Source: Candidatus Saccharimonadota bacterium
GTDB lineage: Bacteria > Patescibacteriota > Saccharimonadia > Saccharimonadales > SLHW01
Assembly (NCBI GenBank): GCA_050486305.1
Contig: JBJHDA010000001.1
Location: 563,071-627,070 of the forward strand
Length of the DNA: 64,000 nucleotides
Direction: 5' to 3'
The position numbers were made by a program, and so were the translations under genes. A model generated the notes under the pieces. That model was not told the origin of the DNA. It did no database searches and was given only the letters and a program-made list of their open reading frames with translations. Position 1 is the first letter of the stretch; each line of letters begins with the position of its first letter. Shown here piece after piece: positions 1 through 64,000 of the stretch.

Positions 1-1989
1 ATTCGCACGCATGAGTCGAGCTGATAATTCCTTCGATAAGATATCGTTAATGAGTGTCGATTTTCCAGAACCGGAAACACCGCTGACCACAACAAGCTGA
101 CCCAACGGAACTTCCACATCAATATCCTGTAAGTTATGCTCTTTAGCGCCTTTTACAATAAGTGACTTACCATTGCCTTTGCGGCGCTTTTTCGGCTTGG
201 TGATTTTCTTTTCTCCCCGTAGATACTGGCCGGTAATGCTACTTTTATGCTTCGCGATATCATCTGGCTTGCCCGCGGCAACCACTTTACCGCCGTGTAT
301 ACCTGCCCCCGGGCCGATATCAACGACATAATCAGCTGTGCGGATCGTCTCTTCGTCATGCTCAACAACGATGACGGTATTTCCCAGTTCACGCAAATGT
401 TTGAGCGTGCTGATCAAGCGCTCGTTGTCGCGCTGATGCAAGCCGATGCTCGGCTCATCCAGTACATACAAAACTCCTTGCAGGCCCGAGCCGATTTGCG
501 TCGCTAGTCTAATTCGCTGTGCCTCCCCGCCAGACAGCGTGGCAGCGCTTCTCGATAGATTTAGATAGTGCAGGCCGACATCTTGCATAAACTGCAGCCT
601 GGCCTGTATCTCTTTTTTGATTTGCTTTGCGATGTGCGCTTCACGATCGCTCAGCTTTACTGAAGCGACAAACTTTAATGCATTGTCTATGGAAAGCTCA
701 CATATATCCATAATGGAGTGTTTTGCAACCGTTACTGCCAACACTTCAGGACGTAACCGTCGTCCCTGGCAAGCATGGCATGGCCGTTCCCGCATAAACC
801 GTTCGATGTCACGGCGCATAAAATCACTATCCGTCTCTTTGTGGCGGCGCTCAAGATTTGGAATTACTCCTTCGTACGCGCTGTCAAAATAGCGTCCGGT
901 GCCAAGCCGTATCTCGTATGTTTCGTCACCTGTACCGTACAGAATCCTGTTTAGGTCTTCTTCGGAAAGCTCAGCTGTCGGCTTGTGAACCGAGAAGCCG
1001 TATCGATCAGCCACTGCTTGCAGCTTTTTCATATACCATGCATCGGCACTGACACGGTTGTATGGCCGTATCGCGCCCTCTGCAATCGTCAAGCGGCCAT
1101 TCGGAATAACCAGCTCAGGGTCAACCTCAAGCCGAGAGCCAAGCCCGGTACAAACCGGACAGGCACCATGCGGACTATTAAAGCTGAAGCTGCGCGGCTC
1201 AAGCTCTGGGATGTGAACGTCTGGATGGTCGATACAAGCATATTTAAGCGAGTAAGAATGAAGCGTATCTGCGTCTGCATCGTAAATCATGACTTGGCCA
1301 TCTGCTAAATCTAACGCCTGCTCGACACTCTGAGACAGCCGCCCAGCGCTTTGCTCATCATTCACCAGTCTGTCCACCACCACCTCAATTGTGTGTTTGT
1401 AGTTCTTATCTAGTGTCGGGAACTCATCAAGCGCATAAATAACTCCGTCTACTCGTACACGAGCGAACCCAGCCTGCATGTATTGTTCGGGGACGTGCTC
1501 GAATGCACCTTTCTTATCCTTGATTATCGGCGCGAGAACGATTAAACGTGCATTTTTTGGCAGGTTTTTTATCTTATCGGTAATAGCAGTTGGCGTTTGC
1601 CGTTCTACAGTTTTGCCGCACTCTGGGCAATGCGGAATTCCGATACGAGCGTACAAAAGCCGCAGGTAGTCATAAATTTCTGTAACGGTCGCCACCGTAC
1701 TGCGTGGGTTGCGGCTGGTTGATTTTTGATCGATTGATATTGCCGGGCTCAAGCCGTCAATCTGATCAACGTCCGGCTTCTCCATAAGTCCAAGAAACTG
1801 ACGGGCATAACTGCTCAGGCTCTCCACATAGCGGCGCTGGCCTTCGGCATAGATTGTGTCAAACGCCAGGCTGCTTTTACCTGAGCCGCTCAAGCCCGTG
1901 ACAACTACCAACTTGTTGCGCGGTATCTCTACATTGATATTCTGCAGGTTGTGCTCACGTGCACCCTGCACCTTAATAACGTCATTCAA
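1..1989 (-). CDS. uvrA: UvrA excinuclease ABC subunit A, partial (C-terminus lies beyond window start)
   Basis: Absent from the ORF track because it runs off the window edge. Manual reverse translation from 1989 gives [64 protein letters not shown], collinear with the E. coli UvrA N-terminus. A second Walker A ([17 protein letters not shown]) is encoded near 60-110. Probable TTG start at 1987-1989, since an in-frame TAG lies just upstream. Confidence 0.9.
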
Positions 1990-2099
1990 AACAAGAACCC
2001 GTCCGTTATGTTTCTCTCTTTTAAAACCGGTCTAGTATAACGGAAAATCCGAACTTTTTCCAGAGTATAGTGAGAAGTTTATCGTATTGCTCCTTCAGT

Positions 2100-2858
2100 T
2101 TATCCGTCAAATTGCCGAGCTTGATTGATGCTTAACGATCCGAGTACGACCGCAATCGGTAAGTAGCCCTTGACCACTTCTAAGAACTCGGCGCGCTGCC
2201 CCGGTTCCGTATCGGCCGGTATTTCAGCAAATGGCACATTTATAGATGATCCGGAGGTCGGGTAGACGCTTTTTCTGCCATGGTGAGCGAGGGCCCTGAT
2301 ACAAACTTCGGACTGCTCAAACAGCATGGCTGTCGCTTCGTCTTCAACTGCAGGGGTAAGCGCGAACTCTAGGCTTAAATTCTTGCCGGGAAGCCCGCTT
2401 TTTTGAATTACGCCATCAAGCCGCACACGAAACGAATCTTGGTCCGGTATGTCATACCGCAGACCGATTCGGCGCAACGTCGCCTCTAGTCCTCTGTTCG
2501 GCGGCTTCTGGGATGGACTACTCATTCCTACATATTCAAAAAACGGATCAGCGTTTTGCTCAAGCTCATCAACAGCATTTCGAAACGAACCGTGCAAACG
2601 CATCTTTTCCGGAGCGTAACGCTCAAATAATATCAGCCTCGCTGAGCGGCTATCGCTAATGCTTGTACGCGAGGACTGCACACCAATAAGCCGTTTTGTA
2701 TCGGGGTGAGAGCCGGGAGCCTCCACAAACGTCGTCGCCTCAGTTCCGAACACTTCATTGCTACAAAGCTGCGCTTTATCCAAAAAACCCTGGAAGCCGC
2801 CGATGATCGGCCTACTGATTTCAAAAGTGGTTAACCGCTCCGGGTTATCGACAACCAT
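2100..2858 (-). CDS. hypothetical protein (252 aa)
   Basis: Track ORF. An AGAGGT Shine-Dalgarno-like box precedes the ATG at 2858, with only a 14-nt gap to the upstream gene. No family recognised by eye. Confidence 0.55.
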   Translation of the reverse strand: MVVDNPERLTTFEISRPIIGGFQGFLDKAQLCSNEVFGTEATTFVEAPGSHPDTKRLIGVQSSRTSISDSRSARLILFERYAPEKMRLHGSFRNAVDELEQNADPFFEYVGMSSPSQKPPNRGLEATLRRIGLRYDIPDQDSFRVRLDGVIQKSGLPGKNLSLEFALTPAVEDEATAMLFEQSEVCIRALAHHGRKSVYPTSGSSINVPFAEIPADTEPGQRAEFLEVVKGYLPIAVVLGSLSINQARQFDG

Positions 2859-2872
2859 TACTTACCTCTTTT

Positions 2873-3718
2873 CTAATTAGGCTCGTTCTCGTTCTGTATT
2901 GCTCGAGGGCGCTCCAGTAATATTTCTCGTGGCATTTCTGTCGGAATTTCGAGCGCCACTTTACCGATATTGGCAAACGTTTCAAATGGCGCGATATGTG
3001 GCGCCCATTCACGATCGAGTAGATTTTTGTCGAGCCCTTGTCGCTCTAAGACGGCGATCGCCTCATTGCGCTCCTCAAGCAATTCTTTGTTGTGCGACAG
3101 ATCAATCGCCAGGCGATTACTGCCGAATATGCCTACCTCACCGCACGTAAAATACCCCTCCCGTGCAAAACTCGGCAGATCAGTTCTGAGAATCTCGTCT
3201 ATTTCCGAATGAGGCATTGGATCTGTTACGCTCAAAGGCTCATATACGCCGCCAGCTCTATTCTCCGCTTCGGCAAGGCGATTGTCGGAAGCGTGCTGCA
3301 ACTTAGCAAACTCCGAGTCAATCCGCTCCCTGTCCAGCAGCGCAAAACTTGCGTTAATCAGTTTGCCTACCCGTCGTCCGAGCTGCTTCGTTTTTCTTCT
3401 TGTTTCATACACGTCGGGGTACTTAGTACTTAGCATGCGGCCAATCTCTTGAGCGCTTACTAGAGTAACCCCCATCGAGCCTAGAGAGCGCGCACGGCCT
3501 TTACCGCGATTAAGCTTACCGACAAGGTTTAGGTAGCGGTCCCATTCGGGGCCGTAATCCGTATCATCGTCGATGCTAGCCTCGCGCACGACCCTCAGTT
3601 CCGGCCACGGCCCTTTTCTTTCCTGTGGCACTGCCTGCTCAATAAATGAAAGCCTTGATACAGGATCAGCCCCACCAGTTTCTATTTCGGTTTCTATACG
3701 AATATCCGCGCCTGGCAT
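2873..3718 (-). CDS. hypothetical protein (about 281 aa)
   Basis: Track ORF is 2873..3745. The internal ATG at 3718 (MPGADIRIE) is preferred because GGAGGG lies 4 nt upstream. No recognisable family. An AT-rich promoter-like region lies upstream (3780-3900). Confidence 0.55.
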   Translation of the reverse strand: MPGADIRIETEIETGGADPVSRLSFIEQAVPQERKGPWPELRVVREASIDDDTDYGPEWDRYLNLVGKLNRGKGRARSLGSMGVTLVSAQEIGRMLSTKYPDVYETRRKTKQLGRRVGKLINASFALLDRERIDSEFAKLQHASDNRLAEAENRAGGVYEPLSVTDPMPHSEIDEILRTDLPSFAREGYFTCGEVGIFGSNRLAIDLSHNKELLEERNEAIAVLERQGLDKNLLDREWAPHIAPFETFANIGKVALEIPTEMPREILLERPRAIQNENEPN

Positions 3719-3912
3719 ACACCCTCCGTTTTTGTTGTTAACCACCCTTTTTCTTTTGCTGTCTATTAACTCAGCTTAAGCCTACTATATCACAAGCTTT
3801 TTAGTTACTGATTAATGTGTTGCTGTATATTTTTAATGTCACTTTATTGACTTTAGTACTATATTTTTATATAATATGTATTAAATAATTTTACTCTTTG
3901 CGGGAGAGAATC

Positions 3913-4047
3913 ATGATTGAATTTATCGTGCTGGGTATTATTCCTGGTACACAAATTGAAGTTACGGTCACCCATATCGCAACACTATCCTGGTTGGCGT
4001 TCGTTGCTTATTGTGCGGCTTCTTCAAAAATGAAACAAAACACGTGA
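3913..4047 (+). CDS. small hydrophobic protein (44 aa), tentative
   Basis: Below the track size cut-off. GGGAGAG lies 5 nt before the ATG. Translation is MIEFIVLGIIPGTQIEVTVTHIATLSWLAFVAYCAASSKMKQNT, with one predicted TM-like stretch. Confidence 0.3.
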   Translation: MIEFIVLGIIPGTQIEVTVTHIATLSWLAFVAYCAASSKMKQNT

Positions 4048-4049
4048 AG

Positions 4050-5516
4050 TTAGTGGGCGATTGGCGCAATACTTTCGGCGTAAAGCTGGAGCTCTTCAAG
4101 TAGGTATCGTTTGTTATCGTCCGAAACGACTTCTGGGCGCTCGGCACAACGCTGCAGGCTGCGAGCGAATAGCGTAAGCCGGTTCGGGCTGCCGCCGGTC
4201 AATTTTGCGTGGCGGTACGTTTCCCATTCTTCGGTTTCTTCTGGTGTAAGAGCGTCTGGATAATTCCTCGCTTTGTAAAGCGGCAGCAGCTGGCGTAAGC
4301 GCTCATCTGAGAAGCGAAACGTTTCGGCGGTCAGCTCTTCGGGTTTTGCCTGCCGTAGCGTTTGCATAACCCGTTTATCTTCATCAGGAATAAACGCATC
4401 ATACAAACGTTCATCGACCGTTTTTTCGTCACTTAGGAAAGTCTGCTGGTCCTTTTTGGTAGTAATTTCATGTGCCTTAAGGAACAAGTCCTGCAGCTGT
4501 GTACGGTGCTTCTGCAGGGCTGCTTGCCGTTGCCGCACTGTTTCAGTATCGATAGCCAATCGTTTCTGGCTTGATGTATCAAGCACACCCATGGGAGCAA
4601 TTGCAGGACATTTATTGTACTTTATGCTTTTTACCGGCATATGAAAGTCGCGTTCGTCGTGTCGCTGGCGCCAAACTTCTGCGAGCTGATCCGGCCGCTT
4701 ATCGAGGTAGTCACTCGGATCATAGCGTAAATCGAACACTAAACTTGCCTGTGACTGTCCAGGCACATCAGCAAGCCGCATCGCAACCGTAGTTTTTTCA
4801 TATGCCGATTCGTATCTTCCTGACGTGTAAATAAATGGCTGATCAGAAGTTACAAGCTCCCGGGCTGCTCGTTTGTCGCGCATCTTTAGCAGAAACTCGA
4901 ACAACTTTGGCTGCCGCTGCTTAATGAGTTTTGCTACAGCGATGGTTGCATGCACATCACTTAAGGCGTCGTGGGCTTGCTCATGTGATAAGTTGTTCAA
5001 GTCTGTCAGCAGTTCGAGCCGATTCGTCGGTGAACCGTCACTGGCAAACGGCCAAGAAATACCATCCGGCCGAAGCGCCCTCGTCATCCGGACCACATCC
5101 AACATGTCCCAGCGCGATCGGCCATCCTTCCAGGACCATTCATACGGGTCATAAAAATTCCGATAATTCATGTGCCGGATAAACTCATCGTCGAACCGAA
5201 CTGAATTAAAGCCAGTGATAATCGTATCCGGCGCGGCAATCTCTTTGTGGAATATGCGTAAAAAATCTGCCTCACTTATGCCTTCTTCGTGCGTTTTTTG
5301 CGGAGTAATACCGGTAATGAGGACTGCCTCCGGATCTGGTAAAACATCAGGTGCCAATCGTATCAGGTAGTTGTATGGGTCGCCAATCGGCTGAAGATCA
5401 GCATCTGTCCGCTGGGCAGCAAACTGCATCACCCGAGAGCTCCGCGGATTTACGCCAGAAGTTTCTAGGTCATAAAATAAAAAACTGGCTGCCATATATA
5501 ACAGCCAGTGTAGCAT
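4050..5516 (-). CDS. sbcB: exodeoxyribonuclease I
   Basis: DEDDh motifs are present: FLFYDLETSG, GFNSVRFDDEF, AHDALSDVHAT. Overall length is typical of ExoI. The true start may be the second ATG at 5495 (MAASFLFYDLE). Confidence 0.85.
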   Translation of the reverse strand: MLHWLLYMAASFLFYDLETSGVNPRSSRVMQFAAQRTDADLQPIGDPYNYLIRLAPDVLPDPEAVLITGITPQKTHEEGISEADFLRIFHKEIAAPDTIITGFNSVRFDDEFIRHMNYRNFYDPYEWSWKDGRSRWDMLDVVRMTRALRPDGISWPFASDGSPTNRLELLTDLNNLSHEQAHDALSDVHATIAVAKLIKQRQPKLFEFLLKMRDKRAARELVTSDQPFIYTSGRYESAYEKTTVAMRLADVPGQSQASLVFDLRYDPSDYLDKRPDQLAEVWRQRHDERDFHMPVKSIKYNKCPAIAPMGVLDTSSQKRLAIDTETVRQRQAALQKHRTQLQDLFLKAHEITTKKDQQTFLSDEKTVDERLYDAFIPDEDKRVMQTLRQAKPEELTAETFRFSDERLRQLLPLYKARNYPDALTPEETEEWETYRHAKLTGGSPNRLTLFARSLQRCAERPEVVSDDNKRYLLEELQLYAESIAPIAH

Positions 5517-5533
5517 TATTCGTTCGTCAGTTA

Positions 5534-5938
5534 TTATTCATCTTGCTGCTGACTCATGAATAGTCCGGTATACTGGGCAGCCTCTGAAGGGTCAACTCTT
5601 CGAAGCTCCGTGCTAACGTGAGCATTCGGTGCCCGATTACGAAAGCCCGCGATTGCCCGCGCCAACGAGGAAGGAAAGCGTATGCAGTGTGATGCTACAG
5701 TCGCCTCCCCATTGTTGCCGTGGCTAATTGTGTAAATGTTCGCATTACGCGGCCGTTCTTCATCGTATCGTACTGCGAGTACTTCGGGCGTTTTGTCGCC
5801 AATCGGAAACACTGGCATCTCGCCAGAGACCATTGCCTCCACTTCATCGACCGGCACATACTTCGAAACTTCAACGACGGACGGAGATCGCCGCTCTTGT
5901 TCAATGCCCTGAATACTACTTACTTCGCGCTCTAACAT
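5534..5938 (-). CDS. hypothetical protein (about 134 aa)
   Basis: Track ORF is 5534..5959. The ATG at 5938 (MLEREV) is preceded by AGGAGTG. No family recognised. Confidence 0.5.
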   Translation of the reverse strand: MLEREVSSIQGIEQERRSPSVVEVSKYVPVDEVEAMVSGEMPVFPIGDKTPEVLAVRYDEERPRNANIYTISHGNNGEATVASHCIRFPSSLARAIAGFRNRAPNAHVSTELRRVDPSEAAQYTGLFMSQQQDE

Positions 5939-6130
5939 TTTCACTCCTGGTTTTTTCATTTAAATTAACGACTTAGCTTCGCCGGCACAATCATAGTGCA
6001 CATGGTATCATAATAACATTTATTTGCAATTATGTCAATAAACCTACTCCTTGATGCAGTTTTACTGCTACTGATTGTAGCTGCGAACGCAGAAATAAAC
6101 TATAGTAGTAAAAGCGACACTTCCTCTGCG

Positions 6131-6709
6131 CTAGCTGTAGTGCACGGGTAGGACATGGAGGCGTAACGGGCGCTGCAATTTATCAAGACTGCGAGGGCGA
6201 TGACGAGCAGCCCGCAACAAAGAAATGTGAGGCCGAAGCGTCAAGCCAAAGCGAAGATTTGGGCTGCCCTGCATAAAGGCTGCCGGGTATTCAATACCGA
6301 GTGATTTTATGCATTGCTGCAGGTGCTTTAACGCAGCCTGGTGCGCTGCAAGTAATTCTGGACTTGGCGTGAGATTAATGGCCAATACTGAAGACTGGTG
6401 ACCGAACAATGCGAAATCAGTCGGCTTAGCAGTAACAATTTGTGGCAGCACCTCCTGGGAAGCATCAATAAACGAGCGAACTGCTGCCGCAAACGAATCC
6501 CATGAAAGATCTGGCTGCTGCTGAGTCACCTCTCGGTACATATCCTGCGCAATACCAAAATGCAGCAACGTCAAGTGCATCTTGTCTCTTGGTACTGGGC
6601 GGGCTTGCGGATTAACGCGATGTGCTTGCTGCTGCCACGTCAACAAGTGCGAGAGGGCTGCTTCGTCAGGCTTATATTGAAGGTATATCCGTTCGCCTGG
6701 CCCGAACAT
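6131..6709 (-). CDS. 2H phosphoesterase / LigT-like (2'-5' RNA ligase family)
   Basis: Two H-x-T/S motifs at the expected spacing (MHLTLLHFG and PHISLLRA). The start abuts the obg stop codon. Confidence 0.65.
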   Translation of the reverse strand: MFGPGERIYLQYKPDEAALSHLLTWQQQAHRVNPQARPVPRDKMHLTLLHFGIAQDMYREVTQQQPDLSWDSFAAAVRSFIDASQEVLPQIVTAKPTDFALFGHQSSVLAINLTPSPELLAAHQAALKHLQQCIKSLGIEYPAAFMQGSPNLRFGLTLRPHISLLRAARHRPRSLDKLQRPLRLHVLPVHYS

Positions 6710-8008
6710 TTAGTACCTCAACGATCCAGCGCCCGGGATAACGATTTCGTCATCCGGCTCGATGCCGCGTCGGGCAAGTTCGTGCATGATTCCCATTTTT
6801 TGCATGATGTCGCGCAGGCGGCGCACAGCTGGCTCACTACTAAATTCTGTTTTCTTAGCAAAGCGCTCTATTTTTGCTCCGGTCACAATGAATTTTTTCT
6901 TCTTAACTTCGACCTGCCAGCTGTCATCCGTCTCAGGCAGCGTAATCGTTGGCACGTCAGCTTCCGTATCGCGCGCGCCCTCCTCTGCCGCACGTGCTTC
7001 GGCAGCTGCCAGGCGCTCCTTCGAAACCAGATCAGCCAGTTCCCGTACAAGCTCGGTAATGCCCTTATGAGCCTGGGCAGAGATTGTGCGTACTTGGACG
7101 CCTTTTGGCAGCACTGACTGCAGCTCCTGCCGTTGGTCTTCGATAATGTCTTCGTCCAAATTCTCTACTTTCGTCAGCGCGATAACCTGTGGTTTTTTGC
7201 TTAAATCAACCTTATAAGCCTTAAGTTCTTTTTGTATCGTTTTGTAAGCGGCTACAATATCATCCTGATATACATCTATTAAATGAAGGAGCACGGCGGT
7301 TCGCTCAACGTGACGCAAGAAATCATCACCAAGCCCTTTGCCCTGACTGGCACCTTCGATTAGTCCTGGGATATCGGCAACAAGCAGACTATTTTTTTTA
7401 TCTACGTCTACGACACCCAAATTTGGCTGCAGAGTTGTAAACGGATAGTTTGCTATCTCTGGCCGAGCATTGCTCATAACCGAAAGGAGTGTCGATTTGC
7501 CGGCATTCGGCAGCCCGATAACACCGACATCAGCGATCATCTTTAGCTCAAGCGTAAACGTCCGCTCCTCTCCTGGCTCACCTTTCTCGGCAATGCGAGG
7601 TGCCTGCCGGGTAGACGACGTAAAGTGAGCATTGCCGAAGCCGCCGCTCCCACCATGAGCCACTACCGCTGTCTGATTCTCCTGAGTGATGTCGGCAATT
7701 ATATCCCCGGTCTCGCTGTCAACGATTGCTGTCCCCACCGGTACATGCACGATAAGATCTTCTGCGCTTTTTCCGCGCCGTTTTCGCTTGCCGCCCGATG
7801 CACCAGATTTTGCCTTGATTTCCTTCTGATTACGAAACCGGGCAAGGGTATGCTGATTTTCTCTGCCTTCAAACACTACATCGCCACCCTTGCCGCCGTC
7901 ACCGCCGTCAGGGCCGCCGCGATCAACATATTTCTCATGACGAAAACTGACGACACCGTTGCCGCCATCGCCTGCCCTTACCGTAACCTCTGCTTTATCA
8001 ACAAACAT
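6710..8008 (-). CDS. obg: GTPase Obg/CgtA
   Basis: Glycine-rich Obg fold (GDGGNGVVSFRHEKY, GGPDGGDGGKGGDV). G1 motif GLPNAGKST and G3 motif DIPGLIEGA are present. A C-terminal OCT-like domain (FIVTGAKIERF) follows. Confidence 0.95.
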   Translation of the reverse strand: MFVDKAEVTVRAGDGGNGVVSFRHEKYVDRGGPDGGDGGKGGDVVFEGRENQHTLARFRNQKEIKAKSGASGGKRKRRGKSAEDLIVHVPVGTAIVDSETGDIIADITQENQTAVVAHGGSGGFGNAHFTSSTRQAPRIAEKGEPGEERTFTLELKMIADVGVIGLPNAGKSTLLSVMSNARPEIANYPFTTLQPNLGVVDVDKKNSLLVADIPGLIEGASQGKGLGDDFLRHVERTAVLLHLIDVYQDDIVAAYKTIQKELKAYKVDLSKKPQVIALTKVENLDEDIIEDQRQELQSVLPKGVQVRTISAQAHKGITELVRELADLVSKERLAAAEARAAEEGARDTEADVPTITLPETDDSWQVEVKKKKFIVTGAKIERFAKKTEFSSEPAVRRLRDIMQKMGIMHELARRGIEPDDEIVIPGAGSLRY

Positions 8009-8081
8009 ACATACCTAAAACAAAACCCTTGTTTTTCTATACTCTATTCTACCCTAGAAGGGTTATATTACTTTATACAGT

Positions 8082-9176
8082 TTAGTGGATGAACAGGTAG
8101 GCGCCAAACTCGGCAGGCGTAACGGTCCGCTCGGTTACCCTGTTCCACCATGGGTAATTCATATCAGAGACGACAATCGACCCGTCTTCATTCACTCGCT
8201 CAACATAGCCAACGTGACCAAGCCCCCAGGCAATCGAAGTATCCTTATGCCATATCACCGAACCGGCAGTTGGGTTTTCGGTTACCGACATACCGAACTG
8301 TTGCGCCCTTGGTCCCCAGGTACGGGCGTGCCCGAGATTATTCGGCAGTGGCTTGCCTGCCTGGGCACGACGGTTAGCAGCATGCCAGGTACAATACCCA
8401 TAAACATAGCCGTTGAATTGGCCGTAAGATGCCGAGCCGGCGAAACCATAATAGGCAACGCTCGGAGCTTGCTGAGTTTGCCGTTCACCGTTTGGAATAA
8501 CGATACGTTCACCCGGAACGAGACCGTCTATTTCCGCATCATTAAATCTGATAATTTTTTCTTCGCTGGCCTGGAATCGCTGTGCGAGACTTTCTGGCGT
8601 ATCATTTGTTTGCACGGTGTACACAACGCCATTAACCGGTGGAATGACAATCTCTTGGCCAACCCGGAGCGTTGCCCAGCTGGTCATATCGTTTGACCAG
8701 CGGATAGAGTCTGATGTAACGCCAAACCGATTTGCCAAACTGCCAACCGTATCGCCTTCCTGTACGGTATAAACGACGATATCTGCTTTCGTTTTCACGT
8801 CAGTCGTCATGATTTGCGGCTTGCCGACTAGCGTATCGTCATGAGAAACAATAGCCGAGCGCGACGACACACTGTCTGCTTGGTTGGTAACTGCTACCGC
8901 TGTCTCCAGCTGCGTCATTCTGGATACATGCACAGCGATTTCTGCCGAAGATAGTTGGTCGAGCGGGTTCGTTGCCCGCTCACTGCCGTTCCCGTCAGAT
9001 GTAGATACCAACGCAACTTGCGGATTAAGAACATGGCTTGCCGAGCTGGCACTTGAAACAAAGTAAACCGCGCCACCAAGCAGCACAAAATTAATTGCTA
9101 ATAGCGAATAGCGCACGACCTTCCGCTTGTTCTTGCGCAGTAAACGCTTAAACGTACGGTGTGTCGCCCGCTTCAT
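8082..9176 (-). CDS. peptidoglycan hydrolase: N-terminal TM, two LysM repeats, C-terminal CHAP domain
   Basis: LysM-like repeats (YTVQEGDTVGSLANRFGV and YTVQTNDTPESLAQRFQA). CHAP-like Cys/His region (YGYCTWHAANR ... GHVGYVERV). Confidence 0.85.
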   Translation of the reverse strand: MKRATHRTFKRLLRKNKRKVVRYSLLAINFVLLGGAVYFVSSASSASHVLNPQVALVSTSDGNGSERATNPLDQLSSAEIAVHVSRMTQLETAVAVTNQADSVSSRSAIVSHDDTLVGKPQIMTTDVKTKADIVVYTVQEGDTVGSLANRFGVTSDSIRWSNDMTSWATLRVGQEIVIPPVNGVVYTVQTNDTPESLAQRFQASEEKIIRFNDAEIDGLVPGERIVIPNGERQTQQAPSVAYYGFAGSASYGQFNGYVYGYCTWHAANRRAQAGKPLPNNLGHARTWGPRAQQFGMSVTENPTAGSVIWHKDTSIAWGLGHVGYVERVNEDGSIVVSDMNYPWWNRVTERTVTPAEFGAYLFIH

Positions 9177-9422
9177 AGATTTGGTTGATTTCGAGCTACG
9201 CTTGATCAGCGTATCGGTTGAAGTACGAATGTCTTTTTCTCCTGTCTACATGGGTAGACTGGTGACTTACCAGGTATCGCTTCGATGACTCGATATTATA
9301 TAGTTATTAACAGGTTAGATGAGCCTCTTCTGATACCGCGCTAATTGTAACAACTGTCCCGCAGAAAATCAAGCCGTAAGCGATTTTTTCACCCCTGTTA
9401 AAGTTGCCGATTAACAGATGGC

Positions 9423-10496
9423 TTACGGACACTGTATGGTACAGTGCTCCTCTGTTAAGCGTCGGTGCTCGTCAAGCGTATGTGAAAAATGGGTGATCGA
9501 TACGCCGTCTTCATCTGGGTCTCCAGATACGAAATACAGATAATCGGTGTCAGCTGGTTGCGCGACCGCCCTTAGCCCGGATTCTGTAACGTTGCTGATT
9601 GGAGTCGGCGGGAGTCCATCATTTTGATAGGTGCTATATTGCGCAACATAATCGGTGTTGTCCGCCGGGTTAAGCTCATTTAATGCCTCCCCGTAAACGG
9701 CGGTTATGTCAGACTCTAGGCGCATACCCTCAGCGATACGTCGGTAGAACACTTGCGCTACCTGTGGCCGATCATTCGGGTTATGCGTGGTAACTTCGCG
9801 CTCCACAATTGACGCAAGAATAATGCCTTCGTGAACTGTTAGCCCTTGTGCAGCAATCCCTTCACGGATTTCCTGGGTTAATCTGGCGGCCATCTCATCC
9901 AACGACGCTTCAATAATATCGTGAGCTGACGTATTTGCATCAACCCTAAATGTTTCGGGATATAGATAGCCTTCAAGAGACGCCTCCGCCGGCTTGTCAG
10001 CTAGCGCCGGGTGACCCTCATGACGAGACGGATCGAGCGCTTCATCTGCTTCTTCCGGTGAAAAACCAGCATTGATCAGATAGCCCCGTATCTGGTCAAG
10101 TCGGCGTTCTGGCGGTATGGTAATCATCTCCATCTCCATGTCCCCGCCCGTGATAACTGCGGCTATCTCTTGGACAGACTGGTTCGGACTAATCGCGTAT
10201 GTCCCTGTCTGAATCTGGCCGCGAAGACCTTCTGACCGCATGTACCAGGCGAACGCCCAAGAGGCGCGAATTAGCTCAGCTTCTTCAAGTTTATTCGCAA
10301 CAACTTGCGCAGTGTCTCCGGTAGCGACCTCTATAATCTGGCTTGTGTCAGAGTTGCTTATAGGCTGCAGATTCTGTTTATAAAAGTAGTTTGCACCAAG
10401 CAGCACTGAGCCGACAGCAAGGAGAAGCACGACAATGCCAGCAATAAGCATTTTTCTGCGTGTATAGCCGTTAGTTGATTTTATTGAGTAGCTCAC
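9423..10496 (-). CDS. mltG: endolytic transglycosylase MltG (YceG family)
   Basis: N-terminal TM, plus GYLYPETF, ILASIVEREV and GLPPTPISN motifs. Overlaps the ruvX stop. Confidence 0.9.
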   Translation of the reverse strand: MSYSIKSTNGYTRRKMLIAGIVVLLLAVGSVLLGANYFYKQNLQPISNSDTSQIIEVATGDTAQVVANKLEEAELIRASWAFAWYMRSEGLRGQIQTGTYAISPNQSVQEIAAVITGGDMEMEMITIPPERRLDQIRGYLINAGFSPEEADEALDPSRHEGHPALADKPAEASLEGYLYPETFRVDANTSAHDIIEASLDEMAARLTQEIREGIAAQGLTVHEGIILASIVEREVTTHNPNDRPQVAQVFYRRIAEGMRLESDITAVYGEALNELNPADNTDYVAQYSTYQNDGLPPTPISNVTESGLRAVAQPADTDYLYFVSGDPDEDGVSITHFSHTLDEHRRLTEEHCTIQCP

Positions 10497-10920
10497 GATT
10501 ACCTGCCTCGTTTATAAAGTCTTCTAAAATATACGTCGCAGCGAGCGCATCAACGGATGAAGATGGGCCTTTGCGCTTGCCGCCTGCTTTTCGTAGCTCT
10601 GCTTCTGCCTTACGTGAGGTTCCGGCTTCATCCTGCAGATAGATCGGAATCTTTAGATAGCCCTTGAGCCTGTCTGTAAATGCCCTAACTTCTTTGGTTT
10701 GGGCAGTTTCGTTGCCGTCTAGACTCCTCGGAAGCCCAACAACAACTGCCACGGCAGACTCTTCTGTAACGAGCGAGTCCAAGCTCTTAAGCACAGTATC
10801 ATCATGCTGCACGACGGTGCAAGGGGCAGGAAACCCATTGGCAATAAATGCCCTCGCAACTCCTATCCGCTTACCGCCGACGTCCAAAGCTAGAACGGTT
10901 TTTTGTTGCTGCTGTGTCAC
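10471..10920 (-). CDS. ruvX: putative pre-16S rRNA nuclease / Holliday junction resolvase-like RuvX (YqgF)
   Basis: VLALDVGGKRIGVA N-terminus. GTG start overlaps the upstream stop (GTGA). Confidence 0.9.
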   Translation of the reverse strand: MTQQQQKTVLALDVGGKRIGVARAFIANGFPAPCTVVQHDDTVLKSLDSLVTEESAVAVVVGLPRSLDGNETAQTKEVRAFTDRLKGYLKIPIYLQDEAGTSRKAEAELRKAGGKRKGPSSSVDALAATYILEDFINEAGNRELLNKIN

Positions 10921-12623
10921 TCTTCTGACTGGTCCTCATCTTCGGTTTCATCTGGAAATTCAGCTTGCTCACCCTGCTGCACAATAGTAATGGTAATTTT
11001 GTCAGGGTTATCGGGAGTCGAGAAGACCCAGAACGGAGCGTAGTCGATTTGCACTTCTCGCACCCCATCACGGAGGAATATTGCAGACTCTGTTTCGCTC
11101 CGTCGCATACCGGCAATTTCCTGGGTGAGCTCTTCAATATCTATGTCCGGACCGATAGAAACTATCGTTCGAAGCCGAAGCCTGGTCGTATCGCCATCGG
11201 TTGAAACGACGCGAAGTGAAGCCTCGTCCAAGCCATCGTCAAGAATCGCTTGCCGATCAAAGTCGAACTCCTCACCCAGCTCCAGCTCGATCAGCCGACG
11301 CAGGTCATCACGTGAAACCCCAAGCATTGTATAGCGTGTCGATATGCTCACTGTCACCTCATCGGTCTCATCGCCTGCTTCATGTGATGCATCTACATCT
11401 GTGCTGCCTTCATTAAACGTTTCCGTAACAGGAAATAGTCCTTCGATGTCATGCAACTCTTCTAGCTCCGCGCGGGCAGCGGATTCCGAACCTTGCTCAA
11501 CTTCTTCTCTCGCAGCCCGGATATCCCGTGAAGCGACCACTGAGACCATTTCATCGGTTCCACCTGTCATGGAAGTACCAGAACCGTAGACGGTTTGAGA
11601 TGAATATCCCTCTACCGTATAGCTTGAGGCGCTGATATTATAATCAGCTCCTCTGTTATCTGCCCTCACAGGAACGTCTGCCTGACCATTCTCATCACAT
11701 GACGGATTGAAAATCGAGCCGGATATCGTACTTCCAGACACTTGGACCGTCTCGGTTGCACGAAACACCCTACCATTAGCTGCAATAAGTGCATTACCTT
11801 CACTGATCGTAATTGAGTCAGCTGCTGAGGTCTCACAATTCGTTACGGTTACTGTTCCTGTGGCCCTGTCTCCAACATTCCTCTCGCCGGTTGTCCGGAC
11901 AGATGCCTCGTCTTCATAGGTATACTCTTTTTCAACTGCCGGGAGTACGATATTGTCCTCTACGATTTCATCAATATCTGTCCGTACATCAAACTCGATG
12001 GTTTCAGCAACGCTTTGCGCACTGGTTTCTACAATAATCTCCGCTCGCGGCAAAACAAAGGCTGCAACGTACCAACCGATGATAAGGAGTACAAGCCCGA
12101 CCCCGCCAAGAATTAACCAAAGCCGAAACTTGTTGAAGTTCGGTATCGTGACACCTTTTTTCTTTGGCTTCTTCTTTTTTTTGCCGGCATCGTCGTCAAT
12201 ATCAAGATTTGGCAAATCACCTAAGTCTATCGTGTCTTCTTTTTCTTTCGCCTTATCGGCAAGTTCGCCAACGGGCTTGGATGGGTCAACCGCATTTTCA
12301 TCTGCGGCTGACTCTGCAGACGCTGACGCTGTTGGAGCATCTGGTATATACGGCTTTGATTCTGTCGTTCGGGCGACATGCATTCCTGCAGCGCCAGCTA
12401 GCGGCAGAACCGTTTTATCGCTGGTGATTAGAACTGTTTTCTTCTTTGCCTTTTCAGCTGCCTTTTTCAATAACTTAATATTTATTATGGACTGAAACGA
12501 GGGGGCACGTTTGGGCAAAACAACGGCAACGATGCTCGCTGGAGCTTCTTGAAGCTTCGTTATGACAGACGTGATTTCATCGTTCGTATCAACGTATAGT
12601 ATGGTCTTTTTTGGTTCGCTCAT
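10917..12623 (-). CDS. conserved-looking membrane protein (568 aa), function unknown
   Basis: The ATGA overlap with ftsA implies co-translation. There is a cytoplasmic N-domain, a Lys-rich linker, one TM (WLILGGVGLVLLIIGWYVAAFVL) and a large acidic extracytoplasmic part. Confidence 0.7.
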   Translation of the reverse strand: MSEPKKTILYVDTNDEITSVITKLQEAPASIVAVVLPKRAPSFQSIINIKLLKKAAEKAKKKTVLITSDKTVLPLAGAAGMHVARTTESKPYIPDAPTASASAESAADENAVDPSKPVGELADKAKEKEDTIDLGDLPNLDIDDDAGKKKKKPKKKGVTIPNFNKFRLWLILGGVGLVLLIIGWYVAAFVLPRAEIIVETSAQSVAETIEFDVRTDIDEIVEDNIVLPAVEKEYTYEDEASVRTTGERNVGDRATGTVTVTNCETSAADSITISEGNALIAANGRVFRATETVQVSGSTISGSIFNPSCDENGQADVPVRADNRGADYNISASSYTVEGYSSQTVYGSGTSMTGGTDEMVSVVASRDIRAAREEVEQGSESAARAELEELHDIEGLFPVTETFNEGSTDVDASHEAGDETDEVTVSISTRYTMLGVSRDDLRRLIELELGEEFDFDRQAILDDGLDEASLRVVSTDGDTTRLRLRTIVSIGPDIDIEELTQEIAGMRRSETESAIFLRDGVREVQIDYAPFWVFSTPDNPDKITITIVQQGEQAEFPDETEDEDQSEE

Positions 12624-13930
12624 AGTCGTAACATCCTATCAATTTTCTGGCGGATGGTTCCAGTCTCGTTGCCTTCTTGTTGCTGAATCGTATCGAGCCC
12701 TACCCGCATAAGCCCCATCGCAGTAATAAACGTGTGGTCGTTCACTCGGCCAGTTGTATCAGTTATGTTAACGACTTCCTTTGGGTCAATGTGCTGAATA
12801 TTCGGCTGCTTTGTAAACGGAAGATCTCCGTACCACTTTTGACGCTTCAGTCGATTAACAAGCGGCTTCAGGCTTGATCCACCGCCACATAATAACACTT
12901 GGTTTGGCAAGTAATCGAGCTGGTCAAATTCACTCAATGCCAGCTCTACACCGCTCACCCAAACATCAAGCGTTTTATCAATAGCCTTGAGGCTGCGAGC
13001 CTTCTCCGGCTCCGACAGCGTGTCCTTCGTAAGGGCGAGCTTGTGTCTTTCTGCGTCCGTAAAATCCAAATCATACTCCCGCTCAATCGACCGGGTGAAC
13101 GCCCGTCCGCCAATACCGAACATTTCGGTACCTTGCAGTCCGCCCTCTTGTATGACGGCGATGTCCGTTGTGCCGCCACCAACATCCATTAAGATTGCGT
13201 TTTTGTTCTGGTTCGGGTCGTTACCGATTACTGATCGTGCGACGGCAAACGGCTCGGCGGCGACTGCTAATAAATCAAGGTCGAGTTCTTCGGTTACTTT
13301 CTCTATCGCGCCGATGTGTATCATTGGCGCAAATGCTGTGTATAACTGTACGACGACGTCCTTACCCTGAAACCCGAGTGGATTCGTAACTACGTAGCCA
13401 TCTATCTCGATACTAACAAGCGCACTGTTGACGAGCCGGATTTCAATATCCTTACCGCCCAGATCAACGAACAGTTCCCGACGGGCTCTATCTGCCGCCC
13501 GTTCTTGCACGAGCCCGATAATCTGCTCTATCTCGTCAATATCCAGTGAGGTTTCCGGAGCCTTGCGCGTACACTTTACGGTTACGGTCGTCCCTTTTAC
13601 AAGCTCCCCGGCAATACCGACAACGGCGCTCCGGGCGCTGACCTCAGCCTGCTTTTCTGCCTGCGACAATGCACTGTCACAGTTCTGGACAACAGCAGCA
13701 ATATCCGAAATCGCTCCTGCTTGCATATCAGATAGTTGCTGATGAGCGCGGCCTACGCCGATGATTTCAATCGCGTCATTTTTTACCTCGCCAATTAGGG
13801 CTTTTACAAATTCAGTACCGATATCTAGTCCGACCAGATATTGGTTTTCGTTTTTTTCGGTATTGCGGCGCCCAAGCGCCTGCGTCATCCCCTGGATTTT
13901 TTTGAACATAATCAGTTTGTAGTATAGCAC
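12620..13930 (-). CDS. ftsA: actin-like cell division ATPase FtsA
   Basis: LVGLDIGTEFVKAL phosphate-1 motif, MDVGGGTTDIAV phosphate-2 motif and LCGGGSSL adenosine motif. Start is uncertain (alternatives at M8 and M15). Confidence 0.8.
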   Translation of the reverse strand: MLYYKLIMFKKIQGMTQALGRRNTEKNENQYLVGLDIGTEFVKALIGEVKNDAIEIIGVGRAHQQLSDMQAGAISDIAAVVQNCDSALSQAEKQAEVSARSAVVGIAGELVKGTTVTVKCTRKAPETSLDIDEIEQIIGLVQERAADRARRELFVDLGGKDIEIRLVNSALVSIEIDGYVVTNPLGFQGKDVVVQLYTAFAPMIHIGAIEKVTEELDLDLLAVAAEPFAVARSVIGNDPNQNKNAILMDVGGGTTDIAVIQEGGLQGTEMFGIGGRAFTRSIEREYDLDFTDAERHKLALTKDTLSEPEKARSLKAIDKTLDVWVSGVELALSEFDQLDYLPNQVLLCGGGSSLKPLVNRLKRQKWYGDLPFTKQPNIQHIDPKEVVNITDTTGRVNDHTFITAMGLMRVGLDTIQQQEGNETGTIRQKIDRMLRL

Positions 13931-13993
13931 GTGCGAAGCCGGAAAAAACAGATGCGGCCAACTATTTTTCGCGTCGTATTGGAAGGCTTATTG

Positions 13994-14041
13994 CAAGACT
14001 GCTTTGATGCGACGGACACCGGCGGAGCTGGACTCTTCTTT
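13994..14041 (-). repeat. displaced duplicate of the alaS 3' coding end (47 of 48 nt region, 2 mismatches)
   Basis: aagactgctttgatgcgacggacaccggcggagctggactcttcttt matches 14142-14188. Read on the minus strand it encodes EESSSAGVRRIKAVLQ-stop, against EESSSAGVRRIKAVLR-stop in alaS. Confidence 0.85.
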
Positions 14042-14057
14042 TTTGCGGCTTCGCCTC

Positions 14058-14113
14058 TTGAGAGGGGAGTATCCCCTCTCAACGCGCCACGTGAAGCAAA
14101 TGAATTGCTTCAC
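14058..14113. other. two perfect hairpins between the alaS end and its duplicate
   Basis: ttgagagggga-gta-tcccctctcaa (11-bp stem, 14058-14082) and gtgaagcaa-atgaa-ttgcttcac (9-bp stem, 14091-14113). Neither strand has a U-tract after them. Confidence 0.8.
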
Positions 14114-14134
14114 TGGGCTGCTCTCCCCTTCCTC

Positions 14135-16045
14135 CTAGCGTAAGACTGCTTTGATGCGGCGGACACCTGCGGAGCTGGACTCTTCTTTGGTGATTTTGAA
14201 CTTTTTGCCGTCTTCGGCAAGCTCGCTCGTGCGCTCAACATGCGGCCCGCCGCAGATTTCGAAGCTATACTGCGTGCCATCGGCATCGCTCATAGAGTAG
14301 ACTTTTACGGTATCGCCGTAGGTATCGCCAAAAGCTCCGTAAGCACCGCGCTTTAGCGCTTCGTCCGTTGGCAGCTCCTCCCACGAAACCTTGAGATCCA
14401 TAGCTATCCGCTCGTTCACGATAGCTTCAACCTGCTGCTTTTGCTCATCGGTCATCTTTTCCGGGTGTGAAAAGTCAAACCGCAACCGATCGTCAGTAAT
14501 GTTCGAGCCCCGCTGGACGACATGATCACCGAGCACTTCACGCAACGCCCGATACATCAGATGTGTCGCAGTATGGTACTTCTTATGCATGTCACCACTC
14601 CCTGCCAAGCCACCCTTAAACGTGCCTTTTGCTGCCGTTTGTGAACGCTCCCGTTGCTCTTTCATTTTTGCATCGAAATCACTCTTCCAGTTTTCTGATA
14701 CGTGAATGTCTCGTTTATACGCCTCTTCTAGCGTGAGCTCTGTTGGAAAACCATAGGTATCATACATAGTGAAAATAAAGCTACCCGTTATAGTCGACAC
14801 TTGTTCGCCGGCATCATCGTGCTTCATCTTTAAAACATCTCTCTCGAAAACCTTAATTGCTTTTCTCAGGGTTTGCCGAAATGCCTTTTCTTCCCGTGAC
14901 AGCACCGCAATCACCGCATCACGCCGCTCGGCTACCTCTGGAAAGTCATCATGATACAGATCGGCAATCACCGGAATGACTTCTTCAAGGAAATTCTGCT
15001 CAACGCCAAGCTCAAACGCAAAACGGATCGCCCGCCTGAGCAAGCGGCGCATAACGTAACCCTGCTCTTTATTGCTGGGTTTTACACCGTCCACCGCCAG
15101 AAACGTCGCAGCCCGCAGATGATCGGCGATAACACGCATGCTTTCGGTGTGGCTTTCGTACGTTTTACCTGATAATGCCTGGAGTTTCTCGACAATTGGC
15201 CACATCAGGCTAATCTTAAACACGTCTGGGCTATCGATTGCTGCGGCAGCAATCCGCTCCAAGCCACCACCGAAATCAACGTTCTTTTGCGCTAACGGCT
15301 CAAACCCACTTTCGGTACGCCGGTACTGCATAAACACCTGGTTGCCTATCTCCATAAAACGGCCAGACTCGCTGGCTGGATGCGGCAGACCATAGCTTTC
15401 GTCATGGTGCTCCTCGCCGAAATCAAAGAACACTTCACTATCCGGACCGCACGGGTCGCCGAGCGGGGTCTTGTCCAGTCCGCCACCCCGGCTCCACCAG
15501 TTTTCGCCGTCATCGTAAAAGAATATCCGGGCATCTTGCATACCAAGACGGTCACCATCTTCCTGCGAACCCACTTCTGCTATCTTGGCGCCGATTCCTT
15601 TTTCCTCGAATAATGTTTGCCAGATTCGAGCTGACTCATCATCCCGGGGGATTCCTTGCGATTCATCACCGATAAAACACGTCACGTATATCCGATTGGG
15701 GTCAAGCCCGACTTCTTCGGTTAAAAACTCGAAGAACCAGCGGATTTGATCTTCCTTAAAGTAATCACCAAGACTCCAGTTTCCAAGCATTTCAAAAAAG
15801 GTGGTGTGCCGATTATCACCGACATCATCAATATCTTGGGCACGCAAGCATGTCTGGCTATCTACTAAGCGGTTACCGCTGGGGTGATTCTCGCCGAGTA
15901 GATATTGAATAAGCGGCTGCATGCCGCTGCCAGTAAACAGTGTGGTTGGGTCATCTTGCGGCACAAGTTGGGCACGCGGAATCACGACGTGATCGCGCTG
16001 TTTAAAATAATTCAGGTACTTTTGTCTTATCGTTTGGGCTCTCAT
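14135..16045 (-). CDS. alaS: alanine--tRNA ligase, short form (636 aa, no C-Ala domain)
   Basis: N-terminus FTGSGMQP...RHTTFFEMLGNWSLGDYF. Editing-domain metal motifs HTATHLM and CGGPHV. The protein ends shortly after the editing domain. Confidence 0.95.
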   Translation of the reverse strand: MRAQTIRQKYLNYFKQRDHVVIPRAQLVPQDDPTTLFTGSGMQPLIQYLLGENHPSGNRLVDSQTCLRAQDIDDVGDNRHTTFFEMLGNWSLGDYFKEDQIRWFFEFLTEEVGLDPNRIYVTCFIGDESQGIPRDDESARIWQTLFEEKGIGAKIAEVGSQEDGDRLGMQDARIFFYDDGENWWSRGGGLDKTPLGDPCGPDSEVFFDFGEEHHDESYGLPHPASESGRFMEIGNQVFMQYRRTESGFEPLAQKNVDFGGGLERIAAAAIDSPDVFKISLMWPIVEKLQALSGKTYESHTESMRVIADHLRAATFLAVDGVKPSNKEQGYVMRRLLRRAIRFAFELGVEQNFLEEVIPVIADLYHDDFPEVAERRDAVIAVLSREEKAFRQTLRKAIKVFERDVLKMKHDDAGEQVSTITGSFIFTMYDTYGFPTELTLEEAYKRDIHVSENWKSDFDAKMKEQRERSQTAAKGTFKGGLAGSGDMHKKYHTATHLMYRALREVLGDHVVQRGSNITDDRLRFDFSHPEKMTDEQKQQVEAIVNERIAMDLKVSWEELPTDEALKRGAYGAFGDTYGDTVKVYSMSDADGTQYSFEICGGPHVERTSELAEDGKKFKITKEESSSAGVRRIKAVLR

Positions 16046-16096
16046 ACAGTCATTAGTCTAACAAAACAGTCCTTAATCAGTGAAATGAAGTTTCGT

Positions 16097-17152
16097 TTAG
16101 GTTTTGGCAATAATGCCGCCTCCGAGTACTGTTTCACCGTCATAAATAACTGCGGATTGTCCAGCCGCTGCTGCCCTCACCGGCTCCTCAAGGATGACAG
16201 CAGTCGTACTGCCAGAAAACCTAAGCGAACAAGGCAGCAGCTCGCCACGGTGACGGATTCGAGCCATATAGGCTTCGTTTGGCTCTGGTGCTTTGTCTAT
16301 CCAGTGTACTGCGGAGAGCTCCAACGTGTCCGACCACAGACTATCATCTTGCAGGTCACTGGTAACGTACACCTCGTTTTTCTGCATATCCTTACCGCAG
16401 ACGTAATATGGTAGGCCTCCCCCGATACCAAGCCCGTGCCGCTGACCGATTGTGTAAAATAGCGCGCCGTTATGCGTACCGATAGGCTTGCTTGTGCCGA
16501 CGTCAACGATTTTTCCTGGCTCCGTCTCGACAAACTGCTCTAGGAACTCCTCGATTCGGACGTCACCAATAAAGCAAATTCCCTGGCTATCCTTCTTTTC
16601 TGCGGTAGCAAGACCCTTCTCCTTCGCCTGCTTTCGGACTTCGTCTTTCTTAAGCTCACCTATCGGGAACAGTGTTTTCTCGAGTGCTGGCTTTGTTACC
16701 CGGTACAAAAAGTAACTCTGATCTTTATTTTTATCAGCTCCCATTCGAAGCTGTCCGTTAACAGTTCTGGCGTAATGGCCAGTTGCAATCATATCTGCAC
16801 CATCGGCTAGTGCTGAATCGAGGAATAGTTTAAATTTCACTTCTTGATTGCACATAATATCTGGATTCGGCGTTACCCCTTGCTTATAGCCATCAATCAT
16901 ATAGTCAACGACTTTTTGCCGATATTCTTTCTGAAAGTCATACATTTTAAAATCAATACCAAGCTGAACTGCTACCCGCATTGCATCTTCATAGTCTTCT
17001 TGCCACGGGCAATAAAAACCCGGCAAATCTTCTGCCCAGTTTTTCATATATACACCAGTTACTCTATAGCCCGCATCTTTCAATAACGCTGCGGTTAACG
17101 AGCTATCGACACCACCGGACATACCAACAAATACATGCTTCGCCTCTGCCAT
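16097..17152 (-). CDS. mnmA: tRNA 2-thiouridine(34) synthase MnmA
   Basis: PP-loop VGMSGGVDSS and typical MnmA length and C-terminal barrel region. Confidence 0.95.
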   Translation of the reverse strand: MAEAKHVFVGMSGGVDSSLTAALLKDAGYRVTGVYMKNWAEDLPGFYCPWQEDYEDAMRVAVQLGIDFKMYDFQKEYRQKVVDYMIDGYKQGVTPNPDIMCNQEVKFKLFLDSALADGADMIATGHYARTVNGQLRMGADKNKDQSYFLYRVTKPALEKTLFPIGELKKDEVRKQAKEKGLATAEKKDSQGICFIGDVRIEEFLEQFVETEPGKIVDVGTSKPIGTHNGALFYTIGQRHGLGIGGGLPYYVCGKDMQKNEVYVTSDLQDDSLWSDTLELSAVHWIDKAPEPNEAYMARIRHRGELLPCSLRFSGSTTAVILEEPVRAAAAGQSAVIYDGETVLGGGIIAKT

Positions 17153-17178
17153 ATGCTACAGTCTAGCAAATCGATGCG

Positions 17179-18087
17179 CTAAAACGGCCGTTCGCCACGC
17201 TCGATCTTGTTCTGGATTCGCTTAAGCTCATACCGCTTACCAAGCCAGAACGTTGAAAGTATAAAGGGTATCAGGATTGCGGCTGGTTGCCACAATATTC
17301 GAGTCGTGGTTGTTGCCGCCGTATCAACGGGCTCACCAACATCCTCTTGGCTTAACGGTCCGTTCGCCACGCCGACTAATTGCAGGAAAGCAGGGCTGCC
17401 GTTGGCATCAGTCGCCTTAATAATAATGTTGTATACACCTGGTCGCTCGTAAACATGTTCTATATCAAACGAACCAGGAAACTCTCTACTAAACAAATCC
17501 GGCGACGTACCATCACCCCAGTCAACACTGAACGCATAGGGGCCTTGACCGCCAGAAAGGTCAATCGGCCATACTAGTGTTTCACCAGGGTTAGCGCCTC
17601 GCTTCGCATAATTACTCGAAAGGGTTGGTCTGCCAACAGCCCCGACGCTATCATCCTCGTACGTTACCGTTACGACGTTCGAATCCGGGCCCGCTTGATC
17701 GAGCGCATCGAAAACCCTGGCTACGAGTTCATTTTCGCCGATAAAGAGATCTGTTTGGATACTATAGCTGCCGTTTTCACAGGCCGCGGAGCCGCTAAAA
17801 ATGCCGTTTTTGAAAAGCTTGATAATTAGGTCGTCGCCAGCAGGACACAAACCAGACACGGTAATTGGCAGCGATGTGAACGTTTGACCATTGCTCGGCA
17901 CGGCTATCGTGGCAGCCTCAGACGGAGGCGGTGATGAAATACTGCCTTGCATACCGATTGCCCCACCTTGCGGGTTTTCCGGCGGAGGACTCACCTGAGC
18001 ATTTGCGATGCTCGTTATAGCGAATGCGAACATGGCAAATGCAGCAACAAACAACAGAGAGCCTGATGCTATTTTGATTTTTTGCAT
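17179..18087 (-). CDS. surface protein with signal peptide, Ig-like region, PKD domain and C-terminal TM anchor
   Basis: Track ORF extends to 18177. The ATG at 18087 gives the signal peptide MQKIKIASGSLLFVAAFAMFAFAITSIANA. PKD-like motif WGDGTSPD...HVYERPGVYNIIIKATDANG. C-terminal TM plus a basic tail. Confidence 0.7.
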   Translation of the reverse strand: MQKIKIASGSLLFVAAFAMFAFAITSIANAQVSPPPENPQGGAIGMQGSISSPPPSEAATIAVPSNGQTFTSLPITVSGLCPAGDDLIIKLFKNGIFSGSAACENGSYSIQTDLFIGENELVARVFDALDQAGPDSNVVTVTYEDDSVGAVGRPTLSSNYAKRGANPGETLVWPIDLSGGQGPYAFSVDWGDGTSPDLFSREFPGSFDIEHVYERPGVYNIIIKATDANGSPAFLQLVGVANGPLSQEDVGEPVDTAATTTTRILWQPAAILIPFILSTFWLGKRYELKRIQNKIERGERPF

Positions 18088-18223
18088 AATGTTTGTATTT
18101 ATCACGAGTGTAATTCGTTTACTGTCATTACTATGGTAGCGCCTCTGTTGTAAAAAAACAAGTCTGCAGGTAGGCAATACGAGTTACCTGCAGCTTGTTT
18201 TGTTTCGGTGTTATGGGCTAGAT

Positions 18224-19216
18224 TTAGCGTCGTTTTTTCGTTGACTTCTTGTTGCTTCGTTTGTTTACGATGCTCACCACCCCAAAGGCGATAGCTGCAA
18301 GTGCCACAAACAAGACGATGAGCGCCCAAACCGGTATATACCAGAAGGTTGCTTGTGCGCTGATTGGCTCTCCGCCTCCCTGCATATGGCCGATGTTTGC
18401 TTCGATAGTGTAGCGGCCGAACCAGCTCCTAGAATCTAAGTCATCCTGGAAGCGACGAACAGTGTCAGGGAGAACGTATGCGCGAGGGCTGCTGTCATTC
18501 AGCTCATACGTCTGCACGACATCACCAAACATGTTCCGTATCTGAATACGTCCGTTTGGCTGAAGGTGGATATCACCGCTGTTACGAAGCCTTACAAGAA
18601 CGCTCACGTCACCGCCGGTAAAGAACGACCGCAGTGAACTGTCCTGAGCAGCAGAAAGCTGAACAAGATCAAGCCGTTCAGTTAGATCGCCCGGTACCCG
18701 GACTAAGGCAATACTGCCAACACTCGCAGAAAGCGTTACGTTTCCGGCATCTTGCAGGTTAGCTGGTTCAAACCGGACGATTCCGTAATATCCGCCAGCG
18801 TTCGCGTCTTCAGGTACCGTAATCGGTACGTCTATCTCGACACGCTCTCTTGCGTCTAGGTCAAAGCTATCGATGTTTCCTACCAGCGATCGAAAGCTGT
18901 TTCGGGGTGCAGGAGCGTTTTCGTCTAAGATTGGCCGGACTTCGCCATCCTCATTCTCGCCTGCAACAAAGTCATTGACTATGGCTACCGCTGTTAGTGG
19001 TACATCTGTCGGGTTTTCGATGGTAATATTCATTACTTCGGTCTGGCCAGGCTCGATAACAAATTCTGACGTTACCGGAGATATTCGGAATCCATTACCA
19101 ATTGCGCTTTGTTCGCCAGCTGGCTGCGCAAACAGATTCGTAACCGACAAAAGGCTTACTAATAAAAACGCCGTCGCAATCGTAAATAACCCTAGTTTCT
19201 TGATAGAAAGTGACAT
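18224..19216 (-). CDS. membrane-anchored surface protein, DUF916/DUF3324 (CscA)-like, tentative
   Basis: The ATG at 19216 is preceded by GAGGG. Signal peptide present. FRISPVTSEFVIEPGQTEVMNITIENPTD resembles the DUF916 opening by eye. C-terminal TM (VWALIVLFVALAAIAFGVVSIV) followed by a KRSNKKSTKKRR tail. Confidence 0.6.
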   Translation of the reverse strand: MSLSIKKLGLFTIATAFLLVSLLSVTNLFAQPAGEQSAIGNGFRISPVTSEFVIEPGQTEVMNITIENPTDVPLTAVAIVNDFVAGENEDGEVRPILDENAPAPRNSFRSLVGNIDSFDLDARERVEIDVPITVPEDANAGGYYGIVRFEPANLQDAGNVTLSASVGSIALVRVPGDLTERLDLVQLSAAQDSSLRSFFTGGDVSVLVRLRNSGDIHLQPNGRIQIRNMFGDVVQTYELNDSSPRAYVLPDTVRRFQDDLDSRSWFGRYTIEANIGHMQGGGEPISAQATFWYIPVWALIVLFVALAAIAFGVVSIVNKRSNKKSTKKRR

Positions 19217-19269
19217 TTTCCCTCTCTTTTTCTTTCTCATTTAGCTTATGATTGAATCATAGCAACATT

Positions 19270-20340
19270 TTAAAAGTTTGCCAAGGTTAGGAACGACATT
19301 GTCGTAGAGTAAATACCTGGTGCTTGACCCGAGTCAACATTGGTAATATAGCTTATTGTAAACTTTCTCAGATCGCTTGGGACAGGGCTGGTTACGATCG
19401 CCTGCCCGCTTGCGAACATAAACTGGTTGACCGTGTTGTAGTTTGCGGTCGGTGTCGCAGTCCCTGGACCAGTCGGGTTCGCCCCGACGTTAGGGTTGGT
19501 ATTATTCCTTAGGTTCAATCCGAACTGACTCACACCTGTTTGCGAGGCAGCCGGTGTCGGCAAAGCATTTATGACGTTATTTCCTGACATAAGCGTCGTA
19601 CCATTAATACGCGTTGCGTAGCCGTTAGCAGCATTGGTTGCCGCGACTATTTGCGAGGTGGCTGACCTGGTAGCTGCGTCGGAAAACTCGCCCAAATCTA
19701 TAAAGAAGCTGGTCGCAGTGGAGCAATCCATACCCTGAATCTGCACTCCTGCGCAAAATGTCAGGTACGGCGGCACCTCGGCTTCGACGTTTACGTCGAT
19801 ACTCGTTGATAAAGCGACACCGCCAGCCTGAGTATGCGGCCCAGAGGCGTCTTCTGTCGGGTAGGTAAATATCCTGGCGTAAAAGGAGCCGAGATACGAT
19901 GGGTTCATAATCTCGCCTAAATCATATTCCAGTTCTGCTTCTGTTGGCACTTCTGGAGTTCTGGTGAGGATAATATTGTAGTCATCACTGTCTCCGTGAA
20001 TCGAAAAGCCCGTCTCGCCCTCCTCTTCCAACAGCACAGCATCTGAAGCATCGAAATCGTCCGGCGGATCACAAGGAGTGCCGATAATCGGCGTATCGCC
20101 ACAGTACTGTATCCGAATCGAGCCAATCGGCACAGAAAAATCAGATATAGTAAAGCCCACTTTATGTTGCCCGACATCACTCGGTCGAGGATTCTCGAGC
20201 TGCACAAACCGGTCTTGAACGACACTTGCCGAAGTTGAAAACGGTGATAGCACCATTACAAGTGCTATCACCGTTATAAGAACTGTGCTTACAGCTATGA
20301 TTCGAGAGCGGTCAGTCTTTGTTTGCATCCTCACATTCAT
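19270..20340 (-). CDS. secreted surface protein, paralog family member 3 (356 aa)
   Basis: N-terminal signal/TM. Shares YCGDTPIIG..C, LTFC, SQFGLNL and a C-terminal PGIYSTTMSFLTLANF with the next gene. Confidence 0.7.
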   Translation of the reverse strand: MNVRMQTKTDRSRIIAVSTVLITVIALVMVLSPFSTSASVVQDRFVQLENPRPSDVGQHKVGFTISDFSVPIGSIRIQYCGDTPIIGTPCDPPDDFDASDAVLLEEEGETGFSIHGDSDDYNIILTRTPEVPTEAELEYDLGEIMNPSYLGSFYARIFTYPTEDASGPHTQAGGVALSTSIDVNVEAEVPPYLTFCAGVQIQGMDCSTATSFFIDLGEFSDAATRSATSQIVAATNAANGYATRINGTTLMSGNNVINALPTPAASQTGVSQFGLNLRNNTNPNVGANPTGPGTATPTANYNTVNQFMFASGQAIVTSPVPSDLRKFTISYITNVDSGQAPGIYSTTMSFLTLANF

Positions 20341-20371
20341 AGTGTAGCATCATGCTTTTGCTTCTATCCCT

Positions 20372-21598
20372 CTAGTAACGACCAGTAGCGATGAAGTCTA
20401 GCGTCGTGGTGTATATGCCCGGCTCGGTTGTGTTGGAGATGTTACCGAGGAAAACGAGCACACCGGTAGAAAATTCACCTGCGTTCTTCAGCGCTATCGG
20501 GCTACCGTAGGTTGCAAGTGTTTCGCCTGTGTCGAAGGCAAATAGTGCTCCGTTGTCGAAACCGTTGCCTTGACCTTGCGAAGTACCGTCACAATCAGCG
20601 TGGTCATATGGTGTAATTGCGCTCAAGCCTCCAGTATCGCGACTATCCGGGTGTGTGTACACACACAGTCCGAACTGCTCTGTTCCAGGGGCGCTTGCAG
20701 TATCAGTGTCGCCTATCGCATCAATACTGAATGAACCTGATGTCAATGTCTCACCTTTCATTCGAACAGTCGCACCAGCTGATGCATTCGTTGTAATGTT
20801 AAATTTCGCGTCTTTACTGATGGATGGATTGGTTGAATCCAATACACCGTTATCATCACCTAAAATTACCGGATCAGAGCTAAACCCAGAGCAGGTGTTA
20901 TAGTCGTCCAACTGCGGATCAGGATCAAACACGAGAGCATCAGTAAGGATACAGAACGTCAGACGTTCCTGCACCTTAGCCTCGATGGTAATTAGCTCTG
21001 CTGTACTGAGCGCGATACCACCGGCAAAGTTCGGGTTGTTTACGTCGGCAACTGAGTAAGCGTTGGCTGCTGTATCTGTCTCATACACCATTATCCTGGC
21101 GTAGAACGTCTCAATAGCAGTTGGATTGTCTACGTCTTCTATCGTGAAGACAACACTGTCACCAGCTCCGGTTGCGTTTTCCGGTGTAGCGTTCGTTAAT
21201 GTTACTGTATTTTCTTCTGCTCCACCGGTCGATTCATTAGTGAAGGCTGCTGTAAAACCGGACAGGTCTACATCACTTGGTTCAGTGTGGTCTACGCTCG
21301 CACCACTAAGGCTGAACCCAGCCGGCACCGTACAGTCTGAATCACCGATAATCGGTGTTTCTGCACAGAATGCTACGACAACACCGCCGATGTCGTCGGT
21401 ATTCGGTACCTCAAAATCCACTCGGTACGATACTTCTTCAGCGCCGCCCTCAGAAGTGCTCATCCGAATTTCACGATCACCCAATATCGTATAGGCACTG
21501 GCAGTCTGGCTTGCAAGCAGCGGCACCATAGTGGCCACAAGCAGTAAGGCTGCAGCAGCTATCGACGTTGAGCGCCGTAGTTTATCTACAAAAACCAT
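20372..21598 (-). CDS. secreted surface protein, paralog family member 2 (about 408 aa)
   Basis: The ATG at 21598 lies 8 nt after AAGGAG. Signal peptide present. FCAETPIIG..C, LTFC and GTEQFGLC motifs, with C-terminal PGIYTTTLDFIATGRY. Confidence 0.7.
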   Translation of the reverse strand: MVFVDKLRRSTSIAAAALLLVATMVPLLASQTASAYTILGDREIRMSTSEGGAEEVSYRVDFEVPNTDDIGGVVVAFCAETPIIGDSDCTVPAGFSLSGASVDHTEPSDVDLSGFTAAFTNESTGGAEENTVTLTNATPENATGAGDSVVFTIEDVDNPTAIETFYARIMVYETDTAANAYSVADVNNPNFAGGIALSTAELITIEAKVQERLTFCILTDALVFDPDPQLDDYNTCSGFSSDPVILGDDNGVLDSTNPSISKDAKFNITTNASAGATVRMKGETLTSGSFSIDAIGDTDTASAPGTEQFGLCVYTHPDSRDTGGLSAITPYDHADCDGTSQGQGNGFDNGALFAFDTGETLATYGSPIALKNAGEFSTGVLVFLGNISNTTEPGIYTTTLDFIATGRY

Positions 21599-21748
21599 AT
21601 GCAATTCTCCTTTTGTATTGGCTTTTTATTTTTAGTACTAGCACTTATCACCTTAGCATAAGGGGTTTATGAGAAGCAACTGAATCGCTGGTAAGTTATC
21701 CACAGCTCCTAAGCCCGCCTGTAGCGGCAATATTAGTAATGCTGCTGC

Positions 21749-22474
21749 CTAATACTGCCCTGTGGCGACCAAAATCTGGCGGAACTCGTACTGACCTGAT
21801 GGCGTTGCTTCTGAAATGTTAAATATATAGGAGATGGTGTAGAGCGTCACGCTCGTACTTTCCTCTGAATAGGCTATCGCATCACCTTTGTTGTACAAGA
21901 AATTATTTGGCTGAGCATAATCACTGGTGACTTGGCCGAAAGAGAACGAGCCGTCGGGTTGTTGAATCAATCCTTCGCCGACTGCTGGGTCGGTGTTCTC
22001 TACAAGATTTATGGCAAACTGCTCAGTTCCAGGCGCGGAGGAGGTCGGAGTGCTCGGGGTGGCAAACTGGTGGCCGTTTGCAACGTTCGTTGGCGGATCG
22101 GCATCGGTTGTCACGCTGTAGCCGCCAGCTTGCCAGGCACGAACATAAAACTGCCCCTGTGCCGTGTTCGTTTGTGAGGTATCAAGAAAGCCAAGATCGA
22201 TATTGTTGCCAGTTACCACGAACTCCAGAAACGGTTCATCCGTCGTATTAAACCCTGCAAACGCCCTAAAGTTATCACTGTTAAGCTCGCCGATGCCTAG
22301 TTCACCCAGCGTCGCTCGGCTTCTAAAATTATCTGACTGCAAGTTCGTTTCCCCGCCGGAGCCAAAGAACGTCTGATCCACCTGATAATTCGGCGAAGAA
22401 GATGTCTGAGCCAACACAGATGCCGGCAAGACGAATGACCCGAATATAACCAGTGCGATAATCAGTTGTTTCAT
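21749..22474 (-). CDS. secreted surface protein, paralog family member 1 (241 aa, single-domain version)
   Basis: Signal peptide MKQLIIALVIFGSFVLPASVLA. GTEQFAINL motif and C-terminal PSGQYEFRQILVATGQY. Confidence 0.7.
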   Translation of the reverse strand: MKQLIIALVIFGSFVLPASVLAQTSSSPNYQVDQTFFGSGGETNLQSDNFRSRATLGELGIGELNSDNFRAFAGFNTTDEPFLEFVVTGNNIDLGFLDTSQTNTAQGQFYVRAWQAGGYSVTTDADPPTNVANGHQFATPSTPTSSAPGTEQFAINLVENTDPAVGEGLIQQPDGSFSFGQVTSDYAQPNNFLYNKGDAIAYSEESTSVTLYTISYIFNISEATPSGQYEFRQILVATGQY

Positions 22475-22618
22475 AGAAAAATCTTTGTCTTAATGTGTTC
22501 GTTCACTTGACGTTTATTATAACGTATCATATGCGCTTTGCTCGAAAAACTTTATAGATTATGCTTATTCGTAGTACTATTGAAGCATAAGCTTATGGGC
22601 AGACCGTAAATTATAGCC

Positions 22619-23596
22619 ATGGATAATGATTCGCAAAACAACAACGACTTAAACACACTGGAAGATCAAGGCACCGTCGTCAGTCAAGACGGAGCAGATT
22701 CCCCGCCCGGCGCTGCACCGCAAGCAGGTGGCGATAAGCCAGAAAAAAAGCCAAAAAAGAAGGGGAAATTTTCTGTTTCTCGCTTGATTAGCCGAGTAAA
22801 CATATACTTTTTGTTCTTCGTACTAATCGTCGTAATTGCTGGTACCGTCGTGTTTATCGGCTACCAACGTGACCGTGATAGCGGAGACGATGACCGGATC
22901 GGCTCACAAAGCTTGACCGCTGAAGAACTTGAACAGTTGGCAGGAAGTGACACTCGTATCGGTGACCCTCAGCAGCTTCTGACCGTCGAGTCTAATACAG
23001 TTTTTTCTGGACAGGTGCTTGTTCGTGACAATCTAGACGTAGCTGGCCAGATAAGCGTTGGCGGGAGCCTGAGCCTACCTGGTATAACCGTATCCGGGAC
23101 AAGCAACTTTGACGAAATCCAAGCAAACAGCTTATCCATCGCTGGTGATACAAATATACAAGGGCAGTTCGTCGTTGATGGCAGCCTAACCGTTGGTGCA
23201 GGCGGCAGCTTCGGTGGCGGCATTTCTGCACCACTCATCACAACCGATCAGCTACAGCTTACTGGTGATCTGCAAATAACCAGGCATATTGATACCGGTG
23301 GGCCTACACCGTCCGTGTCAAACGGTGGAGCAATCGGATCCGGCGGCACAACTTCAATCAGCGGCAGCGACACCGCTGGCACAGTTGCCGTTAACCCTGG
23401 TAATGGTGCTGGCAATGGTCCGGTCGCAGTCGTAACATTCGCCAATAGCTTTAATCAAACACCTCATGTCGTGGTGACCCCCGTCGGCAGAAGCGTTAAT
23501 TACTATATAACCAGAACAACAACAGGCTTTACGATTCACGTATCAGGCAGCCTTTCGTCAGGCAGCTTTGCTTTCGATTATATCGCTTTTGATTAG
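22619..23596 (+). CDS. membrane-anchored beta-helix-repeat surface protein (325 aa)
   Basis: Lys-rich cytoplasmic N-terminus, one TM, then repetitive G-x-hydrophobic repeats (VAGQISVGGSLSLPGITVSGTSNF, GDTNIQGQFVVDGSLTVGAGGSFGGG). A beta-rich C-terminal domain follows. Transcribed divergently from the paralog cluster. Confidence 0.65.
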   Translation: MDNDSQNNNDLNTLEDQGTVVSQDGADSPPGAAPQAGGDKPEKKPKKKGKFSVSRLISRVNIYFLFFVLIVVIAGTVVFIGYQRDRDSGDDDRIGSQSLTAEELEQLAGSDTRIGDPQQLLTVESNTVFSGQVLVRDNLDVAGQISVGGSLSLPGITVSGTSNFDEIQANSLSIAGDTNIQGQFVVDGSLTVGAGGSFGGGISAPLITTDQLQLTGDLQITRHIDTGGPTPSVSNGGAIGSGGTTSISGSDTAGTVAVNPGNGAGNGPVAVVTFANSFNQTPHVVVTPVGRSVNYYITRTTTGFTIHVSGSLSSGSFAFDYIAFD

Positions 23597-23605
23597 ATTA
23601 CTTCT

Positions 23606-23905
23606 TTAAACGTCCAGGAAGACGACGACTTCATTCGATTTTACGTGCATGACGCCCTGCTGAATGCTAATCGTTTCCTTTTCACCATCGGGTTTTCGGA
23701 TAACGATATCGCCTTTCGCAAGAATTGATATGAACCGGTGATGCTTACCCAGCACGTCGAAGTTCCCGGTATCGTTAACTGCAGAAATGCTGACTGCCTC
23801 GCCATCAAAATATGTCTTGTACGGAGCATGCACCTTAACGTGCATGATACTCTCATCTGTTTGATTGGCTGCGTTCTCTTCAGGAGGAGTGTCGTTATCT
23901 GCCAT
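23606..23905 (-). CDS. atpC: ATP synthase epsilon subunit, beta-sandwich only
   Basis: Last gene of the atp operon. About 80 aa of beta-sandwich-like sequence after a short acidic N-extension. No C-terminal helical hairpin. Confidence 0.7.
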   Translation of the reverse strand: MADNDTPPEENAANQTDESIMHVKVHAPYKTYFDGEAVSISAVNDTGNFDVLGKHHRFISILAKGDIVIRKPDGEKETISIQQGVMHVKSNEVVVFLDV

Positions 23906-23932
23906 CTGCGCTCACGTTTCTTTCTACCTGCG

Positions 23933-26105
<2,173 letters not shown>

Positions 26106-26109
<4 letters not shown>

Positions 26110-27716
26110 GATTGCTTCTCCACTGCCTTCGCCTTTTCTTTTTCATCGTGCTTGGCTTTTTTCGCTTCTTTTTTGCTCGGCTTTTTCGGTTCTTTTTCTG
26201 CAGCTGCTGTTTTATCTGCTTCTTTTCCGTCTCCGGCTTGGTTGTCGCCGCCACCATCAGCCTGACCTGTTGGAGCTGAACCCTCGGCGCCTTTTAGCTG
26301 GACCACGCATTTCTGTTTCAGCTGCGCCTTTACTGCATCGTAGTCTTCGTCTTTTTTGACCTTTTCAGCATACTCAACTAGGTATAACTTTAAATTACCG
26401 ACATCGATTTTTTCGCCCTCTTCTGCGTTTAGCACAATGTCCAGCGCAAGCTGCTGAGCCACCAATGAATACGTGTCGCCAGGAGATTGCGTGAACAATG
26501 CGAAAAGCTGTTCGCCGGTTTCCAGCGCTCGCTTTGCTTCCAGAGCAAGCTCCGAACCGAAGTGTGAAAATTCCTGAGCCTGCCGATAGTCGGCCAGCAG
26601 CTTAAGCGACTGAGACGCAAGCGCTTTTTGGCGCTTGTTATGGCCGATACCACCGGCACGAGTCACAGATAAGCCAATATTCAAGGCCGGGCGAATGCCG
26701 TCTCGGAAAATATTCATATCCAGAATCCACTGACCGTCAGTAATCGACATAATGTTCGTCGGCAAGAAGGCAGTAATATCGCCACCTGCAGCGTTCACAA
26801 TCGGGATACTCGTTAGGTGCTTGCCACTTGCATCAAGCCGGCCGGCTCGCTCGAGTAGACTTGAGTGGGCATAAAACATATCACCTGGGTATGAGTCCCG
26901 CCCCGGGCTAACGCCGGACATCAGAGCTACCTCACGATAGGCGTGGGCGTGACTGGTCAAGTCATCGTAAATGATGATGGTGTCTTGATCGCACTTCTGC
27001 CATAGGTACTCTGCCATAGAGCAGGCAACATACGGAGCGATATAGCTCATTATTAGTGATTCGAACATATTAGATACGACGACAATGGCCTTCTCGAGTC
27101 CGCCATTCTCCTGCAGGCTTGAAAGCAGCGCGTCAACGTCACTGCGTCGTTTGGCGATAAGACAGTAGACAACGACTTGGTCGGTGTTCTTCTGGTTTAT
27201 CGTCAGCTGGGTTGCCAAGGTGCTTTTCCCTGATTTGCTATCGCCAAGCAATGCCATACGCTGACCGCGCACGACCGGATACAAAGAGTCGATCGTCGTA
27301 ACGCCGCTCTCGAGCTGGTCGCTTAGAAGCTTTCTTTCATATAGTGGCGGCGCAGTATTAAATACCGGCCAGACGCCATCAGCCGCAATCGGTCCTTTGC
27401 CATCAATCGGCTCACCGGTTACCGTAACTACCCGACCGATAAAATCCTTCCCAACCCGGCAGACCAGCTCCTGGTGCTGGATGACCGCAGTCATGCCAAG
27501 ACGAAGCTTTTCGCTGCCAAGGTGCAGCACGGTAACCGTATCTTTCTGCACCTGATGGACGAATCCTTTGCTTCCATCCTCAAACAGAACAAGCGCCTGG
27601 ATAGAACATGGCTGGAGCCCTTTTAGCGTTATGAGATAGTTATCGACTGCCAATACCTCACCGACTGGATTCCCGGCAGCAACCAGCTTATCAAAGTGTT
27701 GATTACCGGAATTCAT
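26106..27716 (-). CDS. atpA: ATP synthase F1 alpha subunit with Lys/Glu-rich C-terminal tail
   Basis: Walker [23 protein letters not shown] and [15 protein letters not shown] motifs. About 60 aa of low-complexity tail ([24 protein letters not shown]). Confidence 0.9.
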
Positions 27717-28303
27717 TGCGCCGCCTCCGTCGTTTGGGCTTGAGGCTGTACTTCAGGCTGCTGTGGCGCTGGTTGCGTCTCAGCCTGAGGCTCAGTATTT
27801 GATTTGAGACTAGAGACATACTTCATCAGCAAGCCGCGCTTCTTCCGAAAATCCTCCCGCAAACTTAAATCAAACACCTGGTTGGTGGAACGTATGACAC
27901 ACCCGGCCCCGATATTCGGTTGCAGCCCGACCTGCACTAAAACGTATGGGTGAATTGTCGAGCGTAAATAATCTGTCAGTTTACCGAGAAATAGTGGTGA
28001 TGGATCAACGCTAAAGCTAATATGCAGCTTAGGTCCACTGTCGCGGAGTGATGTCAAAAACTGTCGCAGTGTTGCCCGGTCTTCTTTTTTGAGTAAATTC
28101 AAATCATTATTCGTTGCCACGGCATCAAGCAGCTTGCTCATTTTTGGCAGACTCATCGTTGTGCCAGGCTCACGGATCGAAGACTGATGCATAAAATCGT
28201 CAAGCGACTCCATTTCTCTTGCCAATCGGCTTACGTCCATTACCCCAACAACACTGTTAGGGAGCTCGATTTTCTTTGTATCATGCGTATCTTTATGAGC
28301 CAT
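27713..28303 (-). CDS. atpH: ATP synthase delta (OSCP-like) subunit
   Basis: Operon position. C-terminal [20 protein letters not shown] resembles the OSCP C-terminal motif. Confidence 0.65.
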
Positions 28304-28916
28304 CCTGCAGGTCCCGGATTATGACGTCTTTGTTTTGTTCTATGTCAGAAATTATAAAGTCTAGCTGGTCATTCAAATCTATCTGATCACCGATAGCCGC
28401 TAAGACGTAGTGATTCACGATATCACCGATATTTTCTTCGAACCGCTTGAGCATATGAGCTTTCTCTGACTCAATCTCTTTTACGAGCTGTTGACCCATC
28501 ACTTGCCGCTGCTGCTCGATAGCCTCCTGCGTTTTGGTAATCGAATCTATGGCCATTTGTTTTGCGTCGGTAATTGATTCTTCGTATTTAGAGAACTCGT
28601 CCTGCAGCTTTTTGGTAATTTCGTCTTTCATGAACTCATTCAGCTGAGAGGTGGTCAAGCGAAGGTCTTGCTGAAGAAACATGGCATTCTCGCCGATAAT
28701 TTTTTCGAAGTGTAATCTACCCCTGTTTCGGAGTTCTTCACGAAATTCATCGTTAAAGATGTGCTCGACATCACGCTCTGCCTCGTCAAAGTGGCTGCCC
28801 GCAGCATCACGGGATTGCTTACCGGCACCATTACTAACGCGCAGGCCGAGCCAGATAATTGCCACAGCGGTGGCCGCTATTCCTACAAGTAATGCTGCTA
28901 GTCCGTATATATCCAC
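28293..28916 (-). CDS. atpF: ATP synthase b-like subunit
   Basis: GTG start, a single N-terminal TM (LAALLVGIAATAVAIIWLGL), then a long charged helix. Operon position matches. Confidence 0.6.
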   Translation of the reverse strand: MDIYGLAALLVGIAATAVAIIWLGLRVSNGAGKQSRDAAGSHFDEAERDVEHIFNDEFREELRNRGRLHFEKIIGENAMFLQQDLRLTTSQLNEFMKDEITKKLQDEFSKYEESITDAKQMAIDSITKTQEAIEQQRQVMGQQLVKEIESEKAHMLKRFEENIGDIVNHYVLAAIGDQIDLNDQLDFIISDIEQNKDVIIRDLQDGS

Positions 28917-28947
28917 GTAATTATCCCACCTCTCGTGTATTGCATTA

Positions 28948-29784
28948 CTACAATCTTAAGATTAAATATACTCCAAAAATACCTATTATGAAAATGATAA
29001 GCCCGACAATAACCACCTGTAACATCCCGCGGATAATCGACCGCTTCGATAACGGGTTACGCCCAATAGACGTGATACTGCTGCGCACACCGCTGTACAT
29101 CAGGCTGCCGGCGATAAACGTACTGATAAGGAAGATGAATGTCGCGATATACACCCGGTTCGCCGGTACGGAATCACCCGCGATAGACTCAGCAGCTTGC
29201 CGCAGGAACTCCGGCAGGTTCGCCTCCGTCGGTTTCTGCAGCGGGTTGCGTGCTGCCAAAACATCGACGTCGATACGTCCGATGGAAACGGTCCTGTCGC
29301 CGGCTTGTGCCGTACCGACAGCATTGCTGCCGTCAAAGCCGCTGAGTGCCCGACCGATAACGACTGGCACTATGTCATTCACTCGCATACCGATGCCTTC
29401 CAGAGACGAAATAGTGATAAAATCACCGGGTTCGATTGACCCGTTCTGCGTACTTACCAGCACCCGATAACGGCCCTGGGTGGCGACAAACACTTCGGAT
29501 TCGGAATCACCAGAGAGCGTTACGGCTGCATCGTTCGGATTGATAACTACCCCGTAAAGCTCCTCGACCCGTTCTAGCGTAGCGGGACGGACTTTGCCGG
29601 TGTCTTCTTGGTCGAGAACAACGATCAGGCCTCGCTCCAGCCGTTCATCGCTATCAAAGCCTTGGGCAACAGACTGGGCATCAGCCAGCGGAAAATTGAG
29701 CGCAAGAATTACGAGCGCGATGAGGCCTGCCACAGCCATGACTTTTTGCACTGAAAACCATTGTCTTATTTTTGTCTTATTCAC
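28948..29784 (-). CDS. signal peptide + about 190-aa extracytoplasmic domain + C-terminal two-TM hairpin with R-N-P loop (c-subunit-like, no carboxylate)
   Basis: Lies 32 nt upstream of atpF on the same strand. The C-terminus is IATFIFLISTFIAGSLMYSGVRSSITSIGRNPLSKRSIIRGMLQVVIVGLIIFIIGIFGVYLILRL. Confidence 0.6.
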   Translation of the reverse strand: MNKTKIRQWFSVQKVMAVAGLIALVILALNFPLADAQSVAQGFDSDERLERGLIVVLDQEDTGKVRPATLERVEELYGVVINPNDAAVTLSGDSESEVFVATQGRYRVLVSTQNGSIEPGDFITISSLEGIGMRVNDIVPVVIGRALSGFDGSNAVGTAQAGDRTVSIGRIDVDVLAARNPLQKPTEANLPEFLRQAAESIAGDSVPANRVYIATFIFLISTFIAGSLMYSGVRSSITSIGRNPLSKRSIIRGMLQVVIVGLIIFIIGIFGVYLILRL

Positions 29785-29840
29785 GTTAAATAAACTATCG
29801 ATTTAAACCTTGTCTGTACAAGAGGTATTGTAGCATACCG

Positions 29841-30992
29841 CTACTGTTTTTTTGAAAGAAGCCGGCGAAGGGTCTGTACGGTTTGGTCTATGTCCGTATC
29901 AACTGTTGCCTGACCCATGGAAAAACGAATGCTCTGCTGAGCTTCTGCATCGGCTTTACCGATAGCCTGCATTACACGAGAGGGCTTTTCCTGGTTGTTC
30001 GCGCTGCAAGCAGAGCCGGCTGCCGCTAAAATACCCTGCCCCTCCAGCTGCAAAAGCAAAATTTCGTTATGCATACCAGGGAACGTCACGTGCAAGTTAT
30101 TGGGCAACCTGTGTTTCACTGACCCGTTTATAACAGCGCCTGGACACTCGGAGGCAAGCAGTTTTATGAACTGCTGCTGGAGTTGCTTCATGCGCCTGGT
30201 TTCTTTTTCACGATTTTGCTGGACTTTATTCAATGCCGCTGCCAGACCGACGGCGTTTACCACACTCTCGGTACCGCTGCGTATATTCCGCTCCTGGCCG
30301 CCGCCACGGATAATCGGTACTACTCGTAGCTGGCGGCTCACAAACAAGCAGCCTGATTGCTTAAATCCGTAAATCTTGCCGCCGTTCAGCGTCATCATAT
30401 CAACACCAAGGGAATTAACATGTAAATCAAGATAATTCGGCGCCTGGCAGGCATCGGTGTGGAAATACAGCGGCAAAGTATTGCCGCTTGCTTTACGTTT
30501 TTCGCGGATTTCCCGCACCACAGCAGCAATTTTTCGCAGCGGCTGCACCGTACCGATTTCGTTATTGGCATAAATAATACTAAGCAGCACCGTGTCGTCA
30601 TCTATCTTCTGCCGGATTGCAGCCACATCAACAAGCCCCGCCTCTGTTGCAGGTACTTCGCTAACGTCATATTGGCTGGCGGGTTCAAACACAGAATCAT
30701 GCTCGAGCGAACTGACAACACACCGCTTTTGGGGATACTGATCCATTACCCCCGCTATCGCCAGATTATTCGCCTCGGTTCCGCCAGCCGTGAAGAAAAT
30801 CTCCTCGCTGCGCACGCCGAGCCAATTAGCAACAATGCCCCGGGAATCATCAAGCGCACGGCGGACCTGTTTTGCTGGCTCATACCGTGCCGAGGGGTTA
30901 AAAAACGCATCAGCAAAATATGGCTGGGCACTTGCCAGCACTTCAGTGTCAACTGGGGTAGCAGCAGCATAGTCAAGATAAATCATAGTCAT
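29841..30992 (-). CDS. cysteine desulfurase (class V aminotransferase, NifS/IscS-like)
   Basis: IYLDYAATPV N-terminus, HTDACQ, a PLP-lysine region LNGGKIYG and an active-site loop AAGSACSAN. Confidence 0.85.
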   Translation of the reverse strand: MTMIYLDYAAATPVDTEVLASAQPYFADAFFNPSARYEPAKQVRRALDDSRGIVANWLGVRSEEIFFTAGGTEANNLAIAGVMDQYPQKRCVVSSLEHDSVFEPASQYDVSEVPATEAGLVDVAAIRQKIDDDTVLLSIIYANNEIGTVQPLRKIAAVVREIREKRKASGNTLPLYFHTDACQAPNYLDLHVNSLGVDMMTLNGGKIYGFKQSGCLFVSRQLRVVPIIRGGGQERNIRSGTESVVNAVGLAAALNKVQQNREKETRRMKQLQQQFIKLLASECPGAVINGSVKHRLPNNLHVTFPGMHNEILLLQLEGQGILAAAGSACSANNQEKPSRVMQAIGKADAEAQQSIRFSMGQATVDTDIDQTVQTLRRLLSKKQ

Positions 30993-31032
30993 AATAACGC
31001 CTTCGTTTCCTGTACCTATTGTACAAGCCGGG

Positions 31033-31404
31033 CTACAAGGCGAAGGTATAAAGCTGTTGCCGTACGGCTGCCTGGTATGATTTGGCAGCCGCGAATAAGT
31101 TCTCGGCTTCCTCTTCAGTGACAGGAGCGTATTGACCGTCCCGAACCTTTAGTACGCAGTCCGGCCGGACTTCATAGCGGGTGGTTTGCATACGGCGCTG
31201 GCTGGTCTCTTCGTCCGTCCATTCTTCGTGCCACACCCACGTTCGCTCGTCTAGGCAGAAAAATTCCCGACGCTCGCCAGATGGAACCGGACCAAACACT
31301 TCACCGCCGATTCGCGCTTCATGCCGGATTAGCTTATTCTCCAGCTCACGCTCGCGAGCGGCCTTTCGCTCCTCACTGGATTGGTTAAGCAGCTTTTTCA
31401 GCAT
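31033..31404 (-). CDS. hypothetical protein (about 123 aa)
   Basis: Track ORF extends to 31422. The ATG at 31404 (MLKKLL) lies 7 nt after GGAGAGGAG. Confidence 0.55.
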   Translation of the reverse strand: MLKKLLNQSSEERKAARERELENKLIRHEARIGGEVFGPVPSGERREFFCLDERTWVWHEEWTDEETSQRRMQTTRYEVRPDCVLKVRDGQYAPVTEEEAENLFAAAKSYQAAVRQQLYTFAL

Positions 31405-31732
31405 GGCCAAACTCCTCTCCAATCCCGTCGTTTCTATCCGCAGCGTCTTGTGCTGCCCGGGTTATCTTTTCTATATCAGCCTGGCTGAACTCCTGGGTAG
31501 TATCAACGACCGGCTGGTTCGCCTGTGCTCCCGCTTCAAAATCTACCTGCACAGCACTATTCGAGCGCGGCTGATCTGTCTCAGATGTGTGTACTCCCAT
31601 TTCGCGCAGCGCATGGCCAAGCAGCCCGACAGCAACATCGATCTCCCAGACTCTGTCTTGCTCGACCCTCGTTGGCGGGAACTCTCTGCGGTTATCCTTC
31701 GTTTCCGGTGATAAAAGTTTTCGTATACTCAT
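31385..31732 (-). CDS. hypothetical acidic protein (115 aa)
   Basis: Track ORF that overlaps the downstream gene start. No family recognised. Confidence 0.45.
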   Translation of the reverse strand: MSIRKLLSPETKDNRREFPPTRVEQDRVWEIDVAVGLLGHALREMGVHTSETDQPRSNSAVQVDFEAGAQANQPVVDTTQEFSQADIEKITRAAQDAADRNDGIGEEFGHAEKAA

Positions 31733-31739
31733 AAGTCAA

Positions 31740-32510
31740 TTAGTTTAGCTGAAACAGTGTTTTGGCATTAGCCGTCGTGGCACTCGCAATTTCTTCAAGC
31801 GGTTCACTCCGTAAATGTGCCAAAAACCTCCCTGTCTCCACTATGTGTTTCGGCTCGCAAATAGTACCACGGAAGGGCTTCGGTGTCAAGAAGGGCGCAT
31901 CTGTTTCCAACAATAAATTCTTAAGCGGAACCGCTTTGGCCATCTCTAGCTGAGCGTGGTCTTTGGTAAAGGTCATAATGCCGTTAAGGCCAACGTATAG
32001 ATTACGCTGCAGCACTTTATCGAGCACTTTTTTGCCTGCCGTAAAGCTATGCACTACGCCGTTTATACCAGGAAAATTATCCAAAAGCGGGAAAAAATCA
32101 TCAAACGCGTCCCGCACGTGGAAAATAACCGGCAATTTTGCATCATGCGCCAGCTGGAGCTGCTGCTCAAACAGCGTAACCTGTGCCTCACGAGGGGAAT
32201 TGTCATAGTAATAATCCAAGCCGCATTCGCCGATGGCGACCGTTGGCTCGGCTCGGGCAAGCTGTCGGAGTTGGTCGATTGCGGATTGGTCACCAAGATA
32301 CTGCTGCGCATGATGCGGATGGATGCCGACTGATGCCCACGCGCCATCGTGCTCAGCAGCAAACGCCACGCCGCGTTGACTGTCAGCTAGCGTACAGCCG
32401 ACAAGAATCATTTTTGTTACACCGTCTTTTATGGCTGCTTGAAACGTCTCTTCAGCGTCCAGTCCATAATCTTCAAAATGTATGTGACAATGCGTGTCAA
32501 CAAACTCCAT
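31740..32510 (-). CDS. tatD: TatD-family metal-dependent DNase/hydrolase
   Basis: FVDTHCHIHF metal-binding start, GECGLDYYY and VHSFTG motifs. Confidence 0.9.
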   Translation of the reverse strand: MEFVDTHCHIHFEDYGLDAEETFQAAIKDGVTKMILVGCTLADSQRGVAFAAEHDGAWASVGIHPHHAQQYLGDQSAIDQLRQLARAEPTVAIGECGLDYYYDNSPREAQVTLFEQQLQLAHDAKLPVIFHVRDAFDDFFPLLDNFPGINGVVHSFTAGKKVLDKVLQRNLYVGLNGIMTFTKDHAQLEMAKAVPLKNLLLETDAPFLTPKPFRGTICEPKHIVETGRFLAHLRSEPLEEIASATTANAKTLFQLN

Positions 32511-32518
32511 AAGCTAGC

Positions 32519-33964
32519 TTACTCCTGGGGTGCTGCTTCAACCCGAGGAAACAGCGTCTGGTCCGGCAGCACAATCGGACTCGCCTGTAGCGACGACTCG
32601 ATTGCCGCTGCAGTTTCAGGGAGAAATGGCTGCAGCAAGGCAGCGATTTGTAGCAAGCTGCCAGCCTGGTATGTTAAGACGCTGTCGAGCCGTGCAGTAT
32701 CACCCTCTTTCGCGATAACCCAGGGCTTTTCCTCGTCAATATACTGGTTGAGGCCGCGGACCATGTGCCACACACTCTCCAGCGCCCGATCAAATTGGCA
32801 AAGCTCCATTGCCTCGTGGTAACGTGCCTCATCATGCGTTGCAGCCGAAATATCATGTAGCTGTCCGTGCCGATACTTTACGATCATCGCGATAGTACGC
32901 TGAACGGCGTTGCCCAGCTCATTGCCAAGTTCGCTGGTGTACGCCGCATGGAACTTTTCCCACGTAAAGTCGCCGTCGCCGGATGATGGAATGTGCCGCA
33001 GCAAGTAGTAACGGAGCGCGTCGGTGCCGTATGTATCGACAACCTCTTTCGGGTGCACAACGTTGCCAATGCTCTTGCTGATTTTCTTGCTGTTGATGTT
33101 GATAAAGCCGTGCACATAGAGCTTCTTTGGCAGCGCAATATCAAGCCCGAGCAAAATACCCGGCCAAATTGCCGCGTGAAACCGCAGAATGTCCTTGCCG
33201 ATAACCTGTACGTCAGCTGGCCAAAATTCCTTGAAATCTTCCTTTTCCGGGTAGCCGAGTACGGTAATGTAGTTCATCAGCGCCTCGAACCAGACATACA
33301 TGACCTGCGTTTTGTCGCCTGGCACCGGCACACCCCACGGAAGCTTCTCGACCGGCCGGGAAATACTGATATCTTCCAGCCCGTCTTTTACGACGTTTAA
33401 AATCTCGCTCTTACGGCTGACCGGCAAGATGAGCAATCGGTCGCTTTCTATCGCCTGCTGGATTTCATCAGAGTATTTGCTGAGTTTAAAGAAATAATTC
33501 TCTTCCTCCAGCACCTGGTACTTTTTCTGGTGGTCCGGGCATTTGCCGTTGTTTTCTTTCGCCGCTGCCTCTGTAACGTACGCCTCGCAGCCAACACAGT
33601 ACAGACCCTTGTACGAGTCCTTGTAAATATCGGCTTTTAGCGCCTTCCAGATTTCTTTCGCGCGCTTTTCGTGGTCTTCGTCCGTGGTACGGATAAACCT
33701 ATCATGGCTGGAGTTGACAACGCTGCCCAGCGTCCGGAAATTCTCGCTCATTTCATCGGTCAGTTTACGCGGCTCGACGCCTTTTTCCTTTGCCTTTTCG
33801 TAAATCTTCGTGCCGTGCTCGTCTGTTCCGGTAGAGAACAGCACGTTTTCGCCCTGCTGACGGGCGTAACGAGCCAGCACATCGGTCTGGATGAGTTCCA
33901 GCGCAAACCCGATATGCGGGTCAGCATTTGCATATGGTATTGATGTGGTAACGTAATAGCTCAT
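32519..33964 (-). CDS. metG: methionine--tRNA ligase, minimal form (481 aa)
   Basis: HIGH-type PYANADPHIGF and KMSKS-type KISKS. Zinc knuckle CVGCEAY...CPDH. No C-terminal tRNA-binding appendix. Confidence 0.95.
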   Translation of the reverse strand: MSYYVTTSIPYANADPHIGFALELIQTDVLARYARQQGENVLFSTGTDEHGTKIYEKAKEKGVEPRKLTDEMSENFRTLGSVVNSSHDRFIRTTDEDHEKRAKEIWKALKADIYKDSYKGLYCVGCEAYVTEAAAKENNGKCPDHQKKYQVLEEENYFFKLSKYSDEIQQAIESDRLLILPVSRKSEILNVVKDGLEDISISRPVEKLPWGVPVPGDKTQVMYVWFEALMNYITVLGYPEKEDFKEFWPADVQVIGKDILRFHAAIWPGILLGLDIALPKKLYVHGFININSKKISKSIGNVVHPKEVVDTYGTDALRYYLLRHIPSSGDGDFTWEKFHAAYTSELGNELGNAVQRTIAMIVKYRHGQLHDISAATHDEARYHEAMELCQFDRALESVWHMVRGLNQYIDEEKPWVIAKEGDTARLDSVLTYQAGSLLQIAALLQPFLPETAAAIESSLQASPIVLPDQTLFPRVEAAPQE

Positions 33965-34053
33965 TCAATTCGTCTCTCATCGATTGCCGCTGGTAAAAGG
34001 CGCCAAAATTCTGCTTTATTATTTACTGTAACAGTATAGCGGATGGTGTTATT

Positions 34054-34218
34054 TTATCCACTCGAACTAAAATGCCACAGCTCGCAATGCTTACACCGAT
34101 ACACTTTCAGCACGCTCCCGTGCTGCCAGCTGGCGGCTAGCGCATTAGCTTCGGCCTCGTCTTTGCTGTCAAAAGCCATTTTGTCTGCACATGGCAACTG
34201 GGTAGCCTCTTCACTCAT
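34054..34218 (-). CDS. small zinc-ribbon-like protein (54 aa), tentative
   Basis: Below the track cut-off. Translation is MSEEATQLPCADKMAFDSKDEAEANALAASWQHGSVLKVYRCKHCELWHFSSSG. The C..K..F.s..eA...YrC..C..WH pattern recalls a widespread small Zn-ribbon family. Confidence 0.4.
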   Translation of the reverse strand: MSEEATQLPCADKMAFDSKDEAEANALAASWQHGSVLKVYRCKHCELWHFSSSG

Positions 34219-34241
34219 TCATTACAGTTTACAACACGGGC

Positions 34242-34265
34242 AATACGCAAGTCGACTTGCGTATT
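34242..34265. repeat. perfect 24-nt palindrome AATACGCAAGTCGACTTGCGTATT
   Basis: Read directly from the sequence. Lies between the 200-aa gene stop and the small ORF start. It shares the outer AATAC...GTATT shell with the palindrome family listed below. Confidence 0.9.
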
Positions 34266-34275
34266 CAGCTTGAGG

Positions 34276-34878
34276 TTAATAATGGTTAACTGCCTGGAGG
34301 GCGTCGGCCGAGATAGCTTGCACGACCCGAAAGTAGCCTTGGCAGGCTTCCTCTCTGTGCGGTTCACGCAGAGGAAAGTGCCGCGTATCTTCGCCCTTTC
34401 TGCGATCAACAGCAAACATACCAATCATATCCGCAAGCGTGTCTCCCATGCGTTCACGCCGACCCACTGGTATTTCTGTCATGAGTACGTCCTTCTCATC
34501 AGCAGTCCGGACTGCGCAGTACACCGTATCTTCACCCGGGGCTGTGACGATAAGCTCAGTTTCACTGTCTAGACACCTGCGCAAAACAAGTTCCGGCTCC
34601 TCCGGCGGAACGCTCAGGTCGTCTCCCCTCTTTCGATACCCAAAATCAAGCTGCTGGAGCGTACCGTGTGATTGCACGAGTGCATGCAGGCTCAGCCCAG
34701 CCCTACCGAGCGCCTGGCGCAGCTTCTCTAACGTAGACACGTTTTCTGCTTTTTCTTCGGTCAGACGGGAAAGCTCCTCTACCGCTGAACTGCACCGTTC
34801 CCGCGCTGCCTCGCTTATACCGCACTCGCCGAACAACAGCTCTCCACTGCTATCGGGCATAAACGGTACCTCAGCCAT
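34276..34878 (-). CDS. hypothetical protein (200 aa)
   Basis: Track ORF with no recognised family. No Shine-Dalgarno box. ATATATAGATT lies directly before the ATG. Confidence 0.5.
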   Translation of the reverse strand: MAEVPFMPDSSGELLFGECGISEAARERCSSAVEELSRLTEEKAENVSTLEKLRQALGRAGLSLHALVQSHGTLQQLDFGYRKRGDDLSVPPEEPELVLRRCLDSETELIVTAPGEDTVYCAVRTADEKDVLMTEIPVGRRERMGDTLADMIGMFAVDRRKGEDTRHFPLREPHREEACQGYFRVVQAISADALQAVNHY

Positions 34879-34931
34879 AATCTATATATGGTGCCATAAA
34901 TATGCCCTATAAGCAATAGCGTAAAGCCTCT

Positions 34932-35381
34932 TTACCGGTCTGTGCGGTCGGCTTCCGCGAGCCAGTCTGCCACCTGGTTTACAGCCTCTAAGTACTCGTT
35001 AAATTGTTTTGGATTCGCCTCACCAACCACGAATGAAAAATTTTTGTAATCAAATTTCGGACCAATACGCCCATCGCCGCTCGTATAATCGACTATGTGA
35101 TTTATCTGGTACGAGATTGTCTCTTGGCTGATTGTTCTCCCTAAAAATCTGGCGACTTTGCTGGTTCGTATCACCTCTCTGGTGTCGATATTGCCAACCA
35201 CATCCAACCCGTGCGACACTTCGCGGTCCACTCCCGTGCCTGCCAAACTCCTGGAACTTCTAGGAGGCTTCCCTCGGTAATGTGCATAATTCTCAAACGG
35301 AAACCGCTCTATAAATTCATCTGCCAGCAAGATAAGCTCTCGCTCCAGAATCTCGATATCAAGATAATCAGCCTCTCCCAT
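34932..35381 (-). CDS. hypothetical protein (149 aa)
   Basis: Track ORF. An extended -10-like TGGGATAAT lies 6 nt upstream of the ATG, with no Shine-Dalgarno box. Confidence 0.5.
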   Translation of the reverse strand: MGEADYLDIEILERELILLADEFIERFPFENYAHYRGKPPRSSRSLAGTGVDREVSHGLDVVGNIDTREVIRTSKVARFLGRTISQETISYQINHIVDYTSGDGRIGPKFDYKNFSFVVGEANPKQFNEYLEAVNQVADWLAEADRTDR

Positions 35382-35426
35382 CTATATATTATCCCACCAT
35401 ATACAACCATGCGCCACTGGTACACC

Positions 35427-36125
35427 TTAATCACAAATCCTCAGCGTTTTTTTGCCGGCCCTGACGATTGGCACAACCTTTTGCCGAAATCCGACGGGTA
35501 CATGCCTCCGGTACAGGTTCCGCGCAGTCAAGTATGTACTGCTGCGGTTAAGCCGCCGCAACTCGTTAAACGCGCCATAGAGGTCATCGCGCTTCTTTTC
35601 ACTTAAGCCGATTTCCGAATGAGCGTTTTCTAATATCTCTGCTGTGATGTCATCTTTCACTCGAGCTCTATCTAGCCGATGAATGGCTTTATGCGTCTGG
35701 ATTGGTACCGTTTTTACGATTGCGCCACAGATACCTTTCGCCTCAACTGGCTCCATTACATCCGGATGAAGCTGCTCGGCGAAATTATGGTACTCAGCTA
35801 CTAGATACCATTCTCCTCTGTCACGAACTAATGAAGAGTACTTCCCCCGGAAACCCGATGCATCCACCGGGTATGGAGCATAACTGGTCGCTTCTTCTGC
35901 AGATAAACCGAGTATATCGATATCCCTCGGGTTAGCTATCGTCCCAAGCGGGTGCTGACGGCGAACTTCGTATTCGTGATGTGGCCTGTCGTACAGTGAA
36001 CCGTAGATAGCGCTTCGCCCAACGGAGCCAACAATCAAGACATCCTCTCGTTTGAGTCCATTAAGATTCTCCAACTGAGAGACCATTGCCTCCGCCGAAT
36101 ACACCTGCGTGTCTACTTCAATCAT
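35427..36125 (-). CDS. putative nucleotidyltransferase-fold protein (232 aa)
   Basis: LIVGSVGRSAIYG ... PRDIDILGL resembles the G-S-x-G ... D-x-D signature of Pol-beta-type NTases, with an unusually long spacer. This is a weak call. Confidence 0.45.
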   Translation of the reverse strand: MIEVDTQVYSAEAMVSQLENLNGLKREDVLIVGSVGRSAIYGSLYDRPHHEYEVRRQHPLGTIANPRDIDILGLSAEEATSYAPYPVDASGFRGKYSSLVRDRGEWYLVAEYHNFAEQLHPDVMEPVEAKGICGAIVKTVPIQTHKAIHRLDRARVKDDITAEILENAHSEIGLSEKKRDDLYGAFNELRRLNRSSTYLTARNLYRRHVPVGFRQKVVPIVRAGKKTLRICD

Positions 36126-36132
36126 CTGATTA

Positions 36133-36160
36133 TTTATACAATACTATGGTATTTTGTCAA
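36133..36160 (-). promoter_or_regulatory. sigma-70-like promoter abutting the start codon (leaderless configuration)
   Basis: On the minus strand: TTGACA, a 16-nt spacer, TATAAA, then 7 nt to the ATG at 36125. No Shine-Dalgarno box. Confidence 0.5.
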
Positions 36161-36202
36161 TTGTAGCTACTCTCATAATTACACAACTCAGAATGCAGCT
36201 AA

Positions 36203-36228
36203 AAAATACTTGCCCGGGCAAGTATTTT
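36203..36228. repeat. palindrome family copy A: AAAATACTTGCCCGGGCAAGTATTTT
   Basis: Perfect 26-nt palindrome in the divergent region between the NTase-like gene and dut. Confidence 0.9.
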
Positions 36229-36272
36229 GCTCATGCTTGCGTATTGTCGGTCTAGCGGCGATACTCTTGGCA

Positions 36273-37016
36273 ATGAAAGAGCGCCACGGCACCCCACTCC
36301 CGGACGATCAACTGGAAACACGACTTCTGAGAGTGGAAAATGAACTCGACGCCCTGCTGCAAACCGTAGGCAGCATTGCTACTTTCAGAGCATTATCAGA
36401 GGTTGATATATACACCTTTGAAGGCGGCGCTGAACCTGTCAGGCAAACCGAAGGCGCTATCGGTTATGACGCCTTTTCCCGGGCAATCGTCGACCCGTTA
36501 ACAAAGCCGACAGCGAAAATGCCACTGCGCCAAACATTGGCTGACTTCAACAAAACTCCCGGATGGGAAACCCGCATTAACCCCTCTATAAGAGATTGGG
36601 TTATCGAAGATACGCCGGACAATACCAAATACGAAGTAGCTCTGCCGCCAGGCGAACGGCTGATGATCGGCCTTGGCTTTGCGACAAAAATGGAGTTCCC
36701 TATGTTTTACTGGGTCGCTCCAAGGAGCGGCTATGCAGCCCGTGGTATTACCGTTGCCAATAGCCCTGGCACCGTCGACCCTGACTACCGCGGCGAAGCA
36801 GGAGCACTGATCGAAAACAATTCCGGAGAAGATTTCATCATCGGCCACAATATGCGTGTCGTACAGGTTATTTTCAGTCTTGCACTGATTCCGCACATCA
36901 ATACAGTCGGTTCACATGCTGAACTCGGCGACACTGCTCGCGGTGCCGGCGGCTTCGGCTCAACCGGGACCCACGGCAACTTCCTCGACCAAAACGGCAA
37001 TCCGGAAAATACTTGA
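36273..37016 (+). CDS. dut: dUTP diphosphatase with N-terminal extension and internal insertion
   Basis: Motifs AIGYD, PRSGYA, GTVDPDYRGE and RGAGGFGSTG. The track start at 36210 (TTG) lies inside palindrome A, so the ATG at 36273 is preferred. Confidence 0.8.
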   Translation: MKERHGTPLPDDQLETRLLRVENELDALLQTVGSIATFRALSEVDIYTFEGGAEPVRQTEGAIGYDAFSRAIVDPLTKPTAKMPLRQTLADFNKTPGWETRINPSIRDWVIEDTPDNTKYEVALPPGERLMIGLGFATKMEFPMFYWVAPRSGYAARGITVANSPGTVDPDYRGEAGALIENNSGEDFIIGHNMRVVQVIFSLALIPHINTVGSHAELGDTARGAGGFGSTGTHGNFLDQNGNPENT

Positions 37017-37031
37017 TGCGTCAAGTATTTT
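37006..37031. terminator. palindrome family copy B, a bidirectional terminator-like hairpin shared by convergent dut and CYTH genes
   Basis: AAAATACTTGA-TGCG-TCAAGTATTTT with A- and T-tracts. The dut stop codon lies in the left arm and the CYTH stop is 8 nt beyond the T-tract. Confidence 0.7.
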
Positions 37032-37040
37032 TTAACTCTG

Positions 37041-37631
37041 TTATTTACGCGTTTTCTCAAGCCAATCGGGTATATCAATGAATTTTATTTCTGGCCAGGT
37101 ATTTATCTCTTCTTCGGTAACGTCATATACCGCCTGATAAGCCGTTTCTACACTTCCGTGCAGCGCTTTGTCATAATCCAGGCCCAGCTTATCGGCTGTT
37201 TCTTTTAGTTGTTTCTCGTCTGGTGCTTCAATTTCTACAAGCGATGGAATCCACGGCCAAGTGTCAAGCTCTATTTCGATATCACCGAGCTTCCAGCTCT
37301 CACGCTTAGTCTCCTGATATGATTTTCGTTCCAGGCCAATATTTTCAAGGAACATACATGTTGCCTCAAAATCATCAACGGCTACAGTGACCTCTTTGGT
37401 GCCATGCAGCGTCCGATCGTTCAGCTGCTTGTAGCTGAGAGTTGTCTTATCACCCTCATCTCTCACGCGCACCCAGCCCTTCTTAGCCTCAAGGGAACCA
37501 TCGGCAAAATCGAAAACGCTCCGAACCATCAGTCGTTCCGGCTGAACCAGCTCTGCGCCAATCTTCTTCAACTTTGCGCGTAGCTCGTCCTTATCGACAT
37601 TCAGCCACTTCGCCTCAATCTCAGTTTGCAT
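37041..37631 (-). CDS. CYTH-domain protein (triphosphate tunnel metalloenzyme / class IV adenylate cyclase-like)
   Basis: N-terminal EIEAKW (E-x-E-x-K) signature and a length of about 190 aa. Confidence 0.75.
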   Translation of the reverse strand: MQTEIEAKWLNVDKDELRAKLKKIGAELVQPERLMVRSVFDFADGSLEAKKGWVRVRDEGDKTTLSYKQLNDRTLHGTKEVTVAVDDFEATCMFLENIGLERKSYQETKRESWKLGDIEIELDTWPWIPSLVEIEAPDEKQLKETADKLGLDYDKALHGSVETAYQAVYDVTEEEINTWPEIKFIDIPDWLEKTRK

Positions 37632-37651
37632 ACCCTTACTTTACCAAATAC

Positions 37652-37675
37652 AAAAATACTTGCCCGGGCAAGCAT
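37652..37675. repeat. palindrome family copy C (degenerate right arm)
   Basis: AAAAATACTTGCCCGGGCAAGCAT, 21 nt upstream of the CYTH start. Confidence 0.75.
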
Positions 37676-37820
37676 CTCCACCCACACTCCAAAACCACCT
37701 CAACTCCGGCGGCCGCCTCCCCCTCCGCTAAATCAGAAATACTTAACACTTCAGGTAATTTACCAGTAGATAGCTTACCGGTGCTTAGTAGTTGCCAGGA
37801 TAATTCTTCGGCGAGCGTGT

Positions 37821-38312
37821 TTACGCGTTGGGCGCTTCGCTCGCGAGCTTATCGAACGTTTCGCTCCAGCCTTGCTCCATACCGGATCGAATCTCAGCAC
37901 TGACCTTGTCCACACCTTCGTGAACGAGCGTTAACTTGGTTTTGTCTGGACTGATTTCTTCGAATGTAATTGTTATCAGCATCTCTAGTGGATGTTCTTC
38001 CATATCATAATAAGATGCTGGCACAACGTTGCCGTGCTCGTCAGCGAAACTGTCAGTCATTACAATCTTCTCCATGGGCACTATCTCTTTATATGTTCCG
38101 GTGCTGAATATCTCCCTGCCGTCAAAGAAGTCTGGCGAGGCCATACTGAACAGGAACTTTCCCCCTTCGCGGAAATCAATCTGTACGGTTGGCGCTTTGA
38201 ATCCGCTTGGCCCCCACCATTTCGCGATTAAATCCTCTTGTGCCCAGGCTTGCCAGAGTTTTTCTCGAGATACGTTAAATACTCGCTCAATTACTAAGTT
38301 TTTTTCGTTCAT
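37821..38312 (-). CDS. SRPBCC / AHSA1-like domain protein
   Basis: VIERVFNVSREKLWQAWAQEDLIAKWWGP is a typical AHSA1-family opening. It sits immediately downstream of the ArsR regulator, a common pairing. Confidence 0.75.
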   Translation of the reverse strand: MNEKNLVIERVFNVSREKLWQAWAQEDLIAKWWGPSGFKAPTVQIDFREGGKFLFSMASPDFFDGREIFSTGTYKEIVPMEKIVMTDSFADEHGNVVPASYYDMEEHPLEMLITITFEEISPDKTKLTLVHEGVDKVSAEIRSGMEQGWSETFDKLASEAPNA

Positions 38313-38313
38313 G

Positions 38314-38637
38314 CTATTGCTCCTTTAATACGTTTTCTAAATTATCAAATCGCTGAGTCCATAGTGCCTGGTACTGCTCTAGATATTTATAGGCATAACT
38401 TATGGTCTGAGGATTTGCAGAAATAAATTGTTTTTTACCCTCCTTACGTTTCTTTATCAGCTTGGCGTGCTCTAATACATTCAGGTGTTTTGCTACTGCA
38501 GCGAAAGACATCTTATAATTTTCCGCCAACTCGGAAATAGTTAATTCATGTTGACTGACTCGCTGTAAAATATCTCGACGCGTCGCATCGGCGAGCGACT
38601 GAAACACCGAATCATATTGAAATGTATATTCAACCAT
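38314..38637 (-). CDS. ArsR/SmtB-family transcriptional regulator
   Basis: FQSLADATRRDILQRV...LTISELAENYKMSFAAVAKHLNVLEHAKLI is a wHTH pattern. Confidence 0.85.
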   Translation of the reverse strand: MVEYTFQYDSVFQSLADATRRDILQRVSQHELTISELAENYKMSFAAVAKHLNVLEHAKLIKKRKEGKKQFISANPQTISYAYKYLEQYQALWTQRFDNLENVLKEQ

Positions 38638-38699
38638 ATAGTTGAATGTTAACGCACCTCCCTCAGGATGTCAACAAAAGTACTAGCTATCATACAAAT

Positions 38700-38760
38700 A
38701 ATACTTGACCCTACTTCGTCCACAGGCTTCGACTTCGAAGGACACGGCGCGTCAAGTATT
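38700..38760. repeat. palindrome family copy D (arms AATACTTGAC / GTCAAGTATT separated by a 41-nt insert)
   Basis: Read directly from the sequence. Lies 63 nt upstream of the ArsR start. Confidence 0.7.
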
Positions 38761-38827
38761 CATTTACAACAGTTTCACCTACGTGTATTTTATGAAAATT
38801 AAAAAATAATCAGGCAGTTAAAATGAT

Positions 38828-40033
38828 CTACCGTCTCGAGTTCATGGCGTAATTTTTAGTCGATACACCATATTTTTTTGCCGAGCGCATGACTGACTTA
38901 CGAAGTAGCTCTTTTAAATCTTGCTTTGTGGCTATGCCGTTATCGTATGCGCACCGAAAAACGTCTCTAATATCGTTTATCCTATCGAAGTTTGGGTACT
39001 TTTTCTTGAAAGACTTGACTAGCGTGTCCTGTGCTTCTGTTTCTATGTATTCAGATCTTGAACTATTAAATGATTCTTGGCGTGGAAATTTTGCAGGATT
39101 AGGCTCTTCGGCTAGGAATACCATAGGAAGGTCAGTTTGACGGCCGCGCTCAAGCTTGCCTCTTTCTGTTTCAAAAACTCCTGGCGCTTCAGCGTACAAA
39201 TCTTTCAGTATGTCAGCAACTGCCACCATGCCACTGTGTGTCTTTATTACAAATAGCAGATTGTCTCTTCTGAGTACCGTGTGTTCACCCTTTGCAGTTG
39301 ATACGTCCCATAGCTTTCCGTAGATTGATTTATCATAAATATCATCCATTCTGCGCACAGTCTCAGCCGCAACATGTCCAACCGCTTCGGGCTGCGTATG
39401 AACGTATACTCGCATTGGATGGTCAAGTAAGTCTTCTTCGTTGGCCGGCTTTTCATATGTGCCGAAGTGCAAAAATTTACCATCAAAGTGCTCTCGCTGA
39501 AACAATTCGTGGTACTTAACTCTCTTGTCTACCTGGTAGTGCACTTGCTTGCCTTGCCTAAGTAGCTCTTGTTTCTTGTCTTTATTGCTTTCATCCTCTA
39601 GCTGATAGAGCCTTAATCTGGCTTCGTCGATATCAGTAAACGTACCCTTCGGTAAGCCCCATGCTGCCTCAAACAGCCATGCAATTCCCTGCTGAGCTTT
39701 CGCTTTTTGTTCATCATCCAAGGTTTCATTTATAGAATAATACCCTTCTGCTTTTTGCTCACCTAGCAATACATCAACATACAAATCGTCATCTGCAGTT
39801 ACCTGAAACTCTGGTGGGTCCATACTTGTTTGATTGAAAAATCCCCAGCCACCTTCGTATGAGGCAAGGGTTTCCTCGCTGAGCTGAACTTCGCCTGCGT
39901 CAAGCATACCCCTCGCAGCCAGATGACGATGAGCGTGTGGCTGAATAGCAGGATGATAACTGTCTATACCCTGTAAAGTATCTTTCCATGTAAGGCTACT
40001 AGACGGTTCTGTTTGTGAATTCTTTTCTAACAT
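38828..40033 (-). CDS. hypothetical protein (about 401 aa)
   Basis: Track ORF extends to 40105 via a TTG that touches palindrome E, so the ATG at 40033 (MLEKNSQ) is preferred. Visibly lower GC than its neighbours. No family recognised. Confidence 0.55.
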   Translation of the reverse strand: MLEKNSQTEPSSSLTWKDTLQGIDSYHPAIQPHAHRHLAARGMLDAGEVQLSEETLASYEGGWGFFNQTSMDPPEFQVTADDDLYVDVLLGEQKAEGYYSINETLDDEQKAKAQQGIAWLFEAAWGLPKGTFTDIDEARLRLYQLEDESNKDKKQELLRQGKQVHYQVDKRVKYHELFQREHFDGKFLHFGTYEKPANEEDLLDHPMRVYVHTQPEAVGHVAAETVRRMDDIYDKSIYGKLWDVSTAKGEHTVLRRDNLLFVIKTHSGMVAVADILKDLYAEAPGVFETERGKLERGRQTDLPMVFLAEEPNPAKFPRQESFNSSRSEYIETEAQDTLVKSFKKKYPNFDRINDIRDVFRCAYDNGIATKQDLKELLRKSVMRSAKKYGVSTKNYAMNSRR

Positions 40034-40105
40034 TTTTGTTCTTAATTGTTGTACTAATTTTACCACGACTTTACTGGCCTGCAGTTGAAGGACTAAGCAC
40101 CTCAA

Positions 40106-40133
40106 AAAAATACTTGCCTGGACAAGTATTTTT
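40106..40133. repeat. palindrome family copy E: AAAAATACTTG-CCTGGA-CAAGTATTTTT
   Basis: Read directly from the sequence. Lies between the trehalase stop and the 401-aa gene start. Confidence 0.85.
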
Positions 40134-40388
40134 CTATTCCTGTAATTTCTAGGGTCGTAGACTACTTGGAGGGCTGGCAGGCTTGAGCGTAATTTTGGAT
40201 TCCTATCGGTGGTCTACTAGATTGCCTCTGATAACTGTCTGCTCTAGTGCTAGGCAAGGCGCTGATGAGTAACGCACTGAGGCGTATAAACAATACGTCG
40301 AAGGAGTAACGCAAACAGCAACGAAGCATAGTGCAGAGAGTTTTGCTGGCACAGCTGGCTCTGCCAGCTGACAGAGTAAAACGGCAGA

Positions 40389-41648
40389 TCAGCTATCCAG
40401 GTAGTCTTGGCAGAAGCGTTCAAAGATGGCATTAGTCCACCCAAACCCCACCTGCGTCGGATAAACCCCTTTCACCGGCGGCTTATGCGGCTGCACGACG
40501 TTGTACTTCTCTAAAAACGTGCCGTTCTTGGTAAACCAGTCTAGATTCGTCTTGATCCAGCGGAGCGCGATATCCTGCGCCTCGCGGTGGTAGCCGTAGC
40601 GCTCCAGCCCTTGGGTTACGATAAATTGCAACGGTGCCCAGCCGTTCGGATAGGCCCACTGTGCCGGGATGCCATTGCCGGGAACCCGTTGGTTGAACGT
40701 GTAGGTGTCTGTCGTAGAGAGGCCGCCTTTTTGCACGAAAACACGCAGCGACTTCTCGAGCTTTTTGGCCCGCTTTTCGTCCACCATGCCGACCCACATC
40801 GGGTAAAATCCGGCCAGCGAGGCGACGGTGCTTTGTTTGCGCTTTTTATAATCGTAGTCGTAGTACAGGTTCTTGGTTTTGTTCCACATCAGCTTATCGA
40901 CGGTTTCTGCGCGGTGGCGGGCAGCGGTCTCGTACGTGCCGGCGGTCCGCTTATCGCCCTTGAGCCGGTACCAGCGGGCCAAATCCAGCTCGTACTTATA
41001 TAGCAAGCAGTTTAGATCTACCGGCAAGAAATCCAGCGCCCGGCGCTTGAATCGGGGGGTCATATCCCAGCCGCTCTCCGCCTCTGCCAAGTCGTTGAGC
41101 ATGTTGATGTCGTAGTAACGTGATAAGCCCTCGTGCACCAGCCGGTTGTGCGGCTTCGCCGTGCCCAGCCAGACGGTTTTGTACTCTTTCTCGGCGGCGG
41201 TCATCATGCGGTCCAGCCACTTTTGATCCAGCTCGTACGTATCGTACACGTCAAAGATAAACGAGGTAAAAACGGGCGGCTGGCTGCGACCCATAAGGTA
41301 GGTACGCGACGCATTTGGAATAACGCCGAACCGGTCAATCAAGGAGACGAAATTCTCTAAAATGCCGAGCAGCAGGTCTTTATGCGTCTCGCTGAGCAGC
41401 CCTTGGGCCATGAAGTAGCTGTCCCAGTAGTAGAGCTCGTTAAAATCGAAGTCGTTCTCCTGCATATAGGTTGGCACCAGGTAGGGGTGCGGCAGGCCGA
41501 TAAGCGTGTCGTCGTCTTTTGGGTTGTCGCGTTTGAGCTTCTCCCAATGCTCGGCGATATACACGCGAGCCTTGGTGACATCCGTCGGGTGAAGCTGGAC
41601 GATTGGTTTTCTGATGGTGTTAAGAATGAGCCTTGTTTTGTGTATCAT
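40389..41648 (-). CDS. alpha,alpha-trehalase (GH37)
   Basis: GH37 signatures ELYYWDSYF, AQWAYPNGWAPLQ and GFGWTN. The gene is rich in spurious ORFs in all frames, which indicates high GC. Confidence 0.85.
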   Translation of the reverse strand: MIHKTRLILNTIRKPIVQLHPTDVTKARVYIAEHWEKLKRDNPKDDDTLIGLPHPYLVPTYMQENDFDFNELYYWDSYFMAQGLLSETHKDLLLGILENFVSLIDRFGVIPNASRTYLMGRSQPPVFTSFIFDVYDTYELDQKWLDRMMTAAEKEYKTVWLGTAKPHNRLVHEGLSRYYDINMLNDLAEAESGWDMTPRFKRRALDFLPVDLNCLLYKYELDLARWYRLKGDKRTAGTYETAARHRAETVDKLMWNKTKNLYYDYDYKKRKQSTVASLAGFYPMWVGMVDEKRAKKLEKSLRVFVQKGGLSTTDTYTFNQRVPGNGIPAQWAYPNGWAPLQFIVTQGLERYGYHREAQDIALRWIKTNLDWFTKNGTFLEKYNVVQPHKPPVKGVYPTQVGFGWTNAIFERFCQDYLDS

Positions 41649-41733
41649 AACTGCTTTGTTTCGTAGATTAACTTCTTAATGCGGTTTGCACTATACAGTA
41701 CTGTTAGCATATCATGAAGTGGAAGCTTTTCTT

Positions 41734-43767
41734 ATGGTTAAAAACGCATCAGACAAACACAAGCACCACCACAAACCATACCGAATGCACCATATTACAC
41801 TGGCTGGGTTTTCCCTGTTCGCGTTTTTAATCTGTGCAACGTATTTGACGATTTTTTACGTGTACTCTCCGACCCAACCGCCGCTGGAGCAGATGGCTCA
41901 GGTGCGCGGGGCAACAACATCGGAGCGCGTTACTGTTCGTTCGTCGCTCGGGTTTGCACTGGATATAGACACCGGCATGTTTGATGCAGCCGCCTATGAG
42001 GCTGCTGACGACGATGAAGACATCCCGCTACAAGCGCTCACCGAACAACGCGGTGATACGGCGATTACAGCAGTAACACTTACGCCACAGGCTGGCGCCG
42101 TAGAACCGTACGCCCAAGCCAGCCAGCTATCGCTGCTGCACGAAACTGCCTCCGAATTACCGACATTATTGGCAGAATTTGCAGACGAGGAGCTTTACGA
42201 GCTGGTAGAAACTGGCGAAGAACCGATTGGCCCGCTGAACGCTGAAAAGCGGGTGTACCAGTACCGCGGCAGCGACGTCTATAGCGTTGTTTGGTCGCCG
42301 CTAGCTGATGAACCAAGCGAATACACCATAATCGTCCGTGGGCTCATCGGGACACCAGAACTGCCCGGCGCATATGCCGAGCTACTGGGAAGCATCCGGC
42401 TCGGTGAGACATTGGCACTGCAGTTCTTCCAATCCGGTGGAGATAATTGGGTCAGCGGCAGTGAGTCAACCAGACAGTATTTATCTGACTTGCTATCACC
42501 AGCTGTGGTGAAGCTGTATCACATTGTGTGCGCAGAAATCGCGTTTGAGTTCCAGGCGGCGATCGAGCAGCAGTGCCGTGCCACGACCGGCTCCGGCTTC
42601 TTTATTTCAAGCAACGGCTACATAGCGACAAACGGGCATGTGGTGGTATACGAGCCAGAGGATGCACTGGTAGATGCCCTGCTGAGCAACCCGATGCAGC
42701 TCTCGAGCTATCTGGGCGATGTTATCGGACTGTCTACGCTGGAAATTGCCACGCTGCAGCACCGGCCGGAAAAGCTGGCTTCTGTCGTGTCGCAAATTTA
42801 TAGCTTGCCGGATGATTCGGTCAGTTTCACCGCGGAGAGCAAAGTCATTTTAGCGGCTATCGGCAACACGCCAATCCTGCCGGAAACCGAGGAGGAGGTG
42901 CTTGATCTACTGGATTTCCGCAGCACCCGCGATATTAAAACTGCCGATTTGGTCTACTATGATTATTCTGGCAAAGATCAGATAAATATTGTTAGTCAGG
43001 ACGCAGCGGGGTTCTCGCAAAGCGACGTGGCACTGCTGCACATCCGTATGGAAAACACTCCGATAATCAGCCTGGCCGCGCCGGCTGATGCCACACCCGG
43101 GCAAGCCATTACTATACTCGGCTTCCCGAGCGATGCGGAAAACGAGCTGGTCGACCAGACAGAGCTGGCCGTAAGCACCACAAACGGCACCATAAGCTCT
43201 ATCCGCACCGCTGCTGGCGGCACCGGCACGCTATTACAGACAGATGCCGATGCCTCACAAGGCAATAGCGGCGGACCAGCCGTACTTACCAGTAACGCCA
43301 AGGCCGTCGGGCTGCTGACCTACCGTTATAAAGACGAAACGAAACAGAACGCCGCGAAAAGTTATTTGCGCGACATTACCGATATCCGCAGTTTGCTCGA
43401 TACGCACGGCATCACCCTAGACGTAAACAGCATAACCCAACAAGCCTGGAGTAACGGGCTTGAGTACTTTGCGAACCAACGGTTCCAGCGAGCCATCCAA
43501 GAGTTCGAAAAAGTCCAAGATGCGTTTCCGGCCCACCGCTTGGTCGAGAGGTACATCGCCGCGAGCGAGCAGAACATTGCGGATGGCAACGAGCGCACCT
43601 CACCGGCAGCCCAGTACCTCGGGCTGGGCGGCAGTATCGGGCTGCTGGCAATCTCTAGCCAATTGATACGGCGACACCATCGCCACCACCGATCCTACAA
43701 GGAAAACCAGGCTACCCATACCGAACACAAGCCAGATACGCTACCGCCAAACGACGGTTCGGTGTAA
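41734..43767 (+). CDS. membrane-anchored trypsin-like serine protease (S1 family) with C-terminal helical region and TM
   Basis: The ATG at 41734 (MVKNASDKHKHHH). N-terminal TM. Catalytic triad contexts GSGFFISSNGYIATNGHVV, SDVALLHI and QGNSGGPAV. The C-terminus has a hydrophobic segment and a His-rich tail. Confidence 0.8.
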   Translation: MVKNASDKHKHHHKPYRMHHITLAGFSLFAFLICATYLTIFYVYSPTQPPLEQMAQVRGATTSERVTVRSSLGFALDIDTGMFDAAAYEAADDDEDIPLQALTEQRGDTAITAVTLTPQAGAVEPYAQASQLSLLHETASELPTLLAEFADEELYELVETGEEPIGPLNAEKRVYQYRGSDVYSVVWSPLADEPSEYTIIVRGLIGTPELPGAYAELLGSIRLGETLALQFFQSGGDNWVSGSESTRQYLSDLLSPAVVKLYHIVCAEIAFEFQAAIEQQCRATTGSGFFISSNGYIATNGHVVVYEPEDALVDALLSNPMQLSSYLGDVIGLSTLEIATLQHRPEKLASVVSQIYSLPDDSVSFTAESKVILAAIGNTPILPETEEEVLDLLDFRSTRDIKTADLVYYDYSGKDQINIVSQDAAGFSQSDVALLHIRMENTPIISLAAPADATPGQAITILGFPSDAENELVDQTELAVSTTNGTISSIRTAAGGTGTLLQTDADASQGNSGGPAVLTSNAKAVGLLTYRYKDETKQNAAKSYLRDITDIRSLLDTHGITLDVNSITQQAWSNGLEYFANQRFQRAIQEFEKVQDAFPAHRLVERYIAASEQNIADGNERTSPAAQYLGLGGSIGLLAISSQLIRRHHRHHRSYKENQATHTEHKPDTLPPNDGSV

Positions 43768-43777
43768 TATAAACGAC

Positions 43778-44773
43778 ATGAATGCACCGACCAATGACCA
43801 CCCCGCTACCTACCCGAACGAATCCGTCGGCAGCAGAATGTCAGAAAATGTACCGATATTTACGGCACACACCAAGTTCAAGTCGATAGAAAACGAGCTG
43901 TTCTCTAAAGCATGGGATAGTGTTAGTACCATTTACGTGGTGGACGAGCACCACAAGCTCGTCGGTATCGTGGATATCGCCAAAACCGAAACATCTAACC
44001 CGGACGCGGCCCTCGCCGACATTATGGCGGCACCTCCGGCCGTTTTGCACCCCCGTGCCGATCAGGAAAAAGCTGTTTATCTGGCTATTCGCGATGATAT
44101 CGTTGCGGTTCCGGTAACGGATAAGCATGGCGTACTGCTCGGCGCAGTTACCTCCCACGCCATCATCGACATCATGCACGAAGAGCACATAGAGGACACG
44201 ATGCTTGGCGCCGGTGTGCGTGACAAGCACTCGAATGTACTTAAACTGATACAGGCTCGAACGACACTGCTGGTCCGTTCGCGTACACCATGGCTGATTA
44301 TCGGGCTGGTGCTTAGTATGATGCTCGGGCTCATTGCCAGCTTCTTTGAAGAAACGCTGGAAAAATCGATTGCCCTGGCCTTTTTCATCCCAGTTATCGT
44401 GTATATCGCTGACTCCGTCGGCACCCAATCAAGCACGATTACCGTGCGAGCGCTCGCGATGATGAAGCTTAAGTACGGACGATACATCGTAAAAGAACTG
44501 CTCGTCGGTATGGTGCTTGGAGTAATAATGGGCGCACTTGGTGCAGTTGGCGCATTTATTATCAGCCAGTCTATGGATGTTGCGCTGGTAGTAGCACTTA
44601 CCCTGCTCTGTGCCAGCACGATTGCATCGGTGCTTGCTTCTGCCGTACCGATTACACTTAAATCACTCGGCAAAGATCCGGCCATGGGAAGCGGGCCGCT
44701 CGCGACCGTGCTGCAGGATATTTTGAGTTTGGTTATCTACTTTCTGTTCGCGATACTTATCATCGGTTCATAG
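43778..44773 (+). CDS. mgtE: MgtE-type magnesium transporter lacking the N-domain
   Basis: CBS pair (IYVVDEHHKLVGIVD, VPVTDKHGVLLGAVT). TM-domain motifs IADSVGTQSS and DPAMGSGPLATVLQD. Confidence 0.85.
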   Translation: MNAPTNDHPATYPNESVGSRMSENVPIFTAHTKFKSIENELFSKAWDSVSTIYVVDEHHKLVGIVDIAKTETSNPDAALADIMAAPPAVLHPRADQEKAVYLAIRDDIVAVPVTDKHGVLLGAVTSHAIIDIMHEEHIEDTMLGAGVRDKHSNVLKLIQARTTLLVRSRTPWLIIGLVLSMMLGLIASFFEETLEKSIALAFFIPVIVYIADSVGTQSSTITVRALAMMKLKYGRYIVKELLVGMVLGVIMGALGAVGAFIISQSMDVALVVALTLLCASTIASVLASAVPITLKSLGKDPAMGSGPLATVLQDILSLVIYFLFAILIIGS

Positions 44774-44894
44774 TTCACCAGCACCACTGGCGGGTAGCTT
44801 TTCCACAAGATTATCGCACGTGTAATATAATCCACATTCTCTGGCGTATTGACGTGCTAGCATGACGGCATAATAGAAGATTAAAGGGGGAAGC

Positions 44895-45479
44895 ATGAAC
44901 AAAGGAGCAGCGAACGCAGGGCTAATATGGGCTGTGGTGGCTATAATGGTAGTCGCTATCGGAGCGTTTTTGATATTTGCGAATATCGATGAGGACGAGA
45001 ACGACACTACTGACCCAACAGAAACCGAGGAAATAACAGAGGAAGGAGCGCCAGAGCGGCAAAACATCGTAGAAGTTGCGGATGCCAACCCGCAGTTCAC
45101 CACACTTGTAGCCGCTATTCAGCAAGCCGATTTAGTCGGTACTCTGTCCGAGGAAGGACCATACACGGTGTTTGCGCCGACCAACGACGGCTTTAACACA
45201 ACGGCCGAGGAGCAAGACGCAACCGTAGAGGAGCTGCTGGCTCGTGATGACTTACGGGATATCCTTACGTACCACGTCGTTGAAGGTGAGATTCTGGAAA
45301 TAGACTTACTAGAACAAGATGGCCAACAGCTTGAGACGTTGCATGGACAAATGCTAGAGATTACCGTAGAGAATAATGAGGTCTTCGTGAACGGCGTACA
45401 GATTGTAGCTACTGATATCGTTGCCGGAAACGGCGTCATTCACGCGATTGACGCGGTACTGTTGCCTACAGAAGAGTAA
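44895..45479 (+). CDS. fasciclin (FAS1) domain protein with N-terminal TM/signal
   Basis: AAGGGGGA RBS. FTTLVAAIQQADL, YTVFAPTNDGF, LTYHVVEG and VIHAIDAVLLP motifs. Confidence 0.85.
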   Translation: MNKGAANAGLIWAVVAIMVVAIGAFLIFANIDEDENDTTDPTETEEITEEGAPERQNIVEVADANPQFTTLVAAIQQADLVGTLSEEGPYTVFAPTNDGFNTTAEEQDATVEELLARDDLRDILTYHVVEGEILEIDLLEQDGQQLETLHGQMLEITVENNEVFVNGVQIVATDIVAGNGVIHAIDAVLLPTEE

Positions 45480-45494
45480 GAGATTTAAAACAAG

Positions 45495-45527
45495 ATAGCG
45501 GCGCCTTTGACGGACGCCGCTATTTTT
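45495..45527 (+). terminator. intrinsic terminator after the fasciclin gene
   Basis: ATAGCGGCG, an 11-nt loop, CGCCGCTAT, then TTTTT. Confidence 0.75.
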
Positions 45528-45568
45528 AATTCCTGTGTCTTTGAGTGTGAACTTCAGTGTAAATAATG

Positions 45569-46285
45569 TTAAAAGCCCTCCATAGATACACCATGCTTAA
45601 AAGCTAGGGTCGATAAGCCCACCAATACTTGTTCTTCACTGTATGCTCTCTGCTCATTTCGCCAGCTCTTTGACTGCTCGCTTACATCATACGACTTGTT
45701 TGCTGAATCAATTATTTCTAGCTGACTTTCCGTAACTACCTCTAGTGACACATTATCTCGAGCTGTGATATATAGCTCATCTCCATCACTTAGTGACGTT
45801 GTATCAGGACACCTTGGGCTGCCTTTAGTTTCGCTATACCTACAACCAAAATTGACTTTTCCGGACACATATCCGACACTTCCATCCTCTAGCAATACGC
45901 ATGCTTTGACGTAGTCTCTATCCCAGCCTGATCCGCGATTACCTTCCACGTGGCCATATAGCATCCAGCCGTCCCCAACCTCAACAGACCGCTCCGTTTG
46001 TAGCTTTGCACCAAACAAGCCGGAAATTCCACCCGCTCGCACTAAAGCCTCTTTTCTCTCAATAATCTTTACGTTTGGCAGAGTCATGCCATAAACTAGC
46101 GACTCCGCTATATACGGTGCGACCTGCCTTGTCTTATTAAACAGCAGTTCTGTCTGCTTTCTTTCTTGCGCTTCTGCTTCTGCTTCTGCTCTTCGCTTCT
46201 GGGTTGCTATTTCTCGCTCAGCCGTCATACGCTCTGCTTCACGGTGACGCTGCTCCCAGTCCTCGAAATTCGGTATCTCACTCAT
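45569..46285 (-). CDS. hypothetical protein (238 aa) with charged N-terminal helix
   Basis: Track ORF. The N-terminal 50 aa are Glu/Arg/Ala-rich. No family recognised. Confidence 0.55.
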   Translation of the reverse strand: MSEIPNFEDWEQRHREAERMTAEREIATQKRRAEAEAEAQERKQTELLFNKTRQVAPYIAESLVYGMTLPNVKIIERKEALVRAGGISGLFGAKLQTERSVEVGDGWMLYGHVEGNRGSGWDRDYVKACVLLEDGSVGYVSGKVNFGCRYSETKGSPRCPDTTSLSDGDELYITARDNVSLEVVTESQLEIIDSANKSYDVSEQSKSWRNEQRAYSEEQVLVGLSTLAFKHGVSMEGF

Positions 46286-46342
46286 AGGTATTTTATAAAT
46301 TATTTCTTGTAATTAGTCAAGTTTATATCGGCTAGCATGCTG

Positions 46343-46966
46343 CTACCTCAACTCGCTACTTATCCTTCTAAGCATATCCAGCCAGGCTTTTTCGCGGTGG
46401 GTAAGTTGAGGTTGCCGCTGCTCGTACGGAGTGTCGATTAACTCTTGCATCATAAGATTTGCTACTGATACGTAAAAAACCGCGCGGTACGGCATACCGG
46501 GAATCCGGTTTTCTTCATCTGGCTGCTCGGTTATTTCGCCGGCTAGTTCTCCTCTGATTGTTTGCGAGCTTATCCCTGATCCGCCAAAGGCAATGGCAGA
46601 GACAAACCGTGCAGACCGGTCAGGTTTATTAGTTAGCTCTCTGATGGTTTTATCAATCAGCTCTTCGTCTGTCATTTCCCTGCGCTCTGGGTTCCAGCGC
46701 CGGGAGTAAACACCTGGTTCGTTGTTGAGCGCGTGTATTTCCAGGCCAGAATCTTCGGTTGCCAGAAGATACTCATCCGGTACGAGCGGGCGGATTGCGT
46801 CGTACTTGATGCGAGCGTTCGCCTCGAATGTTGCGCCGTTTTCTTCGACTTCCGGCGCGGTGACACCGATATCCTCCAGTGTCAGCACCTCGAAACCGTT
46901 CGCCGGCAGCGCCTGAATATCAGCCACTTTTTTAGGATTAGAGGTGCCGAAGATGATTTGAAGCAT
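46343..46966 (-). CDS. rdgB: non-canonical purine NTP pyrophosphatase (RdgB/HAM1 family)
   Basis: FGTSNPKKV, ENGATFEANARIK and TEDSGLEIHALNNEPGVYSRRW motifs. Confidence 0.9.
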   Translation of the reverse strand: MLQIIFGTSNPKKVADIQALPANGFEVLTLEDIGVTAPEVEENGATFEANARIKYDAIRPLVPDEYLLATEDSGLEIHALNNEPGVYSRRWNPERREMTDEELIDKTIRELTNKPDRSARFVSAIAFGGSGISSQTIRGELAGEITEQPDEENRIPGMPYRAVFYVSVANLMMQELIDTPYEQRQPQLTHREKAWLDMLRRISSELR

Positions 46967-46979
46967 GCCAGTTAATATA

Positions 46980-47657
46980 TCAGCTGTTTGTCCCTGGCGT
47001 CACAGAAGGCTCTTGGGCTAGTACTTCTTCAATCTCCGTTACCCATTCCAACAACCTTTCAGCAGATGGCTTAGCAGCATATCTGTCTGACCTTGTCTCA
47101 TCGTCAATTTGCGTACGAATTCTTGAGCTATCTCCCCACCTAATAAGCTGCTGGCAGCCCTCACTAACTGCAACAGCCCTCTGGTCGACTATTTCTAGCA
47201 TTTCTCCATCCGCGGTTCCTGCCATCAACTCAATACCAGCTTTAAAAGAGCCGTCGTCTAAGGTTGTCCTCATGCTGATCCCCATGGAGCCTAAAATGCC
47301 TCTTCTCTTTACTTTGTAGAGCCTGTCCTTTCGATACACAGCTGCAAACGCGTGGGTTCTGCCCTCTGAATCTGCCTGAGCGAGCTCACCTAGAGGAATC
47401 GGGTCAGATTCCCAGAGTCTGTGCTTTGCCTTGTAGTTATCATAGCTTAAAATTATCGTTTCGTTTGAGTCAACCCGCTTCAGTATGCTGGATATCCTAT
47501 CAGCTACTGCCCTTCTAGGCGCTACTACGCTTTCGAGTTCTTTTCTCTTCTCTAAGTCCTTCTGGTTGTGTTCCGCTTGAAGCGCCCTCTCTTCTTTCCT
47601 GCTCTTGTCCACTTCTGCTACTCTTTCGGCTGCTCTATCAATCATACTTTCTGGCAT
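46980..47657 (-). CDS. hypothetical protein (225 aa) with charged N-terminal helix
   Basis: Track ORF with architecture similar to 45569..46285. Confidence 0.55.
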   Translation of the reverse strand: MPESMIDRAAERVAEVDKSRKEERALQAEHNQKDLEKRKELESVVAPRRAVADRISSILKRVDSNETIILSYDNYKAKHRLWESDPIPLGELAQADSEGRTHAFAAVYRKDRLYKVKRRGILGSMGISMRTTLDDGSFKAGIELMAGTADGEMLEIVDQRAVAVSEGCQQLIRWGDSSRIRTQIDDETRSDRYAAKPSAERLLEWVTEIEEVLAQEPSVTPGTNS

Positions 47658-47767
47658 ACCTACCTCGACATATTCGTTTATTTATTGGGTGGAGTATACC
47701 GTAAATCTTCTGCAGCGTATACTTATGGTTTGGTTTGCAGCGCTTAAAAAAGGTCTTGTATTTTTAA

Positions 47768-47783
47768 TGGAGCTGGCGGGTAC
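47768..47783 (-). repeat. 16-nt duplicate of the tmRNA 3' acceptor/T-stem sequence
   Basis: TGGAGCTGGCGGGTAC is identical to 48182-48197 inside ssrA. Confidence 0.85.
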
Positions 47784-47805
47784 GAACTATTGCCTAATTT
47801 GTGAA

Positions 47806-48045
47806 CTATAGGAAATGGCGACGGGCAAAAGCAATACCTGACCCAGTCTTTAGATATTTTTCAAATGCTCGTGCATCGGCTCTTTCCTTGAAAGCGATAT
47901 ACGTTACCAAGTTCCAAGGCTTGAACCTACTCGTGTGTGGGCTTTTTCCAGCGTTATGATCCTTTAATCTCGTCTGTAGATCCTCAGTAAAACCCGTGTA
48001 GACCTTGTCATGCTTTACGCTCTTCAGGATATATACGTAGTGCAT
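47806..48045 (-). CDS. stand-alone GIY-YIG nuclease-family protein (79 aa)
   Basis: MHYVYILKS...KVYTGFTEDLQTRLKDHN carries the GIY and YIG elements plus conserved R, E and N. The track ORF is extended upstream into a hairpin, so the ATG at 48045 is preferred. Confidence 0.8.
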   Translation of the reverse strand: MHYVYILKSVKHDKVYTGFTEDLQTRLKDHNAGKSPHTSRFKPWNLVTYIAFKERADARAFEKYLKTGSGIAFARRHFL

Positions 48046-48049
48046 ATGT

Positions 48050-48091
48050 ATTAAATAATAAAGCCCTCCGTCGCATAAAGCTATGGAGGGC
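48050..48091 (-). terminator. terminator-like hairpin between ssrA and the GIY-YIG gene
   Basis: On the minus strand: GCCCTCC, a 15-nt loop, GGAGGGC, followed by a T-rich tract CTTTATTATTT. Confidence 0.45.
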
Positions 48092-48105
48092 ATTCTACTT
48101 AGCTA

Positions 48106-48180
48106 AATTCTACGAAGCTTTAGCGAAAATAGAATAAGCAATGCTGTTACAATTCTACGAAGCTTTAGCGAAGTAGAATG
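48106..48180. repeat. two copies of a 22-nt direct repeat, each forming a hairpin
   Basis: AATTCTACGAAGCTTTAGCGAA occurs at 48106-48127 and 48151-48172. Each copy is followed by (A/G)TAGAAT, which pairs with ATTCTAC. Confidence 0.85.
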
Positions 48181-48560
48181 GTGGAGCTGGCGGGTACTAC
48201 CCCCGCGTCCGCTAGACGATCAGTTAGTCTGTCCTACAGGCATAGTTTGTTTAGATTTCTCGGCTAAACATTAAAACAAACAAAAAGTTTGGCCGAGTTG
48301 ACCCAAAAGGCTTTCTATCTACTATGGATCTCTCGTAAATAGGCAACCAGAAAATATAGCGTCTCGTGCATCTATCTGGTGTCGACACAGAGACGGCTTA
48401 CGTACTTAGGCGTAAGCTGGTGCGAGAACTGGCATGCGGAACATGCTAGCTACACGCTGTACAAATGAATTTGCAACTAAAATTGTTTGTCTATAACGCT
48501 GACAAGCGGCCTGCTGATCTAACTGTTAACGTGCTAACGTCGAGCTTAAAATTCAGCCCC
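48179..48560 (-). ncRNA. ssrA: tmRNA (SsrA)
   Basis: The 5' end GGGGCTGAATTTTAAGCTCGACG and the 3' end GGACGCGGGGGTAGTACCCGCCAGCTCCACCA match the E. coli tmRNA termini. A G3:U pair sits in the acceptor stem. The resume codon GCA follows TAGTT. The predicted tag is ANSFVQRVASMFRMPVLAPAYA, with its TAA stop in a hairpin loop. Confidence 0.9.
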
Positions 48561-48640
48561 ATGTACATACATTATACAGTCCCACGCCAAGTCGGTACAA
48601 GACTGCATAAGTATATTATACCATTTTATTAGTAATTATG

Positions 48641-49129
48641 CTATCTGATATAGCGTTCGCAGCCAGCTTCTGGCGTACAGCTGCGGCGGTGCAAGAGCTC
48701 TAGCGTATCGCGTAATTGCTCGCGCTGAGGAGTAGCAAGGGCGGCCAGGGCAGTGTTGTGGCAGCGCTTCGTAATAGCTCGGGCGGCTTCTGTAAGCTTG
48801 GCGCCATCACGCGTCATGGCAGCAATCTGCTGGCGCCGATCTTTCGGGTTTTGTTTTGTCGTGACGTAGCCGGCATCCTTCAATTGCTGAGTCTGACGAC
48901 TTACGCTAGATTCGCTTTGGCCAAGGATGCGGGCAATAGAACGCTGCTGAGAGTACGGCCAACGCTCCAGTACATATAACACCTTGAGTTGGGCTAAATT
49001 TATGCCGAGCTCCTCTGTTAACGCATCGTCTACCTCATTATCGAGAAGAAAAGACATATGATGCAATAAATAGGGAATTTCGTCAAGTGATGTTTTTTGT
49101 TGAGCTGGTGTTTTCATAAGCAGTTTCAT
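48641..49129 (-). CDS. MarR-family transcriptional regulator
   Basis: LNLAQLKVLYVLE...SQQRSIARILGQSESSVSRQTQQLKDAGYVTTKQNPKDRRQ is a wHTH with a wing. Confidence 0.85.
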   Translation of the reverse strand: MKLLMKTPAQQKTSLDEIPYLLHHMSFLLDNEVDDALTEELGINLAQLKVLYVLERWPYSQQRSIARILGQSESSVSRQTQQLKDAGYVTTKQNPKDRRQQIAAMTRDGAKLTEAARAITKRCHNTALAALATPQREQLRDTLELLHRRSCTPEAGCERYIR

Positions 49130-49137
49130 TGTAGTAT

Positions 49138-49165
49138 AAAAATACTTGCGGCCGCAAGTATTTTT
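49138..49165. repeat. palindrome family copy F: AAAAATACTTGCGGCCGCAAGTATTTTT
   Basis: Perfect 28-nt palindrome, 8 nt upstream of the marR ATG and 65 nt downstream of the rsmA stop. Confidence 0.9.
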
Positions 49166-49230
49166 TAAAAGGGCAGGGGCAGGGGAGTTTTTGCTTGAAA
49201 ATGTAAGACGGTTTGCCCTGGTTTGCCGAC

Positions 49231-50031
49231 CTACGGCTTCAGTACTTCTGCTGCCTGCTGGTATATGCTATACCACTGCTCCAGCGTTAGCTCTTGCGCC
49301 CGCTTGCTTGGGTCGATACCCGCTCCCATTAGCATATTTTCTGCCGTTGGCTTGTCTACTCGGAGGCCTGCCGCCAGGCTGCTGCGCAGTTTTTTACGAC
49401 GCGAGGCAAAGCCAGCTTTGACGAGGCGGAAAAAGGCGGACTCATCAACCTTAAACAACGGCGCGGATCGATGTTCTAATATAAGTATCTGTGAATCTAC
49501 CTTTGGCGGCGGCTGGAAAAATTCCTTTGGCACGACCATCCCAAGCATTGCCTGCCAGTAAAATTGAGCGGTGACGCTAAGCAGCGACATGTCCCCCGGT
49601 TTGGCGACGACGCGCTCGGCAACCTCTTTTTGTACCAACAATACTGCCATGACTGGGGGATTGGCAGACTCAGACAATATCCGCAACAGATGGCTGGTTA
49701 AGTAATAAGGGATGTTCGCAACTATCTTGTACGGGGCGAGCAGGTTACTAAGATCGTACGTGCGGATATCTCCCGCAACCAGCTGAAAGCTGTCACTTGG
49801 ATATGCGCTAAATCGCTGCCGCAAGCCCTTATGGAGGCTTTCGTCTATCTCTAGGGCGGTAACATTTGCGCCGGCCTCAAGCAACTTTTCTGTCAGCTCA
49901 CCCGTGCCCGGGCCGATCTCCAAAACAGTATCGCCAGCCTGCACATCGGCAGAAACGCACATCGCCTCCAGGCTGGTATCGTCATCCAGCCAGTGCTGCC
50001 CGAGTGATTTTTTAGCTTCTGGTTGATTCAT
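49231..50031 (-). CDS. rsmA: 16S rRNA (adenine1518/1519-N6)-dimethyltransferase
   Basis: KKSLGQHWL, the SAM motif VLEIGPGTGELT and NIPYY. Confidence 0.9.
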   Translation of the reverse strand: MNQPEAKKSLGQHWLDDDTSLEAMCVSADVQAGDTVLEIGPGTGELTEKLLEAGANVTALEIDESLHKGLRQRFSAYPSDSFQLVAGDIRTYDLSNLLAPYKIVANIPYYLTSHLLRILSESANPPVMAVLLVQKEVAERVVAKPGDMSLLSVTAQFYWQAMLGMVVPKEFFQPPPKVDSQILILEHRSAPLFKVDESAFFRLVKAGFASRRKKLRSSLAAGLRVDKPTAENMLMGAGIDPSKRAQELTLEQWYSIYQQAAEVLKP

Positions 50032-50485
50032 GTCGTGGCTTTCTTAGCATATAGTTAGTATCTTTTTTATTGAAGCCAAGGCTTAAATAAAGCGCTAAAG
50101 CTGCTGGTCGGTGGCTTGCAGAAGTTAGCTGGAGTGTTAACTGTTCATCATCAGCTCGTTCGATGATGTCGTGCATAAGTGCGCGGGCAATCCCTTTTCC
50201 GCGATGCTTTCGAGCTACGACGACGTCATCCACGTATCCGGTCCGTTCACTTGGAATAATCTTAGTAGTGAGCGTTGCCATGCCGACAATATTTCCAGCG
50301 TGCAAGGCCACGACTTGGTGTTGGTCCAGGCTTTCAGCAATATGCTCGATGTTTTCTTCTACTTGCTCTCGAGTCAGGGAGCGGGTTGTCAGCTCGCCCA
50401 GCAAGTTATACATCTGCGTCATGTGCCGCTTTGAAATAGGCGGCTGCAAATCTTCTACCCGAACCCGAAAGCTTTGCTCACTCAT
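50012..50485 (-). CDS. GNAT-family N-acetyltransferase
   Basis: VVVARKHRGKGIARALM is an acetyl-CoA-binding motif (motif A). Confidence 0.8.
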   Translation of the reverse strand: MSEQSFRVRVEDLQPPISKRHMTQMYNLLGELTTRSLTREQVEENIEHIAESLDQHQVVALHAGNIVGMATLTTKIIPSERTGYVDDVVVARKHRGKGIARALMHDIIERADDEQLTLQLTSASHRPAALALYLSLGFNKKDTNYMLRKPRHESTRS

Positions 50486-50907
50486 ACGTCGAGCAGGTTC
50501 AGGCCTGTGTCTTTGTCTTGCTTACGCTGTAACTTCTCGTTGCCTTGAAGCATATGCAGAAATACTTCGCAGGTGCCGCCGACAGATAGTTCTTTAACAT
50601 GACCGCCGTAGCCATTCATCGATTTATCAGAAAACGAGCCATGAATGTGCAACGCCGGCTTGCCGTCACTCCAGGCAACGTTGCCAGTTAGGCCGGTTAT
50701 TTCTAGCGTTTCATCGATTCGCTTCCAGATATACTCTTTGTTTTCCAGGTCGTAGTACCCGAGTTCTACCCACAGTGCTGCTCCGAGACCACTCAACCAG
50801 GCACCGGATATCTGCTCTTTTGCGACCAGCTCTTCTAGGCTAGCGATAAGCTGCTCGCCCTTTTCGAGCCGCACCACATAATTAAAGCCGTCAAAACGAT
50901 ATGTCAT
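50482..50907 (-). CDS. PPC (DUF296) domain protein
   Basis: The pattern YVVRLEKGEQLIASLEELVAKEQISGAWLSGLGA...HIHGSF is typical of PPC/DUF296. ATGA overlap with the GNAT gene. Confidence 0.7.
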   Translation of the reverse strand: MTYRFDGFNYVVRLEKGEQLIASLEELVAKEQISGAWLSGLGAALWVELGYYDLENKEYIWKRIDETLEITGLTGNVAWSDGKPALHIHGSFSDKSMNGYGGHVKELSVGGTCEVFLHMLQGNEKLQRKQDKDTGLNLLDV

Positions 50908-50965
50908 GCTTCAAGTTTAGCAAATGCACCATATAAGCAGTATGTCAGATTATTCACTGTTCACT

Positions 50966-52174
50966 TTAATTAGGTCGGTTTGGTAGGTTTAGTATTCGGG
51001 AACAGCCTGGGTATTGGCTATGAAAGCCGCTTATCCTGCCGTTCTGAAGCGTTAAGAAGTCCTGATCGGCAGGCGACGCTAAATCAGGTCGAACTCCTAC
51101 AAGATCAGAGCGATCAGACAAGCGTGCGATACTATCCCAGGTCGGAATCATAAACTGATACGCCCCATAGAAGCCATTGCCAGTGTTTGTCTGATAATTT
51201 CCTCCTGATTCGCACATCCTAAGATCATAGAGTATGGCCTCATTGCTTCTGCTGATCGGCTTGGTGCCTCGAACGATGATACGAGGCTTCGGACGAACGA
51301 TTACTACCTCGTGCAATACGCTGCGGCTACCGTCTTCGGCAATTTCGTAGACAACTACCCTTCTGCCTGGAGCACCTTCATCTCGTAGCTGTGTTTGCCC
51401 TGACTGCATCGTTTCGTCGTCAACATATTCTTGTTCTTGTGGGATCGCCTCCTCCTCCATGACAATCTCTTTGTCTGGATCGGTTACAAATATCGCTTCG
51501 TTTTCTGACAGTTCGGTGTCTAAATCAGGAAACACCGATGCCTCCTCTATGTTGATGTCTCGCTCTATCAGCAATTCTTCGACCGTTTTAGCGTGTGTAC
51601 GTATCTCATAATCAGCTCCGAACAGGCTCAGCATCACCGGAGTTGATCGGCGAATAATAATACTGATTGATATATTACCCTGCTGCAACACGTCAATCGC
51701 ATCAATCGGCTCTTCTACATTTTTTTCTACGATGTCTTCATCATGCACATCAATGCCAGCCGCTTTAACGATGTCAAGCGGTTCAGGTTCTGCGGTTTCG
51801 AAAAATATTCTCTCCCCCTCATCAACGATTAATACGGAGCGGGAGGTATACAAGTTTATGCGGAAATCATTTTCTAGTTCAGCCTCTACAGACGGTTCTA
51901 TTACATCTGTTTCCCGAAGTTCTATCCCGAGCCTTTCTAGTAGCTCGCCGACTGTCCTTGCACGAGTTGGTACCACCTGTTTCTCGCCGTCAACCGAAAG
52001 GGTGACGACACGTACATCACTCGCTCCGTGCGTCGTACCACCGCTACTAATAAAAAAAATGATACTTAAGAAAAACAACAACAAAAACAATGCAACCGGC
52101 AAGACCATCGGGTGCCGTCGCCAATTGTGTATGAAATGCCTCCGCTTCTGAGAACGTTTCGCTTTTTTTGTCAT
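50966..52174 (-). CDS. RpfB-like resuscitation-promoting factor (TM, DUF348 repeats, G5 domain, C-terminal transglycosylase-like domain)
   Basis: DUF348-like VTLSVDGEKQVVPTRARTVGELLERLGI. G5-like QLRDEGAPGRRVVVYE. Rpf catalytic region CESGGNYQTNTGNGFYGAYQF. Confidence 0.8.
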   Translation of the reverse strand: MTKKAKRSQKRRHFIHNWRRHPMVLPVALFLLLFFLSIIFFISSGGTTHGASDVRVVTLSVDGEKQVVPTRARTVGELLERLGIELRETDVIEPSVEAELENDFRINLYTSRSVLIVDEGERIFFETAEPEPLDIVKAAGIDVHDEDIVEKNVEEPIDAIDVLQQGNISISIIIRRSTPVMLSLFGADYEIRTHAKTVEELLIERDINIEEASVFPDLDTELSENEAIFVTDPDKEIVMEEEAIPQEQEYVDDETMQSGQTQLRDEGAPGRRVVVYEIAEDGSRSVLHEVVIVRPKPRIIVRGTKPISRSNEAILYDLRMCESGGNYQTNTGNGFYGAYQFMIPTWDSIARLSDRSDLVGVRPDLASPADQDFLTLQNGRISGFHSQYPGCSRILNLPNRPN

Positions 52175-52237
52175 CCTATCATCTCACCTTGCATGGTGGG
52201 TTCATTTACGAGAGTAACCTGCTTAATCATAGCAAAA

Positions 52238-52705
52238 TCACACCCTGTTTTCTATCAGTCCGAGCGCCTCACGGGTACTGGTGGATATGCCGTGTTGTGC
52301 AGCGTCACTGATAGGGCGCCAGCAATAATCAACGATCTCGATGGCTCGCGGCTTGAGCGCGGAAACATCCGTTACGACGGCGGAAAACGTGTGGCATGCA
52401 AAGGGTATACCGCGCTCACGCACCGTATGGATTTCACCAATTTCATGAAGTGTGTTTTCCGGTAGGCTAAGGTTAATTTCCTCTTTTACCTCGCGTTTGG
52501 CAGCCTCCAGCGGTGACTCATCTGTCTTTATGCCGCCGCCAGGCAATTGCCACTGACCAGAGTTATACCAGTTTTTCACCATGAGGACCTTGCCATCGTG
52601 AACGATAGCAACGCGAACCCGTGCGGTGCGCCGCATACGCAAGAATAATGATGGCCATGTCAGCCAAAATGCGCTGATACCGAGCAGTCTCCATAATCGC
52701 TTCAT
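52238..52705 (-). CDS. NUDIX hydrolase
   Basis: Nudix box GGGIKTDESPLEAAKREVKEEINL. Confidence 0.85.
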   Translation of the reverse strand: MKRLWRLLGISAFWLTWPSLFLRMRRTARVRVAIVHDGKVLMVKNWYNSGQWQLPGGGIKTDESPLEAAKREVKEEINLSLPENTLHEIGEIHTVRERGIPFACHTFSAVVTDVSALKPRAIEIVDYCWRPISDAAQHGISTSTREALGLIENRV

Positions 52706-52712
52706 CGTGACA

Positions 52713-54905
52713 TTACTCCGTAAGTTTCTGGACTGGCGCGAAAGAGATATTAATTTTCTTCGGCCCTTTGTTCTTAAAGTATATCGTAGCGATGTCTCCT
52801 TCCAGCTCTACGACGGTGCCTTGGCCAAATACTTGATGGGAAACGGCATCGCCTTCTGATAAGTCTGGCACGTACGTTGGCTCATCATGGGATGGTTTGG
52901 CGCCAGGAGGTTGTGGGGGCACCTCTGGTGCTCCGTAATTTTGGAATAATCCGGCTGAGCCAGGCATCGCCTCAAGCTCTGCGCCATCAACCTCGCTAAG
53001 GAAGCGGCTCGGCGGATTATGGTGCATCGCCCCAAACAGCATGCGGCTGGTAGCGTGCAGCAAATAAAGCTGTTCTTTTGCTCTGGTCATGCCCACGTAG
53101 CAGAGCCGCCGTTCCTCTTCCATTTCGTGTTGATCGAACAACGACCGCGAATGCGGAAAGATGGATTCTTCCATGCCCACCATAAACACCACCGGAAACT
53201 CCAGGCCTTTGGCGGCGTGCAGTGTCATGAGCGTTACGGCATTGCTGGAAAAATCGGCTCCATCTAAATCGCTGATAAGCGATACTTCCTCGAGGAACGT
53301 TGCCAAACCAAGCTCATCATATGCCTTGGCAACACCGATAAATTCCTTGACGTTCTCTTGACGAGATTCGCCTTGAATTGATCCGTCGCTCAGGTAATCC
53401 ATGTAGTCAATTTTGCGAATAAGCGATTCAAGCATCATCGAGAGCGGCACTTCATCTTTTTGCAGCCGCGTCTCCGACAGAATGCCATGGAGCTTGCTGA
53501 AATTCTGCTTTGCACGGGTGCTGATAGAAGAGTCCTGAACCGAACGGAACGCCGATTCTATCCCGCCAAACTCCCTGGCCAACTCGAAGAACTGCTGGAC
53601 AGACTTGGCGCCGAGCCCACGGGTTGGTGTGTTCACGATCCGCTCGAAACTTACCGTATCTTCCGGCTGGTAAATCAAGCGCAAGTAAGCGATGATGTCC
53701 TTGATTTCTTTACGGTCATAGAAACGAACTCCGCCAACGATACGGTACGGAACGCCGTAACGGATGAACATATCCTCAATCGCCCGGCTCTGGGCGTTGG
53801 TTCGGTACAGCACGGCAAAGTCCTTGTACGAGCGAAGCTTTGCCTCCGTTGCGTTGTTGATACGGTTAATAACTGCCTCTGCCTCAGCCCGCTCGTGGCT
53901 GGCTTGTATCACTTTTACCGGATTGCCGTCGCCCGCTTTGGTCCAAAGCTCCTTACTGGAGCGGTGCTTGTTCTTGGAAATAATCGCGTGGGCTGCGTCC
54001 AGTATCGCTTTAGTGCTGCGGTAATTCTGCTCGAGCTTAATAATAGCGGCGTCCGGATAATCACGCTCGAAGTTCAGAATGTTCTTAAAATCTGCTCCTC
54101 TCCATGAATAGATACTCTGCCAATCGTCCCCGACAACGGCAATATTCTGCTGCTCGCCGACTAGCAGCTTGACTAATCGATACTGTGCGTTGTTGGTGTC
54201 CTGGTACTCATCGATCATAACGTAGCGGAACTGCTGTTGCCACCGGTTACGGATTTCTTCGTGTGTGTCCAGCAGGCTGACGGTCCGCATGATAAGGTCA
54301 TCAAAATCCAGACCATGCGCCTCCTTTAATATCTGCTGATAAAGCGGATAGACTTTCGCCGCTGCATCATGAAGCGGGCCTGAGCCAGCACCGGAGAAAA
54401 GCTGTGGCGACATCAGCTCGTTTTTCGCTGAGCTTATCAGGTTAGATATCGCGCGTGGCGTGAAGCTTTTTTCATCTATCATCAGCTGCTTGCTGGCCTG
54501 CTTGATTGCTGTTAGGCGGTCTGATTCATCGAATATTACAAACGAAGACGGAATGCCAATATGTTCGCCGTCCTGGCGGAGCAAGCGAACGCAAATCCCA
54601 TGAAATGTCCCGATAAACGGCATGAAGCTGCGTGGAATATCCACTTCTGCTTCATCCAGCCGCGCGGGCTGGTAGAGCAGATCCCATATACGGCGACGCA
54701 TTTCATTGGCAGCCTTGTTGGTGAACGTGACCGCTAGAATATTATGAGGCTCCGCCTTGCCGGTATGTAACAAATTTGCAACCCGATGGGTGAGCGTTTT
54801 CGTCTTGCCTGATCCGGCACCAGCCAAAATAAGCAGTGGACCTTCTGTTGTTTCCACTGCTCGTTTTTGTTCCGGGTTTAAGTCTTCAAGGAGATTATTT
54901 GACAC
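52713..54905 (-). CDS. pcrA: ATP-dependent DNA helicase PcrA/UvrD (SF1)
   Basis: LNPEQKRAV, AGAGSGKT, VMIDEYQDTN, TLHAAKGLEF and VGMTRAK motifs. GTG start. Confidence 0.95.
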   Translation of the reverse strand: MSNNLLEDLNPEQKRAVETTEGPLLILAGAGSGKTKTLTHRVANLLHTGKAEPHNILAVTFTNKAANEMRRRIWDLLYQPARLDEAEVDIPRSFMPFIGTFHGICVRLLRQDGEHIGIPSSFVIFDESDRLTAIKQASKQLMIDEKSFTPRAISNLISSAKNELMSPQLFSGAGSGPLHDAAAKVYPLYQQILKEAHGLDFDDLIMRTVSLLDTHEEIRNRWQQQFRYVMIDEYQDTNNAQYRLVKLLVGEQQNIAVVGDDWQSIYSWRGADFKNILNFERDYPDAAIIKLEQNYRSTKAILDAAHAIISKNKHRSSKELWTKAGDGNPVKVIQASHERAEAEAVINRINNATEAKLRSYKDFAVLYRTNAQSRAIEDMFIRYGVPYRIVGGVRFYDRKEIKDIIAYLRLIYQPEDTVSFERIVNTPTRGLGAKSVQQFFELAREFGGIESAFRSVQDSSISTRAKQNFSKLHGILSETRLQKDEVPLSMMLESLIRKIDYMDYLSDGSIQGESRQENVKEFIGVAKAYDELGLATFLEEVSLISDLDGADFSSNAVTLMTLHAAKGLEFPVVFMVGMEESIFPHSRSLFDQHEMEEERRLCYVGMTRAKEQLYLLHATSRMLFGAMHHNPPSRFLSEVDGAELEAMPGSAGLFQNYGAPEVPPQPPGAKPSHDEPTYVPDLSEGDAVSHQVFGQGTVVELEGDIATIYFKNKGPKKINISFAPVQKLTE

Positions 54906-54951
54906 CTCCCCATTGTAACAAACGGGTAGTGATAATAATTACGTTTTTCGG

Positions 54952-55710
54952 TTACCAAATTGCAATGTAACCGTACTCGTGCGCAACGAAAACGACTGTT
55001 GCGATAATCGCTAGAATACTGAGCGTGATGACAACGAACTCTCGGCGCTTACGCTTGACCTGGCCGACTTTTACGAAATATGTCTTGTTTTCTATGAGAG
55101 ATTTGTACTTGTCCTCATTCGTTTCAGCATCTTGTTTTGTAGTATTCTTTTTACTTGCAGCTTGGTCAACAACCGCATCAACGATGGCGCTTTCTGACTT
55201 GTCTTCTTTTGCCTCGTTTTTGTCTGAGGTTCCTGACTCTTGATTAGATTTTGTGTCTTCTTTTTCTGGTGATGGTGCTTCTTTTTTTTCATCAGTCTTT
55301 TTATCTGGATCATCTGTGCTGGGCTCTATCTGGTCGTCTGCAGCAGGCACCTCCGCTTCGTCTTTCTGGTCGGTTGCAGGTGTGGCATTTTTCGTGCTAT
55401 CCGCTTGTTCCGCGTCATCCTTGCTTGTTTCGGTTGAGCTCGACAATGGCTGGATGGTTTTGCCGGTACCGGAAATAAACTTATTGCCGCTGCTTTGAGC
55501 CGAACCAGATGGCTGCTCTTCGTCTTTGCTCGACTGGCTTACCATTGGGTCTTGGGTCAGCCTGCTGCCACTGCCGACGATTATCGGACGGCTGGTAGAG
55601 CTTGGTTTTGACGTGCCTGGACGCGACACATCGATAACCTGACCTTTGCTTTCGCTGGATTTATTTGATGAGCTGCTTTCCTTGTCTGTTTTCTTTTTGC
55701 TGTCAGCCAT
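54952..55710 (-). CDS. Ser/Lys/Glu-rich low-complexity protein with C-terminal TM
   Basis: Track ORF. About 210 aa of disordered-looking sequence, then VVITLSILAIIATVVFVA. Confidence 0.55.
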   Translation of the reverse strand: MADSKKKTDKESSSSNKSSESKGQVIDVSRPGTSKPSSTSRPIIVGSGSRLTQDPMVSQSSKDEEQPSGSAQSSGNKFISGTGKTIQPLSSSTETSKDDAEQADSTKNATPATDQKDEAEVPAADDQIEPSTDDPDKKTDEKKEAPSPEKEDTKSNQESGTSDKNEAKEDKSESAIVDAVVDQAASKKNTTKQDAETNEDKYKSLIENKTYFVKVGQVKRKRREFVVITLSILAIIATVVFVAHEYGYIAIW

Positions 55711-55712
55711 AG

Positions 55713-56498
55713 TTAGTTGCTCTCCTCTGCCCGCCCAAGCCGGTACGCTGCGTCAACAATGCCGGAAAATTTATGGTAATTCAGACTGGCGCCGCCGACC
55801 AAAACACCGTCACAACCGTCAATCGCCAGGTATCCGCTTACACTGTGATCATCAACGCTGCCGCCGTACAAAACACGGACCTCGTTGGCAACCTTCCTGG
55901 AATATAAATCAGCTATTTGTGAACGAATAGAGGCAATTGCCTTCTCAATATCAGATGGTTTTGCTACCTGGCCGCCGAAAGTACTGATCGCCCATACTGG
56001 CTCGTATGCTATAACGGCATTCCTGACCTCCTCTGTCGTGAGATTACTAAGCGCGGTAACCACTTGGTCATGCAAAACCTGCTTTGTCTCACCCTCCAGC
56101 CGCTCTTGGTTCGTCTCGCCGACACACAGTATAGGGGTAATGTCGTTGCGGACAGCTGCCGCGACCTTATCACGCACTGTTTCCAGATTTTCTCCAAAAT
56201 GGAGGCGACGCTCCGAATGACCGACGATAACGTAATGAACAAGGTCCTTAAGCATGGTAAAGCTGACCTCTCCGGTGTAAGCACCTTCGTCTTTGAAAAA
56301 CGCATCTTGAGCCGCAAGCCGGAACTTGCGGCGGTCAATCTGCATACTTAGCGGCTGGAGCAGTAGCGTACTTGGTGCTAGCACAACCTCAATATCTCGG
56401 TGAATCTTTATCCGCTCGTGCAACCGATGCAGCAGCAGGCTTGCTTGACTCGTATTCAGATGCATCTTCCAGTTGGCAGCGATTAGGGTACGTTTCAT
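55713..56498 (-). CDS. tpiA: triose-phosphate isomerase
   Basis: AANWKMH, VGHSERR, AYEPVWAI and GGASL motifs. Confidence 0.95.
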   Translation of the reverse strand: MKRTLIAANWKMHLNTSQASLLLHRLHERIKIHRDIEVVLAPSTLLLQPLSMQIDRRKFRLAAQDAFFKDEGAYTGEVSFTMLKDLVHYVIVGHSERRLHFGENLETVRDKVAAAVRNDITPILCVGETNQERLEGETKQVLHDQVVTALSNLTTEEVRNAVIAYEPVWAISTFGGQVAKPSDIEKAIASIRSQIADLYSRKVANEVRVLYGGSVDDHSVSGYLAIDGCDGVLVGGASLNYHKFSGIVDAAYRLGRAEESN

Positions 56499-56538
56499 CG
56501 TAATAATTCCTCTTGTGCTTTATTGTAACATTTACGTG

Positions 56539-57831
56539 TCACTCTTTGTCCCATAGCGCCTCTATTCCAGGCAATGGCATCCCGGCGAGCAGCTCAAGGC
56601 TCGCTCCGCCGCCACTGGAAACATGACTGAACTGCTCAATATTATTGCTACTCTGCAGATAGCCGACCGTATCGCCGCCGCCGACAATACTGTATGGTTT
56701 ATTGCCGAACCGGCCGGAGCAAGCCTCGACAATTGTTTCGGTGCCATGGCTAAATGGTCCGACTGGGCCCTGCAGCCCTTTCACCTCTGTTACACCCATT
56801 GCACCGTTCCATATCACTGTCTTGCAAAGCTGCATAGCTCCAGCAATAAATGCACCAGAATACGGGCCAATGTCTAATATCATGTCTTCATCTGTAAGCT
56901 CGACAGCACTTGCGGCCGGTTGCTTGGGATACGCCTCGATATCTGCAAACACATGACTCCCCCAATCAACGATGTGGGTCTTGGCCTGCGCTGTCACCTC
57001 CCGGGCGACCACTGCATCTTGCGGTATATAAAAAGTAAAGTCTGATTCTTTGGAGCGTTGACTTGCAGTTTTTATAATCTCTTTTGCAAGCGGGATATCA
57101 TCTGCGTTGCTCTTGCTGTTGCCAATCTTCAACCCTTTAGCCTGCAAGAAGACATTGGCCATGGCGCCACCGATTGCGACGATATCTGCCCGCTCCACAA
57201 AGCGGCGCAGCACGTCTATTTTGTCTGACACTTTTGCGCCCCCAACAATTGCCATGAGTGGACGCTCCGGGTGTTCCATCGCATCTGCAATAGTGCCAGC
57301 CTCTTTTTCTAGGAGCAAGCCGGCAACGCTTGGTAGGTGCTTGGTGATCGCATCTGTCGAGGCATGCGCACGATGAACGACACCAAACCCGTCCTGCACA
57401 AATACTTCGCCGTGCTGAGCCAGCTTCTGGGCAAAATCATCGTCGTTTGCTTCTTCTTCTGAATAATAGCGCAGGTTTTCCAACAGTAAGATGTCACCAG
57501 GCTGAAGTTTCTCTACTTTCTGCCGCGCTTCTTCACCAATACAATCGCTGGCAAATTGGACATCGCGGTTAAACCGTTCTGCCAGCCGCTTTGCCACCGG
57601 CTCTAGTGAAAGGTGCGAATCATGCTTGTCCTTCGGCCGACCCAGATGCGAGATGATAACAATCGAACATGCTTGCTCGAGCAAGTATTGCAGCGTCGGC
57701 AAAGACTGAGTTATCCGGTAATCGTCTGTTATATTGCCGGATTCATCAATCGGCACATTATAGTCAGCGCGTAGCAGCACCTTTTTTCCGTGAAGGTCGT
57801 ATTCGTTAACCGTTCGCTTCCAGAAACCCAT
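56539..57831 (-). CDS. pgk: phosphoglycerate kinase
   Basis: RADYNVP, SHLGRP, GGAKVSDKI and WNGAMGV motifs. Confidence 0.95.
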   Translation of the reverse strand: MGFWKRTVNEYDLHGKKVLLRADYNVPIDESGNITDDYRITQSLPTLQYLLEQACSIVIISHLGRPKDKHDSHLSLEPVAKRLAERFNRDVQFASDCIGEEARQKVEKLQPGDILLLENLRYYSEEEANDDDFAQKLAQHGEVFVQDGFGVVHRAHASTDAITKHLPSVAGLLLEKEAGTIADAMEHPERPLMAIVGGAKVSDKIDVLRRFVERADIVAIGGAMANVFLQAKGLKIGNSKSNADDIPLAKEIIKTASQRSKESDFTFYIPQDAVVAREVTAQAKTHIVDWGSHVFADIEAYPKQPAASAVELTDEDMILDIGPYSGAFIAGAMQLCKTVIWNGAMGVTEVKGLQGPVGPFSHGTETIVEACSGRFGNKPYSIVGGGDTVGYLQSSNNIEQFSHVSSGGGASLELLAGMPLPGIEALWDKE

Positions 57832-57852
57832 TTCCCCACCTCTTTTGTTCTA

Positions 57853-59283
57853 TTATAGTACACGCACCTTTATCGTATCCGTCGTTCCGACGACGCCGGG
57901 ATGTTTTCCGGAGGCCGAAACGATGATGTCATCTTTTTTTAGGACTCTTTTATGCTTTAGCCAGTCTGTTAACTTTGATGCTGCGTGCTTGTCATCAGGC
58001 CGGACGTAGCTCTTTACTCCGTAAACGATAGAAAGCTGCTGTGCAACTCTGGTGTCCGACGTAACAGCAATGAGCGGTCTGCCGAGTCGCCGAGATGCAA
58101 TCTGCAGCGCCGTTGCGCCGGATTTTGTCTCTGCCACGACTGCCTGGGCATCGACCTCTCCTGCCAAGTGAATAATCGCGTTACAGATTGCAGCTTGTTT
58201 TGTCTCATCCGCGTAGTGATCAAACTGCGGTGTAACTGGTGAATTTGCTTGAGTGAATAATATTATCCGCTTCATTACCTGTACTGCCTGTATCGGGTAC
58301 TGGCCGCTGGCGGTTTCATCCGACAGCATGACGCAATCCGCACCAACGATTACGGCAGTTGCTACATCTGATACTTCAGCCCGAGTCGGATCTGGCACCT
58401 CTGTCATGGTGGCGAGCATCTGGGTGGCAACGATAACTGGCTTACTGTAGCGAATCCCCAGCCCAATTGCATGACGCTGTACGATCGGCACAGACTCCGG
58501 CTGAGTTTCGATAGCCAGGTCACCCCGGGCGACCATAACAGCGTCTACCGACTTTATAATGCTTTCTAGATTATCTACCCCTGCTTTTGTTTCAATTTTC
58601 GCGATAATGCGGGATTTACTGCCAAGGTTTCGCAATATCTTCTGGAGCGCGCGGATATCGTCGGCAGACTGAACAAAACTGAGCGCCACGTAGTCGATAT
58701 CGTGCTCTGAGCCGAAAATGACGTCTTTTTTATCTTTTTTGGTTATGATATCGCCGCCAAAATCGGTATCGGGCAAGTTAATACCCTTCCGCTTGATGAG
58801 AATACCCTCATTTTGTGCCCGCACATGAACCACACCATCACGCACGCTGGTCACAATTGTCTGTACTTTACCGTCATATAGAAAGAGGCGCTCTCCGCGC
58901 TTGACCTTTTTACTTAGGTCATACTGCGTCGGCAAATGACCGCTCCGCTCATAGTCTGCTTCGTAAGCCAAGGCAAAACTCTGACCTTCTTGTACGGTAT
59001 ATACGCCATCAAAATCGCCCAGACGAATCTTTGGCCCTTGCAGATCCTGAATAATAGCGACCGGCTTACCGTATTCTTTCGCGGCTTTACGAATCCACTT
59101 TATCTGGCGCTCCCGCTCCTCATATGTGCCATGGCTAAAGTTCAGCCGAAGACCGTTCGCCCCGGCTTTAATCAGGGCAAGTATCTGATCGTAACTATCT
59201 GTTGCCGGACCGATCGTTGCGATTATCTTCGTGCGCTTAAATTTATCAATGGGCACATTTGGTGCCTTTTCTGTTGTGCTCAT
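57853..59283 (-). CDS. pyk: pyruvate kinase
   Basis: TKIIATIGPA, NFSHG, MVARGDL and the C-terminal regulatory domain. Confidence 0.95.
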   Translation of the reverse strand: MSTTEKAPNVPIDKFKRTKIIATIGPATDSYDQILALIKAGANGLRLNFSHGTYEERERQIKWIRKAAKEYGKPVAIIQDLQGPKIRLGDFDGVYTVQEGQSFALAYEADYERSGHLPTQYDLSKKVKRGERLFLYDGKVQTIVTSVRDGVVHVRAQNEGILIKRKGINLPDTDFGGDIITKKDKKDVIFGSEHDIDYVALSFVQSADDIRALQKILRNLGSKSRIIAKIETKAGVDNLESIIKSVDAVMVARGDLAIETQPESVPIVQRHAIGLGIRYSKPVIVATQMLATMTEVPDPTRAEVSDVATAVIVGADCVMLSDETASGQYPIQAVQVMKRIILFTQANSPVTPQFDHYADETKQAAICNAIIHLAGEVDAQAVVAETKSGATALQIASRRLGRPLIAVTSDTRVAQQLSIVYGVKSYVRPDDKHAASKLTDWLKHKRVLKKDDIIVSASGKHPGVVGTTDTIKVRVL

Positions 59284-59357
59284 ACTTATTCTAGTATAAG
59301 CATATCCGTTGCGGAGGCAACAGTTTATTTACCGAGGAATGACGACTGGACTATAAT

Positions 59358-60098
59358 GTGTTCATGACATACTCGAAGCAAGATATCTCAAGCCTCGGTA
59401 GTATACTCGGCCTTTGGGCCCATCCTGACGACGAGACATGGTCATCCGCCGGTGTTATGGCAGCAGCGATAGAAAACGGCCAGCGGGTCTTTGTGCTTAC
59501 GGCCACGAACGGAGATGCCGGCGAAACAGCAGATGAAGAAAAATGGGCGCAAACCTCACTGGCTGACATACGCAAAGAAGAGCTCGCTCAAGCATTAGCT
59601 GCCGTCGGTGTAGTTGATATGCATGCAGTGCTCGATTATAAAGATGGTTTCCTGAAAGATGTACCTGACGGTGAAGCCTTGGAGGAAATCAGCCGATACA
59701 TTGATGAATTTTCTCCCGACACAATTCTTACGTTTGAGCCCAACGGTATCACCGGACATGATGATCATAAGACCGTCTCTCGCTGGGCGCAGCGGATAGC
59801 CGAGAGCTCAAGCAAAGACATGACTGTTTATGGTGCCACTGACACGGAAGAATCTTATGAATCCGTCGGCAAGAAGGCTCATGAGCTATTTAATATTTAC
59901 TTTGCAACCGATAAGCCCGTTCTCCGCAAAGAAACCGACGTAGACATCTGCTATCACCTGCCAGAAGACTCTCGGCGTAAAAAGCGGCGAGCTCTTGAGG
60001 CACATGCCAGCCAAACAGCTCCATTGTTTGAGAACGGCATCGGCAAAAAATTACTCAATCAGACAACAAAAACAGAGTGCTTTGTTCGACTAAATTAA
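59358..60098 (+). CDS. PIG-L/LmbE-family deacetylase
   Basis: WAHPDDE motif and a later HxDH context (GHDDHK). Confidence 0.8.
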   Translation: MFMTYSKQDISSLGSILGLWAHPDDETWSSAGVMAAAIENGQRVFVLTATNGDAGETADEEKWAQTSLADIRKEELAQALAAVGVVDMHAVLDYKDGFLKDVPDGEALEEISRYIDEFSPDTILTFEPNGITGHDDHKTVSRWAQRIAESSSKDMTVYGATDTEESYESVGKKAHELFNIYFATDKPVLRKETDVDICYHLPEDSRRKKRRALEAHASQTAPLFENGIGKKLLNQTTKTECFVRLN

Positions 60099-60132
60099 GT
60101 ACTTAATTTATTATTTTGGAATATATTGCTAT

Positions 60133-60288
60133 TTCGTGACCTCACAGGGAAAGCGCTCCGGCTCCCGCGCGGCGCTATTTCCGCTCAACCATGCTCGAAT
60201 TAAACTTTTGTTCATGCCTTCGCTTCACGAACCCCCGATTACCATTGCTTACGTAGTGATGGCAATCGATGTTCAGTTCCCCGTGGCC
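60133..60288 (-). pseudogene. decayed copy of tRNA-Glu (3' half recognisable, interrupted in the T-loop)
   Basis: tcGTGACCTCACaGGGaA (60133-60152) and CGAACCCcCGATTACCA (60228-60244) are collinear with 63155-63189 of the intact tRNA. About 75 nt of unrelated sequence separates them. The 5' half is not recognisable apart from a terminal GGCC. Confidence 0.5.
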
Positions 60289-60328
60289 AATGAAAAAAGA
60301 CCAACAAGCGCTGATCTTTTTTCATTGG
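60287..60328. other. 14-bp perfect hairpin (CCAATGAAAAAAGA / TCTTTTTTCATTGG, 14-nt loop)
   Basis: Read directly from the sequence. Lies between the tRNA relic and the cassette's last gene. Confidence 0.8.
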
Positions 60329-60471
60329 TGAACTACCTGAAATCGAAAAGAAACAAAATCTGTAGCAAATTACTTGAAGTGTATGGCTATATGGGAGCGA
60401 TAACAGCAGCAGTTAACATTCTCCCCGAGAGTAGGACTTATAGCTAATTCTACCTGTAGGGCTTACTGCTG

Positions 60472-61227
60472 CTAAATACCCGCTGTTAGCAACTTCTCAG
60501 CCTCAGCTACGCCAAGAGCTGACAAGGTAACTATGCCGGTAGAGGTATCGTACTCCCAAAGGCGTTGTTTGTGACCGGGCTTCAAGACTTTGGACTTGTA
60601 GACACTAAAGTTACTATATTCGACCCATGAAAAAAGCTCTTCGTCTCTGGCTTCTGAGGTAGGGTGCAACAGCACCAATGTCTGTTCCGACTTGCTCAGT
60701 GACGTCTTTAGCACGCGTTTTTTGCCATTTATGTTCCAAATCATGGGCGTTTCTCGCTCGGTAATCAATTCAACAGCACCCTGAGCTTCGTCAGTAGTAA
60801 CGCTGTGAAAGAGCCTGATAAGCTCACTCAGTAGCCACTTAGCCGTATTGATGACAAAGGTGGCGTCCATGTGATTTGGGTCAACGTCACCACCGACATG
60901 ACCAGCCCCTCGATTGTTCCTGACGTCATACAAAGCAATCAATATACGAGGTATCAGAATACGCACTGTATGCTCAAAGGTTTTCGGAGCTTTTTCGAGA
61001 GCCCGACAATCATCAACCATATTGGCTGGCTTGGAAGAATGGGCTGGGTATGTACCTCTGACGAAACCATCAAGAACGGAGTAGACGATTTCACATAGCT
61101 TACCGCCGCTCATCTCTGATGGCTCCCACTTAGATTCCCGGTAGCCCTTAATCAATTTGTTGTATTCATCGATTAGCTCTTTACGCAGAGTATCCGGCAG
61201 TGCGCCGAGCAGTTCCTCTTTATGCAT
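60472..61227 (-). CDS. HEPN-like (RNNRGAGH) N-domain + winged-helix-like C-domain protein (251 aa)
   Basis: TAATG overlap with the upstream gene. YDVRNNRGAGHVGGDVDPNHMDATFVINTAKWLLSEL resembles the R-N-x..H helix of Abi-type HEPN domains. The C-terminal part (LVLLHP...GIVTLSALGVAEAEKLL) looks wHTH-like. Confidence 0.6.
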   Translation of the reverse strand: MHKEELLGALPDTLRKELIDEYNKLIKGYRESKWEPSEMSGGKLCEIVYSVLDGFVRGTYPAHSSKPANMVDDCRALEKAPKTFEHTVRILIPRILIALYDVRNNRGAGHVGGDVDPNHMDATFVINTAKWLLSELIRLFHSVTTDEAQGAVELITERETPMIWNINGKKRVLKTSLSKSEQTLVLLHPTSEARDEELFSWVEYSNFSVYKSKVLKPGHKQRLWEYDTSTGIVTLSALGVAEAEKLLTAGI

Positions 61228-61784
61228 TACGCCTGACCCAGCATGGCTTTCGCCTTTTTTACACCTTCGCTTGTCAATTTAAGAATCTTGCTGCCTTTAC
61301 CACTGCTGCTGGATTTTTTTGATACTTGAACCACTAAGGCCGGCTTTTCCCCGGAAAGTACTCTAACCGGCGCGGTAATTGCTGCAATCCGATTACCGGT
61401 GTCCTTAAGAAGTTTGTTGACTTCGAATGACTTCCATGTTGGCTTATCGTTCACACCCTGTAACCAATATGCAGCAACCAGGAAACGCTCTGTATCCTTG
61501 CTTGCGCCGCTGGCATCGAGCATTTCAGCAAAGGTAGCGAATGGCTGCCCTTCATCGAGATCTTGACCAGCACCTTCCTCAGCATCGGCAACAACATTAG
61601 CATCAATAGTACCGACTTGCTCGCTGGCCACACGGGCTGCTGGGCCGGCCAGTTTCAGGGGTGCTGAATTTTGCAGATACTTATTTGCTGCCCACTGCAT
61701 GACACGGTATCGCTCCTCTTCTGACAGACCCTTAAGAGCAGTATTAACATTCGACATGGCCTGTAGCTCTCGGTCTTCCTCCAT
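61227..61784 (-). CDS. hypothetical protein (185 aa), C-terminal winged-helix-like domain
   Basis: AAGGAG RBS and a 2-nt gap to the upstream stop. TERFLVAAYWLQ...LKLTSEGVKKAKAML parallels the upstream protein. Confidence 0.6.
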   Translation of the reverse strand: MEEDRELQAMSNVNTALKGLSEEERYRVMQWAANKYLQNSAPLKLAGPAARVASEQVGTIDANVVADAEEGAGQDLDEGQPFATFAEMLDASGASKDTERFLVAAYWLQGVNDKPTWKSFEVNKLLKDTGNRIAAITAPVRVLSGEKPALVVQVSKKSSSSGKGSKILKLTSEGVKKAKAMLGQA

Positions 61785-61786
61785 GA

Positions 61787-62338
61787 TTATTTGACTCCTT
61801 TGGTCGGTGTTGGTGCAGGTAGGTCATGTTCCACAAACGTCTCACCGTAAGAAGTTATGAAGTAGCGACCGTTGTCATTTGATTCGAAGTAGCTCTTCTT
61901 TGACTTGCCGTCTCGGAAGGTCTGAATAAGATTTTTGGGTTGGCGCAGACCAAGAACCTTATATAAACTCCACATCTCGTCAACGGATGCGTCAGGCATA
62001 TCCTTGTTGTTCCGTAGCCATAGTGTCAGTACAGCAAAAGTTTCGATGTGCGTTACTGGTTTCTTCTCTTCAAAATAACCACGAAGGCCATCCACTTCTT
62101 CCTTGCTGGACAACAGGTTGGCCAGCATTTTTGGTTGTGTTACAGACGATCGCTTAGGTGCTGATGTCCGCTTCCTTGTCTTGGCTGTTCCGACAGGTGT
62201 CGTATCAGGTGCTGGCGCTGCCTCGACACTTGGCATTGTGGCTGAAATCGACAGTACAGCAGCAATTTGCTTTTCTACAGCACCGTCATCGCCCTCGAAT
62301 TCAAACGTGCCCGCGTTAGTGGTGATTTTTGCTTTCAT
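61787..62338 (-). CDS. hypothetical protein (183 aa), C-terminal winged-helix-like domain
   Basis: GAGGAG lies 7 nt before the ATG. ETFAVLTLWLRN...YFITSYGETFVEHDL. An AT-rich 400-bp region lies upstream. Confidence 0.6.
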   Translation of the reverse strand: MKAKITTNAGTFEFEGDDGAVEKQIAAVLSISATMPSVEAAPAPDTTPVGTAKTRKRTSAPKRSSVTQPKMLANLLSSKEEVDGLRGYFEEKKPVTHIETFAVLTLWLRNNKDMPDASVDEMWSLYKVLGLRQPKNLIQTFRDGKSKKSYFESNDNGRYFITSYGETFVEHDLPAPTPTKGVK

Positions 62339-62735
62339 TTACTTCTCCTCGTTAACTTTTATACCCCAAGGCTTAAAATTAAGTGTACTCTTGAAAAAAT
62401 GGTTATGTCAAGCTAAGCGGATAAATTCTTACGATTTACAGGGGATTCTGTATTTACTCGCTATTTTTTTGCGATTACTATTATGCTTATGTTTGCATTA
62501 GATATGTATTTATTGCCTAGAGTATTTACGGTAAATTATACAATATAACTCCTAGGATTATGCTCGCACAGTGTCTATTAACAATTATTCTTCATTAAAA
62601 ATACGTATAGTAGCTTGCTAATAGATATGTTGATGACATAGTGACGAAGGATAATTAGTTACAACATGTTTTACTGATATAGATAAATAATTTTTATAGC
62701 CTATTTTCTCTATAACTCTGTGGTGCATATTTTGA

Positions 62736-63074
62736 TATAATAGCCGGTACGGATGTAAAACGTGGCTTGAGTTATTAGAAATTTTTGACATAGCGCAGAT
62801 TGACTATAATTTACGATCTGAGTCGAACGCACAGAAAATATGGAGCAACGCCTCTATTGAGCACCAGATCATCTGCCATCGTTTAGTATTTCCGGAGGGC
62901 ATGAAGTATGACCTCGAGAAAACGGATTTAGCACACTTAAATCAAGCACTGGTCATCCTCGGAACAAGATTCCTGCTGGTGACTTCGTTGGCGCCCGAAC
63001 CGCCGTCCGGGGCTCGATTCATCCGCCTGTGGCGAATTATCAATGAAAAAGCCCATCTTACGATGGGCACCTGA
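62736..63074 (+). pseudogene. start-less 112-codon open frame, possible recombinase/integrase 3' relic
   Basis: The frame is open from the TGA at 62733 to the TGA at 63072. The only start codon in it is the ATG at 62901, 55 codons in. Translation reads ...WLELLEIFDIAQIDYNLRSESNAQKIWSNASIEHQIICHRLVFPEGMKYDLEKTDLAHLNQALVILG... Family assignment is from memory only. Confidence 0.3.
63046..63068 (-). terminator. intrinsic terminator (minus strand)
   Basis: On the minus strand: GCCCATC-GTAA-GATGGGC followed by TTTTT. Confidence 0.6.
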
Positions 63075-63110
63075 CGGGGAATATCTCCCGTTGGTCGATG
63101 CGCCTGCGAG

Positions 63111-63162
63111 GGTCACCAAGAAAAATACCCCAACAGAAGCTGGGGTATTTTTCTTGGTGACC
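63111..63162. repeat. perfect 22-bp inverted repeat with 8-nt loop, including the last 8 nt of tRNA-Glu
   Basis: GGTCACCAAGAAAAATACCCCA-acagaagc-TGGGGTATTTTTCTTGGTGACC. Its core (AAAAATACCCCA...TGGGGTATTTTT) looks like a bidirectional terminator. Confidence 0.85.
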
Positions 63163-63229
63163 TCACGGGGAATCGAACCCCGATTACCAGGATGAAAACC
63201 TGGCGTCCTAGCCGTTAGACGATGAGGCC
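63155..63229 (-). tRNA. tRNA-Glu (anticodon UUC), CCA encoded
   Basis: Manual fold: acceptor GGCCTCA/TGAGGTC; D-arm GTCT-AACGGCTA-GGAC; anticodon arm CCAGG-TTTTCAT-CCTGG; T-arm CGGGG-TTCGATT-CCCCG; then ACCA. Closely parallels E. coli tRNA-Glu. Confidence 0.95.
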
Positions 63230-63352
63230 GCATTAACAGTGTTGGCGAACTGGGAAATTGTAACATAAACAGGTGTATTTTGCGAAAAAAAATGCACGGA
63301 ATAACTGTAGATTATCCCGTGCAGTATAACTCCCGCTTCTAAACGCTGACTT

Positions 63353-64000
63353 TTAGGTTAAATATCCTCCTTTATACGCAGTGAATATGCGGTGGCTGAC
63401 AGTTCCTGCCAATGCGGTGACTAAGAACATACCAAGCAGGCTTCCCGCAGCTGATACCTGTGTTGTCGCACCGGCTTCCGGCAATGCTTCTACTTCTCGT
63501 TCTACCTCTCGCGAGACTGGCTTCTCAACCACGACCTCTTTTTTGACTGGTTTTTCGACTACCTTCTCTACCGGTTTTTCTACGATAACCTCTTTTTCTA
63601 CTATCTTCTCGACCGGCTTCTCTACGATCACCTCCTTCTCGACTACCTTTTCAACCTCTTTCTCAACCACCTTTACTTTCACCGGCTTAGCAATGACCGG
63701 GTTTCCGCAATTTTTCAGCACGGCATACATGTATTCACCCTTGTCATCAAATTTTACAAGTGCGGAAATTCTCTCTACTCCCTGGCTAAAGCGTACATCT
63801 GTCCGATGCATAAAGGCTCCTGTGTCCCCAAGCGGCTTTGAGTTGCGGAAATTCAACCGCCCGGTACTCTGAGCATCCGTTGCCACAGTTTCACCTCCGA
63901 CAACCACTCTTCCGTTCCGGTAGACGTGACCGGACTTCATGTTACGAAAATCGTTTGCCTTATCTACGCCGATTGCTTCCTTAAAAATTGCTCGGATGTT
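63353..64000 (-). CDS. surface protein, 5'-partial: tandem VEKEV/VEKPV repeats and an LPEAG + hydrophobic C-terminal sorting-like signal
   Basis: The frame stays open to the window end (upstream of the track ATG it reads NIRAIFKEAIGVDKANDFRN). Repeats read (V)EKEVIVEKPVEKxVEK. The C-terminus is LPEAGATTQVSAAGSLLGMFLVTALAGTV. Confidence 0.7.
   Translation of the reverse strand, partial: NIRAIFKEAIGVDKANDFRNMKSGHVYRNGRVVVGGETVATDAQSTGRLNFRNSKPLGDTGAFMHRTDVRFSQGVERISALVKFDDKGEYMYAVLKNCGNPVIAKPVKVKVVEKEVEKVVEKEVIVEKPVEKIVEKEVIVEKPVEKVVEKPVKKEVVVEKPVSREVEREVEALPEAGATTQVSAAGSLLGMFLVTALAGTVSHRIFTAYKGGYLT

Follow-up and report, generated by a model that had tools for sequence, protein, structure and literature searches.

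A probable compact Pam pilus operon in a Saccharimonadota genome, with a chaperone of the DUF916/WxLIP family

The gene cluster and its three pilin paralogs

The window, a 64,000-nucleotide stretch of a Candidatus Saccharimonadota genome, holds at positions 17179-23596 a cluster of six confirmed open reading frames (ORFs), five on the minus strand and one divergent on the plus strand. The present analysis shows the families and domain architectures of the proteins, the paralogy among them, the synteny of the genes and the link of the chaperone to WxLIP/DUF916. By hydropathy, all five minus-strand proteins begin with an N-terminal hydrophobic signal segment. Three NCBIfam release 20 models of the Pam system, NF058578 (PamR), NF058579 (PamT) and NF058581 (Pam_pilin_C), score above their curated cutoffs in the cluster, and no further pam genes were found elsewhere in the window.

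The first gene of the operon, here and in 80 related loci, is pamT (21749..22474, minus strand), encoding a single-domain, putative tip pilin of 241 aa. It matches the CPR_pilus_PamT equivalog (NF058579) with 268.4 bits (cutoff 240) and Pam_pilin_C with 132.4 bits. Its signal peptide is followed by about 60 aa with three S-x-N-Y-(R/Q) repeats, and then by the Pam pilin C-domain. The search found 398 PamT homologs, and a PamT relative is encoded in 304 species-level genomes.

Next comes a two-domain Pam pilin with an ORF of 410 aa (20372..21604, minus strand; 408 aa with the ATG at 21598 as start), identified by its NF058581 match (88.9 bits, cutoff 55) and its paralogy to the following pilin. 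The mature protein is about 38.8 kDa and has three Cys pairs. In relatives, this variable pilin occurs in 0-5 copies and is the least conserved gene, with a median identity of 31%. It is nearest to the pilin placed after PamR in expanded operons, and this position, together with a size and Cys count matching published PamB, makes it probably a PamB-type member of the variable shaft-pilin class. The third paralog, a two-domain pilin of 356 aa with two Cys pairs (19270..20340, minus strand; Pam_pilin_C, 158.6 bits), is the core pilin. It is always single-copy, directly upstream of the chaperone gene, occurs once in 58/58 complete operons, and matches PamE in position.

The earlier note had called these three secreted proteins paralogous, and their similarity indeed lies far beyond chance. 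BLASTP aligns the 356-aa and 410-aa pilins over their full length (E=3e-26) and PamT with the C-terminal domain only of the 356-aa (E=2e-12) and 410-aa (E=3e-4) pilins. With family profiles, hhalign gives 99.8% for PamT against the C-terminal domain of the 356-aa pilin, and 99.9% and 99.3% for the 410-aa family against the N- and C-terminal domains of the 356-aa pilin, respectively. All three paralogs share the Pam pilin C-domain, while the N-domain is common to the two large pilins. The motifs quoted earlier (GTEQF/GVSQF, LTFC, the C..TPIIG..C loop and an aromatic C-terminus) are present and kept in orthologs.

The AF2 model of the 356-aa pilin (pLDDT 93.2) comprises an N-terminal beta-sandwich (residues 42-179), a low-confidence linker (181-190) and the C-domain (193-354). 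This linker between the two domains is the sole internal segment of the monomer model with low pLDDT. Its strand, V-N-V-E-A-E-V (residues 183-189; 19774..19794, minus strand), is kept in 70 orthologs and precedes an invariant P-P and the L-T-F-C strand, with V189, P190 and P191 invariant. By analogy with the published PamA and PamB structures (bioRxiv 10.64898/2026.03.03.709456), it is a candidate donor strand. The 410-aa pilin carries I-T-I-E-A-K-V (residues 205-211; 20972..20992, minus strand) at the same position and with the same h-x-h-x-A-x-V pattern, kept in 81 family members, and this strand may play the same role.

A membrane-anchored chaperone of the DUF916/WxLIP family

Downstream of the core pilin lies the gene of a membrane-anchored protein assigned as the pilus chaperone (18224..19240, minus strand), a 338-aa ORF with 330 aa from M9 at 19216. 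A signal peptide leads into two Ig-like beta-sandwich domains, which are followed by a C-terminal TM helix and a poly-basic tail; the AF2 model (pLDDT 88.4) contains the two Ig-like domains and the TM helix, and by hydropathy both this protein and PamR end in a TM helix and a basic tail. No NCBIfam model recognizes the chaperone. It belongs to the PamC/PamD class. Of the chaperones in expanded operons, the second one (PamC-position) is the nearer to it, and this position, with size and Cys count, suggests the PamC type.

The protein had been likened to CscA on account of DUF916 and DUF3324, and the first half of this comparison stands. Domain 1 belongs to the DUF916/WxLIP_PGBD family: Pfam WxLIP_PGBD (PF06030) is matched by 68 of the 69 chaperone orthologs, at best with 9e-12, while the match of the window protein itself is sub-threshold (E=0.0018, 18.7 bits vs 27.3). 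Against verified Firmicute WxLIP proteins, hhalign gives 93.5% (E=2e-7). The top Foldseek match of the model is the Enterococcus faecium WxLIP crystal structure (9i25_C/9i1y, E=2e-10); next come CfaA, DraB, Caf1M and CsuC, chaperones of chaperone-usher systems (1e-8 to 1e-6). Vibrio cholerae RbmA is also among the matches. The DUF3324 half of the comparison found no sequence match, either by Pfam (0/69 orthologs) or by hhalign on domain 2 (0.7%). Pfam PapD_N has no match, and PapD_C matches 1/69 orthologs (E=0.006).

In the WxL/Csc clusters of Lactobacillales and Listeria, CscA is a WxLIP (DUF916, DUF3324 and a TM helix) that accompanies small and large WxL proteins, and a WxLIP strand is predicted to insert into the WxL partner (PMC10599100). 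Along the lines of the earlier note, the window cluster might be read as a surface complex of this type, its DUF916 protein being a permanent platform that holds partners on the wall and its paralogs diverged, non-polymerising WxL proteins. The family of domain 1 favors this reading, as does the best structural match, a WxLIP complexed with a long WxL protein (9i25). The anchored protein is also alike in overall architecture, from a signal peptide through two Ig-like domains to a TM helix and basic tail, and the operon logic of published WxL clusters (PMC10599100, PMC9772566) recurs in a small single-domain partner and larger partners with the same C-domain. Three short colinear motifs look alike by eye.

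The partners themselves do not fit, and the WxL-like ending proposed earlier for the pilins was not borne out. Pfam WxL is absent from the three window proteins and 70 orthologs even at E<=10, and hhalign gives <1-5% when PamT, the 356-aa C-terminal domain and the 410-aa family are compared with small and large WxL proteins, where positive controls reach 98-99.8%. On 227 Pam C-domains, the WxL HMM scores no differently than on reversed and shuffled sequences. Both two-domain pilins lack Trp, the dual Trp-x-Leu motif is absent, and the WxL chain 9i25_A, present in the PDB copy, is not among the top 50 Foldseek matches of the pilin model. None of the tests run here supports a WxL-like nature of the pilins. 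Pam further differs in having no LPXTG protein, its anchor being the TM-helical PamR, in belonging to CPR bacteria rather than Firmicutes, and in its products: homologs in Ca. Mycosynbacter amalyticus form filaments rather than a wall-bound complex (bioRxiv 10.64898/2026.03.03.709456). A WxL/Csc-type complex is therefore improbable.

PamR, the divergent membrane protein and gene order

The last gene of the operon, pamR (17179..18087, minus strand), encodes a putative RbmA-like terminator and anchor of 302 aa. Its ORF (17179-18177) reaches 18177 from an upstream TTG, with the true start probably M31 at 18087. The match to the CPR_pilus_PamR equivalog (NF058578) is E=7e-120 and 399.4 bits (cutoff 300). 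A signal peptide and a Pro-flanked N-terminal strand precede Ig/PKD-like domains and a C-terminal TM helix (264-282, hydropathy); Pfam PKD matches are weak, and PamR is the protein that the earlier note described as PKD-domain anchored. The N-terminal strand, A-I-G-M-Q-G-S-I-S (residues 43-51; 17935..17961, minus strand), lies between PPPENP and SSPPP, is kept in 56 orthologs (consensus S-V-G-L-E-G-T-I-S), and follows the h-x-h-x-(A/G)-x-h pattern of the pilin linkers. It is a candidate donor strand, in line with the published prediction that an extra N-terminal PamR strand inserts into the last pilin (bioRxiv 10.64898/2026.03.03.709456). PamR has been described as RbmA-like, with tandem FnIII/Ig-like domains (bioRxiv 10.64898/2026.03.03.709456). 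It differs from V. cholerae RbmA, a biofilm matrix scaffold, in being TM-anchored and in carrying an additional strand at its N-terminus.

Among 80 Saccharibacteria/Patescibacteria loci, 58 complete operons conserve an order that starts with ATP synthase and the divergent tail-fibre-like gene, continues with PamT, 0-5 copies of the variable pilin, the core pilin, the chaperone and PamR, and ends at MnmA. The compact arrangement of the window is the commonest (33/58).

The pilins might instead be independent Ig-like adhesins (MSCRAMM-, Als- or PapG-like), displayed singly with no ordered polymer, next to a 338-aa protein without chaperone function. Foldseek matches of the 356-aa pilin model are indeed generic tandem-Ig adhesins and integrin domains (Als3, ClfA/B, FnBPA, PapG, CfaE, FimH), in PDB copies that left out the PamA/PamB structures 25PZ and 25QA, and a pTM of 0.53 does not fix the mutual placement of its two domains. 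This explanation is quite unlikely: the three secreted pilins have neither LPxTG nor a C-terminal TM, the only anchored proteins of the operon being the chaperone and PamR; tip, pilins, chaperone and anchor follow one another strictly in this order in the 58 operons; the protein-specific PamT and PamR equivalog models score above cutoff; and published filaments are made of homologs (bioRxiv 10.64898/2026.03.03.709456).

The sixth gene (22619..23596, plus strand) encodes a bitopic membrane protein of 325 aa whose cytoplasmic N-terminus is rich in Lys. Its single internal TM segment (53-85) is followed by a bactofilin-like beta-helix (~123-210) and a weakly H-type-lectin-like C-terminus (Pfam Bactofilin E=0.0011, H_lectin E=0.037). 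Bactofilin matches recur in 7/9 orthologs, one above the gathering score, in agreement with its earlier description as a divergent beta-helix-repeat membrane protein. It is divergent and adjoins pamT in 53/58 operons, and the preprint names this 'tail-fibre-like' gene as a conserved neighbour and, with ATP synthase, as a hallmark of pam loci (bioRxiv 10.64898/2026.03.03.709456). That label, the weak H_lectin matches and a phage RBP neck match in one ortholog might hint at what is left of a phage module for tail fibres or receptor binding, but this is very improbable, since none of the six proteins has a PHROG match at E<=0.001, the base composition of the cluster equals that of its flanks, and its site, flanked in almost all relatives by ATP synthase and mnmA/alaS, argues for vertical inheritance and against a mobile element.

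The Pam pilus and a proposed assembly

The cluster is thus very probably a compact copy of the Pam pilus operon, with which CPR bacteria make pili by donor-strand exchange and without an usher. In Ca. M. amalyticus, a cryo-EM structure shows this pilus as a donor-strand-exchange filament, and CPR/Saccharibacteria with the operon build thin surface filaments (bioRxiv 10.64898/2026.03.03.709456, 2026). Because the cluster matches this operon, it is real yet already known, and the observation is confirmed as an ordinary member of a recently described system. The earlier suggestion of an uncharacterised surface assembly or filament system in a reduced-genome lineage holds for a filament system of paralogous secreted subunits in Saccharibacteria; 'uncharacterised' no longer applies, given the 2026 preprint and NCBIfam release 20.

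M. amalyticus is itself a CPR bacterium of the Saccharimonadia, whose pam operon encodes the chaperones PamC and PamD and the two-domain pilins PamA, PamB and PamE (bioRxiv 10.64898/2026.03.03.709456). Both Saccharibacteria share PamT and PamR equivalogs, two-domain pilins with the Pam C-domain and paired cysteines, a TM-anchored chaperone of two Ig-like domains but no usher, and a tail-fibre-like gene and ATP synthase as neighbours. Here, however, there is one chaperone and two two-domain pilins, and the large 55-kDa PamA type appears absent. The sole chaperone and the 410-aa pilin are similar to the pair at the PamC/PamB positions in expanded operons. For the organism of the window, the formation of filaments and the order of subunits are extrapolated from M. 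amalyticus and its larger operon.

Chaperone-usher pili of Gram-negative bacteria (Pap/Fim, CFA/I, Caf1, Csu) likewise complete a truncated Ig-like pilin domain with a donated strand, use a boomerang chaperone with two Ig-like domains and order their subunits as tip pilin, shaft and terminator. In contrast, Pam lacks an usher and an outer membrane, its chaperone is membrane-anchored, its donor strand is the inter-domain linker instead of an N-terminal extension, and each pilin carries an extra N-terminal domain.

Assembly may accordingly be pictured as follows; that filaments form, exchange donor strands, have this order of subunits and touch a host is taken from the preprint or deduced. The strand complementation suspected in the earlier note would be the mechanism. 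All five minus-strand products would be exported via Sec, and the C-terminal helix of the two-Ig-domain chaperone would keep it in the cytoplasmic membrane. The linker strand of an incoming subunit would displace the chaperone strand, polymerising the pilins. PamT, with no donor strand, would occupy the tip; the shaft would be formed by the variable, PamB-like 410-aa pilin and the core 356-aa pilin at the PamE position; and PamR would stop growth by giving its N-terminal strand to the last pilin, its own TM helix anchoring the filament in the membrane. A conserved partner would be the divergent beta-helix/lectin-like membrane protein, and the filament probably mediates contact with the host bacterium. 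The new point found here, of which the preprint makes no mention (bioRxiv 10.64898/2026.03.03.709456), is that the membrane-anchored chaperone of this system belongs to the DUF916/WxLIP family of Firmicutes.

The Pam operon and its setting

The six ORFs between atpC and mnmA in the window belong to the Pam pilus system, a donor-strand-exchange filament system of CPR bacteria. Five are encoded on the minus strand: PamR, called as a 332-aa ORF (17179-18177), a chaperone-like protein of 338 aa (18224-19240), two pilins of 356 aa (19270-20340) and 410 aa (20372-21604), and PamT of 241 aa (21749-22474). The sixth, a divergent protein of 325 aa, is on the plus strand (22619-23596). The cluster is flanked by mnmA and alaS on one side and by atpC, atpD, atpG and atpA on the other. 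Hydropathy indicates N-terminal signal segments in all five minus-strand proteins, and a C-terminal TM helix with a basic tail in the 338-aa protein and in the last gene, PamR. The six ORFs have exactly the coordinates given in the earlier note, whose topologies are likewise backed by hydropathy. A promoter and terminator scan yielded counts equal to shuffled expectation.

Models from NCBIfam release 20.0 identify most of these proteins. PamR matches the equivalog NF058578 ('pilus system RbmA-like protein PamR') at 399.4 bits (E=7e-120, cutoff 300), with its TM segment at residues 264-282 of the 302-aa form. The 241-aa protein is recognised over residues 4-241 by the equivalog NF058579 ('CPR-type pilus protein PamT'; 268.4 bits, cutoff 240). 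NF058581 ('Pam pilus system pilin subunit') detects the pilin C-domain in the 356-aa (158.6 bits), 241-aa (132.4 bits) and 410-aa (88.9 bits) proteins, at a cutoff of 55. NCBIfam holds no curated sequence model for the Pam chaperone component.

The Pam system was described from filaments shed by Candidatus Mycosynbacter amalyticus, in which cryo-EM revealed two pilins, PamA and PamB, linked by donor-strand exchange, the linker of one subunit completing the C-domain of the next (Troman et al., 2026, preprint, bioRxiv 10.64898/2026.03.03.709456). The same operon encodes a third pilin, PamE, and a tip pilin, PamT, which has one domain and lacks a donor strand. The two chaperones, PamC and PamD, are PapD/FimC-like, and each has a TM helix at its C-terminus. 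PamR is RbmA-like, has a TM helix as well as an additional strand at its N-terminus, and is suggested to terminate and anchor the filament. The operon is typically flanked by a 'tail-fibre-like' gene and ATP synthase genes, its hallmark neighbours (Troman et al., 2026). All of these features are found in the window in compact form, here as genes and model matches. Because the Pam system has since been described and provided with curated models, the locus, which the earlier note thought might be an uncharacterised system, adds one more ordinary case to a known one.

The divergent 325-aa protein corresponds to the tail-fibre-like neighbour. Its Lys-rich N-terminus is followed by one internal TM segment, which implies an N-in topology. 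It contains a bactofilin-like beta-helix region (E=0.0011), and 7/9 orthologs match bactofilin too, in one case above the gathering score; the C-terminus is weakly H-type-lectin-like. A phage origin finds no support, the PHROGs search for this protein being without a match. Its conservation, divergent and adjoining pamT in 53/58 related operons, argues that it is part of the Pam system.

Elsewhere, the window contains a tmRNA gene (48179-48560, minus strand; Rfam RF00023, 76 bits), absent from the ARAGORN output, and a gene for tRNA-Glu(UUC) (63155-63229, minus strand). Two large minus-strand ORFs have no Pfam match at E<=1e-4: one of 425 aa (38828-40105), within the window's single low-GC stretch (43% versus about 49%), and one of 568 aa (10917-12623), immediately downstream of an FtsA/PilM-like gene (12620-13930). 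At 40389-45479, where the AT skew is locally inverted, several envelope and transport genes follow one another; they encode a glycosidase of the trehalase family, a 693-aa protein that ends in a trypsin-like protease domain, MgtE with a CBS domain and a secreted protein with a fasciclin domain.

Operon forms among relatives

A PamT profile scan of one genome per species found 304 loci with a relative. The best 80 of these all come from Saccharibacteria, Saccharimonadales or Patescibacteria MAGs, except for two evidently mis-binned records, and annotation of their ORFs with the window proteins identified 58 complete operons. The order in these 58 is atpA-G-D-C, the divergent tail-fibre-like gene, PamT, 410-type pilin, 356-type pilin, chaperone, PamR, and then mnmA and alaS; the cluster is thus syntenic in relatives. 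atpC comes next after the tail-fibre-like gene in 49/58, and this neighbourhood of tail-fibre-like and ATP synthase genes is seen directly in the window.

Each of the 58 operons has exactly one 356-type (core) pilin, one chaperone and one PamR. The 410-type pilin is absent from 8 loci and present in one copy in 33, two copies in 15, and three and five copies in one locus each. As a single 410-type copy is the commonest state, the window represents the modal, compact arrangement. The five-copy locus, from a bog Saccharibacterium (PLTT01000013.1, 10.8-17 kb), carries its tandem 410-type pilins (397-420 aa) between pamT and the core pilin. Median identity to the window proteins is lowest for the 410-type pilin (31%), followed by the 356-type pilin (40%), PamT (46%), PamR (52%) and AtpD (74%).

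A few related loci, namely L053 (15434-17671) and L063 (16725-19239), have a further pilin gene and another chaperone gene after PamR, an arrangement that matches the M. amalyticus gene accession order T-A-E-D-R-B-C. The M. amalyticus accessions are WP_260763277 for PamC and, by their last three digits, 280 for PamB, 282 for PamR, 284 for PamD, 285 for PamE, 287 for PamA and 289 for PamT. In these loci the window chaperone shares 33-36% identity with the post-PamR gene (E 1e-51 to 1e-62) and 26-28% with the pre-PamR gene. The 410-aa pilin behaves similarly, at 31-34% (E 1e-31 to 1e-45) after PamR and 25-32% (E about 1e-16 to 1e-20) before it. These sequence comparisons suggest that the compact operon keeps a PamB/PamC-type pair. 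The mature 410-aa pilin has a mass of 38.8 kDa and three Cys pairs; published PamB has 38.7 kDa and three Cys pairs (Troman et al., 2026). The window operon would then read T-B-E-C-R, an assignment made through the related loci in place of the M. amalyticus sequences themselves. Since M. amalyticus is not among the best 80 loci, orthology to PamA-E is positional only.

Set against the 58 operons, that of M. amalyticus is an expanded form. The minimal system consists of PamT and PamR with a single core pilin and a single chaperone. Compact operons are the common form, and the 410-type shaft pilin is fast-evolving and variable in copy number (0-5), as expected of a host-contact or antigenically exposed subunit.

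Pilins, tip protein and candidate donor strands

The three consecutive secreted proteins are real paralogs, as the earlier note had proposed. The 356-aa and 410-aa pilins align end to end (28% identity, E=3e-26), and the 241-aa protein aligns with the C-terminal ~150 residues of both (E=2e-12 and E=3e-4, respectively); family profiles place the paralogy at hhalign probabilities of 99.3-99.9%. The motifs quoted from these proteins are present and fall among the best conserved columns in 40-81 orthologs.

An AF2 model of the 356-aa pilin, built with 70 orthologs (pLDDT 93.2, pTM 0.53), consists of two beta domains, an N-domain (42-179) and a C-domain (193-354), joined by a linker. The sole low-confidence internal segment, 181-190, contains the conserved V-N-V-E-A-E-V-P-P, and the 410-aa pilin has I-T-I-E-A-K-V in the equivalent position. 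In PamR, a Pro-flanked A-I-G-M-Q-G-S-I-S (family consensus S-V-G-L-E-G-T-I-S) follows right after the signal peptide. The pattern h-x-h-x-(A/G)-x-h is common to the two pilin linkers and this PamR segment. From their position, their conservation and the published structures, the three segments, at residues 183-189 of the 356-aa pilin, 205-211 of the 410-aa pilin and 43-51 of PamR, are candidate donor strands; their proposal, including the putative strand of PamR, is an addition of this analysis.

Foldseek returned only generic tandem-Ig matches for the full two-domain 356-aa model, and neither the two pilins nor the PamT profile found a relevant sequence match in a PDB copy evidently without the Pam structures 25PZ and 25QA. 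Residues ~115-166 of the 356-aa pilin N-domain resemble Pfam DUF2808 (PF10989), a family of unknown function matched by 24/70 orthologs (best 9.6e-6) and by the window protein itself at E=0.06. Residues 27-70 of PamT, the mature N-terminus preceding the pilin C-domain, contain three highly conserved S-x-N-Y-(R/Q) repeats (SPNYQ, SDNFR and SDNFR in the window; consensus SPNYR, SANYR and SANYQ), which may form a tip-specific cap or binding element.

The earlier note had also considered the three proteins WxL-like, and this part of its reading fails at the sequence level. With a threshold as loose as E<=10, Pfam WxL (PF13731) still has no match in the three proteins of the window or in 70 orthologs. 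From metagenomes, 29 genuine WxL clusters were collected by the published DUF916 motif NQIDKxxxYFDLK and verified with Pfam (WxL at 2e-63, together with WxLIP_PGBD and WxLIP_HBD), and small, large and pooled WxL profiles were made from 25 verified proteins. Against these profiles, PamT, the 356-aa C-domain and the 410-aa family reach hhalign probabilities of <1-5%, whereas the positive controls reach 98.1% (small versus large WxL) and 99.8% (PamT versus pilin C-domain). Forced global alignment gave nothing, and the WxL HMM scores 227 Pam C-domains no differently from reversed and shuffled sequences, with no shift. [quoted passage not shown] The WxL chain 9i25_A (226 aa) falls outside the Foldseek top 50 for the full pilin model. 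Three short colinear look-alikes (V-P-x-x-h-T-F-G/C, G-T-x-x-W/F-x-L and Y-x-T-x-L-x-W/F) carry no statistical weight. In the metagenome clusters (L082-L110), the start of the large WxL domain (e.g. G-T-L-K-L-V-D-V-P-K-E-I-T-F-G) resembles V-N-V-E-A-E-V-P-P-Y-L-T-F-C, the Pam linker with the first C-domain strand, a likeness unsupported by profile statistics. Kinship with SCPU or TasA/camelysin, also raised for these proteins, fares no better: Pfam matches are not meaningful for these families or for Fimbrial (SCPU 2/70 orthologs at E~4, Fimbrial 1/70 at E~3).

The chaperone and its WxLIP relatives

The chaperone belongs to the DUF916/WxLIP family, a Firmicute relative absent from the Pam preprint. 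Its own match to WxLIP_PGBD (PF06030, formerly DUF916) is sub-threshold (E=0.0018, 18.7 bits; gathering score 27.3), but 68/69 orthologs match the family (best 9e-12), many database homologs carry PF06030, and one is named a DUF916 protein by NCBI. Against the profile of the metagenome WxLIP proteins, the Pam chaperone scores 93.5% in hhalign (E=2e-7, 218 columns). Where hhalign gave 47-78% for the chaperone or WxLIP with other proteins, the match lay on signal-peptide or TM segments and was discarded; an ectodomain-only comparison was used in its place and gives 89% overall and 93.9% for domain 1 alone (E=1.5e-7). The chaperone-WxLIP score is 47-49, against at most 23.6 for reversed and 20 column-shuffled controls. 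Thus the earlier CscA/DUF916 call stands for domain 1. It does not extend to DUF3324 (PF11797), with 0/69 orthologs matched and 0.7% in hhalign for domain 2, which agrees with WxLIP domain 2 only in fold, as a second Ig-like domain, and in position.

Structure comparison points the same way. The AF2 model of the chaperone (69 aligned orthologs, pLDDT 88.4) comprises two beta-sandwich domains, preceded by a signal helix and followed by a helix at 296-326. Its top Foldseek match is Enterococcus faecium WxLIP 'bound to long WxL' (9i25_C, E=2e-10; also 9i1y), followed by RbmA and then the chaperone-usher proteins CfaA, DraB, Caf1M and CsuC (1e-8 to 1e-6). WxLIP is described as having two perpendicular Ig-like domains and a TM helix, and one strand is predicted to enter its WxL partner (PMC10599100); as such it strikingly resembles a pilus chaperone anchored in the membrane. 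WxL, DUF916 and Csc do not occur in the Pam preprint, and a literature search, in which a 2013 review was the sole paper to contain both terms, found no paper tying WxL proteins to donor-strand exchange. The chaperone superfamily is large, with 7,950 representatives at a threshold of E<=1e-3 and 450 when this is tightened to E<=1e-30; a tblastn search of plasmids with the Pam chaperone, aimed at Firmicute DUF916 genes, returned nothing.

A chaperone-usher pilus would share the PapD/FimC-like chaperone with two Ig-like domains, seen in the AF2 model and Foldseek matches of the window protein; in the Pam system this chaperone is membrane-anchored. Here the likeness is at the fold level only: PapD_N matches 0/69 chaperone orthologs and PapD_C 1/69 (E=0.006). 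There is no outer-membrane usher among the only six ORFs between atpC and mnmA, or likewise in the 58 related operons. A sortase-assembled Gram-positive pilus is disfavoured by the absence of an LPx[TSA]G motif from all six proteins and of a sortase ORF from the cluster. The cluster is real and coherent, and the proposal of a surface filament system built by strand complementation with a CscA-like anchor survives in the Pam models and in chaperone domain 1, and is lost for WxL pilins.

Possible origin and significance of the Pam system

These assignments give names to six genes that were so far 'hypothetical': pamT, two Pam pilins, a Pam chaperone, pamR and a conserved tail-fibre-like neighbour. 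A wider reading, offered tentatively and somewhat doubtful as a whole, holds that Pam chaperones and Firmicute WxLIP/CscA proteins are one family, and that both the Pam pilus and the WxL/Csc clusters descend from an ancient system of single-membrane bacteria that had no usher. In that system, a membrane-anchored two-Ig-domain protein would complete beta-sandwich surface proteins and hand them over by strand complementation. The chaperone half is well supported; the half that joins pilins to WxL proteins is not supported by sequence. If the reading is true, WxL proteins may be assembled, or even polymerised, by strand exchange, and the CPR exclusivity of Pam components would hold for the pilins only.

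Membership of the chaperone in the DUF916/WxLIP family provides a sequence-level relative of the Pam system outside the CPR. This kinship offers an origin in monoderm surface-protein clusters, not in Gram-negative chaperone-usher pili, and bears on the working of the WxL clusters of Enterococcus, Listeria and Lactobacillus, which are of medical relevance.

Follow-up and report, generated by a model that had tools for sequence, protein, structure and literature searches.

The window analysed here, a stretch of 64,000 nucleotides from a Candidatus Saccharimonadota bacterium, carries a seven-gene cluster with an F1-like set of subunits and no a or c subunit of Fo. Its first gene, here called X, encodes a membrane protein with a c-like helical hairpin, and the order of the cluster is X, b-like, delta-like, alpha, gamma, beta, epsilon. 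We see an even chance that Saccharibacteria and related uncultured lineages have a second, Fo-less F1-like rotary ATPase with X as its membrane subunit. All coordinates below refer to the minus strand of the window.

Gene X (28948..29784) encodes a 278-aa protein composed of a putative signal peptide, a beta ectodomain and the c-like hairpin. Its ORF opens at a GTG and ends with a TAG at 28950-28948, and the C-terminal sequence quoted in the first-pass annotation is an exact match to the translation. The public gene call (P0001) begins at an internal ATG, codon 16, and gives 263 aa. However, a GTG start is more likely, because the homologues in the family alignment have the same M-x-K-T-K n-region. 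Hydropathy showed three hydrophobic segments (~12-34, 211-233 and 250-277), and the AlphaFold2 (AF2) model (pLDDT 94.2) has a beta domain (residues 40-179), one short helix (192-202) and the two hairpin helices (208-242 and 244-277). Residues 1-36 (29677..29784) comprise a Lys/Arg-rich n-region, a hydrophobic core and an A-x-A-type site (ADA/QSV) after the first hydrophobic segment; small-x-small followed by Q or E recurs across the family alignment. Judged by these motifs, the N-terminus is probably a cleaved signal peptide, the alternative being an uncleaved N-terminal TM helix. The short juxtamembrane helix (residues 192-202; 29179..29211), assigned from AF2 secondary structure and column conservation, is preceded by a conserved P191-F-L. 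A signal peptide with an extracytoplasmic domain of roughly 190 aa had been described in the first-pass annotation; that architecture holds, and the length is reduced to about 170 aa for ectodomain and linker together. Upstream of X, a promoter-like site (TTCAAA-18-TACAAT with TG extension; 29827..29856) is a consensus match only, and such sites are just as numerous in this region as shuffling predicts.

The most conserved element of the entire X protein is the cytoplasmic loop G-R-N-P (residues 241-244; 29053..29064), which is 99% conserved in 150 diverse X representatives with a mean column identity of just 24%, and R242-N243-P244 are invariant in 50 sequences. Conservation of the loop, one of the checks proposed earlier, is thus essentially complete. 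The hairpin loop holds four positive charges and connects helix 1 (residues 208-242; 29059..29163; AF2 and column conservation), which runs from outside to cytoplasm, with helix 2 (residues 244-277; 28954..29055; AF2). Conserved positions are R210, Y212, Y230 and R234 in helix 1, and Q256 (66%) and Y273 (95%) in helix 2. Neither helix has a conserved Asp or Glu, the Asp+Glu fraction of the family is about 0 at positions 257-276, and position 262, which is 18 residues past the Pro and corresponds to the carboxylate site of c subunits, is Leu, Ile or Val. Hydropathy, charges and the AF2 model hence bear out the earlier description of two hydrophobic helices joined by a basic R-N-P loop, and the absence of Asp and Glu from helix 2 extends to the family. 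Related loci totalling about 2 Mb contain 290 further hairpins predicted to have two helices, and R-[NQ]-P does not occur in the loop of any of them.

Structural comparison with Foldseek, using the AF2 model, superposed the X hairpin on the F-type c subunit 9itt_I with TM 0.90 and rmsd 0.9 A over 66 residues. Nearly all of the best 50 matches listed were F-type c subunits, the best of which gave TM 0.82-0.90 and rmsd 0.9-1.4 A. The monomer prediction called for earlier has yielded a c-like hairpin whose helices have pLDDT >93; helical hairpins are structurally simple, and c-like geometry may be favoured by AF2. Sequence profiles gave a mixed answer to the question of similarity to c subunits. 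Pfam PF00137 had no match (noise only) to the C-terminal 66 or 80 aa of X at E<=10, and no NCBIfam model matched X or its hairpin at E<=10. Against the whole PDB (177,635 sequences), the hairpin profile found a single match, the Chloroflexus c subunit, at E 0.041. Alignment by hhalign with 12 textbook c subunits was in the right register with P 0.009 and a probability of 4.7%, and is for that reason not usable alone. With c subunits of Chloroflexi and Patescibacteria, a set picked for sharing the loop motif with X, the probability was 79% and P was 1.5e-5. This similarity vanished when the four GRNP columns were deleted (P 0.67), so that sequence homology between X and c subunits rests on one short motif.

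Compared with c subunits (PF00137) of the Chloroflexi/Patescibacteria type (PDB 9itj chain H; P0338), X is likewise a hairpin with both ends outside, and in both the long helices jut into the cytoplasm. A-I-G-R-N-P also occurs in c subunits of Chloroflexus and Patescibacteria, the X loop A/S-I-G-R-N-P being identical to that of Chloroflexus and Wolfebacteria c subunits, and the X gene lies directly upstream of a b-type gene, as a c-subunit gene does. The differences are also clear. These c subunits have an invariant Glu in helix 2 where X has Leu, Ile or Val, and a GxGxGxG packing motif in helix 1 that is absent in X and in its family consensus. Moreover, X is fused behind a signal peptide and a 150-aa ectodomain, and a c subunit works against a co-encoded a subunit, whereas X loci are without one. 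The c-subunit-like layout proposed in the first-pass annotation thus stands for topology, R-N-P loop and predicted geometry, and fails for the PF00137 profile. Our estimate is evenly balanced as to whether an Fo-less F1-like ATPase has in X a membrane partner that is c-like, possibly c-derived, and does not bind ions; the functional inference stays the same for descent of the hairpin from a c subunit as for convergence on the loop motif. The choices offered earlier, a c-like rotor or stator element that was repurposed, a c subunit that degenerated or a coincidental hairpin, are supported in part.

The extracytoplasmic beta domain of X (residues 37-185, ~150 aa; 29230..29676) has a predicted fold like those of phage decoration and fibre-anchor domains. 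Foldseek matched it in the PDB to capsid accessory proteins of Borrelia phage BB1, Sf11, phiCD508 and T1 (E 1e-4), and in BFVD to preneck appendage, Mtd N-terminal domain and tail/capsid-fibre proteins (E 2e-10), with 20-26% identity to these phage relatives of the fold. The resemblance to phage decoration or cement proteins and to N-terminal anchor domains of fibres covers residues 40-179. Pfam PF23982 (XM1_gp53) matched X weakly (E 0.0018; 18.6 bits, under the gathering score of 27), and a PHROGs search with the ectodomain gave no match. Unlike phage decoration proteins, X is a cellular membrane protein, and the modelled likeness of its ectodomain to them is one of fold only. A phage origin of the entire X gene was rejected, because a scan of viral contigs for X relatives with the hairpin yielded none. 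A biotinyl/lipoyl-like reading of the G-D-Y-I...G-I-G-M-K-A stretch was also dropped, since the Lys is not conserved (Arg here) and the fold matches the phage decoration type.

Downstream of X, a gap of 31 nt (X stop codon at 28950-28948, next GTG at 28916) contains a strong Shine-Dalgarno sequence, GAGAGGTGGG, at 28925..28934, 8 nt ahead of the b-like GTG, and no terminator-like site. The distance to atpF had been given as 32 nt, which is off by one, and the gene is b-like only. The statement that X sits where atpE would normally be is correct, as canonical Saccharibacteria and Patescibacteria operons have a-c directly before b. The b-like stalk protein (207 aa; 28293..28916) has an N-terminal TM helix and one helix of ~140 residues, with AF2 helices at residues 3-28 and 57-194. 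Its best PDB profile match is ATP synthase b (E 0.15), and PF00430 was matched by 3 of 19 orthologues (best E 2.5e-4); the protein of the window itself has no Pfam match, hhalign with canonical b was not significant (P 0.017), and Foldseek was uninformative on its long single helix. The neighbour that was called atpF is therefore best described as a divergent b-like protein. The delta/OSCP-like protein (196 aa; 27713..28303) matches PF00213 at E 0.02 and the NCBIfam delta model at E 0.003, and aligns with canonical delta by hhalign at P 2.7e-4 over 98 columns. The other four products are the F1 alpha-like protein (536 aa; 26106..27716; PF00006 E 3e-65) with a Lys/Glu-rich C-terminal tail; the gamma-like protein (290 aa; 25237..26109; PF00231 E 9e-35; hhalign probability 98.7 with canonical gamma); the beta-like catalytic protein (435 aa; 23933..25240; PF00006 E 2e-63) with an intact Walker A GGAGVGKT; and the epsilon-like protein (99 aa; 23606..23905; PF02823 E 5e-15; hhalign probability 98.2), which consists of the beta-sandwich domain only. 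At the level of predicted proteins, the X cluster is thus shown to be complete for the F1 head and shaft, having alpha, beta and gamma together with the beta-sandwich of epsilon. All four miss their NCBIfam equivalog cut-offs (score/cut-off in bits: atpA 375/484, atpD (TIGR01039) 421/463, gamma 102/194, epsilon 50/67).

Searches with phmmer and hmmsearch found no ORF for an a or c subunit in the window or in 172 loci (~2 Mb), except for three canonical control operons (L169, L171 and L172; two Patescibacteria and one Chloroflexus), in which a and c are present. Whereas a canonical F1Fo operon has eight genes (a, c, b, delta, alpha, gamma, beta, epsilon), X clusters are without a and c. Where Saccharibacteria and other Patescibacteria have a and c genes, these belong to a full canonical operon that has b, delta, alpha, gamma, beta and epsilon genes of its own. 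The alpha, beta and gamma of X-type clusters group in a clade separate from the three canonical reference operons, and are farther from canonical Patescibacteria subunits than Chloroflexus is. The gamma of the window has 21-23% identity to canonical gamma, compared with 43-53% to distant X-type gamma. In a published KO table, three reference Saccharimonadia genomes have, by KO counts alone, two copies of alpha, beta and gamma and one a/b/c set, which would imply two separate enzymes; other Saccharimonadia in the table have alpha, beta, gamma and epsilon but no a, b or c. Mycosynbacter amalyticus, a Saccharibacterium that can be cultivated, is listed there with two alpha/beta/gamma copies. That the operon differs from an ordinary ATP synthase, belonging to a separate F1-like lineage without a or c, had been missed in the first-pass annotation. 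Our literature search found no description joining an F1-like ATPase with Saccharibacteria or Patescibacteria; it otherwise returned general statements on F-type ATPase, and the Southlakia Tn-seq paper deals with the ordinary ATP synthase only.

Linkage of X to F1 genes is widespread. In 78 of 80 loci from species-level Saccharibacteria genomes, the b-like, delta-like, alpha, gamma, beta and epsilon genes come after X, and the contigs of the remaining 2 stop at X; the median distance between X and b is ~29 nt. In Saccharibacteria the whole block metS-tatD-aminotransferase-X-F1 is syntenic, and hence the adjacency of X and F1 in this group alone is not specific. At locus L086, where X has 27-31% identity, the cluster is kept between wholly different flanks; among distant metagenome loci with room downstream of X, 27 of 39 have the cluster; and at L124 the order is b-delta-alpha-gamma-beta-epsilon-X, with X last. 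The linkage of X homologues to atp genes, which the first-pass annotation had put forward for checking, therefore persists across deep divergence, changed flanks and changed gene order. About 11 of the 39 distant X relatives are not beside F1 genes and have giant surface proteins and parAB as neighbours. In at least one locus, L160, a linked X paralogue occurs together with an unlinked one, so unlinked copies need not act without the motor. One locus assigned to 'Candidatus Limnocylindria' (L035) was dropped as evidence for Chloroflexota, as it looks like a mis-binned Saccharibacteria contig with the same synteny at 52% identity.

By analogy, the closest known counterparts of the X cluster are the F1-like X0 ATPases of mycoplasmas. 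Type 2 (MMOB1610-1670) is the motor by which Mycoplasma mobile glides, and Type 3 (MMCAP2_0581-0575) is required for the MIB-MIP antibody-cleavage system; in these clusters, a protein with signal peptide, ectodomain and two C-terminal TM helices (SP+2TM) co-purifies with the F1-like subunits (PMC3369863, PMC12994834). The mycoplasma X0 genes form a seven-gene cluster paralogous to a genuine F1Fo operon, and the X cluster likewise has seven genes. Both have alpha-, beta-, gamma- and epsilon-like subunits and no a or c, and both occur in genome-reduced, host-dependent bacteria. The mycoplasma enzymes are coupled to extracellular machinery and not to ion transport, and the X cluster may resemble them in this. 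Compared by architecture only, X (signal peptide, ectodomain, two C-terminal TM helices) matches MMCAP2_0577 and MMOB1650. However, X is 30 kDa and the mycoplasma SP+2TM proteins are 85-127 kDa; the X cluster keeps b-like and delta-like genes, which mycoplasma X0 is without; and mycoplasma X0 has a 12-TM protein and a small cytoplasmic protein, neither of which is present in the X cluster. The gamma/epsilon foot contacts the 12-TM protein in published AF3 models, with the SP+2TM protein lying away from the foot, and the source paper does not mention a c-ring or c subunit for SP+2TM proteins (PMC3369863, PMC12994834). Alpha and beta of the window scored 311/600, 343/850, 248/520 and 368/570 bits (score/cut-off) with the MMOB1660/1670 and MSC_0619/0618 models, that is, below all cut-offs, and scored higher with canonical atpA/atpD than with the mycoplasma models.

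According to our model, an oligomer of X would stand in for the c-ring, either as a ring or as a smaller bundle, the latter being considered because relatives of the ectodomain are usually trimeric. In c subunits the R-Q/N-P loop touches gamma and epsilon, and the RNP loops of X would dock on the gamma/epsilon foot in a similar way. Since the a subunit, the stator arginine and the carboxylate are all missing, the enzyme would carry no ion and would not be a PMF-driven synthase. Hydrolysis of ATP in alpha3beta3 would turn gamma-epsilon-X against the b-like/delta-like stalk, and torque or conformational change would cross the membrane to the X ectodomains and whatever they hold. Giant surface proteins, which lie beside several X paralogues, are candidate cargo. 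Rather than making ATP, the motor would then probably perform mechanical work across the membrane. A c-ring-like X would have to accommodate its N-terminal fusion on the inner helix of the ring, which would be sterically demanding and counts against this arrangement. A more specific and quite tentative proposal, which we think possible, is that the rotary motor arose from F1Fo by replacement of the a/c pair with a carboxylate-less, c-derived hairpin joined to a phage-fibre-anchor-like domain, so that rotor or torque became surface-exposed and moves or tensions giant proteins for host attachment, motility or attack. Such a surface-exposed motor would have its parallel, of independent origin, in the gliding and MIB-MIP motors of mycoplasmas.

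X may also belong to the F1-like complex without being its rotor, either as an anchor or stator partner of the b-like stalk or as the output of a non-rotary mechanotransmission device, in which ATP-driven movements of the F1 head would reach the ectodomain as in FtsEX- or MacB-type systems. This would suit a cluster without any other polytopic membrane protein, where the b-like protein, with its one TM helix, needs a partner to grip; the ectodomain has oligomeric attachment modules as relatives, and in the AF3 models of mycoplasmas the analogous SP+2TM protein is set apart from the gamma/epsilon foot (PMC3369863, PMC12994834). We nevertheless consider such a role unlikely, given that invariance in X falls on the cytoplasmic RNP loop of a hairpin superposing on c subunits, that gamma and the epsilon beta-sandwich are fully kept, which is hard to explain without a rotor partner, and that the cluster has no 12-TM protein for the foot contact. 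X could also be an ordinary surface protein with a two-helix anchor, merely co-transcribed or syntenic with the F1-like genes, whose R-N-P is coincidental or serves an unrelated cytoplasmic contact. The lack of a significant match to c-subunit models and the restriction of similarity to the four GRNP columns fit this explanation, as do the unlinked paralogues adjoining giant surface proteins and the Saccharibacteria synteny that reaches far past the operon. Yet linkage persists at 27-35% identity, with other neighbours and with X at the opposite end of the operon, and L160 has an unlinked paralogue together with a linked one. Moreover, X fills the exact slot from which a and c are missing, G-R-N-P is its top-conserved element, and R-[NQ]-P is absent from all 290 other hairpins. 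We regard an ordinary surface protein as a rather improbable identity for X.

Split atp operons occur in other bacteria, and the cluster could accordingly be part of a normal F1Fo ATP synthase with atpB and atpE elsewhere, X being an accessory or assembly factor analogous to AtpI. The region inspected is 64 kb of a contig of at least 630 kb, and several reference Saccharimonadia have one a, b, c set in the published KO table. However, the a and c genes of Saccharibacteria and Patescibacteria are found in full canonical operons with their own F1 set, and the same table lists two alpha/beta/gamma copies beside a/b/c, and some bins with alpha/beta/gamma/epsilon and no a/b/c. X-type alpha, beta and gamma are in their own clade, and X has no Pfam similarity to the AtpI or AtpZ families at E<=10. 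A normal synthase is hence very unlikely in our estimation.

Our reading of X as the membrane subunit of an Fo-less F1-like ATPase may help to re-interpret the energy metabolism of these bacteria. F-type ATPase genes of Saccharibacteria are routinely read as a proton-coupled ATP synthase (e.g. PMC11659515). If a large proportion of these alpha, beta, gamma and epsilon genes are part of a motor that does not move ions, metabolic reconstructions of Saccharibacteria are partly wrong. The cluster would then add to the mycoplasma systems a second instance of an F1 motor put to extracellular work, and such re-use would occur in another lineage of ultrasmall host-dependent bacteria. Because the b/delta stalk is still present in the X cluster, as is a c-like hairpin bearing the native loop motif, the cluster may show how such a motor originates from F1Fo, and it may reveal contacts retained from F1Fo, namely those of the RNP loop with gamma/epsilon. 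In addition, the model gives a testable role to two large 'hypothetical' families: X, whose family numbers 857 clusters when grouped at 90% identity and has 2814 representatives at 50%, and the b-like protein, which is labelled 'hypothetical' in every public source and whose family comprises 5517 clusters at 90% identity.

The protein X (278 aa; 29784..28948, minus strand, GTG start) is followed on the same strand by six tightly packed genes encoding b-like, delta-like, alpha, gamma, beta and epsilon proteins, and the wider result of our analysis is that this operon in its entirety represents a lineage of Fo-less, F1-like ATPases. The gene upstream of X encodes a class-V aminotransferase. The b-like gene (207 aa, 28293-28916; product without a Pfam match) begins 31 nt after X, one less than counted in the first-pass annotation; this gap contains a strong Shine-Dalgarno site, and no terminator-like site was found in it. 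Then follow delta-like (196 aa, OSCP E 0.02), alpha (536 aa, PF00006), gamma (290 aa, PF00231), beta (435 aa, PF00006, Walker A GGAGVGKT) and epsilon (99 aa, beta-sandwich only). The 64-kb window yielded neither an a nor a c subunit.

All four F1 proteins score best with canonical F1 models, yet under every NCBIfam equivalog cut-off. Comparisons with canonical counterparts by hhalign gave a probability of at least 98 for gamma and epsilon and P 2.7e-4 over 98 columns for delta-like, and were not significant for b-like. Every source labels the b-like protein 'hypothetical', and it carries no precomputed Pfam domain; PF00430 is touched by 3 of 19 orthologues, and the best match of its profile in the PDB is a mycobacterial b subunit (E 0.15). 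Its predicted structure, a TM helix and one continuous helix of ~140 residues, is that of b-type peripheral stalks; the TM helix shows no conserved arginine within the membrane. Ordinary b subunits are poorly conserved. In the b-like protein, a nearly invariant 45-residue stretch (VEHIFNDEFREELRNRGRLHFEKIIGENAMFLQQDLRLTTSQLN) and NHYVL..IG.QIDL..QL near the C-terminus hold across orthologues with only 55-85% overall identity, pointing to specific protein contacts along the stalk. At its C-terminus alpha has a low-complexity tail of ~70 aa rich in Lys, Glu and Ala (26106-26320), which is missing in distant X-type alpha (476-477 aa in loci L086 and L124); the tail of the delta-like protein is Gln/Pro/Glu-rich (27713-27800). 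NCBIfam alignments of alpha begin at residue 15-17 versus model position 24-29, so that its N-terminal delta-binding helix may be shortened.

In neighbour-joining trees, X-type alpha, beta and gamma group into a single clade, to which the window, five other Saccharibacteria and eleven distant loci contribute and from which the three canonical sets are separate. Alpha of the window shares 53-58% identity with distant X-type alpha and 35-38% with canonical alpha; for gamma these values are 43-53% and 21-23%. Two canonical Patescibacteria operons and the Chloroflexus operon, compared mutually, share 63-70% (alpha) and 38-52% (gamma). A published BlastKOALA table of Saccharimonadia would fit two enzymes, the additional copies being putatively X-type: one alpha/beta/gamma set with a, b and c in TM7x and RAAC3; two alpha/beta/gamma sets and one a/b/c set in S. 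aalborgensis, GWC2_44_17 and Mycosynbacter amalyticus; and alpha/beta/gamma/epsilon without a, b, c in several CAILAD01 bins (PMC12592800, Table S5).

Scanning a single genome for each species turned up 197 relatives, and the best 80 loci were analysed; their titles are mostly Saccharibacteria or Saccharimonadia, the remainder being generic labels only. X precedes b-like, delta-like, alpha, gamma, beta and epsilon in 78 of the 80 (median X-to-b gap ~29 nt), and the remaining two contigs end at X. Saccharibacteria-type synteny reaches further, to metS, tatD and the aminotransferase; therefore adjacency of X and F1 genes there is unspecific by itself, and distant relatives are needed. In the distant locus L086 (27-31% identity), the same seven-gene cluster is preceded by genes of a wholly different kind, for a two-component system and a CNNM transporter; a >1900-aa protein is encoded directly 3' of its epsilon gene. 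A metagenome scan with distant X members as seeds gave 80 further loci. Among the 39 whose downstream sequence spans at least 2.5 kb, 27 have the cluster immediately following X. Locus L124 has the order b-delta-alpha-gamma-beta-epsilon-X, and L160 has two X paralogues, one adjoining a b-like gene. No a or c ORF was found in any X locus. The order a-c-b-delta-alpha-gamma-beta-epsilon is seen in the canonical controls L169 and L172 (two other Patescibacteria operons) and L171 (Chloroflexus), as in canonical Saccharibacteria operons of a published table.

About 11 X relatives are unlinked to the cluster. Very large ORFs, probably encoding surface proteins, adjoin the X relative in 6 of 10 unlinked loci examined (L116, L122, L131, L139, L140 and L156; a side listing also names L143), and parA/parB in 4 of the 10. 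Most of these ORFs are 1400-2800 aa long, that of L140 being truncated where its contig stops. The unlinked paralogues are often accompanied by another ORF of ~220-260 aa in opposite orientation, which we guess to be a signal peptidase. In the X-type clusters L090 (13236-15720) and L099 (13283-14604), an additional 1.3-2.5 kb separates gamma from beta; in the canonical L172 this gap holds a 118-aa 23S-rRNA-intervening-sequence-protein gene (PF05635), and unlisted genes lie among gamma, beta and epsilon in the operon published for Lac Pavin Saccharibacteria. The contig of L035 / P0463 bears the label 'Candidatus Limnocylindria bacterium' (Chloroflexota) but contains the Saccharibacteria-type block in full (tatD, aminotransferase, X at 52% identity, b-like etc.) and is probably a mis-binned Saccharibacteria contig.

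One public gene call for X (P0001), on an NCBI contig of 629,769 bp, uses an internal ATG (263 aa); the GTG form is more likely because the Lys-rich M-x-K-T-K N-terminus is common to homologues. X has three hydrophobic segments, and the first, with an A-D-A|Q site directly after it, is read as a putative signal peptide; similar small-x-small patterns followed by Q/E recur in the family alignment. A confident AlphaFold2 model (150 homologues, pLDDT 94.2, pTM 0.79) comprises a beta domain (residues 40-179), a short helix (192-202) and two long antiparallel helices (208-242 and 244-277). Ectodomain and linker measure about 170 aa, against ~190 aa estimated originally. The hairpin loop GRNPLSKRSIIR has four positive charges and therefore should be cytoplasmic with both hairpin ends outside, the same topology as an F-type c subunit.

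The X family comprises 857 clusters at 90% identity and 2814 representatives at 50% identity (E<=0.001). Across 150 representatives, with a mean column identity of 24%, conservation reaches 99% at each of G241, R242, N243 and P244 and 94% at L245; no conserved acidic residue was found in either hairpin helix, and the Asp+Glu fraction at positions 257-276 is about zero. At Pro+18, X has Leu/Ile/Val, whereas Chloroflexi/Patescibacteria c subunits have an invariant Glu. R-[NQ]-P is absent from the loops of all 290 further helix-loop-helix hairpins predicted across ~2 Mb of related DNA. Hence the c-like hairpin without carboxylate noticed by the first-pass annotation is real and strongly conserved.

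Nearly all of the Foldseek matches listed for the hairpin part (top 50) are F-type c subunits, including Chloroflexus 9itt_I (TM 0.90, rmsd 0.9 A over 66 residues) and those of Bacillus PS3, bovine and yeast. Neither PF00137, the family proposed originally for comparison with the C-terminus, nor NCBIfam models matched. A profile of 12 textbook c subunits aligned with loops in register at P 0.009 only. Against the PDB, the full-length X profile had the Chloroflexus c subunit as third match (AIGRNP identical, E 1.1), and the hairpin-only profile had it as sole match in 177,635 sequences (E 0.041, 43 columns). All c subunits of our Chloroflexi and Patescibacteria set (including P0338 of Wolfebacteria) share A-[IM]-[GAS]-R-N-P, and hhalign of the hairpin family with this set, chosen through the loop motif, gave a probability of 79% (P 1.5e-5). 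P was 0.2 with a reversed c alignment and 0.67 when the four GRNP columns were removed from both alignments; therefore all sequence evidence for c likeness sits in one loop motif. Without carboxylate, Gly motif or profile match, the hairpin fails c-family membership. In our judgement it nevertheless behaves as a c subunit with respect to topology, geometry, loop and gene position. A repurposed c-like element is the best supported of the options offered originally, which included a coincidental hairpin, and derivation from a c subunit is plausible.

Residues 40-179 of X resemble phage capsid decoration/cement proteins (Borrelia phage BB1, Sf11, phiCD508, T1 and P21 SHP) in a structure search (E 1e-4), and preneck-appendage, Mtd N-terminal, tail and capsid-fibre proteins in a viral library (E 2e-10, 20-26% identity). 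A below-threshold XM1_gp53 Pfam match agrees with this phage-type fold likeness, and no X relatives were found in the viral contigs scanned. In phages, domains of this kind are usually oligomeric and serve as modules for attaching fibres or decoration proteins to a larger structure.

Among known systems, the mycoplasma F1-like X0 ATPase comes closest. Its seven genes form a paralogous cluster lacking a/c, in which a protein with signal peptide, ectodomains and two C-terminal TM helices co-purifies with F1-like subunits; Type 2 powers gliding and Type 3 is required for MIB-MIP antibody cleavage (PMC3369863, PMC12994834). However, the Saccharibacteria cluster retains b-like and delta-like proteins, has neither the 12-TM protein nor the small cytoplasmic one, encodes an X far below its mycoplasma counterparts in size, and has F1 subunits nearer canonical models. 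No paper linking such a cluster to Saccharibacteria or Patescibacteria was found in the literature searched.

Head and shaft of F1 are encoded in full by the cluster, together with a delta-like and b-like stalk and X, but without a, c or a carboxylate in X. Loops of c-rings bind the gamma/epsilon foot, and the RNP loops of an X oligomer may do the same. The X-type enzyme would be an ATPase and not a synthase, because nothing in the cluster can carry ions. ATP hydrolysis would turn gamma-epsilon-X against the stalk, or at minimum drive a conformational cycle, and the X ectodomains would hand this movement on to the outside. Giant surface proteins are candidate cargo, a lead suggested by the neighbourhood of unlinked X paralogues. 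Taken as a whole, this mechanism of an Fo-less F1-like ATPase acting through X has about equal probability of being right or wrong.

Downstream of the cluster, five consecutive minus-strand genes (17179-22474) encode secreted or anchored proteins of 332, 338, 356, 410 and 241 aa. One of them (338 aa) weakly matches a WxL-interacting-protein peptidoglycan-binding domain (PF06030, E 0.0018) as well as an Fn3-like domain, another (332 aa) contains a PKD domain, and the three others end in short aromatic C-terminal motifs; the set resembles the WxL-type surface-protein clusters known from Firmicutes. In the related locus L002, epsilon is followed by genes of about these sizes. Between tatD and the aminotransferase, two small overlapping minus-strand ORFs (31033-31732; 129 and 115 aa) gave no Pfam match, and L001-L003 have two called genes of similar size at this place. 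Convergent with the epsilon gene, a plus-strand gene (22619-23596) has a 325-aa product whose N-terminus is Lys-rich and which combines a single TM helix with a weak match to a bactofilin-like beta-helix (PF04519, E 0.0011); L002 and L003 have a gene of ~320 aa at its place.
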